Shown here: in pieces, positions 1 through 64,000 of the stretch
Layout: every line of letters starts with the position of its first letter
How positions within the stretch are numbered: position 1 is the first letter of the stretch
NCBI GenBank assembly: GCA_015680685.1
Contig: MNCI01003226.1
Span: 1 to 64,000 of the forward strand
Length of the DNA: 64,000 nucleotides
DNA from: Gnetum montanum
Lineage: Eukaryota > Plantae > Gnetophyta
Direction of reading: 5' to 3'
Translations under genes and position numbers: made by a program
Notes under the pieces: generated by a model
Told to the model about the DNA's origin: nothing
Databases searched by the model: none
What the model saw: only the letters and a program-made list of their open reading frames with translations

Positions 1-455
1 TCATCCCATTCACCATTAGTTCCATTTGAGTCAATAATCCCTACCGTCCCAATATTTTGTAAGGAACTTGAGGACGAGTTTTTATTCAGTCATGGGGGTA
101 TCATGGGACGCAATATCACGTGCACAATATCACGGTGCGCTGCCAAGTCTATAAATAAGAGGTAGCTCTCCCTTGTTTCTCATTCTAAGCCTAGACTGTA
201 GTGAAACACTGGCAGTTTTACCTCTCCAGAGATAGAATAATTTCCATGTACCCGCAGTAGGAGCTCCAAAGTGAATGGATCTTTATTTGAGTAAATATTG
301 TACTTAAATACAAGTTTGTGTATGGAAATAAAGACGAACTTCTTAGATAAACCTTGCAATGCATGGAATAGGCTAAATAGGATTTTAATTAATGTTATTT
401 ATTGTTTATTGTTTGAATGCTTTATTAGTTCATTAAATCTCTCTCAACCCTTCTC
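1..455 (+). mobile_element. 3' end of an Athila-type element: PPT region plus start of 3' LTR (LTR from 101, truncated by the N gap)
   Basis: CTTGAGGACGAGTTTTTATTCAGTCATGGGGGTA matches the pre-3'LTR motif of E1 (ending 17750). It is followed by CAATATCACG x2, CTATAAATA and AATAAAGACGAACTT, as in the solo LTR at 6058. Confidence 0.85.
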
Positions 456-692
456 NNNNNNNNNNNNNNNNNNNNNNNNNNNNNNNNNNNNNNNNNNNNN
501 NNNNNNNNNNNNNNNNNNNNNNNNNNNNNNNNNNNNNNNNNNNNNNNNNNNNNNNNNNNNNNNNNNNNNNNNNNNNNNNNNNNNNNNNNNNNNNNNNNNN
601 NNNNNNNNNNNNNNNNNNNNNNNNNNNNNNNNNNNNNNNNNNNNNNNNNNNNNNNNNNNNNNNNNNNNNNNNNNNNNNNNNNNNNNNNNNNN
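456..692. other. assembly gap (N run)
   Basis: Run of N. Confidence 1.
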
Positions 693-1697
693 ATAAAGGC
701 ATAATCTATATTTAACTTCTAAGGTATATAGAGACACCTATAGAAGTATGAATAGAAACCTACTTTGGAAAGGATCCACTTACATGACTTTTGTTGATCA
801 TAACTTTGAACTAATTGCACATCTTCAAGGACATCATAGGTAACTTCTCTAAATATATTCATGATTTTGGAATGCACTTCTCATCCATTTTGATTAATTT
901 TTAATGCTTTTATATTGAAATTTTCTCCAAATCCCTTATTTCTTAATCATTTCAGAACTTAACTTGTATGTAAACCTTTGAGCTTTTAAAGTTAAGCTTA
1001 CCATTGTGGAGGCATTAAGGATATGCTTTTTAAGATAAATAATAGTAATAATAATCAAATTAACTTAGAATTTGATGATTTTTGTTACCTTAAAGACTTA
1101 TGAACATTCTTTTGTGATTACCTTAAGTTCTTAATAATAAAATATTTTCAATTTTAATCTAAGTAAGGATTCAAAAAGGGTTTGAACACAAAGGAAAAAT
1201 TGTCAAAAATAACATTAATTGTTTGGTGATTACAGATGATACTGAAAAGAGTTTTGCATATATGAGGTCTTTCACAAAGTAAGGAGAAGAGAGCAAAGAA
1301 GGACATGATTGTGAGCCAGTAGTAGATAAAAGAATTAGAGCTTAAGTATCATATGTTCACTGCCTAGATACTCACATATTGATGATGAGAAATCTTGGCC
1401 CATCCTTTAAGAGTTCTACATAAAAGGAAAGGTGCTAGAAACCAAGGTTGGAAGAACCATTACCACTAGAGATAACATCAAGACTTGTCATCGGTATATT
1501 TCTAAAGACTTTTGCAATTTTGTAAACTTTGATACATGTTCATTCATTTTCTCATGTTTATAACAAATTTTGTAATGTAACACTACAGTTTTTATAATGT
1601 TGGTTAATCTTGTTCAAGTCATCCCACAATTTTTTGTAATTAAACTATGTCCAATTTGTTCAACTTGAGGATGTGATTTTTATCAATCATGTGTGTA

Positions 1698-3461
1698 TGC
1701 TGGACAATAAAATTGCTATTTCAAGAGGGCTTCATCAATGTAGCTTCATCGATAGAGCTTAATCAATATAGTTTAGTCGACTAAGCGTATAATGCAATGT
1801 CAAATTTGCATTGACATGGTCGCTGTTTAAGTCTATAAAAACATCCACATGCCATATTGAATGCACTATTTGATCAGTAGGTAGTTACACTTTATCAATT
1901 TTATTTCTCAATTCTTAGAGTAGTATATGAGTGCCCAAATCATGGTTTTGACTCAATTGTATGAAGTCTTATTTGAGTGGCATTTTACTTGGACATAATC
2001 CATGACCGACAATAAGATCAAGATTAATTCCACTCCATTGTAGAACTTTGACCTAGAATAGAATTTAATTTTCTATGTCATTTACTAATGAGTGATAGGT
2101 ATCCCCTACACCCAACCATACAAATCACAAATGTTCACTAGTAATCTGGTCAAATTCCAGACTTAGTTACCCAAGTGACTAATATTCCTATGTAGTGAAT
2201 CATGTAGTTACAAGGTCATTATCTTCTTAATCTACACTTGTAATTTATCTGTATGTACAATTAAGTGCGGTTAAGGTATAAGATGTATATTTTTGTAATT
2301 ATTTTTAATATATTTTTCTCCCAACAGCTTGAGTAAGGTTTTAGTAATTAATTATCTAACTAATCAACTAATTTAATGACTAACTATCCTAATGTGAAGT
2401 ATCTGTTTCCACTTGTCGTTTACATCGTGGATTAGTATTAATACTACTAGGTTACCAAGTGGTTATTACTAGGCTTACCAAATACCCATTGTTAGGGTTA
2501 CCAAGTGTTAACATGCTATGCTCGAAGTGGTTGTACTCATGTGTTTATGATTAATTATATTTACTAATTAAGAATATAAATGGAAAGTGCATAGAAATTA
2601 GTGTGCTGAACAAAAATAATAAACTATTCTAAGTCCTGCAATGGATATAGGAAATCTTGATTTTATTGTCGTTCATGCTAATGTGTTTCAGTACATAGGC
2701 ACTCAAATGAAACACTGTACAATCTCATAAATCCACACTATGAGCACTCAAAGGAAAAAAATTTTATCTTTGAAAGAAGAAAATCACAAGGGTTTAACTT
2801 TGACTAAGATCAAAAGATGTCAAAAATGCAAGAAGTGCATGTATTTATATAGGTAGTGATTGCATCAACATTGATGTATCTTCATCAATGCATCCTACCA
2901 TGTGTCGACAAGGATATGTTGATGGGGCTATGTTGATGTAGCCTACCTTATTAACTATTCATCATTTACTTTCTAATGCAATATAGATTAATGATTACAT
3001 TTCTGTGTATGATTGTATATGGTAGAATTAGCATGACTAGTTTCAAGAGTAAACATTTACCTAATAATCTTAACAACACTATCATTTGGTTTGCCAAATA
3101 ACATAACTATTTGTAACCCCAATAGTGAGTACATGGGTTTAGGATGTGTATAACAAGCTAGGAATAGACACTCATTACCCTTAGGCTGACTTAATATTTA
3201 TTTTCTTATTATTAATTAGTTGATTAATTTTTTTGTTTCCATCTAGCTTAGTCACAACCATATAACATCAATGATCATATGTCTTACCTTAGACTAAACC
3301 ATATGTGATAAAGCTAGTACTAGTCCAAGTGGAAAGACAATGACCTATGGTCCATGATTAACTACTTAAGTACTTCACTAGTTTCATTCACAAAGGACAA
3401 GATTTGTTGTAATGCTTGTAGGTCGTATGGTTGGTTATTGGGAATACTTTGCCACTCATCA
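1698..3461 (+). mobile_element. old degenerate Athila-type 3' LTR, interrupted by a solo LTR; decayed internal sequence upstream (~700-1697)
   Basis: Preceded by a decayed PPT motif (CTTGAGGATGTGATTTT...CATGTGTGTA). Has 14-bp-period repeats GCTTCATCAATGTA/GCTTCATCGATAGA/GCTTAATCAATATA/GTTTAGTCGAC and CTATAAAA. Ends GTATGGTTGG...CCACTCATCA at 3461. Confidence 0.7.
2086..2964 (-). mobile_element. solo LTR (Athila-type) nested in the older LTR
   Basis: Reverse complement starts TGATGAA and ends ...GTATGGTTGGGTGTAGGGGATACCTATCACTCATTA. Flanked by an exact TSD TTTAC (2081-2085, 2965-2969). Confidence 0.85.
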
Positions 3462-3559
3462 AAATGTAAGATGATTTAAAACCATATAATAAGAAAATTA
3501 GTTAAGTAGAGGATGACATCTTAGTAATAAGGGTTCAATTAATTATTTAAAAATATTCA

Positions 3560-4249
3560 AAAATATTGGGTTATAAATTTTTAATAATAAAGAATCTATT
3601 CTAGCTTGGGATATTCAAAAACAATTGTATCATGTCATTATTCAACCTACTATTCTTTACAAGTGTATTGTATGGAGTCCTACTTTATCAAATAAATATT
3701 AGAAATAGATAGAAGAAATCTAGAAGATTTTTCTACTGAATGAATTTAAAGTGAAGAGACAGGCAGAAAATGATATTATGTTTCATAAAGTAAAGATGAT
3801 AGCATTAGAGGTTCAATCTATTTATTAGTTTATAGCTTACACTCATAATATTTTTGTGTCTTCATTAGATAAATATTCCAAAAAAGTGATGATAGAAATC
3901 TATGATAAAGGATGGCTTCATGAGGAAGTTCTATAGATCAATAAATGGAATATTCAAGAGTATATTCTCTATTTTGATCATAGCAAAGTTCACAATTTGG
4001 TAAAACAAGTAGTATTTCAAAAACTTTGGTAAAATATAGAAGGAACAAAGCATTTTTATTTGAATAGTATCAAAGGAGATCTTAATTCAAAGGCAAACTA
4101 TTTATTTGATACTATTCCTCATCTATTACTATGCACAATTAGCAGAGTAGGAATAGGATCTCATCATCTAAGAGTTGAATTAAGCATATGGCTCAAAATT
4201 CCTTGTGGAGAACAATTACTGACTCTATGATAGAAATAGCATTGATGAT
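3560..4249 (+). mobile_element. degenerate 3' part of an RTE-X-like LINE ORF2 (continues at ~18686-18900 after E1)
   Basis: Decayed reading GSHHLRVEL..WLKIP...DRNSIDD, then E1, then E..FQCHTLEHIR. This resembles the C-terminal Cys/His motif at 46121-46345. Nucleotide similarity to ~52960-53020 and 53200-53600. Confidence 0.65.
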
Positions 4250-5179
4250 TGATGAGTCATCGTTGGTTGGTTGCGTTGACAAAGCCTCATCAACGTAGTC
4301 AATGGCATTGATGAGGCCTCATTTATGAGGCCCCATCAACACATTTCGACCTACATTAATGATACCTTGTCGACACGGTGTTTGTTCATCGCCTATAAAT
4401 ACGTGCCTATGCATCGCATTTATGGGAAGTCTAGATTTTAGTAGTAGCGAAGCTCTTGCATTTTTTCCATTCAAAAGTTAGAATTTCTTCCCTGAGTTCC
4501 CACAGCAGGAGTCATTGATTATACAGATCTTTATTCTAGCATTATTGTACCTGAGCATGATAGTGTGTGCGGCAATAAAGATGAGCTTTCTGATGAACCT
4601 TGCAGCACTTTAGATAGATTAGCTCTTTTATTTATGCATTCAATGTTTTCAATTATTTGTTAATTATTCTCAATTATTTTGCAATTATTTTCCAACAATT
4701 GAGTTAATGAGATTATTAAGATAGATAGATTAAATACATGAGTATGGTTGCTTTGAGCATAACATGTATTCACATAATCCCAACAGCATTATCACTTGGT
4801 ACACCTAGTAGCATAGCATTTGGTCATCCACCAGTGGATACATGGGTTCAGAACATGTACGAAAAGTGGGAACATATGCTTATGTTAGGATTAGTTAATT
4901 AGTAATTTAGATTAGTTAATTAAAATCCTTTTTATCTACATTTCAAGCATCCACAATATAAAATACAAAATGATAAAAATCAGATTCCTTGGCTATACTA
5001 AACCATACCAATGAATGTCACAATTGTAATTGTAAGGACAACAATTGACTTTAAGGTTAGATTCACTTCCTAAAGGGCTAGTGCACTAGAAGCAATAAAG
5101 CCCACAGAATTCGACCAAGTTGCATGTGAACACTTCATGATTTGTATGGTTGGACGTAGGGATACCTCGCTACTCATCA
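4250..5179 (+). repeat. E1 5' LTR
   Basis: Direct repeat of 17751-18680, TG...CA ends, followed by the PBS. Confidence 0.95.
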
Positions 5180-5180
5180 T

Positions 5181-5198
5181 TGGCACCACTGCCGGGGA
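5181..5198 (+). promoter_or_regulatory. E1 primer binding site (tRNA-Asp type)
   Basis: TGGCACCACTGCCGGGGA, a decayed form of the Athila PBS TGGCGCCGTTGCCGGGGA, 1 nt after the LTR. Confidence 0.9.
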
Positions 5199-6057
5199 CT
5201 TTGCTTGTGGAACGTGCGCTATTTAGGTCTAAGTGAATATCACTAATATCATTGTACAAACCTAAGGTCACATCATTCCCACCATACATAAATTATAAAA
5301 GCACACTAACAATTTCATTTTGCTTTGCAAAATATCTTCTTCTTCTCATAAGCATGACGATACTAAACCACTGGTCCCATAGGAATGCAAGGTAGTATAT
5401 ACTCATCTAGATGAGTTTGTACCAAATTTCACCTTCATCCTACATTAGGATGAATAGATGCCATGGCATGATATGGAAGGCAATGTCATTTTGCCCCCTA
5501 ATAGATATGTACCAGCAATGCTAATTAAAATATTTCAGATGTTGGGCATAGTAGATCTTCACGAAGAGTACGTTGTCGACAGATATGACACTTGGAACTA
5601 TCATCCCACTGAAACACAATGTAGGTGAGACAAACATCAAGAGAGACTCCATGAAGCCACAAAGGGGAAACATTACACTAACCCCTTGTTCCTACTAGAT
5701 CAAGAGGATATTAAGGGTCCTCCCTTGGAAGGTTCTCAACATGAAGAATCTCCACCCCCTACTAACAATGGTGAGGATGTGAACTTGACCCTACAATCAA
5801 CTGTTCATAAACCAAGTTTAAGGAATAGGGATAGCCAACGTAGGGACTTAGGCAAACATCATAATAACAAAGGATCTAATGATGGAGATTGTAAAAAGTG
5901 TGAGAGTGGTAGTAGACACCATGGTGGCGGTGGTAGTCCATCTTCCTCTTCATCCTCTTCATCTGATTTTGAACATTCCTCTTCATCTAATGGTTCTCAT
6001 AGAAGTCATCATCAAAACAACCTTGATGAAGGTGATCAACAAAATAATAATGGTTGT

Positions 6058-7102
6058 TAATGAGACGCGACATGCACTGGGCCGCGATATCGCGTCTTCT
6101 CCTGCGATATCGCGTATACAATATCGCGTCCCGTAGCCATATCTATAAATAAGAGGCGGCACTCCCTTCATTTCCCAATCCTGGCTAGAAGTAGCGAAGC
6201 TCTGGCAGATTGATCACTCCAGAGTTAGAATTTTTTCCATGTGCCCGCAGTAGGAGTCCTAGAGTGAACGACTCTTTATTCGAGCAGCTTGTAACCTGAA
6301 CCCAAGTTGTGTACGGCAATAAAGACGAACTTGATTGGATAAACCTTACAGAACGTGGCTTTATTTATTGCTTTCATTTACTGTTTCCTAGTGCGTTCAA
6401 GTACGACTTGATTACGAGCATCTACGAACGTGTACGGCTAGTCAAGGAATCGGTTGCTTGACGCAATGCATGAGTATGACTCAATTACGAGCATTGGCTG
6501 CTTGGTAACCCAGTAGCATATTCCAGGATTCTGCGCTTGGTAATCCCAGTAGTAGTCTGATGTGTATGGCTAGTTGAGGAATCGGCTGCTCATTGCTAGG
6601 CTAGAACGTGTGATAAGTACGACTTAGTTACGAGCACCTACGGGTGTGTACGGCTGGCTAAGGAATCGGCTGCTTCTCACACATAGGCTAAATAGGTGCC
6701 TCAGTACGACCACTTCGAGCACTTGCGTTACGTGTGGCGATCCCAGTAACGATTAGCGTTTGGTAAGCCACAGTTGCATAGTTCAGGGTGTGTCCGGTAA
6801 GTGGGAACGGATGCTGACGCTAGTTAATTTAGACTTAGGACAGTAGTTAGAGTTAGCTTAGTTTCTCAACCCTTTCCCCTGATAGCATAGAAGATAAACC
6901 AAAAAATACCCAAAAAATCATATACCTCAGACTTGCTTAACCATACACCGTGACACTTACAAGCAAGCCTGGGAAGACAATGAACGATTAACCCCAAGTG
7001 TTTCTTGTGGCGTTAAGGCATTTAGTCTGTGGAGTTCGACTGGATCGCGCGTGCACGCTCGTATTCGTATGGTTGAGTGTAGGGGTACCTCGCCACTCAT
7101 TA
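6058..7102 (+). mobile_element. solo LTR of a related Athila family inserted in E1 gag
   Basis: Termini TAATGAG...CTCATTA, near-TSD GTTGT/ATTGT. Carries LTR motifs (CTATAAATA, AATAAAGACGAAC, GTATGGTTG...GGGGTACCTCG). Flanks join into sequence collinear with E2 gag. Confidence 0.9.
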
Positions 7103-8132
7103 ATTGTGAAGGCCACCAAAGCCAAAGGAGTGGCTGAAACCATCATCGGTGTCATCAACACAATGATGATGATGAACCTTTATTGGCAACTCGAAGTATT
7201 CTTAACATTGTGGAGGCAATAAGAATTCCAACTAGGCATATAAAGGATAGTTGAATCAAGCATCTATATATGAACAATATCATAATATTTGAGGGGGATA
7301 TAACTCTGATCCGTAGATACATCTGCAAGATTTTCAAAATGCTTGTGCCTTACAAAACATTGAGAATGAGTGGCAGAAACTCAAGCTTTTTTCAAGGACA
7401 CTCATTAAGAAAGCTAAAATTCTGTACTAGTCCTTAGAACCAAAATATATCCAAAGATGGAGTACCATGTTAGAATTGTTCAATGACAAATATTAGACAT
7501 ACTCTAGAGTGTCTAATCTGAGAAGGTAATCCAAGGCTAGAAACAAGGAACACAAGAACCCTTGGATGCTACCATGGGCTGATACTATTCACTCTTACAT
7601 AGATGCCCTAGCCATGGTTACTCTCAGAGGGAATAACTTCGCCACATCATAGATGGGCTCAAAGTAGAAACAAGAAGAACCTTTGGGGTGTATGCCCAAG
7701 GGAAGTTTTCTGAAATGAGAGCTCATTAGATCCAAAGGCTAATTAAGCAAGTAGCAAAAGAAGCAGTAAGCTATGAAAAAGGGAGAATGCTAAAGAATAT
7801 AATAGGGATCAATCCATCAAAAAATGAGAGGTTTGATTTTGTGATGAGGAGGAGTCACCACTTGATGAAGTGGTGAATAGAAAGACCTTGCCTATCCAAA
7901 AATCTATTTCTGATATTTCAGCCAAGGTTGTCAAGTTATGGAAATCTTTGGATAAAAATTTTCAAACTTCTTTCAAGATTACTGAAGAATCCAAAGAGCA
8001 AAATAGTGATTATAATCATAGATGGTGAGAACAAGCTAAACATGCCTACCAAAGAGGTAAGGGCAAAGCTGCTGCAGTAGAGGAAGTTGTGGATTCTAAC
8101 TCTAATGATGAAACCAAATGTGAAATTTGTCA

Positions 8133-8248
8133 NNNNNNNNNNNNNNNNNNNNNNNNNNNNNNNNNNNNNNNNNNNNNNNNNNNNNNNNNNNNNNNNNNNN
8201 NNNNNNNNNNNNNNNNNNNNNNNNNNNNNNNNNNNNNNNNNNNNNNNN
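8133..8248. other. assembly gap (N run)
   Basis: Run of N inside E1 gag. Confidence 1.
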
Positions 8249-11200
8249 CAACAAGCTTACTACCCAAGTGGAACTCCTCCACAACCTTATGAATAGTACC
8301 AACAATGGTACCAACCACAATTGTGGGAAATTCCATCGCCAAGGCAGCAGTACCCTTATAGGCAACTAGATCCATATGGGTATTATGTTCAGCAACCTGT
8401 CTCCCCTAAAAGTTTAGCAAGTCATGCATCATTCCAACATCACTATTACCCTCTAGAATACCACTAAACACATTCACCATCTACTCGAGGGGAAAACCCA
8501 TATCCATATCCTTATCATCCTCCACATCCCTCTACACCTACACCTCCACCTTCAACTCAATTACCTCCTACTCCATCCATGTAGGGTGAAATTTCCCCAC
8601 AACCATAGCAATGAAATGCTTCAAAGGCTATACACTCATAACCAATTTTTCAACCAAGTGTTTTGGATAATCAATCAAGGAAACAACCTTTCTTTTGGCC
8701 CAGTAGTCCTCTCTAGCCATCACAACCTACTCTAGCTGATCGCCCTACATCTCCAATACCCTCCTCCTCTATATGCAATAGCTTTGAGCACCCTTCAAAC
8801 CAAGTGCCACCTAGGATCCGCACTGTAATGCTAACTCATGTTATTTCTAACTAGATCAAGGCTGGACACATTCCTACAAAAAGATCTAATCTAGGAAGTT
8901 TGCTCATCTTTTTATAGATTGCTAGATAAGAGCCATGCAAGGCTCTTGACTCTCATTCTAGAGTGAACCTCATCTCCCATGATATGTACAAAGCCTAGAA
9001 CCTACCACCTCTTAAGAAGAGCAACATCCATTTAGAATTTTTAGATCAGTCAATTACAGTCCCTTTGGGCTTAGTAGAGGACATTGTGCACAATCTGTGG
9101 GTGGTCTTATCTTGTTAATTTTCTAATAATCAAGGTGGACAATTGCAAAAGTGACTTCCCCATCATAATGGAAAGGGCTTGTTTAAGCACAGTTAATGCA
9201 CAAATGGATATAAGTGACCTATTTCTCTAGAAATATCTAAGGAGAATGAGTTAGGAAAATTTGAGAAGAAGTGTATTCCATGTATTGCGTATAGAAATAA
9301 TGGGTGCAATTGTGTGCAAAAAATTTGGTCAATCAAAAGCACATACATTAAGGCTCGCAATTAGTGTGTGCAAGAAATTAATATTCAATGGTGTCTATAT
9401 GCAACAGTCAAAAAGCAGGAGGGCACTCAATGGCTGATAACTAATTTAGATAGCATCACAATATGCATGGAGCCAACTAAGAGTTTAACTTGTGCATATG
9501 TTGAAGACATGGACAAAATTAAATAAGTCCATTCCCAACTCTCTAATGAAGATGATGATAATTGTTCGGGAGAGTTGGAGATCCTTGATCACTTCAAGCA
9601 AAAGCCCTTAGGACTAAAAAATTTACTAGTTGGAATGGAATATGCGTTTTTAAAGAATGGTAAATCAGTCATCATTAATGCCAAACTTGCTCCTAAACAA
9701 AAGGAAAAGTTGTTGAAAGTGATGAATAAATGGTTAACAACCTTTGCTTGATCATATCTAGAACTAACAGGAATCAATCAGAGGATATGCCAGCACTACA
9801 TCTACACCGACCTAGCCATGAAGCCTAGAAGGTAGCCACAGAGGTAGCTAAACCCCAAATTGAAGCAAATTGTTGAGGAAATAGAGCAACTCCTCAAGGT
9901 AGGGTTTATCTATCTAATCGTAGATAGTGAGTGAGTTAGCCCACTTGTAATTGTACTAAAGAAGTGTGGTAAATGATGAGTTTGCATTGAATTTAGATTG
10001 TTAAATATGGCAACATTTAAGGATCACTTTCCTTTTCCATTTGTCAATCAAGTATTAGACACCATATCTAGGCATTATTATTATAGTTTCTTGGACAGTT
10101 ATAGTGGCTATAACCAAATCCAAATCATGCCAGAAGACCAAGCAAAGACAACATTCACGAGTCCCTAGGGGACTTTTGCATACTGTAAGATGTCATTTGG
10201 CCTATGCAATGCCCCTACAACATTTCAACGCTTGGTCCTTAGTATCTTTCAATAATAAATCAATAGTGGTATTAAAGTTTTCATGGATGACTTCTCCACC
10301 TATGGAGCTACATTTAAGCAAGCCTTGGATCGACTTGAGCAAGTACTAAAGAGATGTGTTGAGATAAACCTACAACTTAATTGCCAAAAGAGCCATCTCA
10401 TGGTCCAAGAAGGCATTATGCTAGGGCATTGAATTTCACAAAAAGGGATTGAGGTAGACCTAGAAAAGACAAGAGTCATCCAAGGAATAACACACCAACC
10501 AGAGACTGTTAAAAATGTTCAGTCATTCCTTGGACACACTGATTACTACCATCGCTTTATTAAGATTTTCTCTAAGATTGCAAAGCCATTGGTAGAGCTT
10601 ACAAAGAAAGATGCACCTTTCATTTGGACCAAGGAATGTGAAAACCCATTCCAATAATTAAAAGAGAAACTCGTAGAAACACCAATCCTATGAGCACCTA
10701 ATTGGTCCAAACTATTCCATATCATGACAGATGCATCTAACTATGCTTTGGAAGTAGTACTCATGCAAATGGATGATAAGAAATGTCTATATTATATCCA
10801 CTACAAAAGTTGAAGCATTGTGGGAGCATAGTTAAATTATAGCACCATGAAGAAAGAATTAATGGTAGTGGTGCATGCACTAGAAAAGTTTAGACATTAT
10901 GTGCTAGCTTACAAAATATTTGTACATATGGACCATAGTGCAATTCGCTTCCTTATGAATAAGATGACAGTGAGCCCTTGTGTTATATGGTGGCTTGTGA
11001 TCTTGCAGGAATTCGATCTTACTATGGTAGATTGAAAAGGGACTAAGAATGTGATCGTTGTTTATCTTTCTCTCTTAAAATGGAATAACAAAGAGGAGGA
11101 GAGCCTGCTCTCTGATCAATTTCCAAATTAACTCCTCTTTACTAGAGCAATAAATGAAGAAACACCTAAAAAAGCAATATGATATAATGGCATCCTCACA

Positions 11201-12498
11201 TGTCTTCTCACTCAAGAGATGCCACAAGACTTGAATTTTAGGAAAAAGCAACAATTTCTTCATCGAGTCAAATACTTCATAGAAATTAACGGACACCTTT
11301 ACAAGGTGTGTGCCAATGGCCTAGTTCATTGGTGTGTCCCTAATGAAGATCAATTATGCATTCTCTAGGATGCCCATAAAGGACCTTGTGGAGGCCACTA
11401 TGCAAGGAGATGCACGACCATAAAAATCCTAATGGCAAGGTGCTATTCGCCCACAATCTTTAGGGATGCCCACTAGTTTGTCAAGTCTTGTGAATGTTGT
11501 CAACATGATAGGGGCATGACCACTCGTATGGAAGGTCCTCAATAATGGATTTAACCATTAGAACCTTTTAACATATGGGGTGTTGACTTCATGGATCCCA
11601 TCACACCCATGTCTAATAGGAAAGCGTATATTATAGTAGTTGTTGACTATTGCACAAAATGGTTTGAAGTAGTAGCCATTACAGATTACATATCATCCAC
11701 TGCCTCTAGATTTATACAAAAACATATCATAAATAGGTTTGGCATGCCATGTTCACTAATTTCTGATAATGGAACTCATTTCATAGGTGCCACATTTAGA
11801 AAATTAATGCAACGCTTGGAGGTAGAATATAAATTAATAACACCTTACCATCCCCAAGCCAACAATCAAGCAGAGGCAACCAATTGAGAGATTACAAAAA
11901 TATTAACATGAACCATTAGCAAATATAGGAAGGATTGGAGTACAAAACTTAATGGTGCCCTCTGGGCTTACTAATCAACCTGGAAACTTCCTATTGGATA
12001 TTCTCCATATGATTTAGTGTATGAGAAACTTTCAACACTCCCAATTCAATCTAATCTCTGTACACTCTCAATGACCTGTGAATTAAACCTTGACCTAAGT
12101 TTAGCACATAAGGAGAGATTGATCAATCTGAATGTGCTAGACAAAAATTGCTTAGTGGCCCTATCTTTGAATAAGATGAACAAGGCATTCAGCAAGCATT
12201 ATCATGACCGTAGAATTAGGAAAGTAAGGTTTCAAGCACGAGATAAGATCCTATACTGGAACCCCATACATGTACCTCAAAAGGAAAAATTTCAAACATT
12301 GTGGGAGGGACCTTATATAAGTGATCAAACCTTTCCCTCTAGGGCCATGATAATTTACAAACATGATAGCCCAAATAAAAAGTAGTTGGTCAATATCCAA
12401 CAAATTAAACCTTTACTAGAACTAAGATTGGCTAGTGTAAATACTCCCTCACCTGGGACACCCACGTTCTATTTTTTAGATCTCCTCCTTCCAACTTA

Positions 12499-12512
12499 GT
12501 TATGGGGGAGAT
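12499..12512 (+). promoter_or_regulatory. internal PPT-like tract at end of pol
   Basis: GTTATGGGGGAGA, conserved in E2 (GTTGTGGGGGAGA, ~33582-33594 minus) and similar to the terminal CATGGGGGTA PPT. Confidence 0.5.
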
Positions 12513-14120
12513 GGCCATCCATGCTAACCATTACCATGGCCTCTCAGTTTTTCTACCCTTTTTGTTTTTCACATTTTTGATTTTACAAATTTTTGGTTTT
12601 CATATTTTTCTAATTTTATACCATTTTTAGTACATTTAAATTTTCTTGATTATTTTACACTTTTTTTATATATTTTTTACTTTATTTTGTTTCTTATGTT
12701 TCTTTTGATTAAGTGTGATATTTTCTCAATTTTGCTAATAAATCAACTTTATTGTTGCAGGACATAATGTTGCTGTTGTTGTTTACTAATGATGGTTTAT
12801 GCTTAATGTGTGATTGTCAATGCTTGATTTCTATTTTTGAATTCTAATGTCTATTGACTTTGACATGGTTTATTTTTCATGGGACAAGTAGTGAGTCTAC
12901 GTCATCCACCCATCCAAAGAACTCTATGGTTTTTCTTGTTTTGGGAATTTGAGGTCCCTTTTTCATTAAAGAAACTTTTAATCAATCAATGACCTTGGTA
13001 GTTCTAGAATTAGGAAGGATCCAAAGGTTTGTAAAGGGTGTGACTTCAAGGGGACTCAATACTCTTTGTACTCTACTTCTTACTTGAGTGCTTGAGTGTT
13101 TTTCGCGGACTTCTTACCATTCCATACCACCAATGATAGGAAGACAAATAATATCGTTGCATGGTGTGGTTCCCATCATTAAAAAAACGATGGGAATTCA
13201 AAGCACACCCCTTCAACATGAATAAGTCCTCACATGGTGTGGTTTCCATTTTCAGAAAAAAAAAATAAAACAAAACAATGGGAATTCAAAGCGCATTCCT
13301 TAGACAAATAAAATGGCTACAAGCACTGGTTATGGGACTCGAAAGACAGACACCTATGCCTGAAGGTCCCCTCTAACTAAGGCCCCCTCTCTCTCACTTC
13401 CTACTTTTCTCTCCTCTTTGTGGAACAATGGTTGTCTTATAGGGACACTTATTTCTTGAGTGGATGGATTTGTCTAAGAGTGATGATGCGAAGTCACTAA
13501 AAGTGGATGGTTTTGGTCTAGACTAAGGATGGAACTTCTCGGGTCATTTTAATCACACTTCCATAAGGGACTTCTTATGATCTTAATTTGGAACTCCATT
13601 TCACCTTCTCTATCATCCATCCATGCTGCCATAACTCACCTCACTGTTGGGTTCTATGTTATGCTCTATGTCTTAGTGTGACGTATTGGGATTCTTGAGT
13701 GGATTCTTTTGGGTTGGTCCTCAACTTGTCATGATCATTAAATTGACTATGGGGCCCATAGACTCCTTAATTGAGGTTATGCAAGGGCAAAAAGAGCATG
13801 AGCCTACTATGGGAAGGACCCACTTGCATGGCTTTTGGCTTGATTAGTTAAGGTTCCTTACCTTTGACATTGTTACAATCTTATATTTTGTATTTTCCAT
13901 TGTGTAAACTGCTTAGCACTCCTTAATATTTCATTGCATTCATCCAATAAATCAATTTTTCTCCATTTTTTCAAATTTATGAACTCTAACACCCTCTTCT
14001 CATGATTTCATACTATTCTTGGTTTTCTAAGATTTCATTTGATCCCAATTTCATAAAAAAATTCCTTGTATTTTGAAAGTTTGACCAAAGTCAATGAAAG
14101 TCAACAGTGGTTAACAGCTA

Positions 14121-14210
14121 TGTCGTCGAGGCCTTGTTGATGCAACTAACCCCATCGACGAGGCCCCATCATCAAGGCCTCATCAATGCAATACAAAAAT
14201 ACTATATATA
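14121..14210 (+). promoter_or_regulatory. putative E1 internal promoter: palindrome array plus TATA
   Basis: Five CGTCGACG-derived units spaced 14/18/14/14 bp, as in the E1 LTR, then CTATATATA. The equivalent is present in E2. Confidence 0.7.
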
Positions 14211-14665
14211 CCACCAAAAATTTTGGAATTTTTTGTCATTTGCTCATAACACATAGGGAATTTTTGTAGTTTTTTAGAGCCCAAAACCTTCCAAAGTCCA
14301 TAACTTTCAAGTCATTTGTCCAAATCACTCTATTTTTTGATCTTGCACCTATTGGAGGTAAGATCTTTATCGTGGGGGGCCACAAACCCTAAGGTTTTCA
14401 ATGCAATTTTTGAAAATGTTTCTAACTCCCCTAAGGGTTAGTAACTTTAATCATACATAAACATCAACTTTTTCCAAGTTAACCCTTCCAACAACCTCTA
14501 GGATGATTTATCAATGAGAAGGCATAAATAGAAATAATAATTAAGTTAATTAAATCAACCATAATCACAACTTAGCCAAGTGTAACTACCCTCAAAAGTT
14601 AAGATATCCCAATTTTTTTAAGGTTACACAATGATTGCTAATCCATGGTTCTATTGTGATTATAA

Positions 14666-17501
14666 ATGGCACCCAAACAAAAGCACTTGCAGGAAGGAGA
14701 ACCCTCACAACCATGGGAGAAACGACCAAGAGCTAGAAGGGGCCAACAAGAATAAGGCCAAGAACAACAAGAGGTGACCCATGCAATGGGACCTCTTCAT
14801 GAGGAGCCCAAAGTGGAATCTGTTTGACAGATTCCAAAAGAAGAAGTGCCTACAAAGTAATCTCAACGAGGAGAAGCACCTAGACCTATGCCTAGGCTTG
14901 AGATCACTTGAACTCAAGCCTACCTAGACATCATCAAGTCCCAAGAGATCCAAAGATCAATTCTTCAAGAAATAAACTTTGGGCCATTTTTGGAAAAAGC
15001 TCCAAAGGATGTCAGAACATAATTGCAAACCTCTCCCATGTGGCCAATCATCACGACCAATGGGGAATGGCACATGAAAGAGTCTTATCTCTTCTAGAAT
15101 AGCCAAAGGCTAGGGTCCATTGTAAAAATCAAGGACGTTCAAGTGTCCTACTAGGTGGAGGCCATTGCACAAGCATTGGGGTTGCCTGACATTGGAACAC
15201 AGCTAGCAAAAATATCAACAAAAGGTGACCCTAAGGCAAAAAGGGAGTGGACCCAATGATGTTATGGGATGAACCATAAGGAGTATGGCATGCTCACACC
15301 GGTGAAGCAAATTTATTTCAAGATTGTGACCTATCACCTAAATCCAACAGTGAGGCCAAGTAAGGTAACTACCTTCTTCGCTTGTGCATGTGCCACTCTA
15401 AGCGGGAAATTTTCCATTAACCTTCCACAATTGATTTATTTGGAGATTGAGAAGTATTTCACAGAGAAAAAATGTGGAAGGAGGACCCTACCCTTTCCAT
15501 GCCTTATAAGAAAAATTTGTAAGAGGGTAGGTATTATTCACTATTCCAATGACACTCTCAAGCATACTCCTTTGGCCTCATGGGCAAAAATCATGAAAAA
15601 CAAAACGTCAACAACCATCCAAGAAGAGGAGATGTTACCACCACCACCCACTTAGGAGACAACATCGGAGGCCTGCATGATCCTTGGGCATCTACAAAAT
15701 ATCTGAGAGTAGCTCTTGAGTGAACAAGAGCAGTAGCTAGAAACAAGTTGGGTGGATCCATCTATGTATTGGCTAGCAATGAGTCACCTTAATAAGGTGG
15801 CTTGAACAATTAGCCAGATGGAGAGGGATGGTTCCATTTTCTTTGCCCAAAGAATGTAGCTACCTTCAAGGTCGATCCCAATGCTTAGGAGGTGATGGTG
15901 TCATTAGCAACACATCATCTATTCCCAGAAATCTCTAGGAATGCTTCCACTTTCTCAGTGAAGTTAGAGGAAGGTGAAGAGGTAGTTGTCTTGGTGATGC
16001 AGCACCAAGGGTAAGAAACAATGGTAGAAGTGGTAGTTGACTATGTTGCTAAAGCATTGAATGCACCAGCAACATTTGTACCAAATGTATCTGCACTCCA
16101 AGATGTGCAAACATCTACAGGCACGATCAGCGAGAAATTGAACATAGCCCAACTTGGACAACTACTGGAACAACTGGTAGGAACCAGGCAATCAATTTTG
16201 GATATCTTTTATTTTTTGGAGAACATCACTGCAACCCAATCAGAGCTACTAAATGCAAGGGGAAAATGCATCATTTTGGAGGGACAACTAGAAATGACCC
16301 AAGAGCAAAATCAACACTTGATCATGGAGGTTGCTGAACTTCATGCCCAACTTGCAGTGTAAACAATCCTCAACCTAACAACGATAAGAGATGAAGCTAT
16401 CAAATAGCGTCAGGAATGATTTCAAAATGCTGAGGAGGAAGTAGTAATAGCCATCTTCAAACAGTCCATGGCAAAAGCTGAAATGCATTAAATTAAAAAG
16501 AACTTGAATTATATGTGCCAAGAAAATGAAGCATTAACTGCATAAAATCATCACCTGTGAAATGTTGATGCTTAAAGAGATCAAATGCAAGAATTTATTC
16601 ATCAACAATAGGAGCAGCTTGCCAGGGTAAACACTGAATTGAGAAAATTGGTTGCGGAGAACCAAAATTTATCAATGGAGGATGTACACACCTTATGACA
16701 AAAGTATACCATCGAAATCGTTGCCTGGAAAATTGAAGTTCTCAAGTTTGAGAGAGTAAAAAATCACTACAAGGACCAAGTTGGCTTGCAAAAAGAAATT
16801 AATGAAAAAGAAATCTAGATGGCAAAGGCTAAAGTAAATGAAGCCCTCTAGCAACTCCAGAACAGAAGAGAAATGTGGTAGCCCATCCTTGATGGGATTG
16901 ATGCCTACAACAAAGTAGAGATCTGCTTGAAGGAGTTACATATTGAAGAGATGATAGAGTACATGGAATTGGCCAATCTTCGTTATGCAAACCTGGCAAT
17001 GCTAATAGCCAAACAATCGGGGTCAAAATTGGAGAAGCAAGTGCCTAGCTCGTATCTACTATATGAGGCTAAGTTCAAACACTACAAGGACACCAAGCAA
17101 AAGCTTGAGACTGCTAATGTTGAACTTGACATCCTCAAAGGGCGATTCACAGATCAACGATCCATCATCGAGGACCTAGCCAAATGGATAAATGACTACC
17201 AGGAGCTAAAGAAAACAATGTGGGCATTCAACATTGAACGCAAATAGTTCATTGCCTAGTTTGTCAATGTCAAGGAGTTGTTTCCAACGATCCCGTTCCA
17301 ACCCACATTGGGAAAGCTATGTGGACGGTGCATGATCTTAGGAGTAAGGAGGAGAAAATGAAAGCACTACTGGATGCTTTTTGTCTCCCACCTAAAGTTG
17401 TAGTAGCAGCAAGACAACCATAGCCTCAACCACCCCCAATGTGTGGAGTCGGTGAAGGTTCCTTAGAACCTTAGGAACCACCACTGCATGGGACCGTTTG
17501 A
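14666..17501 (+). pseudogene. E1 accessory ('env-like') ORF: Athila/plant-transposon-protein-like domain plus long coiled coil, disrupted
   Basis: Starts MAPKQK. Contains AIAQALGLP...YHLNPTVRPSKV...INLPQLIYLEI...LPFPCLIRKICKRVG, then a Q/E/L-rich heptad region (YMELANLRYANLAML). Collinear with E2. Confidence 0.8.
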
Positions 17502-17750
17502 TCTTCTCCAACAAGCTTCACATCATCAAAGAACGTGTTGTCTAATTTTTGATGAGTTGTGTCATGGTGTTCAATTTTGTGTCTTGAACACCATCATTTT
17601 TGTAATGTGTTGATTCATACATGCGGGCACTCCATTTTTTGTCATGTCAGTCAAGTTTGTTTTGTTGAAAGAAAAGTCAATCAATAATCCCATACCTTTC
17701 CAATTTTGTAAAACAACTTGAGGATGAGTTTTTATTTAGTCATGGGGGTA

Positions 17751-18680
17751 TGATGAGTCGTCGTCGGTTGGCTGTGTTGACGAGGCCTCATCAACGTAGT
17801 TGACTGCATCGACGAGGCCTCATCTACGAGGCCCCATCGATGCATTTCGACCTACATTGACGATGTCTCGTCAACACGGTGTCTGTTTGTCGCTTATAAA
17901 TATAAGCCTACCCGTCACATTTATGGGGAGTCCAGATTTTAGTAGTAGCTTTTCCATTTGAAAGTTAGAATTTTTTCCTTGAGTGCCCATAGTAGGAGTC
18001 ATTGAATGCACGGATCTTTATTTGAGCATTGTTGTACCTAGGCACGATAGTGTGTGTGGCAATAAAGATGAGCTTTCTGATAAACCTTGTAGCACTTTGG
18101 ATAGATTTGCTCTTTTATTTATGCATTCAATGTTTTCAATTATTTGTTAATTATTCTTAATTATTTTGCAATTATTTTCCAGCAATTGAGTTAATGAGAT
18201 TATTAAGCTAGATAGATTAAATACAGAAGTGTGACCGCTTCGAGCATAACACATATTCACTTGGTAATCCCAGCAGCGTTATCACTTGGTATGCCCAGTA
18301 GCGTAGCATTTGGTTGCCCAGCAGTAGATACATGGGTTTAGGACATGTACGGAAAGTGAGAACAGATGCTTATGTTAGGATTAGTTAAATGATTAGTTAA
18401 TTAGTCATTTAAATTAGTTAATTAAACTCCTTTTTATCTACATTTCAAGCACCCACAATATAAAATACAAAATGATAAAAATCAGACGCCTCAGTTACAC
18501 TTAACCATACCGACGAACATCACAAGTGTAATTGGGAGGACAACGATTACCTTTAAGGTTAGATTCACTTCCTCAAGGGCTAGTGCACTAGAAACAATAA
18601 AGTTCGCAAAATTTGATCAAGTCGTGTGTGAACGCTTTGTGATTTGTATGGTTGTGCGTGGGGTACCTCATCGCTCATCA
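17751..18680 (+). repeat. E1 3' LTR
   Basis: Follows PPT CATGGGGGTA; repeat of the 5' LTR; followed by TSD ATGAT. Confidence 0.95.
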
Positions 18681-20942
18681 ATGATGAATATTTCAATGTC
18701 ATACATTAGAGCACATTAGACATAGATGGGATATTATAGTTGCAAATTTGGTTAATTTGTTTTAAATATTATTAAGAACACTTGGTAATTTTCTCAATGA
18801 TGTTTTTAAAACTTATAGCATGTATATTTCTACTATCCAATAAATCTAGAGGATCTACGAACATAATAAAATTTTAGCTCTAGTTTTATTAATTCTTCCA
18901 TTATGGATAGAATTACAAACTAATAATTTCTAGTGTTTCCCACCCTTACAAGCCTAAATTATCCACTTGGTTGCACATGCCCTTTCTTGATGACACAAGA
19001 GAGAAATAGCTAAGCCCAAGGAATATAGGTCTGTGACAAATATCCCAAGCAATTCTTCTAAAATTTTTAATGCTAATTTTTTCCATGATGTACCCTTAAC
19101 ATGATAATTAATAAGACCTTGCACTAGTATTTTCACAAAGAATGTTTTTATTCTTGTATTTCTTGTGTGTTAAAAAAAATGTTACATCTAGATTTACACG
19201 TTTAAATTATGGCCATGACTTGCCATGTTTAAAACATCATAAGATACATCCAAATTTACATGTTTAAATTTTGGCCATGACCTTTCCTTTTTAGAACATC
19301 TTAAGAAAGCTTATTCAACTTTTTAGGTTGATCATGTATTATTTGCCTAATTTTCTGTTTATGACTTGTTTTTATTATTAGATTGTTTCAAGAATTCCTT
19401 TGGCATAATTGCTCAAAGATACTTAAGGCTTTCATTCATCCACTAATTGTCTCAAGATCTTTAAATATAAGGTTTCCGATAATACAAGAATTCCTACCTT
19501 TTGGGCTTAAGTGATGGCTTATTTATCTGTTTAAGTTTACTTCAAATAAAAAATCATTACCTATAGGCTGAATGCTTCTCCTGCCAAAGCTAGATCCTAA
19601 AAGGATCTGTGAACAAGTAAAAGCGTAACCTATTTCCCAAGCTAAAGCCAACGTGTTATGACTTTATAAATAACCACTAAAATTAGTCTTTGCCAAATTT
19701 CATTCTCAGTAACTGTTTCATACATTCAAAGAGCTCGCGTATCAACGAAATCTAAATGCAAATTTTTACAACCACAGCAAATCGTACACGTTTAACTCTT
19801 TTGTCATAATCCTGCACTATTAAAAATATTAATCATTACAACTTTTCGTTGCAGCGACTTTATTTGCGGATGATTTCGTTTGTTTTTGATTAGACAATAA
19901 CACTTTCCGTTTCACGAGTATCTTTACCGCATAAATGATGTTAAATGATGATGGAATCCAATGTGAATTTCAACAACCACGTCATAACAAGGTTGAGACA
20001 GTATTTTATTATTGCCATCGAATTATTCCACCAACAGTAACAGCAGCAGCAGCATGGAAGTTTTGAGAGAACCCTGGGCTATCAGAAACGAATCTGCAAA
20101 AGTCACGTAGGACCGATAATACGATGAGGAGACTGTTTCTCTGTCTCATAGCCAAGGCGAGTGCTCCATAGCTGTCCGACATTTCGACATACAGTACTGC
20201 AAACGGGAATTTAATTTTCTTGTATATCGATCAGTGGCTGTTAATGGCATCATGGAAAATTTGAATGGACATTCCACCAACATGACGCAGTCCTACTTTT
20301 TTTTAATCTCCTGCTCTGCAGCAGAAGCCACCAACGTCCAGGACCATCTGTTTCCGACATGAACGTTACGGAACAGGCGAGAAGGAAAATACAGAACACG
20401 GAATTGCATTTAATGGCTGCAAAAATTTGCAGCCATCCAAAATACAAGGGTCGCTCTGTGGATTCCCGTTTCGCAACGTACAAATTGCGTGACAATCGAA
20501 GATTCCTTGTCAGGGGTCAAAAATGGCTTCATTCCCTCACAGTGCACAGAGGCGACTAAGCCAGGGACCACATTACCTCAAATTCAAAGCTCATGGCCGA
20601 GATTTCCACTTTTTTTCTTACTCAGAAATTCGTGGTAACAAAGCCAAAGCTGAAGCTCGCGAAATGGGTGCAGAAGCTGCAAAGTTAGCATCATTATCAT
20701 CATCTATGGACTTGACTTTGTTTTCAGCGATCGTGACAAAATGTTGGTGTAGTGTGTTCTATAAGAGGGATTTCGCTTTTCGGCTCTGGTTCTGGTCTGG
20801 ATCCCGTTGATTTTCTTGCAATAAAGATTTTTTTTTTACTGGTATTAGTTCGTTTACGGTAGCAAAGCCGCAAAGGAAGCTGAAATTTTAATGGACTGCT
20901 AGCACAAGCTCGTTGCAAGCTAGGCGTAGCACAGAAATAGCG

Positions 20943-23900
20943 ATGGAGCTTCTGCAGATGGTGTTTTGTGTTTGTTTGCTTCTTTTTCTCGCAGCGGCAG
21001 AGCCTCGCAGCAAGGTAAATCGGTACATAAAATTTTTCCTCGAAAAATTTCTATGCTCCACTCTGTTGCTTGAATATGAAACTATTACGTCCTAGACCCT
21101 CTGATCTATCGGACCGGCCATGTATTTGGAAAACATCGTTAAGAAAGCTTATTGAAAACTGAAGCTTCTAGTGTACTGGCCTGTTCTTGTGCAGTCTATT
21201 ACTTTCTGTCTGTGATTAAATCTTGGCGCGTTTTTCAGGTTCATATTGTCTACACAGAGCAAGTGCTGTATCAGAAGCTGAGTGACCATGATCATGTTCA
21301 TAGTGAGATGCTTGAAACAGTTCTCGGAAGGTATTTTTCTTGTAATTCTTCGAGTTTGTATTTTCGGGTTCTATTTAGAACAAATCATAGAAGAAATTTG
21401 CCAAATTTTTGATTGTCACAGCAAAACAGCAGCAGCCGAATCCTTATTGTACAGCTATAGACACAGTGTTTCAGGTTTTGCTGCTAAGCTCACCTGTCAA
21501 CAAGCCAGGCTCCTGGCAGGTAATTTAAGTTATAAAAACCTCTGGTCTGCAAATACAGGGAACCTGGTGTCTCATGGTATTTTTAAGGGTCTTGAAAATA
21601 ATTGTCAACATTAGTTACCACTTGTCTTGGCCAATATTTTTTCTTAAAAAATTTGTCTGCCAATGTTGCAAACAAAGTTGAGATCCCAGCTAACTGTTCT
21701 GCACTGTTCATGATGAAATGCAGGTATGGAAGGAGTGACATATGTCACGCCTAACAAGATTCTAAGTTTGCAAACCACACGCAGCTGGGACTTCCTGAAT
21801 ATGCATTCAACATTTACTAATTTGATCCGCAATGGCGCTGAAGAAGATGCTATATTGGGCGTCATTGACACAGGTTAGCTCGAAGAGTTACTGACCGTGT
21901 CTTTTGCAGTTGAGACGTTTTTGATGCTGAACGTTACAATGCTTCATGGTGCAGGAATATGGCCTGAATCTGAGAGTTTTAGTGACAGGCACATGGGGCC
22001 AATTCCAACCCGTTGGAAAGGAATTTGCCAAAACGGAGAGGCCTTTAATTCGTCACATTGCAACAGGTTGGTTCTGAATCTTCTGATATACTCTTTTGAT
22101 GGGGTTTGAAAATTCATGCTTTACCTCTAATGCACTGAATTCTTCTACTTAGCGATAGCATTTCTTCTCTGCCTTAATAGTGAGGTTGCTACTTCCATTT
22201 CCTACCCACCTTAATTTAGAGTGTAGTTCCTGGAACATCCTAAATTATTGACTATAGACATTACTGTAATTCACTGTGTACAAGAATTCTGTGCATATAC
22301 ATTGTTTTCTTCCATTTGTAGATAATGACTTGTTCATATATCATATTGTTGCATTAGGAAAATAATAGGTGCTAGATGGTATGTTCAAGCATATGAAGCT
22401 GAATTTGGGCCATTGAATAGAAGTGAGGTTCAAGAATTTTTATCTCCTCGGGATGCTTTGGGTCATGGAACTCACACAGCTTCAACAGCAGCTGGTCTGT
22501 TTGTACATAATGTGAGCTTCATGGGGCTTGCTACTGGGACAGCCAGAGGGGGTGCCCCTAAAGCCCGCATTGCAGTGTATAAAGCTTGTTGGGTTGACGG
22601 TGACTGCAGCTCTGCTGATATAATTGCTGCATTTGATGATGCTATTCACGATGGGGTGGATGTGATATCAGTATCTTTAGGATCACCACCTCCTCTGAGT
22701 GCATACTTTGATGATCCTGTAGCTGTTGGTTCATTTCATGCCATCAAGAAAGGAATCGCAGTTGTTTCTTCCGGTGGAAATTCTGGGCCTTTTGCACAAA
22801 CTATTATAAATACAGCTCCTTGGTTAATAACTGTGGCGGCAAGTACAATTGATCGCAGCTTCCCCACAGCCATCATTCTTGGCAACAACCTTACCTTAAA
22901 GGTAAGGAAATGATATCGCAAAATCTAAAGTTATTTAATCCAACTTTTCTGTGAATTCTGCACCTGTAAAACTGGCAGATGTTTTGTCTTGAAATGAATA
23001 AACTATGGGTTGATTTAATTTATTATCATTTTCGTATGTTTTATTCACAGGGTCAGTCTTTCAACATAAGAAATGATGCTCGCTTCCATGACATTGTTTA
23101 TGGAGAAGATATTGCCAATGCTGACACAAGTGCTGCTAAAGCAAGGTTTTTAAACTCTTTCTTTAATCCTCCTTCCTAACCATTATCTATTTTCCTATTG
23201 ATTTATTTCTAACACTATTATTACATGTACAGGACTTGTGATGAAGATTCTTTGAATGCAACATTAGCAAAAGGAAAGTATGTGTTATGCTTTCAATCTA
23301 AAGGGCAGAGACCAAGCAGTGTTGCTGCAACAACCGTATACAATGCTAAAGGGATTGGAGTCATCTTTGCTCAAATTTCTACAAAGACAATTGCTTCTTT
23401 GCCTTTCATACCTTGTGTACAAGTGGATTATGAAGTCGGTACCAAAATTCTCTTATATTTAAGATCAGCAAGGTGAGGAGGACGAAGGTGTTGAAGTGAA
23501 CAAGGACAATGCTTTGTTTCAAATTGATGGTTTTTTAAGGAAATGATCGAAACGGTTTGCCTTTCAGGTATCCGTTAGTGAAATTAACTTCTGCAGAAAC
23601 GGTTTTAGGAAAGGCATTTGCTCCAGAGGTTGCATACTTTTCATCTAGAGGACCTAGCTCTTTAACTCCATCGGTTTTAAAGGTAACTTTATCAAAATTT
23701 ATCTTGGTGAATGACCTATTACCTCTAAACATTATTTATAGTATTTCTTCCATTCCATCATGTTTTAATTTTACAAAGTTACTTTAAAAAATTATGGATC
23801 TTTTTTTGAAACATGCAGAAATGTAGTTTTGTATGAGAGGGTAAACATTAGCTACCTGATTTATGCGGCTTTGTTGATTCATGTAAATTTTGTCTTATGT

Positions 23901-26583
23901 ATAGTGGACATGGTTTGGTTTTTGTGGATTCAGACAGGACAAATAATTTGTTGATTATTATGATATATTTCACATTATTTGCACAATAATATGAACATGA
24001 CTGAATGATTGATGCAGCACATGATTATCAATGAAGGTAATGATTGGCTTAGAAATTACGTGGCTGCTAAATCTGTTTGAATGGTTGATATGACTGATGA
24101 ACAGTATGATGCCCATCTTTACTAGCAGACCTAACAGTTAGTTGCAAAATTTGCTGTTATGCATCCAAAACTGACTATTTCTGGCTACCTTCATTGATAA
24201 ACTGACAACCGATTGTCGACAAGTCTTGTAACTAATCACCATCAGTACCAAAAATTGCTTTATCCTCACAAATGATAGTGTTCAAAATGAGAGATTACTT
24301 AGTCTCATATGGTAACGTAGTATCTTGGACGTTATCCATTTTTGATCAGGGTCTATTAGTTTCAAATGTTAGACACATTTGACATACTCTGAATATAGTG
24401 ATACTGATGTACTTTGTACAAAGTGATTGGTCTGATGGATCATTTTGGATCTATACAGGCATAATAGCATTTTGGCTCATTCTAGTTCAGTTGCAAAAGA
24501 TTAGAAAGCTTTACATAAAGGCTTTTTAGGAGCTTGGCTTGTAATATATTTTTTTCTAATGATTTTTTGAAGAATATTGTTGTCTGTGTTGCTTTTCTTG
24601 ATAATCTTTTTCTCTTGTTTTGTCCTATTCTTTATTTGGTATATTGTTTTAATGTCGCACGAATAGAATGTATTAACTTTGGTCATTGCTTTCCTTTACT
24701 GGGTTAACAACTCCAACAACAAAATCAGAATCCCCTACTGACAGACACCAATTCAGCTTTTTTATTGGAGTAGAATTCCTGCTTTATCATCTGACAGATT
24801 TGCTTGCTAAAATGTTTCCTTAGGTAATATAGCAGTGTAGACGAGGAGGAACATCTGTAAAATTGAAGAATTTTAACGTATGATACTACCTGATGCTAAC
24901 TAGAGCAACTAGAATTTCGTAGGCAAAACTGCAAGCTAATTTTTTCACTTTTACTTATTATGTTTACATAGCATTATTTCTGCCATATTTTCTCATTCAG
25001 AAGAAAAGAAGGGTACTAAGTACCATACTACTATTATTCTATTTCCCAAGAATGTGCTTTCCAAGGTTATGTTTGGGAAGAGGGGAAAGAAAGATAAACA
25101 TAGAACAATTCTCACTAGCTCTGAATACGTTTTTACCTATAGATGAGTTCTTTCGCTATTTAGCTAGCAGTTAGCATCAATTAACTTTGTTTTTATGATT
25201 AATACTAATGAACAATGAGAGGCTTGATTAAAAAGCTGCAACTGCAACCTTAGGTCAAACAAGAATCAATGCAGCTAAACATTCCTAATAAAGAACTTAG
25301 TGCTAGACTTTTGTTCGATCTATATAAGTGTAAACTTAGAGCTAAACATTTCTAATAAAATGAACCTAATGGAGAAGGTGACAACAAAGCAGTGAAATCG
25401 GTACTCAATCGCTATGTAAACAATCAAATCTTAATGTTGGTAATCTTGCATTAAAAAAAAAAAAAAGATAATGTCCAAGTAATTGTAATCAATAGCAAGT
25501 TTGTCCTAGTTTACCATTAAGAGTTCAAACATACAAGTACCGTCTGAGTAGCTGATTGGACGCTGGCAAAGTGATGGATCATCCTTGTCTATTTTCTGGT
25601 CTCTTGTAAGATCCTACATTGAACAAACTGTTCCCATTTTTGGATATGCATATTTTGATAAGTTTCATATTTTTGGACAAAATGATGCAGCCAGATGTAG
25701 CAGCTCCTGGTGTCAATATCTTAGCAGCATGGTCCCCTGTGTCATCACCATCAGAGCTCCCTGAAGACAAGTCTTCCTTGAATTTCAACATTGTGTCTGG
25801 AACATCCATGGCTTGTCCACACGTATCAGGCATAGTTGCTCTTCTGAAGATATTGCACCCCACATGGAGTGCTGCTGCCATTAAATCAGCTTTGGTAACC
25901 TCAGGTACCAGCCACCAAAAGCACTATTTCCTCCATCTCTCTTTCTTTTTCTAGTTCGTCAATCTCGTTTTCTTTTTCATTCTGAAACCATTTAATAAAG
26001 CGGCATCAACTGATCAGAGATTTCCAATGCAGCTTCAGTAACAGGTAACTATTCATTGAGGATAGCGGCAGAAGGTGCACCACATAAGGTAGCAGATCCG
26101 TTTGATTATGGTGGCGGACATGTGAATCCAAACAGGGCTGCAGATCCAGGTCTAGTATATGACATGGAACCTGCAGACTACATACCATTTTTATGTAGTC
26201 TGGGATACAATAAATCATCCATTCGTATTCTAACAGGAGAATTTCCAGAGTGTACCACAAACTCAACATCTGTCCCAGACCTTAATTTGCCATCAATTGC
26301 TATTCCCAACCTAGTTGGTAGGCTTGAAATTACAAGAAACGTAACAAATGTTGGGCCCCAATGGTCTCTATACAATGTGAAAGTGGAAAATCCACCAGGC
26401 ATACAGGTAACAGTGACGCCTAGTGTTCTGTCCTTTAATCCTCAGCAAACCAAATTATCTTTCACTGTCATCTTCGAACCTCATGTCAATCTTGAAGATA
26501 GATACACATTTGGAGCAATTGTTTGGACAGATGGCTTTCATATTGTCAGATCGCCTATTGCTGTTCGCACTGTAATCCCATGA
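20943..26583 (+). CDS. subtilisin-like serine protease (S8A plant subtilase). 11 exons: 20943-21014, 21239-21330, 21422-21519, 21724-21873, 21955-22066, 22358-22901, 23051-23145, 23233-23472, 23568-23682, 25691-25904, 26033-26583
   Basis: Signal peptide, I9 prodomain ([19 protein letters not shown]), TTRSWDFL, catalytic D (GVIDTG), H (GHGTHTAST) and S ([10 protein letters not shown]), PA domain, C-terminal Fn3-like region. GT-AG introns keep the frame. Confidence 0.95.
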
Positions 26584-27504
26584 CAAATATTCATCGCGAA
26601 AAGAAATTGTTTTTCCAATGATTCTTCGAATGGCTTGCATTCTTAGTAGTGCTGGCATTTACACCTGTTGCTTTTCCAGTGTAAACTATGAATTCTAATT
26701 AAGAGAGAGAGAGAACATGATGAAAGGATTCTAAGAGTAAAATCCTGTAAGGTAATCAACGGGAAGAAATCTGCGTAAGGTAATTTGAATATAACTTGAT
26801 AGCAATTCTTGTGTAGCAACTCCTAAATTAAGTCGCCTATTGAATAGTTCAGTCAGCAAAAGGTGCTGTGTTTTCGGCCGTTAAAAGAAACTCAATCTTT
26901 TCTTTTCTTTTTTCTTTGTACAAGCGTGCAAATTTTGGAAAATGAATTTGTTTTGCAAATGAAATTGAATTGGTATTGAGATGTAAAATGTTGAAATTAG
27001 TTATTACGTCGACTAAATTGAATAAAAAAATAAGCTAATTTGGTTTGGATTATAAATGCAATTGACATTAATGGAAAGCCAAATTGAATTGAAGTTGAGC
27101 AAAATTGCTATTAAGAAAACAAAGTTAGCTGATCAAAGGAGTGTGTCTAAAAATAAAGTTTATGCTACCAAATTTCTTTCTATATTCAGATTTTCTTTGT
27201 AAGGTTCTTTAAGATAAATTGTGAGAAAGTGAAACGGGTATTGAGAGAATCATGATGAGAAATTGTTGAGAGAATTAAGGGTTATTTGCATGCATTTGGA
27301 AGAACATTTGTGAGAGATTATGGTTGCAAGAAAGAAAGAAAGAGGAGAGAATTTTGTTGTTTGGCATCCTCAACATAAAGACTTTGTTACTCCTCTTGTT
27401 TTAGTTAATTTGCATAAACTATAATTTTCCTAAGCTATTATTTTCACCTTCCTTTGCTTCTCTAGCCTTATTATTTTACAAGTTTTGATTATTAAAATCA
27501 CTAA

Positions 27505-28420
27505 TGATGAGCGGCTAGGTACCCTTACGCTCAACCATGCGAATCACGGGCGTTCACATGCGACTCGGTCAAATTTCGTCGACTATAAGCAAAACCTTTG
27601 CATATCACGGGCGTTCACTTTGCATACACCAGATCTTAACTAGCAAAACCTTGTGTTAGAAGGGTCGTTGTCTTCCCAACCTCACTTGTGATGTTCTGAT
27701 TGCGATGGTTAAGTGAGATTGAGGCAAATAATTTTTATGGATTTTTCACTTTATCTTCTTGCGTCTAATTCTTGAAATGAAATGTAAGGAATGGGATATT
27801 ACGTAATCTATAATTATCCTAATCTATCTATTAACTCTTCCTAGCATAAGTATCTGATCCCATCTTTTGTGCACATCCTGAGCATCCCCTAACCACTATT
27901 GGGTTACCAGACATTAAGCATCACTAGGTTGCCAAGTGTCGAGTTTACATTCGAGATGGTTGTACTTATGGTTTTTACAAACTATAAAAGAGATGATGAT
28001 TTAAGTAATAACAATGAAAACTTAAGGAATTATTAAAGCATAGAAATATTAAACTATTAAATGCATCAAATGACTAAGTCCAATTGCTGCAAGGAATGCT
28101 TGAAAAGCTTGTCTTTATTGCTAGTCACACCAATGGGCTTAGGTACATTAGTGCTTGAATAAAGAGCCAAACACCTTTCTCACACCTACTACGGGCACTT
28201 GGAAAATATTCTAACTCTCGCGGAAACAAACTACAAGAGCTTCGCTACAACTACCAAAAAGGTACCTAAGTGTGGTGGAAGCACACTTATTTATAGGCTG
28301 GAACAGGCGCTGCATAAACGAGGCCACGAAGACGCATGGATAGATGCGTCGACGCGACCGCGTATACGAGGCCCCGTATACGCAGCCTAGTCGATGCATC
28401 AACTGTTTAGTGCTTCATCA
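27505..28420 (-). repeat. E2 3' LTR
   Basis: Repeat of 39929-40804; adjacent to PPT (28421-28430). Confidence 0.95.
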
Positions 28421-28664
28421 TACCCCCACGGCTGAGTAAAAACTCATCATCGAGTTTCTTTACAATTTGGAAGGTATGAAGTTCTTATTACAACACGCAT
28501 GACACGACACACATGACACAATACCAACTTTACTGATGCACCAAGTGCTCGAGTGTATAGAGAAGAACAAATTACAAAATGGTGATGTTCATAGGCAAAA
28601 TTGAACACCCCGATGATCCTGGATTCTTTGCTGCACTGAAAGGTGCAAAAAGTGTTGGAGAAAA

Positions 28665-31508
28665 TCACATCGTCCCTAGTGGCAGTGGTTCTGACAGACC
28701 TTCACCAGTCTCTGGTGCATGTGGTGGTGAAGGCACGGACGATGGTTGTCCTGCAACAACTGCAACTTCCGGAGGCAACCGGAAAGCCTCCAAGAGAGCC
28801 CTCATTTTCTCTTCCTTACTTCTGGGATCGTTCACTGTCCAAGCAGCTTCGCCAATGTGTGCCAGGATTGGAACCTCCCAAGGGCATGGAAGTGCAGGGA
28901 AGAGTTCTTTCAGATTGACAAACCAGGCTACGAACTATTTTCGTTCGATGTCGAACGCTCGAATTGATGTCCATAGCTACTAGTAGTCATTCATTCGTTG
29001 GGCCAAGTTCTCAACAACGGCACGTTGCCCTTTAAAACGAGTGCAGAGAACCTTGAGTTCCACATTTGCTATTTCCAATATTTGTTTTGTCACTTTATGC
29101 GCTTGGAACTCGCCCTCGTATAAAGAATACGAGGTGGCCACTTGCTTTTCTAGGTCAGACCGTGGTCTTCCAGCTGTTAGCATAGCCAAGTTTGCATAGC
29201 GAAGGTTGGCCAACTCCATGTACTTTGTCATTTCTTTAATCTACAATTCCTTGAGGTGGATCTTAGCTTGGTTGTAGGCGTTCAATCCATCAAAGATGGA
29301 TTGCCACATCTCGCCTCCTTCTCGGAGCTATTGGAGTGCTTGGTTCAATTTGGCCTTGGCGACTTGAATCTGCTTCTCATTCACCTCCTTCTGCAATCCC
29401 ACTTGGTCCCTGTAATGATTTTTAACTTTCTCAAACTTAAGAGCCTCACTTTTCCAAGTGGCAATTTCGATGGTTGATTTTTGTCGCAAGGCATGAACCT
29501 CCTCCATAGACAGATTCTAATTTTTAGTGGCCAACCTCCTCACATCAGCGTTCACCCTGGCTAGCTCTTCCTACTGTTGGTGGATAAAGCTTTTCATGTG
29601 CTGATTTTCATCATTGACATTGTGCAGGCGATGAACTTCCGCGGTCAACCTGACATTCTCTTGGCAAACCTCTATCAAGTCCTTGTTCAAATGATATGCA
29701 CAAACATCTGCCAAGGACTTATCCAAGATCGTCGACTCTCGCTCATCCTCAACTATCTAGAGTTTGACTTGAAGCTGTTGAAAAACTTCATCTTTGGTGA
29801 TTTCACAATTGAGGAGAGCTGGCTTGACAAGTTGGGCCCTTAATTGGGCAACTTCTGTTGCCAAGCGTTGAAAATTGGCTTGAGCAACTTCGAGTTTCCC
29901 CTCCAAGATGAGGCTCTTACCCCTTGCTGAGAGCAGCTCCAACTAGGTTGCAATGATGTTATCTGGAAGATTAAAGACATCTGAAAGCGGTTGTTTGGTT
30001 CCCACTAGTCGGTCCAACAGTTCTTCATGTTAGGCTACATCGATCCTACAACGCGGATGCCTGTACATCTTCGAGTCCATGTACATCTGGTACAGGTGCC
30101 ACCGGTGCATTAAGGGCTATAGCAATCATGTCAACAACAACTTCAGCCGCAATCTCCTATCCCTAGTACTGCATCACCAAGACTATCACCCCCTCTCCAT
30201 CCTCCAAACGTATCGAAAAAGTAGTGGCATTTCCTAAAATTTTAGGAAATAACTGTTGGGTGGATATCATTACTTCTCAGACACTAGGATCAGTTCTTGC
30301 GGGTACTTGTGTTGGGGCGACATAGAACATCAGCCCTGCTCTTTCTAGCAGACTTATTGATTGAGCCACTTGCTCCAGATGGCTCATTGCAAGGCGATAA
30401 ACTGAAGGGTCTTCTCCTCCACCGGTCCCTATAGATTACTCTTGTTGGCTCAAGAGCGATTGTTAGATCTCGCGTATATGTTCTGCGATTGTATGCGAAC
30501 CTGACCTCGTTGTTTGCATAGGTGATGAAGGTGGTTGCTGCTCTTCCTCAATTTGTGTGGTGGTTGGAGTCTTGTCTTTCATCATCTCCTATCATGAGGC
30601 AATCGGGGCGTGCCGAAGTATATCGTTGGTGTATCATGCTATCCCTGCTCATTTGCAAAATTTCCTGATTAAGCAGGGAAAGGGTAGAGCTCGCCTTCCA
30701 CGTTCGCTTTCAGTGAATCTTTTCTTAATCTCCAAAAACAACAATTGTGGAAGGCTCATTGGGAATTTTCTGCTTAGAGTAGCACATGCACGAGTGGAGA
30801 AGGCAGTGATCTTGTTGGGTCTTACCATTGGATTTAGATGGTAAGATGTAATTTTTGAATATACCCTCTCTGCGATGGTCAAAGTGCCAAACTCTTTGCA
30901 ATCCACCCCATAGCACCGCCTGATCCACTCCCCTGTTACCTCAAGATCTGCTTGCTTAGGGATCTCTGCCACATCAGCTCCGGTCTCAGGCAACCCCAGA
31001 GCTTGTGCGATCGCTTCGGCAGAGTAAGAGACATAGATGTCATTGATTCTTACTCTGGACCCCGGCTGCCAATTTGTCCAAAAGAGATAAGTTTCTCCTA
31101 AATACCATTCACCATTGGATGTGATGATTGCCACATAGGAGAGTTTTGCAATTGGAGTTTTAAATATTTTGGTGCATTCTCAAGAAATGGTCCAAAGTTC
31201 AACTCTTGCAGGACCATTCATTGCACCTCCCTTGGCCTGATAGCGTCAAGACATGCCTGGGTCAGGGTGACCTCAAGCTGTGGTGCTATTTTTGGAGTCT
31301 CATCCCCTTGCGATTGTTCACTAGGGATCTCCTCTTCAAGAATCTGATGAACAGATTCCACATCAGATCCTTCGCGGATGGGGCCAGTTGCATGGGAACC
31401 CTCTGCGTGCTCTGAGTGCTGCACACCTTGCCCTCTTCCTATTCTTGGTCACTTGTCTCTTGGTTGGGATGGTCCTTCTCCCCTTGGATGCCTCAGTTTC
31501 GATGCCAT
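28665..31508 (-). pseudogene. E2 accessory ('env-like') ORF, disrupted
   Basis: Starts MASKLR. ORF-track pieces 31218-31424, 30649-31134, 29757-29942 and 28980-29231 are homologous to the E1 accessory ORF. Confidence 0.8.
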
Positions 31509-31949
31509 GTGCAATCAAACATAACCATTAATTAAATTGTGCACAAGTTGCTCAAAATGGCCCTCATACACTTTCTCATTTTGACTGGGTTATGGTACTA
31601 ACACATGCATCCCATTAAATTGCCCAAAGTATTAGTTGATGGGTTAGAACCAAAAAACAATAAAGCATGAATTGGAATTTAAACTATTTTTTTTGCTTCT
31701 TCCCTTAAGAGCTGTAAAGTCTATAGTAATTGTAAGTTAATTGATTAATATTTGTTCTTATAAACCTCCCGCCCCCCCCCCCCACACGACTGAGAGCATA
31801 CCTCTAATTGCAAAAGAGGGGAAGGATACGTGGATTCAGATGCTTGATAGAAAACATAGGTTCTTGGGAAGACGAAGTTAGGCAAAAAAAATGAAAAATC
31901 TCCCCCCAATTTGTTTGCAAAATGATTAAAAACACATGGCACAATGGGG

Positions 31950-32025
31950 TATATATAGAGTTTTGTTGTTGTGTCGATGGGGCCGTGTATACGCAGGGGG
32001 CTACGTATATGGGGCTACGTCGACA
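31950..32025 (-). promoter_or_regulatory. putative E2 internal promoter: palindrome array plus TATA
   Basis: Minus strand: TGTCGACG, CATATACG, CGTATACA, CATCGACA at 14/18/14 spacing, then CTATATATA. Confidence 0.7.
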
Positions 32026-33565
32026 CAGGGGGTTGCATGCGTTGACCAACCAAATAAAATCTTGAAAAAATTAATTTAATACGCCAAATTGGGACAGTTG
32101 AAAAGCTTGAGAGACCAAGAACTCGACTAAGAGAAAGAGGAAGGTAAGTGGGGTGGAAAAAGGAGTCAAAAGTAGGAGAATGTTGTGAGAAAGAATGCTA
32201 CGGAGAAGGAATCGAGCGATGGGTAGCATGAAAACAATCAACCAACAAAATCAAGAGGATGGGAGACTAACAAACAGAACCAGGGATATGCAAGTAGGTC
32301 CTCCCCATAGTAAGCAGTAGCCTTAGTAGCCCTTGCATATTGTGAACACTGGACTTCGTGGACCCCAGAGTCAAGGAACGGTGATCACAAGTTAATACTC
32401 GCATCCATGAGAACCTGCGGAAGCATTATGGGTTCACAGAAATTATGGCAAACCATCAAAACATAAGACAGGTAGTGAGGTGAGTCGTGGAGAGCAATGG
32501 GTGAAGAGAGAGGAGTGGGAATTGGAATTCTGATTATCGGTCACATGAAACCCCGTGTGAAGTTGTGATTAAGTGACCTGGTAGGACCTTTCCCAAGTTC
32601 AAACCCAAAACCAACCACATACAGTGATATCACAGCAACATGCGAAGGCTCATCCACCCCTAAGAGGACAAGAGTGCACCCACAGAGAACCACCACTCCA
32701 ACATGCATAAGAGAAAGGAAGTGAAACAAGACTAAGTTAGAGGGGACAAGCGAGTCCCATAACTAGTGCTGGTGGCCCGTGAGAGGCGATCTAAGGGGTG
32801 TGCTTTGAATTCCCACATAGTTATGATTTGATTTTTATTTTTATTTTTGTGGGAACCACACCATGCAAAGACCCATGCTTGTTTGCATGCATTCGACCAA
32901 GGGTGTGTTTTGAATCCTCATCATTTCATTTTTTTTTTTTGCGTTTTTGCGATGAGGACCACACCATGCAAGGTCAAATTGCCAAGGAGCTTCCTTGTAT
33001 AAAAGAACTTGGAGTGGTAAGACATCGATGAGGACACTGTTGCAACCCAGGGGACAGAAAAGTAGAACGAATGTCGCATTCCCCTTGAAGTCACACCCGA
33101 TTCAATCCATTGGGTCATCCCCAAGTCTAGGAACTACACAAGTCACACATTAATTTAGATGTTTTTAAGTGAAGGGGGTTTGCATGTTTCCAAAGGGAGA
33201 AAAACCATGGAGTGGATGAATGGGTGGATGACGTGGACTCATGGCCGATTTTATGAGATGAAAGTAGACGTAAATTCCAAGAACAATAATGTGAGAGCGG
33301 GAGCAAGATAAAATAGGTGGACCATCACACGCGACCCATCTCAACGAAAACCAACCGTGTCACATATCTGATGACAATAAGACAATTTATTAGTAACCAA
33401 CTAGAAATTAAACACACACACACACATAAATAAGCAAACAAAGAAATAGAAAAGTAATTAAAGAAAGAAAAATTGAGTAAGAATTGGCAAACATACGAAC
33501 GATGTTGAAAAACAAAAAAGTGTAAAACAAAAATTCCAAAACAGTGAGGAGCTTAGTAGAATGGA

Positions 33566-36500
33566 TTAGCATGGAGGATGGTCTCCCCCACAACTAGGCT
33601 GGGAGGAGGAGATGCAAAAAATGGAACAAGGCAGTCCCTGTAACGATAAGGTGGTAGCACTAGTTTGATGGAGTTCACGGAAAGGTTTTACTTGTTGCCT
33701 ATTGACCAACTGCGTTCTTGTGGGGTCCTTAGGTTTATGTATAAGCAGGGCCATGGATGGGAAGGTTTCAAAGACAATGTAATGTCCTTCCCACAGTGTT
33801 TGAAACTTGGTTGGTTGCGGTACGTGTGTGGGGTTTTAGTAAAGTATCTTATCTTCACATCTAAATGTTACCTTCCAAATCCTTGGATCATGATGTTTTT
33901 TATTGTGGGCCTTTTGTATCTCATTTGATGATAGGGCCACCAATCAATTCTCATCTAGCACACTTAGGTTGATAAGTCGTTCGTGTTGTGCTAGTGGTAG
34001 GTCAAGACCAAAGACATTGGTTGTAGATAGTGTCCAGACTTCTACCTAGATTGGAGGTTTCAGTAGCTTACCGTACACTAACTCATAGGGAGAGTAACCT
34101 ATAGGAAGTTTCCAAGTGGAGCGATAGGCCCATAGGGCATCGTTAAGTTTGTTGTTCCAGTCCCTCCTATATTTACTAATAGTTTGAGTGAGGATTTTGG
34201 TGATCTCCCTATTGGTGACTTCGGCCTACCCGTTGGCTTGGGGGTGATAAGGTGTTGTAAATTTATGGATAACCCCCAAGTGTTGCATGACTTTACGAAA
34301 AGTGATGCTCGTGAAATGTGTTCCATTGTCCGAGATGAGTGCATGTGGCACTCCAAACCTATTTACAATTTGCTGGTGGACAAATCATGCAGTGGTGTTT
34401 AAGAAACAGTCAATGATGGTTGCTGCCTTTGCCCACTTTGTATAGTAATCAATGGCGACAATGATGTATGCCTTCCCGTTGGACATGGGTGTGATGGAAC
34501 CCATGAAGTCGATGCCCCAAATGTCAAAGGACTCCAGTGGTTGGATCCATTGTTGAGGGCCCTCCATTCATGTAGATATCCCACTGTCTCTCTGACATCG
34601 TTCGTAGAAGCAGGCGAACCATTGTGCATCTCTAAAGAGTGTAGGCCAGTGATATCCCACAAGTAGGATCTTAATGGCCATGCATCGTCCAGTGTAGTGA
34701 CCCCCACAAGGGGCCTTGTGAGCATCTTGGAGGATGTGTAGTATATCATCATTAGGGACACACCATCAAACCAAGCCATTTGCGCACACCTTATAAAGGT
34801 GACCATTGATTTCCATGAAGCGCTTGTCCTTATGGAGAAACTACTGTTTCTGCCAATGGTCCCACTCCTTTGGCAATTCTTGGGTTGTGAGATAGGTGAG
34901 GATGTGGCTAAACCAAGGTGATTCTTTGGGCAGCTGCTCCTCGATTACTCCCGCGAAGAGGAATTCATCTGGAAATTGGTCAGAAAGTGGCTCCTCCTCT
35001 TCTACGTTATCCCATTATAATCAAGACAAGTGGTCAGCAACCACATTCTCAATACCCTTTCGGTCTACCATAGTGAGGTCAAATTCCTGAAGAATCACCA
35101 ACCACTGTATGATACGAGAGCTCATCGTTGGTTTGTTCATTAGGAACCAGATGGCACTATGGTCAGTATGTACAAACACCTTGTACCCAAGCACATAGTG
35201 TCAGAATTTTTCCAAGGCGAACACCACCGCCATCAACTCTTTTTCGGTGGTGGTGCAGTTAAGCTAAGCACCCACAATGCTATGGCTTGCATAGTGAATA
35301 TAGTATGGGCATTTCTGGTCATCCCACTGTGTAAGCATGGCTCCCAATGCATAGTTGGATGCATTCATCATGATGTGGAAGGGTTTGGACCAATCAGGTG
35401 CTCATAGAATTGAAGTTTCTATGAGTTTCTATTTAAGCATCTAGAATGTAGATTCACATTCCCTGTTCTAGACGAACGGAGCATCTTTCTTTGTGAGCTC
35501 CACCAACGGCTTGGTGATCTTTGAGAAATTTTCAATGAAGCACCGGTAGTAACCAATGTGACTAAAGAATGACCGAACATCTTTTACAGTGCTTGGCTAA
35601 TTGGTGATTCCTTGGATGACCCTGATCTTTTCAAGATCTATGCTAATCCTTGCTTGTGAAATACGGTGCCCTAGAACAGTGCCCTCTTAGACCATTAAGT
35701 GGCTTTTTTACCAGTTGAGCTGTAGATTAGTTTCCACACATCTTTTTAGAACTTTCTCAAGGTGGTCCAAGGCTTGATCAAACGTGGCTCCATAGGTAGA
35801 GAAGTCATCCATGAAGACTTCTACCCCATTGCCAATTTGCTGCTGGAAGATGTTGAGGACAAGGCGTTGGAAAGTGGCAGGCACATTACACAGGCCAAAG
35901 GGCATCTTTTTGTATGCGAAAGTCCCCCAGGGACTTGTGAAGGTTGTCTTGGCCTAGTCTTTTGACTTAATTTGGATTTCGTTATAGCCACTATAACCAT
36001 CCAAAAAGCTATAATAACAATGCCCTGCAATGGTATCCAACACTTGGTCCACAAATGGGAGCGGGAAGTGATCTTTGAAGGTAGCCATGTTAAGCAATCA
36101 AAAATCTATATAGACTCTCCATTTTCCATCCTTCTTTGGCACAATAACAAGTGGGCTAACCCATTCGCTATCGGCAATAGAGTAGATGAACCCCGCTTTC
36201 AGCAACTGCTCGATTTCATCTTTCACGAATTGCTTCAATTTGGGGTTCAATCGCCTTTGTGGTTATCATCATGGCTTCATGGAGGGGTCAATATAAATTT
36301 GATGTTGGCAAACCCTAGGATCAACTTCTGATAATTCAAGATACGACTATGCAAAATCACCTTCCCATTTGTTCACCACCTTCAACAACTTCCTCTTTTG
36401 TTTAGGAGCAAGGATGGCATTGATAATCACTGGTTTTTCATTCTGCAAAAATGCATATTCTAAGTGGGCTGGTGAGGGTTTGAGTTCCAAGGGATCTTGT

Positions 36501-39500
36501 TTAAAAATTTTAGGGATTTGCAAGTTTCCCCAATCATCATGATCATCAACAATGGATACTTGTTGATGAACCTCTTCCAAATCATCCATGCTTTCTATGT
36601 AGGTGCATACAACCCCCTCAGATGATTCCATGCACAAATTGCTACTAGCAAGATCAGCGATCAACTACTGGGTGCTTTCTTGATTTGTGGCTGCTGCGTA
36701 CAGGCATTGTTGAACTTGCAATTCCTTGATACACCGACTGCATGCTTGAATAGATGTCCACTTAGTGGACCACAGCTGCTGCACACAATTGCACTTGGAG
36801 TCATTGTACACAATGCATGGAACACGCTTCTTCTCAATCTTCCCAAAAGGATTTTCCTTTGAAATTTCAAGGGAAATATCTCGGAGCCCCAATCTTGCAT
36901 CCACCATGCTCAGCTAGGCTCTTCCCATTATGATTGGGAAGTTCCCCTTGTAATTCTCAACACGGATGATGAGGAAGTCAGCTGAATAGGACCACCCACA
37001 AACGGTGGTCACAATGTCTTCCACCAATCCCAAGGGAACAGTAATGGATTGGTATGCTAGCTTAAGCCGAATGTTGCTCTTCTTTAACGAGGGCAGGTTC
37101 CAAGTCTTGTACATGTCATGTGAAATCAAGTTGACTCTCGACCTTAAATCCAGAAGAGCTTTACATGGCTCATTTCCTGCCACCTAAAGATAGATGAGGG
37201 GGCTTCCTAGATCAGTCAATTTCTAGGGAAGATGACCTGCCTTTATCCAGTCGATCACAACATGTGTGAGCATGATCGTTTGTATGTTGGAGGGCGTTTG
37301 GTTTGAAGGTTGCTCAAAGGGTGAAACAGTAAAGGCGATTAAGGGTTCAGAGGCACTAGCCATAGGTGTGTGTGAGGGTATGTTTAGGTTATTGGGCTGG
37401 AAAAAGGGATGTTTCTATGGCTTCACTTTCGATCCACTCAGCAGAGGAGTTGGTTGTAGGTTGATAGCCCTCGTAGCGTTACGTTGCTATGGTTGTGGTG
37501 GTATTTCCCCCTGCATAGGTGGAGTACGTGGTAGCTGAGTGGGGTGTTGCTGAGTAGGGACGGCAGGAGAAGGTGATGGAGGATAGTAGAGATGTGGGCT
37601 CTCCCCCTTGGTGATGGAGACTGTGGTCAAAAATATTTTGGGGGGTGGTAATAATTCTAAAAGGTCATGTGACTAGAAGAGTCCTGCGAGGAGACTGGTT
37701 GCTGAACATAGTACCCATAGGGATCTGGTTGTTGGTAAGGGTACTGTTACCTTGGAGGTGGCATCCCCCATAATTGTGGGTGCTGCCATTGTTGAAGATA
37801 TTCATAAGGTTGCGGTGGTGCTCCACTTAGATAATATCCTTGTTGCTGATGAAACTACTTGGTATTGCCCTGTGGGTAAGGCAACCTTCAGGGTGTTTGC
37901 CTCTTCGTCAAGCAAGGATTCAACGCATACACCCCAGACTCTTGTAGATGTGACACCATGGGACAACACCCCTTAGGATGTTCATATTGGCATATGTTAC
38001 ATTCATCATCTCCTTCTATATCAGAGTCTGCAACCTATTCTGCTACAGCAACTTTGCCCTTACCTTTATGGTAGGCACATTCAACTTCCTTCCTCCTACG
38101 CCGAACACGATCATTACTTTGCTCTTTGGATTTCTTTGTGATTTTTACAACACTTTGAAATTTTTCATCCAAAGAGTCCCACATCTTGTCAACCTTTGCC
38201 GATATTTTAGAGGCAAATTTCTTTAGGGGCAAGGTTTTTTGGTTCACCGCTGCATCCAGTGATGATTCCTCCTCATCTTCACAAAATCGAACCTCCCTCT
38301 TTCTGATGGAGGGATACCAGTTATACTCCTCTACACTCTCCTTCTTTTTAAGTTCCCCCTCTTCTTTAGCCACTTGCTTAATTAAGCACCGCAGTTGATG
38401 GGCTCTTAGTTCTGATAATCATCCTTGGGCGTACATGCCAAGGGTCTTTCTCATTTCAAAGCAAAGCCCATCAATGATATGGCGAAGCTGTGCCCACTGA
38501 GAGTAGTCATGACTAGGGCATTAATGTAATAGTGAGTAGTATCTGCTCATAGCTACATCCAAGGGTTCATGACCACCTTGCTTCTACCCTTGGATTTGGT
38601 GTCTCAGGTTCACCACTCTAGAGTAGGTTTGATACTTATCGTTGAAGATTTCCAACATCGTACTCCATCTCCTAATTGATTTTGGCTCCAAAGACCGGTA
38701 CCAACTTTCTGCTTCTTTGATGAGTGTGCGAAAGAATAGCTTAAGTTTTTGCCAATCATTATTAATGTTCTGCAAGGTGCAAGCATCATGAAACACTTGC
38801 AAGTGAGTCTGTGGATCACAATCATACCCCCCTTCAAATATGGGGATGTTGTTCATGTTAATGCGCTTGATCCGACTATCTTTCAAGTGCCTACTAGGTA
38901 TTTGAACTGCCTCGATGATATGGAGCATGCTTCGAGTAGCCAACAACGATTCATCCGAGTCATAGTCCTACTAAAGGCCATGATGTCTATGATGATTTTG
39001 GTTGCCTCTCCTTTCTTGATGATGAGGCTCGCGTGATTGGTCATGCACTTCCTCACGTTGTTCCCTTCAATCCTTATGACCACCATCACCTCGCTCCTTT
39101 CTACCGTGGTCATGATCAGAGTCAAAACTAGATGAAGGTAGAGGGGAGTGAGAGGATGGAGAAGAGGGAGAGGAATCGCCACCGCCCCAACGTTGATCTC
39201 CCCCTCTACTCTAATGACAATCTCAATCTTCATGCCCATCTTTGCTTGTGCCATGACCTCTCCTGCGTGACCCTCCATCCTCCTGGGGGTCCTGGTCACT
39301 TGATTGCTTGTTTTGAATGATGGATTGAATAATCTAATGTCCCAGAGGAAGTTCGGCTAAATGGGAATCATGAAAGACAGGTTCTCCATCGTCCTGCAGC
39401 CCTTACAAGAATAAGGGGTTACTGAACTATTTCCCCTTCATGTGTTCATATCATTCTGCCTATTGCTGATTTCATACACGTTGGGCCTTAGTGGGACGAT

Positions 39501-39765
39501 AGTCCCAATAGTCATGGTCCTCCATGACATACTCCACACCGTGGTCCTAAATGCCTAGTCTAGCAAGATTGTGAAATAGCATCCTAGGAGCCGATCGGTT
39601 AGGTAGTAGTATGATGTTGCCTTCCATGTCCCGCCAGCATAGATGCTCATCCTGATGTAGGATAAAGGTGAAGTCGGGGGCATATTCATCTGGATGTGTG
39701 TATACCACCTGACATTCTTGTGGCACTAGTGGGTTGGATCCATCTCACTTGTGAGAAGAAGACAT
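33566..39765 (-). pseudogene. E2 gag-pol pseudogene
   Basis: Gag (IPIFEGGYDCDPQTHL...WYRSL), protease (ALLDLRSRVNLI, ADFLII), RT (MPFGLCNVPATFQR, FMDDFS), RNase H, integrase (WGIDFMG). Many stops. Confidence 0.93.
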
Positions 39766-39909
39766 GTTGGATGTTAGATAATCCACTAATCGGTGTACCT
39801 TACTTTTTTTTAGGCTGCCTAGCGTACGTAGATTTTACTATCTTGGGTCCATTTCAACGACGTGAATGATAATTTTGCTAAGGTTAGATGGCGCATGTAA
39901 GACTAACAG

Positions 39910-39927
39910 TCCTCGGCAACGGCGCCA
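39910..39927 (-). promoter_or_regulatory. E2 primer binding site (tRNA-Asp type)
   Basis: TGGCGCCGTTGCCGAGGA, 1 nt inside the 5' LTR boundary. Confidence 0.92.
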
Positions 39928-39928
39928 A

Positions 39929-40804
39929 TGATGAGCGGCTAGGTACCTCTATGCCCAACCATGTGAATCACGGACATTCACACGCGACTTGGTTAAATTC
40001 CATAGACTGTAAGCACTTTGCATACACCAGATCCTAACCAGCAAAACCTTGTTTTAGAACGGTCGTTGTCTTCCCAACCTCACTTGTGATGTTCTGATTG
40101 CGATGGGTAAGTGAGATTGAGGTAAATGATTTTTATGGCTTTTTCACTTTATCTTCTAGCGTCTAATTCTTGAAATGAAATGTAAGGAATGGGATATTAC
40201 GTAATCTATATATCCTAATCTATCTATTAACTCTTCCTAGCATAAGTATTCAATCCCATCTCCCATGCACATCCTCAGCATCCCCTAACCACTACTAGGT
40301 TACCACATGTTAAGTGTCATTAGGTTGCCAAGTGTTGGGTTTACATTCGAGATGGTCATACTTATGGTTTTTACAAACTATAAAAGAGCGATGATGATTA
40401 AAGTAATAACAATGAAAACTTAAGGAATTATTAAAGCATAGAAATATTAAACTATTAAATGCATCAAATGACTAAGTCCAATTGCTGCAAGGAATGCTTG
40501 AAAAGCTATTCTTTATTGCCGATCACACCAATGGGCTCAGGTACATTAGTGCTTGAATAAAGAGCCGGACACCTTTCTCACACCTACTGCAGGCACTTGG
40601 AAAATATTCTAACTCTTGCAGAAACAAACTGCAAGAGCTTCAGTAAAACTACCAAAAAGGTACCTAAGCGTGGCGGAAGCACACTTATTCATAGGCTAGA
40701 ACAGGCATTGCGTAAATGAGGCCACATAGACGCATGGATAGATGCGTCGACAGGGCCCCGTATACGTGGCGTAGTCGATGCATCGACTGTTTAGCGCTTC
40801 ATCA
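39929..40804 (-). repeat. E2 5' LTR
   Basis: TGATGAAG...GCTCATCA on the minus strand. Confidence 0.95.
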
Positions 40805-40939
40805 ACTAATAACATGACTTTGGAAAATAAAAGAAAAGACAAAGACATAGTTTGGGCATTGGCTAAAAATGTAAAATAAATATGTATACATATATTTTTT
40901 GTATAAATATCTTTGCTTAGAATGCCCCTTCAACTAGAA

Positions 40940-41600
40940 ATGGGATCAATGCATTTACAAGAAGTATGAAAACTTTATTTTCCTTGAAAAGAAAATATGC
41001 AAAGTAACCTATTCTAATTTAAAATGTCTGGAAGTAAATCATGATATTATTTAAACTATTTTTTATGGATGTGTTGTATAAGATTGTGGTTTAGCAAATG
41101 AATATTAGAAATGGATAAAGAAATCAAAAGGGAAGCTTTTCCTACTAAATAAATTCAAATGGAAGAGATAGACACAATATGAAATTATGATTCTTCAAGC
41201 AAAGATGATGCGTTTCAAAGTATTAGTATTTTCCCAAAGTATTACTATTTTCATTAAAACATAGAGATTGTGATGTGCAAGTTATAAGGTTGATGTCAAG
41301 AGGTATACTAATCTAACACCATTATATTCTTTATAAGTTATTATAAAGAATCATGTTGCACATATGTCTTTGGGTGCCAAGACATGGGTAAGTCAAGATG
41401 TATCCTTAAATGCGTTTGAGGATAGGATTGCTTTTATGAAATGTTGTGGGGATGTAAAAAGGTTGCAAGGAGAAATAGTTTTGTCTAATATATTCCATAT
41501 TGGATTGACTTCTATGCTACTAAAGATTATGGATAAATTTGTTATAGATTTTGATTCTTGAGTTATTTCAAAAATTTGCATTGCAATTTCGACAAGAAAG
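40940..41600 (+). mobile_element. highly decayed LINE remnant
   Basis: GGATCAATGCATT..ACAAGAAGTATGAAA..AAAAGAAAATATGCAAA resembles 52869-52940. Boundaries approximate. Confidence 0.4.
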
Positions 41601-43913
41601 CATTTTTGAAGTAATTTTTAATAAAGAAAAGAGTTGTAATTGGTACCATGGCATATTCTAGATGTCTAAGACATACTAGAGGTCTCACTTACATCCCTAA
41701 ACTTATGAGATGCATCACCATCCCAATTCCAAAATGTCCTGACCACAAAATTTTCTAGGGATGTCCTTGTGTAATGCAAGTCTTGGGTGTATCTTTAGTC
41801 ATATATTGTTTTACAGTCTAAAACTTCCACCCTAAAAGTATTACTCTCTCAAAGGTTTGAAGGCTCGAATTCTCATCTCTCATCATTATGGATAGTGGCA
41901 TTGTGATATGAAAGAATGATTAAAAGTAAATTGGAATCTTGAATATACTCCAAGATATGTAGTCTAATTAGAACTTTAAAATTCAACATTGCCCATTAAA
42001 ATTGAATCCATAGCTTAGAGTTTTCAAATCAAGAGTCTTACTGCTAGGTTAACACTTAATTGTTTAAACATACAAATGCAGTTACTATCCTTGTGACTAT
42101 CAGATTTCAATTTTGTAATATGCACATGACAAGATATTAAAATTCAATTTGACTTAAAAAAGACAAATTCATACTAAAAGATTAAGAGGTAAACATCTTG
42201 GATACGTACACTATACTACCGTATCAACCTTTATAATCTCATGAAATAATATTCAATCAATAACATAGGGAACCTTTATAATCTCATGGAATGCAAGTTT
42301 AATATTCAATCAATAACATAGGAAATTAGTGAAAGAAAAGCAAAATGGAACAAAATTGGTATTGGAATGTCTGAAATTGACATTACAGGAAGAGAATTTG
42401 CTATTCAAATAAAGGAAATTAATTTGGTCAAAGAAATAATTAAGTTACCACTTCACAAATTAAGTGATCAAAACACTAAATTAGGAATGCACAAGTTGCA
42501 GTTGGGCACACTAAGCATCGTTTGCTATAGTAAACCATAATTTGGCGTGATAACATAAAACGAGAAAATGAAAGAAAATCATGATGTGTGCGCCAAGAAG
42601 GTGTTTTGGTCGATTCACAGCTTACTGTACGCTTCAACACAGCTCTACGAGGAAACGTCCATGTAGATTATGACGTCTAGCTTCTCTTACATGCTTCTTC
42701 TGTACAACTGCTTGACGCAAAGGAATTGCAATCTTAAGCCAAAAGTCAAGAATAAATTCGATCAAGTAAACAGCTGAAGACACTCTGCTTAATAAGAACA
42801 AATGTCATCGGACATCCTGTGTGCAGGTTGCGTTCCCAGCATATTCAGCGAAACATTTGTAAATTTCAGTTATGTCATACCCTGTTCTTTTTCTTAACTT
42901 TTAAAATGTTGATGCATATGATATTTGATTTATGCTTATGCTTTGTTCTTTGACTTTGTGAGTCGATGTTTCGACTTGAGCAAAATCGGAAACACGCGTT
43001 TTCTGAATGTCTTTTTTACTGTTTTGTAAATTATTAGTTGAATTCACTATGTCAATGGAACATAATTCGTAGCGATGTTGAGAAGAAAATAATTAAATAT
43101 TCAGCGCTGCAATCAGAGGTCTGACGTACCTGTTGTGAAGGTTATAGCTCCGGGAGCATGAATTATCAAAACTTTGATCTGGGATAGAGAAGACCTAGGT
43201 ACAGTTAGGGTAGATTTATATCTGTTAGCCTTGCTGTGGTGAAACCCTTATGAATGAAAGTATCCACATTCTTGATCAGTAGAGGGATGAACGGAGACCA
43301 GGTCAATTCTTTAAAGGAAATTGAATCTTAAGTGAGCGATTCAAAGATCTATGAAATCTAAGGGACAGTTTCTACCAATGCCAGTATGAAGAGTTCTCTT
43401 TCTAGTTCGAATACCGATCACGTTCTTTCAAGTTGTTCTACTTCTATCCATTTTGTTAAAGTGTATCAAAGTCTGACCAGCTAGTTCAATCTCTGATTGG
43501 ACGAGAATTCACATGTTTTGCTAAGCCACAGCCCATGAAAATAAGCCTATCCTTTTTCTTATTGCGAATAAGTTTGGTTAAAAAATAATACATACATTCA
43601 CACACACATACATACATAATAACATTCTAACTTTGTGTTCCAATGTCATTCGATAGAAAACGTTGGTAACTGAAAGTCCGAGATTATAGCCAGTACTTAA
43701 ACCTGCATTGACCTGTCATGTACTATGATTGCGTGAAATGTGAAGATAAACATGAAAAGACATGGGCATCGTTAAAGTTTTCTATGCTTAGCAAATCATC
43801 AAATGCAATTAATAAAAATTGGTATTTGAAAGCTTCAACTTATGTTCGAAATGATCATTTAAATTTGAAATTGAAATGTTATTTCCATTATGGGTATGGA
43901 TAAGCTGCTGGTT

Positions 43914-44499
43914 GTATTGATCAATCCATCAATCAGATGGTGAAATTAATAAAGATGTTAGAGATAGAATTGAGGCAGGATAGTCAAAATGGAGATAGGC
44001 TAGTGGTGTTCCATGTGATAAAAGAATACCAATAAAATTGAAGGGGAAAGTTTACAGGACAGCAATTAGGCCTGTTATCTTATACGGTGTTGAATGTTGG
44101 GTAGCATAAAAGAGGCATGAACAACAAATCAGTGTGGGAGAAATGCAAATGCTTCGATGGATGTTGAATGTTACTAAAAGAGATAAACTACATAGTACAG
44201 ACATCAGAGGAAGATTTTGAGTGGCTTCTATTTCAGATAAGCTACAAGAACGATAGCTTAGATGGTTAGGACATGTGCAAAGAAGATAAGATAATGAGCC
44301 TATAAATAGAGGTTGCTCCATCATTGTTCCAGGAAAGCCACCAAAAGGAAGACCAAAGAAGACGTGGAAAAAAATGATTGAAAATGATTTAATGAAACTA
44401 CAAATTAACAAAGATCTAGCTCTTCATAGAGGTGAATGGTGGAAAAGAACTCATGTAGCTGACCCCATTTTGTTGGGACAAGGCTAGGACAATGATGAT
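43914..44499 (+). mobile_element. 5'-truncated RTE-clade LINE
   Basis: Decayed ORF ...[25 protein letters not shown]...EMQMLRWM...RWLGHV...GRPKKTW. Tail GACCCCATTTTGTTGGGACAAGGCT(GAT)n. 15-bp TSD GATAAGCTGCTGGTT (43899-43913, 44500-44514). Confidence 0.92.
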
Positions 44500-45119
44500 G
44501 ATAAGCTGCTGGTTTCTTTTTAATAATTGAAATTTTAAAGCATTCTAGCTTGAATAATTATTTGTAAAATACACAAAGATCATTTAGGTTGCACTATGGA
44601 TCTTTGACCACTCTCATAGTACCTCTGTAATACTAGCAATAGAGAATAGTATTTTACAAGAAAAGTGTCCAGAACACCTCTCAAGCTATTCTCTTTAGTT
44701 GTGCTGATGTATGCCATATGTTAGAAAATAGTTTAGTTCATTTAGCTTTGTTGCTTGTTACACCTCTCAGTTAAAATTAGTTTAAACTTTGAAATAATGT
44801 TTCTTTATCTTAGACTATACTTTTTTTCTTGAACTTTTGAAGTTGACAATGAGGGCTGTGTGTTAAATAGCCATGCCATAGTTTAAAAGCTGTGTTCACT
44901 TAATTTCTACTGTCAAATTAAAAAGAAAGCCTACGTTGATTTGTTTAAGAAGAGTATGGAGAAATTATTTAGATGATTAATTTCCTGATATTTTGCTGAC
45001 AACTAAAGAGAATTAACTTTTAATACTTTTGTTTGCAGGCAAAGCCTTAGTCAATTAGCAAATATTGCAGAAGGATGTTGTAATTTTACTAAAAAAATTT
45101 CAATTCTAATTTCTCAGTA

Positions 45120-48100
45120 ATGGGTGGAAGTGGAGTACTGGCATACATTTTTAGATTGAAAGCCCGTGAAATGCATGCAATGAAATTGTTTTGGGCAAGT
45201 CAGCCTAATGCATCTTGCCTAATGTCATCATCACCTGTATCATGCACATCGAAACAAAGACTTTATAGCATTAATGGCCTTCTAAACTTAAACCAAGTGG
45301 AAGATCAGAGTCATTTGAAGATCAGTGCAAGAATTGTTCTGCAAGATAGTTTGAACAATTATAGGAATGCACATGGTGGATTTAGGTACTCATTGCTACC
45401 ACTAACTAATTATAGCATCCATGGCTGTCGTGGATACTCTTCAAATGCTCATGGAAATTCAAGTGATAAGCTACCAACAGAAGTTTCAGCTTCATTGGAT
45501 GCAGAAGGCTCAAGCTCTGATGTTGCCAATGCTGTACTGAATGCTGCAAAGACTGCTTCAGAGTCTATTACAAATTCCTTAACAAACCTTGAGACAAAGA
45601 TAAAGGAAACGTCGGAGGATTATTTGCCAGTAGTGCAGCAGTGGTTGGATTCATCTCCTTACCTGAAAGATATTATCATTCCAGCAAGTTGGACAGTGGT
45701 TGCATCATTGCTAGCTTGGTTGGTCATGCCTAGAATGCTACGAAAGTTTCACCGATACACTGAAGAGACATCCCTTGCATTGTACTTGGGACGCAAACCT
45801 AACCATCAAATTATATATGAAAAGAGCTTTTGGGGTGCTTTGGAAGATCCAGTACGATATTTGGTTACTTTCCTTGCAATTTCACAGCTGTGAGTTCTTC
45901 TCTGAGTGATTTGCATCATTAACATTTCCATGAATATATGTATTTGAGAAACTAAAATGTTTTTGACTGATAAAATGGACAATCTATGCAATGATAAATA
46001 TCAAAATGAAACTGAGATTTTATAATGTCTGAAGATCCGGAAGGATCTATTAGACAGACAATATTTGTATCATGAAAGTTAAATATCGACTTAACAAAGT
46101 AGCTGACTAAAAACTTTTTGTTACAATATTATATTTTGTCTCAAATATTCAGTGTGAGGGCATTTAAGGAAAATGCAGTGCTCATCCTCAAGATCTCCTA
46201 ACCCACATAGCCTACATGTCTGTTCTTCTTTAAGAAGTTGCATCCATCTTCCATCTTTTATCCTAAAATGATGTGAACGTAAACGAAACTCGCTAATGAA
46301 AGTATAAAAAATAGGGAAATTTTTATTTATCTCTAGCATATGCATGATCTTTCATGGATCGTTAAATGTATGATTATCATGCTGCATGTTCACATCATCA
46401 GAATATAACATTTTTTCTAGGCTTTTATCTTGATTTTTATAATTTATAAAGCATTTGTTCTTATAACTCTTTGCAGGGGTTTGATTATTGCACCTAGTAC
46501 AGTATCCCAATATATGCCACAAATATGGAGAGGTGCAGCAATTCTTTCTGTGATTTGGTTTCTTCAGAGATGGAAAAGAAACATATTTTCGAGGTTCTCT
46601 ACTGAACAGATGATTGATAGAGATAAATTTGTGGCACTAGACAAAATATCTTCTGTTGCCCTTTTTGTTCTTGGAGGTCTGGCATTTGCAGAGGCTTCTG
46701 GTGTTGCTGTACAATCTGTCCTTACTGTTGGAGGAGTAGGAGGTAATGTTCTTCTTGCATAATCCTTTTTAATTTAGGAAAGGATTTTAGAAAACATGGC
46801 ATGGTCAAAGTTGAAGGCAATTAAAATGAAGATCACAAAAGACGGAGTATTAGAAAAATCTTATGTTAAAAAAATAAAATAAAAGACACGGGAAGAAGTA
46901 TTACAGGTATATATAAAAGAAATTGGGATAGCTACTAATTTGACCTCTAATACATGTGAATGATGAAAAAGAACTCATGCTAACCCCCTGTTGTTCGATT
47001 AATGCTAAGGTGATGATGATCATTAGAAAACAGGATAAAATTTGATACAAAATATATTATCCAAATATTCAAAATGATGCATTTTTTAGGAATATTCTAA
47101 AAAATAGTTTGACTAAACCAAAAAGAACAACAATCTATTTTTATCTTCATCATACAACATTATGCAAACACCTACAGTGACTTATTTGGATAATTGAGGA
47201 TCTTTTGTATGTGAAGTTCAAAAAGAACATCATAATCATCTTTATTACATTGAATTAGGTTGAATTGTTATTTTAGGGTTGGTAGGTGATTTGATGATAA
47301 CTTTTATTGCTGGCTGTTTTTGACACTAACTTAAATATATGTTTTTATTATGCCCACAGATTACACGTGGAGTTTAATCTTTAACCTAAACCAAATGCTG
47401 TAACTATTATGTTAAGATTAACTTATGAGCTCGGAAGGATGATAGCAAAGTATATTGTCATTGACTATTGTATAGTTAGTTTCTTCTCATGCATATCAGC
47501 TAAAATACTTTTCACTGAAATTTCTTAAATTTTGCTTTGATTTTCTTTTCTTTATTGGTGTGTGTATGATTAAATTTTTGGGAAAAAAACAAAGAAAAAA
47601 AATCCTTGTGTCATTCATGAATTTCTTGAATTTTTGTCATTTTGTAACCACATTTTCAGGTATCGCAGCTGCAATTGCTGCAAGAGACCTTCTTGGTAAT
47701 ACAATCACTGGATTATCTTTGCAGCTCTCTCAGCCATTCTCTGTTGGAGATACCATAAAGGTATATAATTCTTTTTTAAAATGTTATTCAAGATACCTAT
47801 TACAATTTTTCTTGATAATTTGGCATGGAATTTTGCGCCAATTGTTATTATGGTTTTTGTTTTAAAGGCGGGCTCAATTGAGGGAAAAGTGATTGAGATT
47901 GGATTGACAACAACAACGTTGCTGAGCCCTGAGAAGTTTCCAGTTATCGCACCAAATTCATTCCTAGCAAGCCAGGTAAGTTGAAACAAATTGCGGTCGG
48001 AGACATAGTTGAGATAGAATATATTGAAGAGTGTAAACTAGATATATTGGGCAAATAGTTTCAATTGTTGTAAGCAGTATTCAATATGATATGGGAACTA

Positions 48101-51074
48101 TAAACGCAATTGTGTGCTGTCTTTAGTAGTTATATATGCAAACTCAATTCTTTCATTTGCTCAGATATATCATAGTGTGATGGTGAAACAATTGTGCATT
48201 TTAAGGGCATATTTTAATTGTTTACATGTAATAAGTAGTAAATTAAACTTCTACATTTGATTTCGGGGTCTGGTTTTCTTATATGGTTAATTCACTTGTA
48301 CAAGGAATTAGAGGTTCTATGCTTGCTGAACTACAAGGAACCATTTTTAAATGAATAGCTAATGCAATAATGACTTTCTCGTGGCTTACAAAGACGTAAA
48401 TTTGTGCTCTACAATCTGGATGATCTTTTTATTTTGGAAAATACTTAGTTGCCTGTAATCTTTTTAAGTTTTTCTTTTTCTTTTTTAAGGTAATGTAACT
48501 CAAACGGTTGAGACAAGTAAGGTCACATAATCAAATAACTTAGTATTTGTGTGGAAACATACAATCTGTATGCTTAGCACTATGCTTGGTACTACTAAAG
48601 GAAATCCAGTCCAAGCAGTGTGAATCTATATTTTGGTATGCAACATGTTGATAGTTACAAAACATAAATATATCAGAATGAGGCTAACAAGGTATTAATA
48701 TGGTGCCTACAATATGGACTAACCTGTTGGGATATGTGAATGCTTTGGTAATAATTTTCTATGACTGGCTGTTTATCTGATGATGGAATCCTTTAATATC
48801 TATTTTTACCATGCCTCTAGGTAGCATGTGTCAGCATTGCCCTGTTGGGTTCACCCTTGTGACTTGCACAACCACAACTCTCCTACTCTTAGGTAAGCTA
48901 TGCTACAACACAATTGGTGGATAACATTGGAGTTAGAACCAAAATTTAAAACGTATAATATATGAAATATGAAGGCAAATAGCATGAAAACCATGGCCTG
49001 TCTGTGAACTCCGTGGAAGAAGTAGAATTGTGACCCAAGAAGTAGCACAAGAAACTATGTATAAGAAGATGGTACCAAAGCTTGGTGAATAAATACATTC
49101 TGTAAAAAGTGTTGTGTTAACATTACAAAAACCTTGTATAAGTTGCAATCAAATAATACCTTACGCACAGTATGCTAACTAGCGTGAAGTGAGGGGTTGA
49201 GCCTGAAGAAACTGGTGAGCTAAAGTTGCTTGCTTTCAGAATCATTCTTCCCACAACTAACAGGTGATGCATGGAAGCATATCTGCTCTGCTATATCTCT
49301 TCAAGTGTCTAAAGCTAAATCTTGGTTTCACTTAAATAATTTTCATTGCTCAACTTTAAACATAAGGTGAATATGCAATTAGAGGATTGTCATTGGAAAA
49401 TTGTTTTTCATAGAGTTTGGAGCTCAAAGGCATAACCAATATCAATTTCCTTTCTGGTCCTTGATTCATTAGGGTTTTTCCATTAGACACAGGATTCACC
49501 TCTTAGGAGTTCAGTTTCCTAGATGTGCTATATGTCAAATAGAAGATTCATTCACTCATGTTTTTTGGGAGTGCCCATTTTCTAAACATATTTGGGATTG
49601 GTGCCATTCCCTTCAAATTTTTCATTAGAATCAGTCTATTACATTTCCTCACTACATTTTTAAAGGTGATTGCACTATTCAATGCTTTCAAAAGGGTTCA
49701 AAGATCCTACTTTTTGAGATTATTTTGTTCATATGGAAATGCAGATTAAATGTATGGTACCAAAACATGAGATACACTACTTTTGATTATGATATGAAGT
49801 GCTCTATTACCATTTTAGTCCAAATTCAATGTCATGTGGCACGCTATGAAAACCATATAAAGTTGTTTTATTAAGTGTGGATTGTTGGAGTTTTTTAAAT
49901 TTTAGCAGCAATTGTTCTAGGGGACGCAATTTGCTTTGCTGTTTTTTTATTACAAGTGACTTGGGGTGTCACTTTATAACCTTTGTACTCTGTTAAGGTT
50001 ATTATAGTTCAAAAGGTTTACTTGCTTCGCTTTTATTGTTACATCAGTTTTGTATTGCATCTGAGGCTGCCATACAAAATGTTTGGACTTATTGTAGACA
50101 AAAATGTGCTAAGTTTTAAAGAATTTTCTTTTGGTATTCTTTGGTAAGAATTTAAGCCTCTCATTTTCTAGTGCACTGCCAGTCTGAACAGCAGATGTAG
50201 CAGTGGATCATGCAACTTTGCTGATATACTCGACTGCCTAGCATTCAAAGAAATATATACAACTGCTTTGCCATAATCAAAGCTAACTAGAATTCCAATA
50301 GAATCTACTATAACCCTAGTTGACATACATTTTTAAATAGTTCCTGTATCTTCTTGATTGATGTTATGGTTAAATTACGTACGTTTCATAGTTTGTATCT
50401 TCAGTTGAACATTGGTTAGGAATTGTTACCTGCGCCACAGGCATATTGTGCGCTTGTTTATGTTATCTTTGGTACCATGCATGCTTATATATTTTAATCT
50501 GTATTAAACTTTAGGCAATAACATATACAATGAATATGTTGAAATTGTGTGTGTGAGGTTTTAATATATATTGCATTTTGTAGATAATAGTTAATAAATC
50601 ACGTGCTGAATGCCATCTCTTGGTCTCCAAAGTTCCAATTCAAGTTGCTCAAATTGAGGAAGTTCCAAAGATCACATCCGACATTGAAGACATGTTGACA
50701 GTTAATCATAAAGTTGTTTTTGAACCAGAAAAGCCACAGTGCTTTGTTTCAAATGTTGGGCCTTTCTGGGAGTTAACTGTTAGCTGTAATGTAATGCCTA
50801 TGGTAAGCTCATTTTGTTCGAATTAAAGGCTCAATGCTAGCAGTATATTTCTTCTCTGATGTGCTAAAGAGAGCATTTTTACTGTGAATTTATTCTCAGC
50901 ATGTTTTTATGATTGCTCCAATGCTCTCTGTATGTTAGTGCTCAACTTTTGAATTGTTTTGAAATGCAGAGCAAAAGTGATCTTCATTCAACAAAACAGC
51001 AAATGCTTTTAGAGGCAGTCAAAATAATAAAAAAGCACGGAGCTGAGATTTCAAGTAATTCACCCTATGCCTAA
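45120..51074 (+). CDS. MSL1: mechanosensitive channel of small conductance-like protein, mitochondrial MSL1 type. Exons 45120-45889, 46477-46742, 47660-47760, 47868-47975, 50584-50802, 50970-51074
   Basis: Transit-peptide-like N-terminus; YEKSFWGALEDPVRYL, AEASGVAVQSVLTVGGVGGIAAAIAARDLLGN, QPFSVGDTIKAGSIEGKVIEIGLTTT, PNSFLASQIIVNKSRA. GT-AG introns in frame. Confidence 0.92.
46121..46320 (-). mobile_element. 3' fragment of RTE-X-like LINE in an MSL1 intron
   Basis: FRLRSHHFRIKDGRW...CRLCGLGDLEDEHCIFLKCP, the C-terminal zinc-finger-like motif of LINE ORF2. Confidence 0.75.
46880..47022 (+). mobile_element. RTE LINE 3' tail remnant
   Basis: GAATGATGAAAAAGAACTCATGCTAACCCC...TGATGATGAT, similar to 44430-44500. 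Confidence 0.6.
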
Positions 51075-52529
51075 AGCGTTGCACAAACGTACAGGAAATC
51101 AAAACTCTGAAAATCAGTTTTTGATTTTGCCAGTCTAAAGATTCAGACGGAATGCTTTGGTATCTACCTCTTTGTTGGATTGTCATCGGAATAGAGCAAA
51201 TGATATATTTATTCCAATCCCTCTTTTAATGCCTATTCAACCGAATGATTATTGTGGAAATTAATCACATGAAGATCTTGTTATTTGATCTTCTGTGACA
51301 ATTTAGAGTGAAATCCAAAATTTTTATTGCTACCATCATGGGTTGTTTCCAACATGGTAAATGTTATCAAAACCTTGTTATGCAAGTATCTGACAACGCA
51401 TACACATGAACAACAAAAAATTATGAAAATGAACGGTTTGGAGTGTGTACCTTTTGCTTTCTCGAATAGAAACCACGCATTTTTGAAAAAATAAAGGTTT
51501 TAATGTGTTTTTCCTAGCCTCTGAAAATTATACACATGATGCATTTTTAAATTAAATGTATGATACGGTCCACAATGCGGTAAATCAAAGTCAAAGTAAG
51601 CGATTAATAAGTATTGCAGCACCTTGAGCCTAGGAAAAACAGAACAAAGATGAAAACCAGTAAAAAGATTTAAAGATTTATCATTGCTCATTTACTCTAC
51701 GGAACGTATGGACATGGGAAAATAATGCAGATTTCTTTCTTTAGTATAGAGGTTGCATTTTCAAATAAGATAAAGGCATGAACAATTTTCTTTTCTCAAA
51801 ATCCAGCTTCACAATGACATGGTCATCATATAACTAAAAGAAACGGATTTAAAAGAGACAAGCGTGCATCGTCATCATTATAGCTTTAGCCCAACTTCTT
51901 TGCTGCGATCCATTTTTATCAATAGTTAAATTAATATTAATACGTGGAGGCTTTGTCAAGACAAAAACAGTAAAATCAGGTTGTATAACAAATGTGTTCG
52001 ATATTCATGCAGTTTGAACACTAATTCTGTATAATAGTTAATTTGGGATTATTTTTATATTTTTGTAGACGAAGAATATTTTGATCTGTTGGTTTTCTTC
52101 TTTCTTAATTTTTTAATAAATAAATAAATAACGTATTAATAAAATAAGATTTCGAGTACAATAAGATTGCTTCTGGAATGTTAATGACAAGTTGAGATGA
52201 TAGGTTCACATGTTTAATGAAGTTTAAAAGTTAAATAATCACCTCCATGTATTAATCTAATCCTAATTTTAGAAATAACAATTATAATGACATTGGTGGT
52301 GAAGTCTTATTTTAGATATCTAATTATCTTTATGATTTTTCACTCGCTAGGTACCATACATTATCTAGATTTGGAAAAGTTCTGACTTTGATCCTCTCAA
52401 ATTTGAAAGTTCACATGTCCCAACAAAGCACTCTAAATTCTATTAATGTGTTGAGTTCTACCAATCCAAATTTAAGCTAATGCAAGATCTTGGATAGATT
52501 TTAGCATAATGAAACTGAAATTGAATTTT

Positions 52530-54150
52530 TAACTTACTTCCATTGAGACCTTATGTAGTAAAGTAGTTTCCCTTTTGCAAAATTTTTTTAATTTGTAACT
52601 ATGATTGGAAATAGCCTTGTCAAACTCTTACTTTATGTTGACAATATTGTTTTAATTTACAACTCAATGGCAGGGTTGCAACAAATGCTTAGTGCTCTTG
52701 ATGACTTTTGTTAGTATTCAAGAATAAAAGTTAAAAGTACAAAAAAAACCAAAAGCATGATTTGTGATACTCATAATGAGACAGACAATTTCACTATAGG
52801 AAATGAGGAAGTGGACATAACCTCATCTTATAAATATTTTTCCTAAAATGTTGTTGCAATTACAAATTGGATCAATGCATTGTTCAAAAAAGTTACAAGT
52901 AGTATGAAAGCCTTTGATGCCCAAAAAAGAAAATGCAAATAGAATAAAACAAATGTAAGAAAGAATCTATTTTGGCTTGGGATATCTAAAAGTAATCCTA
53001 TCGTGTCATTGTCTAACCAATAATAAGGTGTTAAGCTTAGTGATAAGACTTTGATTGAAAGCTACAAGTCATCAGTTTAATTCTAGTGGGCAATACTAAG
53101 TTATAAAGTTCTAAGTGGACTATATATCTTGGGGTGTATCTATATTATAATTATTTCGAGGTTCCAACACCTCCCAACCCCAACCCACCCCTCATTATCC
53201 AACCAACTATTTTTTTAATGGGTATGTTGTATGAGACGTTCATCAAGAAATTTAAAAGCATTTCCTACTTGAAGAGTTAGACATAGTAAGCATGATGTTA
53301 CACTTCTTAAAGCAAAGTTAAAGCTATTTGTAAATTTATACCCATATTGATAATCTTAGTTTATAGCATACATTCATAATCTTTCTAAATTCCCATTGGA
53401 TAAATACTACTTTAAAAAAGTGATGTTGGCAACCCAAGAAAAACATGAAAGAGTTCTCACGTGTGCAAAATGGTGAAACAAAGAATATTTCAAAAACTTT
53501 AGGAAAATGTAGATAAAAAGAAATAATTCTATTTGTATGATATAAAGAAAGGCTTTAATGCAAAGGCAAACCATTTATCTATTACTATGCCTTATCATTT
53601 GCAAATGGGATCCCATCATATCATATCACCGTTAGCATAATTAGCAAAGCACAAAGAGAAGCATGAAAAGGGATATCATCATGTCACGATTAGCAAATGC
53701 TATATGCACACTAGGCAAAGCACAAACAAAATGGGATCTCATTTAGCAAAGCATGAATGAGATCTTATCAAACTTGAAAACTAAGAGTTTGAAGACTTAA
53801 AATGGAACCTCATCATGTAAGAACAAAGAGTTGAAACAAGTAAAAAGCTAAAATGAAATTATTGAGGGAAGGGTACACACATGCTCTTTACAATAACCAA
53901 GATTTGCAAGTAAACACAGTGAAACTTCACTTCTTGAAAAAAATAGTTATGCTATAATGTTATGTGGAGTAGAGAATAGAGAGTTGAATTGAAACAAGTA
54001 GATGAGAACAAAAATGAGTTAAACAAGTAGGTGGCTCAAATTTCCCATGGAAGAACTCCAACCATGCAAAGATGACCACCAACACCATTAGTATACATTC
54101 GACATGAGTGGAATATTATAGTTGTTAATGTTAGTGTATAATGTATAATG
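52530..54150 (+). mobile_element. decayed 5'-truncated RTE-X-like LINE (RT core remnant plus C-terminus), interrupted by a SINE
   Basis: LYVDNIVLI (decayed YxDD) at 52631, then GLQQMLSALDDFC. Downstream similarity to 3590-4200. Confidence 0.65.
53021..53191 (+). mobile_element. tRNA-derived SINE-like element
   Basis: A-box-like AGCTTAGTG and B-box-like AGTTTAATTC. ~15-bp TSD TCATTGTCTAACCAA/TCATTATCCAACCAA. Second copy at ~63900-64000. Confidence 0.7.
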
Positions 54151-54539
54151 CAAGCTATGATACAACATGAAGACAAGGAGCTAAAGACATGAATTCATTT
54201 TGTAGCTTTTCTTTACTTAAAGCCAAAATAAATAATTTTTCTATTTTATGAATTGATAACTAAATGTGCTCTTTCTTGACCCCAATTCATTCCTAAGTTC
54301 TCCAAATTCATTCATTTTTACATTGAGAAATGACTCTTCAATGGCCCCTATAGCCCAAATATTTTTATAAATTCTAGGGCCATTCTATGCTGTAATGCTT
54401 TGCTTTAAACTGAATAAAGATTGATTAAAAAAATTCACTCTCTTACCCTTTCATCTTCTTTTTTCAAGCTATGTTCTAGTTTGAGCATTGATCAACTTTG
54501 TTCTTAATTATCAATATTCATCAACATCTCCAATAGATC

Positions 54540-54650
54540 TAGATCAACATCTCCAAATGGTGAAAAAGAACTCAAGTAACCAATCCCCTTTTGTTGAGAT
54601 AAGGGCCAACCTCATTTTGTTGGGACAAAGCTAGGATGATGATCATCATC
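54540..54650 (+). mobile_element. short RTE tail insertion
   Basis: AATGGTGAAAAAGAACTCA...CATTTTGTTGGGACAAAGCTAGGATGATGAT, flanked by repeated CATCTCCAATAG. Confidence 0.65.
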
Positions 54651-55677
54651 ATCTCCAATAGTCATCAACTTCAACATTTGCCATCATCATCTATATCAAG
54701 TATTTTAACATTTGCCAACATCTCTATTCACCAATATCGTCAAGTATTCTAATCAAGATCGACAGGGACCACACTTAAAGTGATGGTAATGTACTTTTCT
54801 CAAGTCTCCTAAGGCACTTGTTTCTCAAGTCATTAAACCTGGGCTTAAGCTTGGGTAAGCTTGGACATAGCTACTTGAGACAAGTTAACCTTTCACTCAT
54901 CCACTACCCTTCCCTTTGAGACAAGTGAGGATCCCCTTTATTCTAATTAGAATCAACAATCATTTCATCACAAATCCAATTCAAACCGGTCAAGACTTCA
55001 TCACAAGCAACATTATCAATCAAATTCACTCCAAAACCCAATTCCCAAATTTCATTATTTTCATCATATTTTAAACAGATTTTTTTAGAAATTAACTCCA
55101 TACAGTCATCTCATCACATCCTAGAATAGTTACAATCCAAATATTACTAAGAACCCTTGCAGTTTTCTTGAGGAAATTTTCAGAACTCATAAAATGTACA
55201 CTTCTACTCCATGATCCATGGACATGTTTCACAATGAAAACAAGAATACAAGCCCTAAACTAATTTCTCAATTAGTTCCTTTCCCTTGCTGCAGCAAATT
55301 TTCTGCATGGAAACGAAATATCCATCTTTGTGGAAAAAAAATTTAAATCAATTCTACGGTCAGTGCATATGTGTCTGTTTATACAAAGTCCATAATCTAT
55401 TTGCAAATCATACTGTGATGGTGTACTTCAAATCGATGAATGCGTAATGCCAATGATGCTAAACCTTCAAAGACTAGAATGATCCTGCCAATTCAAACAT
55501 TCTAAAACGACCATGATTTCAATTTCATCGTTAGAGATGAAAATTCTTCACTTCATTCATAATTTGTCTGCATTACATTGAATTGAAATTTGATAGATTT
55601 TTCTTAACAAAAAAACTTAGAATTCAATCAACAATAGACAACCATCGCAAGATCGCGTCGGTATAATTGACAGTCAT

Positions 55678-58600
55678 TTAAACAGAATCAGATCCTTTTT
55701 GAATTGGACTGTCGCTTTCTGATATTCCACCACGGGATGATGCCGATGATGCATCCTGTGAATTCCCAGGCAGCCGTAGGCTGCTCAAATTTCTCAACCA
55801 AGAACCTGATAAGACTCCAGTACCAGATTTTTGAGCTTGACTAGAACCTTGACTCTCAGAGGCGTTTGCTGAAGGCATGGTTCCAACAAGGAAGCGATAT
55901 GCAACTTTGCTAGCAGATATTATCTCAGTTTTGGCCTGTCTTAACTGAAAATTAAACACAAACCGAACAAGTTTTGAGCAACAAGGTTTCAGAAATATCG
56001 CACCAAGTAAACAGAGTGGCTAAATAAATAATGAATGCAGTATTCCCATTTCACAACCTACTAAGAAGTAACTCAGTTAATCACGTAGTTTTTAGACAGA
56101 ATGTAACATTAGTGTTTCAATCTCACAAAGTATGTATTAATTAAACTATAATGACCCAAATTATCAATTCCAACATATTGCATGTGACCCCAAAACAATT
56201 CTAAAATATGCTTAGTTTTTTCACATCCACGTTGAGACCCGGGCAAAAATTAGTCTCCGTCATGTCTTTTATATAATCTCTATATATCTTAGTGTAACCT
56301 GATGGGATTGAACCTCTTATCTTGTAGGATCCAAGTCACAAGCTTTACCAAAGCCCAGGCTAGACCGCATTACCTGCTGACGTACACACCGACAAAACAT
56401 TCATAGTTTTGTATCATTGAAAGCACAGTAACTTCTACAAATTTGTAATGAAAACATACAAGGGATAGTTAAAAGTCTCAAGACTTCCACAACATTGGTT
56501 TTGTGCCAAGGTTAGAATTATATAACTAATGCAAATAGAACTTTAAAAAGTGAGATAGAGATATCAAAAACCTCTCTTCAAAATGATAAATTCGAGTAAT
56601 GACAATATATGAAACTTGTGCTCCATGTTAATGTTTCTCATTTTTAAAACTTGGTTTTACCTTTTTAGCATGTCCACTCTGCCTTTTGGATATTAGAATC
56701 ATCTTTAATTTACTATTAACTCAATACAATATTAATATTTTTTATTTTATTGATGTATACTCTACCAATAGTATGTTGACCACAAGGGAGTAACTTGCAA
56801 ATTTGAGTGGAAAGTCAATAATCACATTCATATCGGTGGGTTACCATAACAGAAGTTATTTCCAAGGGAACTAGCAACATTAAATCTGTTAAACTATCTG
56901 GCATTTATCTTAAAATTATAGAGATACATTTAACAGATCACCTTAACAGCTGTGGTTTCAGCAACCTCAAAGGCAGTATCACCCGCATTTGCAAAACGGT
57001 TGATCCAGGCTGCACATGTCAGAAGATATACATCAGTACATGGAACCAATGATGATCATATTCCATACATGACTTAATATACTGAATAAAAGCTTATTTT
57101 AAAGGGCCCCACCGAGAAGCAAACAAAAATAAAATTTGCCAACAAGACTACTAATTTATTGGAAGGATAAATATTAGCATCAGAACCAATATGTTCAACA
57201 TTATTTTAATTATTTATCTTTATCTATGACCGATTTATTAACATTATCTCAGAGAAGAAGTTATGCATACGCAAATAAAAGAATCACTTCAAAGTCAACC
57301 ACACACAAACATGCTAGAGCTTCCAAATACTCTGAGATCATCCTCCCTGATGCTATAGGATTCTATTCATAAGAAAGCTCTGGAAATTTCCTGTTATTTA
57401 TTAAATATTCTCCCTTGCACAAGGCCCAGAATTCTAGCAAAATGATAATAACGTTTCTAGAGCTTTCATAAAAAGTAACAATTACACCAAGTCATTCCTT
57501 CAAAACAATTCATAAGAAAGGTCTGGAAATTTCCTGTCATATATTAAATGTTCTCCCTTGCACAAGGCCTAAAATTCCAGCAAAATGATAATAATGCTTC
57601 TAGAACTTTCTAAAGAGTTACAATTACACCAAGTCATTCCTTCAAAACAATATGTACCAACCTTGTAAATCATTATATTTCCTTTATCCTTTATTCAAGA
57701 TTTATGTTACAAAAGTATTAATATCTTTTGATATCATTATCCACTTTCTTATGGTTCATATTCACATGCTGTCTGGGTTGTCTGTTTTCAAAATACTCAT
57801 ATGGTTCCTCCAGGGTCATTGATCTGAACAATTAAGAGTTTTTCATAGATCTATGTAACCAGCTAAAATACTTTTACAAAAGCTCTCTCATATATTGATT
57901 CTTGATAGGGAGTCTAGCTTATGAAACTGAGGTGTATGGAATCTAAATTGTTATTTTTCATTTAACAGTATTAAAACTGATCCAAGGAGAGTATTTGTGC
58001 CAGGAACTCGTGATTAATTCCATCAACTTTAATAAAGTGTAAGGACTCCACTGCTATACTCATATGTTAAATAAAAACATTTCCACTCAATTGGGCAATT
58101 CCCTCCAATTCATAACCTGAAACTTATTCAATGGTTCATATTGGAAGCTTCCATCTTCAAGTACACACCCAAATAATGAATCCAAAAACCTATCTCAAAA
58201 TAATACAAATCACCTCGGATTAAGAATGTAAACCAATAGCTGCAATAGCAGGAATAGTGGCACCATACCCTACTCTAGCACATGTAAAACCCACCAAAGC
58301 TGAACCTCACCAGACTAAGGTTCTAATACCCATAAAAATTAGTGATCCAGGCTTTTCTAATCTGAATCATAATATGCCACAGGCACGTACTCTCCAACAC
58401 ATCTTCGAATTCTTGCTTTACCAGGATAGTCAAACCTCTTGCCCTCGTACTCATCTATCTGCTCACTTTCTATTAGCCTTGTCTTTTCTAAAGCAACTAA
58501 GCCATCTGAACGTGGTACCAAATATCTATCAGGACTTTCATTTTAAAATGAGCATTATCAAGTGTTTTTTAACTTGCCAGGATCATTGCAACTAACCAGC

Positions 58601-61600
58601 CTAACCAACCCAATATGTCCACAGATGACTAAGTTAACTTGCTAACACGTTTTCCAATTTCTTAAATATTGTTATCGTGCAACCTCTAAATCCACACTTC
58701 CCATTTATTTTTCTTGAGCATTAAATGAAGGCTTTCTGCTTGCCCCTAGCAGTTCCTTCTCCTATAGCTGTCTTATGGGACCTACCCAGTTCTAATGGAA
58801 AACTCACTGCATATGACTAGATTTCCCTACCTTTTATTCTTCTTGTTTTTTCACCTCTTCTGATGCTGTCAACAACAAAGTCATTAAAGAATCAGATGAG
58901 TACCCTAACTCACTGACTAGAAACACCTAATTAACCTCTTATCCTAGATCTAAAACAATGAAACTATATTAACCTTGCTAACCAATCAGGGACATTTTGT
59001 AGTCATTGTGGGACTTTCCCAACCTACCGCTTCTCCTGTCTCTACTCCTATTATGAAACATTGTCTTCCTTTGCCAACATCAATATGGCATTCAATAAAT
59101 CATTTCTATCCCTATGAACATTCTAGCAACAGTGCCTTCAAGTAACCTTGTCAACCAATCAGAGACATTTTATAGTCCTTAATTTAAGCCTTGGTGTGGC
59201 ATCGCCCTCTGCATCAACCAGGGGCTGCTCTGGACAACTTGCCCTTGCAACTTCCTCTAAATCCTATAGCAAATAACCTGCACTCCAGTCTCCTAGAACT
59301 TCAGCCCATACCTCAGTGTCTTTGTCCACGGCAGCAATGCACTACCACAATAAGCTGCATACCCACCTAATAAAAGGACCCCTAGCCATCCTGACCCAGG
59401 ACCTAGAAGCAGTTATGCTGCTGGAAATCCAACCCTGCTGGTGCACACTGCATACACTATTGTCAAAGCCTAACGGCACCCACCACTCCTGCTATGCGGT
59501 CAAATAGCCCTCTACTTAACCTTTTATCTTTGTTGGGTGGACTTGTAAATTAGGAGTCTATACCTCCTTTGCCAGATTCTTAGCCTGTACCCTCCATGAC
59601 AGAGCTAGCCTGCAACTTAGGAAGATATTCATCCTGCCTGCAAAGCTGTAAAGGCAAGACTGCAATTGGACCTGCAAGCTTTACAAGACTGCTTTAATTG
59701 AACCTTTAACCTCTAACTGTTGCTGATTAAGCTTCAATCTAAAATATATAATCTTGGAAACATAGATTTTTTAGACAATGTCCACATCATCAAGCTCCTT
59801 CGCCATTGTGGAAGCCTATTACTTGTTAAGACAAATAACAGGAACCAGTTTATTTAAAAATAACTTACCAGATCTGATGGTAACAAGCGAAACTTCAAAT
59901 AAACATATCAAATCTCTCATATATTGTACTACTTCCTACGGCACTTATTCTCTCTATCAGAGCTCTCCAGCCTTTCTTAAGTTTCATTATCCTTAACATA
60001 GGAAAGCACCTCTGCATCAATTTGATCTTTGATTGGTGGAAGTTCCATTGATGATCTTCCAAATATGCATGCTAGAAGTCATCAACACAAAATTGTCATC
60101 ATCATCATAATTTATAGCCTTAATAGGTGATGATATTATTAGTTCTCTTAGGCAAATCTTCTTGTCCATGTGTGTCTAGTAGGATTCAATCAATGATATT
60201 TTAAGAATATTTATCCTAACTCACAAGCACCATGTGTAAAGAGAAAAATTATAATGCTCATGAATTGCATAGAATCATCAGCCAAGATAAACAATAAACT
60301 TTCCTTAAAAGCTGCTTTTTAAAATTACATTTACATGTTTTCAGTGTTAAGAAAATTACATTTTTAATTACAAATCTAGCAAACATGCAAACATTGAGCA
60401 AATCTAGCAAACATTTAGGGGATGAAAGAATAAATGGAAAGCTTTTTCACATGATACTGACTGCTTGAATATCTTAAACAATATCTATATAAATTAATGT
60501 ATTGTTGTTTTAAAACTTTAATGACCATATTTTGCCATGTTTTGTTTCTTACAACAGGTTCAAATCTTCACTAGGTTTATTTTCAGCGGTGAGGAATGAA
60601 ATATATGGAAAAGTTTATATTTATATGTGCGTCAGTTTATCATTGCAATAGTTGGATAGCCATTTTTTAAATTTTATTTCATAAGTTTTATATGGGCTAA
60701 ATCTAATCGCAGACTACTTAAGCACAACTGGTAAGGTGTATTATTATTATTATTATAACAATTAGTTTACTATTTAGGTTTTTAGCTAGGCCCTTTCTAG
60801 TTTATTCATTTCAAGTAAACTAATGAAGAATCCTCTTTAGGTTATGTAATCCTACGAAACACTTCCAAACTTTTGCGTTATCTTATCTTTCTGCTATTTA
60901 AAATTTCAATTTTAACAATTAATTAACATCACCGTATTATTTGTATTTTCGTGTTAATAAAATTTTCATTCATCTGTTCACAAAAAAAGTTACATTTGTC
61001 TATCCCACTAGCGTCATTTAATTAGCATACATATATTTATCTCATCTTGTTTAAGGTTGCTCAACATCATCTCATCTATAAAGCCTGTTATTATCTCACA
61101 GATAAGTTACTTGTAAATCAGGTGTACAATGGTTAAATACCTTAACAAACAAAATAAGTCCCAAATACTCATATTAAGTTGCACATATCAAAACTTAAAA
61201 CATAACAGTAAACAGCACAGCTTTCATCGCCAACTTACGAGGAAGCTTTTGTACACCAAGCTTTTTGCAAAAAACATCACAGAAATGGTTGCAATTCTTG
61301 GCCAACAAGTCATAAGAACAACCATGCCACTCATCGCCAAGATCTGTTAAAATCTGCGACACCTTGTCTGCTGACAGGTCTATATATCCAAGGACAATGC
61401 TTTCCCGATAAGTATACATAGGATTCTTTTTAGGGGGGCAACAGAAAACCCCTGTTCCATTTTCACAGAAGCCAAATGACCATTCTTCTCCATACACCTA
61501 CAGAAAGTAATAATAATACTTAAAAAGATATCATACACAGTTCATCTTACTGCTACAAACCAGATATGGCAACATACTAAATCCCAAATATGATCAGATT

Positions 61601-62413
61601 TCATAAATTGGGACAAATGATTTCAATATGTTCCTATCAGTTTGTAGTTTCAATAGCAGAAAATTTAAAAAGTGTACATCCATAGCAGGCATATTATTAT
61701 TATTATTATTATTATTTGCCAGACTTTTCGAATCATATTATTATCATCAGTTTCGATTGATTCGCTTCTCCTTTTTTTTTCTCAATTTTCTTAAGGATTA
61801 GAGAAGACGTGAATCGAAGCCACTAAAGAAGTTTGAGGGAAGAAGAAGACGTGTCTTACAAATTTATGTGGATCCTTTCAACTAGACTATACATGAATAG
61901 TAGTTCCTATGTTATATTACCGTATCCATGCAATGTGTAAACAACCTAATAAAACTGAGGAACAACCTAAAGAAGGAACCGCATACGTACCAGAATAATG
62001 TACAAGTTCACAGAAAATATCACTGAGGATCCAAAGATCAAAGAGTATACAAAGAAAACCAAGATTTATCATTCTGACTGCCCTTATTTAACGTCTGGAT
62101 TTCAAAAGATGCACACTTAACCCTGTATAAAGTACGCCCTTCCCAAGAGTATCCATCAACTATAATTGAATTTGGGCTTCTCTTGCCATCGCTATCTGAA
62201 TGAGTGACATATAAGCCCTAGCAGATACGACAGACTATTTTTTTCAAAGAAAAATAAAGGGAAATAACTACAACGGACCTCTACAGCGCTGTGAAACACT
62301 CCGCCAAGACCGATGGCATCCTTCATGATCCTATTCAGTTGAACGATCGCCGAGTTTGTCTTGGTCGAGGCACTATTAGTCACATCATATATGTGAAGAA
62401 CTATCTCCGACAT
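55678..62413 (-). CDS. DeSI-like / PPPDE thiol peptidase. Exons 62413-62279, 61497-61239, 57009-56942, 55944-55678
   Basis: VLHIYDVT, GGVFHSAVEVYGEEWSFG (catalytic His), YDLLAKNCNHFC (catalytic Cys), PWINRFANAGD. GT-AG junctions in frame. Confidence 0.94.
56220..56366 (-). mobile_element. tRNA-derived SINE-like remnant in last DeSI intron
   Basis: Minus strand GGGCTTTGGTAAAGC...GAGGTTCAATCCC (A/B-box-like), then ACACTAAGATATATAG resembling the 53021 SINE body. Confidence 0.45.
57365..57649. repeat. tandem duplication, 2 x ~143 bp, in DeSI intron
   Basis: ATTCATAAGAAAG...GTCATTCCTTCAAAACA at 57365-57507 and 57508-57649. Confidence 0.9.
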
Positions 62414-63899
62414 TTCGGTTCCAGATCAAGATTTCTCCGGTAGCTCAAAATCCGTCTGGATCGCAAGAAACTTCAACAATAGAATCAAGCGATCCGAATT
62501 TACCAATCCCAGTCACCGCCAGGGCTATGGAATAGCAACACTTCCAAGTTGCAGCATTTACCCTCAATCTAAAAATATAATCCAAGAGAAGGTATCTTTC
62601 ACCTTGCCTTTCCCTTTCTGCTCAATCTTGGGGCGGAAGACTAAAAATTTGCAGAAAACGCATTTGTCATCTTTAGAATCTGCGAAAAATGAAATCTACT
62701 TACTCCAACCAAGCCCTACTTTAAAAAGTTAAATGTTAACCACTCGAGACGATTAAAATTCTTACCAGTATTGCATGCGGCTTTTGAGGGGACGAAAAAA
62801 TTATCCCGTGGCCGCAGAAATCAAAGAAAATTGAGAAAAAAAAAAGGAGAAGTGAATCGAATCGAGTTGCTTGAATCCAAGGAAGCAAGAAAAGAATCTA
62901 AATCATGAATACATGATAGTAATCATGCAATTTGCAGGGCAGCGATGATGACGATGATAAAAACCATAGGATTCTGTAGGCTTCTGTCTGTAGCGCTACT
63001 GAATAGTCACTGTTTACACTCTAACTTCTGACGCCGTTGATTCCGTGGTTTGGATTTGTAGCGTAGAAAGTGATTGTTTAAATTGCACAAGATTTCCTTT
63101 TCTGAGTTCTCATCGTCCAAATGCAAATCTAGCACTTATATAGCGTTTATGGCAGGACAGATGTGCAATGAATCATGAATGGTACGCTTCTGTCTTAAAG
63201 AATTCTCGCTCTGGCGCGCAGCGGGGAAATCGATAATCTTTGCTCAAATTTTAATTTAGAACACTTTGTTGCTGAGATTGGCTGGCATCCTTGTTGAACC
63301 ACTAAATTATGGAAAAGCAAACAATGAATAAAAGTATTCGTCACCCACATGTTATGAAAGAAAAACTTCTTATAAAATAGTCGTTAATCATAGGCTTAAT
63401 ACCTAAGCCTATGAACTTAAAAATAAGCAACTTACCATCATCTGCTAACATATTTGAAGTAGTTAAGGGTGTTAAAATCAAAGTACACTTTAAGAATTAT
63501 AAGATAAATATTTTTTAAAAAAATGTTTTGGGTTCCAACACCCCTTCTCCACCCACCCATTGATAAAAAAACAGATGAAACCACACACATACACACACAA
63601 AAGATATGGAGGAAAAGAAAGAAAGAAAGAAACCACACACACAAGATATGTGGTGCCATTGATAGGTGGCTTAAGTACATAGCTCATCATCTTAGTAAGA
63701 AGTTGCCATTTTGAGTTACACTTAATTAAAAAAAAAAAAAAAGAGAAAGAGATGTAATTAGAGCTTGCAATTTAAAAACATCTAAATGTCAAGTAAGATT
63801 AAGAACAATTGACACAGTAAAGATCTTCCAAAAGATATGCATCATTTTTTGGAGAATCTTGCTTTGATACAAATATTAGTATTAAGACACAACTCTCTA

Positions 63900-64000
63900 T
63901 CTTAATTTCAAAGCTCCAAGTCATGGGTTCAATTCTAGTGGGCAATGCTGAGTTATAAAGTTATAATTGGACTATAGATCTTGGGTTTTACCTATATTAC
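63900..64000 (+). mobile_element. second copy of SINE-like element (runs off the window)
   Basis: AAAGCTCCAAGTCATGGGTTCAATTCTAGTGGGCAATGCTGAGTTATAAAGTT matches ~53057-53140; good B box GGTTCAATTC. Confidence 0.7.

What the first reader, a model, noticed from the sequence alone, without database searches (positions are those of the whole stretch)
14121..17501. Candidate two-promoter autoregulatory circuit: a copy of the LTR palindrome array plus TATA precedes an accessory nuclear-type ORF
Seen: the E1 LTR U3 array (17775-17876) has CGTCGACG-derived 8-mers starting 14/18/14/14/20/14 bp apart. About 3.6 kb away, the internal array at 14121-14188 repeats the 14/18/14/14 spacing and shares the exact 13-mer CATCGACGAGGCC, although the flanks are not LTR-like. 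It is followed by CTATATATA and then the accessory ORF. E2 has the same layout with its own variant: GTATAC cores occur in both its LTR (~28360-28382) and its internal array (~31985-32010). In both elements the last internal core starts 22 bp before TATATATA. Established: foamy viruses use an internal promoter to make Tas, which activates both that promoter and the LTR; VANDAL DNA transposons encode VANC proteins that act on family-specific motif arrays. Inference: the accessory ORF product may bind the family-specific dyads and activate or de-silence both its own promoter and the LTR. I do not know of this being shown for Athila-type elements, but could not check the literature.
Basis: partly seen in the sequence, partly recalled or inferred. 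Interest (0 to 1): 0.85.

Follow-up and report, generated by a model that had tools for sequence, protein, structure and literature searches.

The report
Retrotransposon's second promoter copies its LTR
Two dead plant jumping genes each carry a second copy of the palindrome row from their terminal repeat, placed in front of a TATA box and an extra gene; this is likely an internal promoter, and the extra gene's protein possibly switches on both promoters (untested), but a similar layout is already described for another group of plant jumping genes.

Summary
Observation confirmed. E1 and E2 are decayed Athila-type Ty3/gypsy elements. In each, the best internal match to its own LTR U3 palindrome array (1st of 227 and of 207 windows; 0 of 300 shuffles reach it) lies just upstream of an internal TATA box, the last dyad 22 bp before it. 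The E1 copy is a 74-bp homologue, spacers included. Downstream lie a conserved splice donor, an acceptor that most sibling contigs keep, and a ~950-codon ORF (PF20167/Athila ORF1 kin, dN/dS 0.09-0.19 between E1 and E2). An internal promoter is likely (~0.85), but no start site was seen in RNA. Much is in print: Sireviruses have family-specific palindromes in the LTR and before env (PMC2829016), and Athila6A has an internal ENV promoter (PMC4977677). My searches found neither the shared array in a Gypsy element nor a plant LTR-element protein binding its own promoters. That binding is inferred (~0.4): fold predictions failed, and motif co-variation rests on two elements and is weak in E2. The scan earlier noted a similar layout in an animal LTR element (e1-9358293), and VANC21-like folds for related extra ORFs (unchecked). 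New variant of a known kind.

The parts
4250..5182 (+). E1 5' LTR; dyads 4274-4375 spaced 14/18/14/14/20/14, TATA at 4394; target-site duplication ATGAT
   Evidence: 85.8% identical to the 3' LTR, K2P 0.16
5183..5200 (+). E1 primer-binding site, decayed; the E2 site next to 39927 is of the type I recall as Athila tRNA-Asp
   Evidence: sequence; the tRNA match is recalled, not tested
9989..11854 (+). E1 pol remnants in RT-RNaseH-integrase order, many stops; no second RNase H and no chromodomain hit
   Evidence: Pfam scan of three frames with X at stops
14118..14191 (+). E1 internal copy of the U3 palindrome array (five CGT-NN-ACG-type dyads, 14/18/14/14)
14203..14210 (+). internal TATA box, 22 bp after the start of the last dyad
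14358..14665 (+). predicted leader intron: the only AG|GTRWG donor between TATA and ATG; it holds all 6 upstream ATGs; acceptor decayed in this copy
   Evidence: sibling contigs (laid on E2); splicing itself not observed
14666..17500 (+). E1 accessory ORF, about 950 codons, broken: basic N-terminus, PF20167 domain (15119-15535), long helical C-terminal half (coiled-coil-like by eye, no predictor run); 3' end approximate
   Evidence: (E 1e-12, 48.7 bits, cut-off 45)
17751..18683 (+). E1 3' LTR, preceded by a purine tract at about 17740-17750; U3 array 17775-17876 (itself a ~105-bp inverted repeat); TATA at 17895, 26 bp after the start of the last dyad
27503..28420 (-). E2 3' LTR; array 28313-28396, TATA starting at 28295, last dyad 25 bp upstream; target-site duplication ACTAA
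28700..31508 (-). E2 accessory ORF, broken; 55-58% amino-acid identity to E1; PF20167 (E 8e-11, 42.5 bits, just under the cut-off of 45); 3' end approximate
31509..31801 (-). E2 predicted leader intron; donor 156 bp after TATA (155 in E1); most sibling contigs read a canonical acceptor directly before the ATG
31950..31957 (-). E2 internal TATA box
31972..32025 (-). E2 internal array: four dyads spaced 14/18/14 (the scaffold of E1), with the 2nd and 3rd cores of the AT-centred type found in the E2 LTR
39927..40804 (-). E2 5' LTR; array one 14-bp unit shorter than in the 3' LTR
   Evidence: 91.2% identical to the 3' LTR

Best explanation
Two decayed Athila-type Ty3/gypsy retrotransposons each carry a second copy of their LTR palindrome array 22 bp before an internal TATA box; this likely was an internal promoter making a leader-spliced mRNA for the PF20167 accessory protein, which possibly bound the dyads at both promoters to keep its own family active (untested). 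Shown: the duplicated array, its fixed distance to TATA, the conserved donor, the acceptor in siblings, and purifying selection on the ORF. Inferred at about 0.85: transcription from about 30 bp after the internal TATA, and splicing of a 300-bp leader intron onto the ATG. Inferred at about 0.4: the protein, oligomerised through its long helical half, binds the phased CGT-NN-ACG dyads and activates or de-silences first its own promoter and then the LTR, as VANC does for VANDAL and Tas for foamy viruses. Both copies in this window are dead, so this describes the family's active past or living relatives.
For: Array identity and rank. Geometry: of 22 TATA-like words, the 9 with a dyad 20-27 bp upstream are 7 LTR promoters and the 2 internal sites. 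Donor at the same distance in elements only about 50% alike in this region. Canonical acceptor in 15,201 of 20,511 (X1) and 15,045 of 19,105 (X7) contig depth. dN/dS 0.09, 0.16 and 0.19 for three ORF blocks, against 0.08-0.09 for pol. The E2 internal array keeps E1's 14/18/14 scaffold but has its own LTR's AT-centred cores, a two-transversion change that CpG decay does not give. Related LTRs in the same window keep the 14/20 phasing and 25-bp distance with a different half-site, CGA-TA-TCG, so the motif turns over between families in one host. Two RNA reads from a sibling run from the internal flank into sequence that fits the LTR array better than this copy's internal array (table 5c). In print: an Athila6A internal ENV promoter and intron (PMC4977677); the Athila domain, like VANC, is predicted to form coiled-coil pentamers (PMC13547354); a sunflower Athila PF20167 protein is predicted nuclear (PMC11728184).
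Against: No start site or splice joint was seen in RNA. On E1, 4 runs gave 586-1667 reads each, nearly all diverged relatives fitting only in part, with depth 0-0.5 over 14008-14469 in the two oligo-dT runs. On E2's promoter, 2 runs gave 1 and 16 reads. Only 2-26% of each run was read, so this is weak either way. Cognate preference is weak for E2 (50 and 36 cognate against 43 and 28 non-cognate), and E1 and E2 share the same half-sites, so one factor could read both. Co-variation rests on two elements, and gene conversion could also produce it. In Sireviruses, families without the extra gene (Opie-2, PREM-2, Osr8, Tnd-1) keep the LTR palindromes (PMC2829016), which fits a host factor or needs supply in trans. 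No DNA-binding domain was found by Pfam in the ORF.
Confidence: 0.4

Rival explanations
1. Internal promoter, but driven by host transcription factors. The element copied its U3 enhancer so that gag-pol and the accessory gene are switched on together; the accessory protein does something else (particle, chromatin or host-protein interaction).
For: All the promoter evidence above fits equally. Bousios 2010 proposed host nuclear factors and found that families without ENV keep the LTR motifs (PMC2829016). E1 and E2 share CGT..ACG half-sites. The dyads contain GTCGAC and ACGT words that I recall as DREB/CBF and bZIP cores (recalled, not tested). Accessory proteins, Athila included, are predicted to be rich in host-protein contacts (PMC13547354).
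Against: Half-sites differ between related LTR families in one window while the phasing and TATA distance stay fixed, which is harder to explain with a fixed set of host factors. Bousios 2010 found no common known binding site.
Confidence: 0.35
2. The arrays act as hairpins or small-RNA templates, or are homogenised by template switching and conversion without needing a shared binding factor; the ORF is reached by splicing from the LTR transcript.
For: All four arrays fold far better than shuffles (z -4.1 to -8.8; 0 of 200 shuffles). Maize Sirevirus palindromes are siRNA hot spots and form hairpins (PMC4728375). E1's 10-bp spacer is homologous too, pointing to physical copying. Spliced env-like mRNA is reported for Bagy2 (PMC7264820).
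Against: Any palindrome array folds well. Pairing of the internal array with the cognate U3 array gains no energy over separate hairpins. Neither hairpins nor conversion explain the fixed 22-bp and 25-26-bp distance to a TATA box.
Confidence: 0.17
3. The internal array is a relic of an old LTR or a nested solo-LTR fragment with no function.
For: The window is full of nested and solo LTRs of this superfamily.
Against: Similarity to the LTR is limited to 74 bp. The array sits at the same place in two diverged elements and matches each element's own LTR best, and it is followed by a TATA and donor conserved against about 50% background identity.
Confidence: 0.05

Closest known systems
Sirevirus (Ty1/copia SIRE) repeated motifs, Bousios et al. 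2010 (PMC2829016) and 2016 (PMC4728375)
   Same: Family-specific CpG-rich palindromes clustered in U3 just before a conserved TATA, and again upstream of the 3' extra ORF; an internal promoter was proposed.
   Different: Here the elements are Ty3/gypsy. The core is CGT-NN-ACG rather than CGG..CCG, in a strict 14/18/20-bp phase, and an internal TATA sits at a fixed distance (the 2010 paper could not conclusively identify an internal promoter). The passages I saw propose host factors, not the extra ORF, as the binder.
Arabidopsis Athila6A with its internal ENV-ORF promoter (PMC4977677) and Athila ORF1 / Transposase_32 proteins (PF03078, PF20167; sunflower Athila 14, PMC11728184)
   Same: Sense 3' extra ORF of the PF20167 kind with its own promoter and an intron in the element; no additional RNase H.
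   Different: The passages read mention no LTR-derived palindrome array at the internal promoter. The ORF here is about twice as long (about 950 against 487 residues), with a long helical tail and no clear transmembrane segment.
VANDAL/VANC anti-silencing system (PMC5735166)
   Same: A proposed element-encoded protein and family-specific short motifs in arrays in non-coding DNA; both VANC and the Athila domain are predicted coiled-coil oligomers (PMC13547354).
   Different: VANC belongs to a DNA transposon, its motifs are not phased dyads before a TATA, and its binding and demethylation are shown. Here neither binding nor a shared fold could be shown.
Foamy virus Tas with LTR and internal promoter (search listing and abstract starts)
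   Same: Two promoters, with an accessory gene under the internal one.
   Different: Tas binding and activation are shown. There is no evidence of sequence relationship, and these are plant retrotransposons.
Maize Grande gene23 and Retand TRP28 ORFs (PMC7264820, PMC11963269)
   Same: Extra ORF between pol and the 3' LTR; own promoter and nuclear product (Grande); DNA binding and a regulatory role predicted (Retand).
   Different: Those ORFs are antisense, in the Tat/Retand lineage, and carry PF04195; no LTR-shared dyad array appears in the parts read.

Membership tests
Ty3/gypsy LTR retrotransposon | Two LTRs with TG..CA ends, 5-bp target-site duplication, PBS and purine tract | tested here: met
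Ty3/gypsy LTR retrotransposon | Domain order RT-RNaseH-integrase | tested here: met
   both elements
Athila clade (REXdb non-chromovirus OTA) | No additional archaeal-type RNase H (which marks Tat) and no chromodomain | tested here: met
   No such Pfam hit at E 0.01 in six frames read with X at stops; definition in PMC6317226. Decay could hide a weak hit.
Athila clade (REXdb non-chromovirus OTA) | Large non-coding region and extra ORF of the Athila ORF1 kind (absent in Phygy/Selgy) | tested here: met
   PF20167 above cut-off in E1; database relative P0005 is near PF20167 and PF03078 clusters at 0.90
Athila clade (REXdb non-chromovirus OTA) | RT-RH-INT tree placing it within Athila | not tested
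   No reference set was obtained; locus searches returned nothing
Athila clade (REXdb non-chromovirus OTA) | PBS complementary to tRNA-Asp | tested here: inconclusive
   The PBS was read; its tRNA assignment is recalled
Sirevirus | Ty1/copia order (integrase before RT) | tested here: not met
Sirevirus | Palindromic motifs in U3 before TATA and upstream of the extra ORF | tested here: met
   works like, but is not a member
VANC-type anti-silencing system | Family-specific short motifs arrayed in non-coding regions of the element | tested here: met
   specificity between E1 and E2 is weak
VANC-type anti-silencing system | Protein with the VANC/MAIN-type fold | tested here: inconclusive
   Models too poor to compare
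VANC-type anti-silencing system | Sequence-specific binding and loss of methylation | not testable with these tools
   Needs bench work
Foamy-type two-promoter circuit | Internal transcription start site | tested here: inconclusive
   Too few close RNA reads
Foamy-type two-promoter circuit | Accessory protein activates both promoters | not testable with these tools
   Needs reporter assays

The most novel reading that the evidence does not exclude
The so-called env-like protein of Athila elements (PF20167/PF03078) is a sequence-specific, oligomeric self-activator or anti-silencing factor. Made from an internal promoter that carries a copy of the U3 dyad array, it binds phased family-specific palindromes at both promoters and co-evolves with them. 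Sireviruses would use the same logic by convergence, and plant LTR retrotransposons would have their own Tas/VANC.
Probability: 0.35. Interest if true: 0.85.

Novelty: new variant of a known kind. Interest (0 to 1): 0.52.

Why it matters
The function of the third gene of Athila and SIRE elements has been open for over twenty years. A promoter array duplicated between the LTR and the front of that gene, in both a Copia and a Gypsy lineage, names a concrete DNA target and turns the question into a binding and reporter test. If the protein is the binder, abundant plant LTR retrotransposons carry family-specific positive feedback or anti-silencing switches, which would bear on how families burst and evade methylation. 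If host factors bind, it is still a case of convergent two-promoter co-regulation.

Tried and rejected
No whole genome is held, so family-wide co-variation could not be run. Locus searches for relatives found none: accessory domain in viral and metagenome contigs (332 and 594 pattern matches, none confirmed), integrase (597 and 41), a PBS pattern in viral contigs (0). One search used the wrong frame and says nothing. Protein searches gave only two short unnamed relatives, P0005 and P0006. AlphaFold models were unusable (mean pLDDT 38.8 and 39.0). Fold searches on them gave no match with E below 0.001 and a best Z of 5.1, and VANC21 was not among the listed rows; this is no evidence against a shared fold. 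PDB sequence searches gave nothing significant. An atlas search with P0005, PF20167 and PF03078 left out, gave no usable named hit, so my recalled likeness of the domain to the plant mobile domain and VANC stays untested. No RNA holder was listed for the E1 stretch. RNA lays showed no start cluster and no joint; two overlapping reads ending near 31925 may be one molecule and were not counted. Long-range RNA pairing of the two arrays gained no energy for cognate pairs. A membrane envelope reading was not favoured: best 19-residue hydropathy means were 0.95-1.2, with one of 1.65 across stops in E2. The VANC21 structure paper and Sasaki 2022 are not held. No supplements were read; they may show array features of Athila6A or Sireviruses that I did not see.

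Full report
What is there. The window is plant DNA; no whole genome is held for it. It contains two full-length, decayed LTR retrotransposons. E1 (+ strand) has LTRs at 4250-5182 and 17751-18683, 85.8% identical, with target-site duplication ATGAT. E2 (- strand) has LTRs at 39927-40804 and 27503-28420, 91.2% identical, with ACTAA. Both show RT, RNase H and integrase in Gypsy order, with no second RNase H and no chromodomain hit. With the 3' extra ORF this fits the Athila clade as defined in PMC6317226 (passages); I ran no tree against references.

The observation. Among 227 windows of 110 bp across E1's interior, the one at 14110 matches E1's U3 best (80; best non-overlapping window 27). Among 207 windows of E2, the array again ranks first (50 against 23). 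None of 300 shuffles reaches either score. The E1 internal array aligns without gaps to the LTR over 74 bp (53 identical, 16 transitions, 5 transversions), spacers included, so it is a physical homologue worn by methyl-C decay; the similarity ends there. The motif is best written CGT-NN-ACG in 14-bp phase, with 18- and 20-bp steps.

Promoter anatomy. Of 22 TATA-like words on both strands of the window, 9 have a dyad 20-27 bp upstream. Seven are LTR promoters (25-26 bp) and two are the internal sites (22 bp each). Between TATA and ATG each element has exactly one AG|GTRWG donor, 155 and 156 bp after TATA, in a region only about 50% alike between E1 and E2. Both window copies have a decayed acceptor, but most sibling contigs laid on E2 read a canonical acceptor directly before the start codon (15,201 of 20,511 depth in X1; 15,045 of 19,105 in X7). 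I had expected this from the E1/E2 alignment before laying the contigs. Sibling contig depth at 80% likeness or more is high around the acceptor and ATG, the donor and the leader, and low over the array. That fits fast turnover of the array, but CpG decay would give the same. The predicted intron removes all 6 upstream ATGs of E1 and 9 of 11 of E2.

RNA did not settle transcription. Four runs on E1 gave mostly partial, diverged reads with no start cluster and no joint. Two runs on E2's promoter gave 1 and 16 reads. Only 2-26% of each run was read.

The ORF. It starts at 14666 (E1) and 31508 (E2), spans about 950 codons, and is dead in both. It has a basic N-terminus, a PF20167 Transposase_32 domain (E 1e-12, above cut-off in E1; just under it in E2) and a long helical half with no Pfam hit, which looks coiled-coil-like by eye. 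dN/dS between E1 and E2 is 0.09-0.19 over three blocks (642 codons), against 0.08-0.09 for pol, so it was a selected gene (synonymous sites are near saturation, so values are rough). A database relative lies near PF20167 and ATHILA ORF-1 clusters. Two structure predictions failed, so DNA binding could not be judged.

Co-variation. The E1 internal array strongly prefers its own LTRs (80 and 52 against 29 and 32), while the E2 array does so weakly (50 and 36 against 43 and 28). One detail favours selection on cores: E2's internal array keeps the 14/18/14 scaffold of E1, unlike its own LTR, yet carries its LTR's AT-centred cores. Against a family-specific protein, E1 and E2 share half-sites. For it, two related LTRs in the window use CGA-TA-TCG in the same phase and at the same TATA distance, and RNA loose ends show more such families. 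No further full elements could be fetched.

What is known. Bousios 2010 (PMC2829016; passages and section 19) described family-specific palindromes in Sirevirus LTRs before TATA and upstream of ENV, present in the linker only when ENV is present. It supported an internal promoter without finding one, and suggested host factors. The 2016 follow-up (PMC4728375; passages) showed hairpins and siRNA hot spots there. Athila6A has an annotated ENV-ORF promoter and intron (PMC4977677; passages). Grande gene23 has its own promoter and a nuclear product (PMC7264820; parts 1-2 of 3). Retand TRP28 is predicted to bind DNA (PMC11963269; part 1 of 5 and passages). A sunflower Athila PF20167 protein is predicted nuclear (PMC11728184; passages). 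The Athila domain and VANC are both predicted coiled-coil pentamers, and VANC resembles MAIN (PMC13547354; passages and section 10). PMC12844716 (passages) speculates on VANC-like factors in LTR elements and calls the question open. VANC binding is shown in PMC5735166 (passages). Tas is known to me here from a search listing and abstract starts. PMC12859917 (passages) added nothing. Nine searches listed no paper showing an LTR-shared dyad array in an Athila element, or a plant LTR-element protein binding its own promoters; for the larger result sets I saw only the top rows, and the library lacks most subscription papers.

Earlier notes of this scan report a similar layout in an animal LTR element, and VANC21-like predicted folds for related extra ORFs in another plant genome. 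They are unchecked leads that agree with an idea I had noted before seeing them; my own fold test was inconclusive.

Verdict. The feature is real, and an internal promoter that reuses the U3 array is likely (about 0.85). Who binds the array is open: the element's own protein 0.4, host factors 0.35, structure or conversion 0.17, relic 0.05. The layout is a Gypsy counterpart of the Sirevirus arrangement with a sharper geometry, hence a new variant of a known kind. The autoregulatory reading would be important and is directly testable with intact natural Athila proteins. Interest 0.52.

Noticed in passing
window 6057-7103 (+): Solo LTR of a related family nested in E1 gag. Its U3 dyads are CGA-TA-TCG spaced 20/14, the last one 25 bp before TATA; R/U5 are similar to E1 and E2.
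   Followed up: partly
window 31-455 (+): 3' end and LTR start of another related element, with decayed CAATATCA dyads 14 bp apart and TATA at 150; cut by an N gap.
   Followed up: partly
window about 1717-3462 (+), with about 2088-2962 (-) nested: An older LTR interrupted by a minus-strand solo LTR. Both carry decayed 14-bp dyad arrays (the nested one at 2869-2938) and a TATA 25 bp after the last dyad.
   Followed up: partly
window 17771-17878: The whole E1 U3 array is one near-symmetric inverted repeat of about 105 bp (RNA fold -66.8 kcal/mol, z -8.8).
   Followed up: partly
window 12600-13870 and 32244-33520: About 1.3 kb of non-coding DNA between pol and the internal array is 61% conserved between E1 and E2 and holds a twice-repeated motif near 13154-13340 and 32751-32971; unexplained.
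   Followed up: no
window 17681-17757: Many RNA reads from other families share the 3' end and purine tract but continue into different U3 arrays, so this superfamily is large and transcribed at a low level.
   Followed up: no
window about 20950-26583 (+): Multi-exon host gene between E1 and E2 that reads like a subtilisin-like protease (recognised by eye; not scanned).
   Followed up: no
window about 45000-49000 (+) and about 60000-63000 (-): Exons that read like an MscS-like channel gene and a PPPDE/DeSI-like peptidase gene (recognised by eye in printed translations; names recalled, not scanned).
   Followed up: no
window 57365-57651: Two-copy 143-bp tandem repeat, 91% alike.
   Followed up: no
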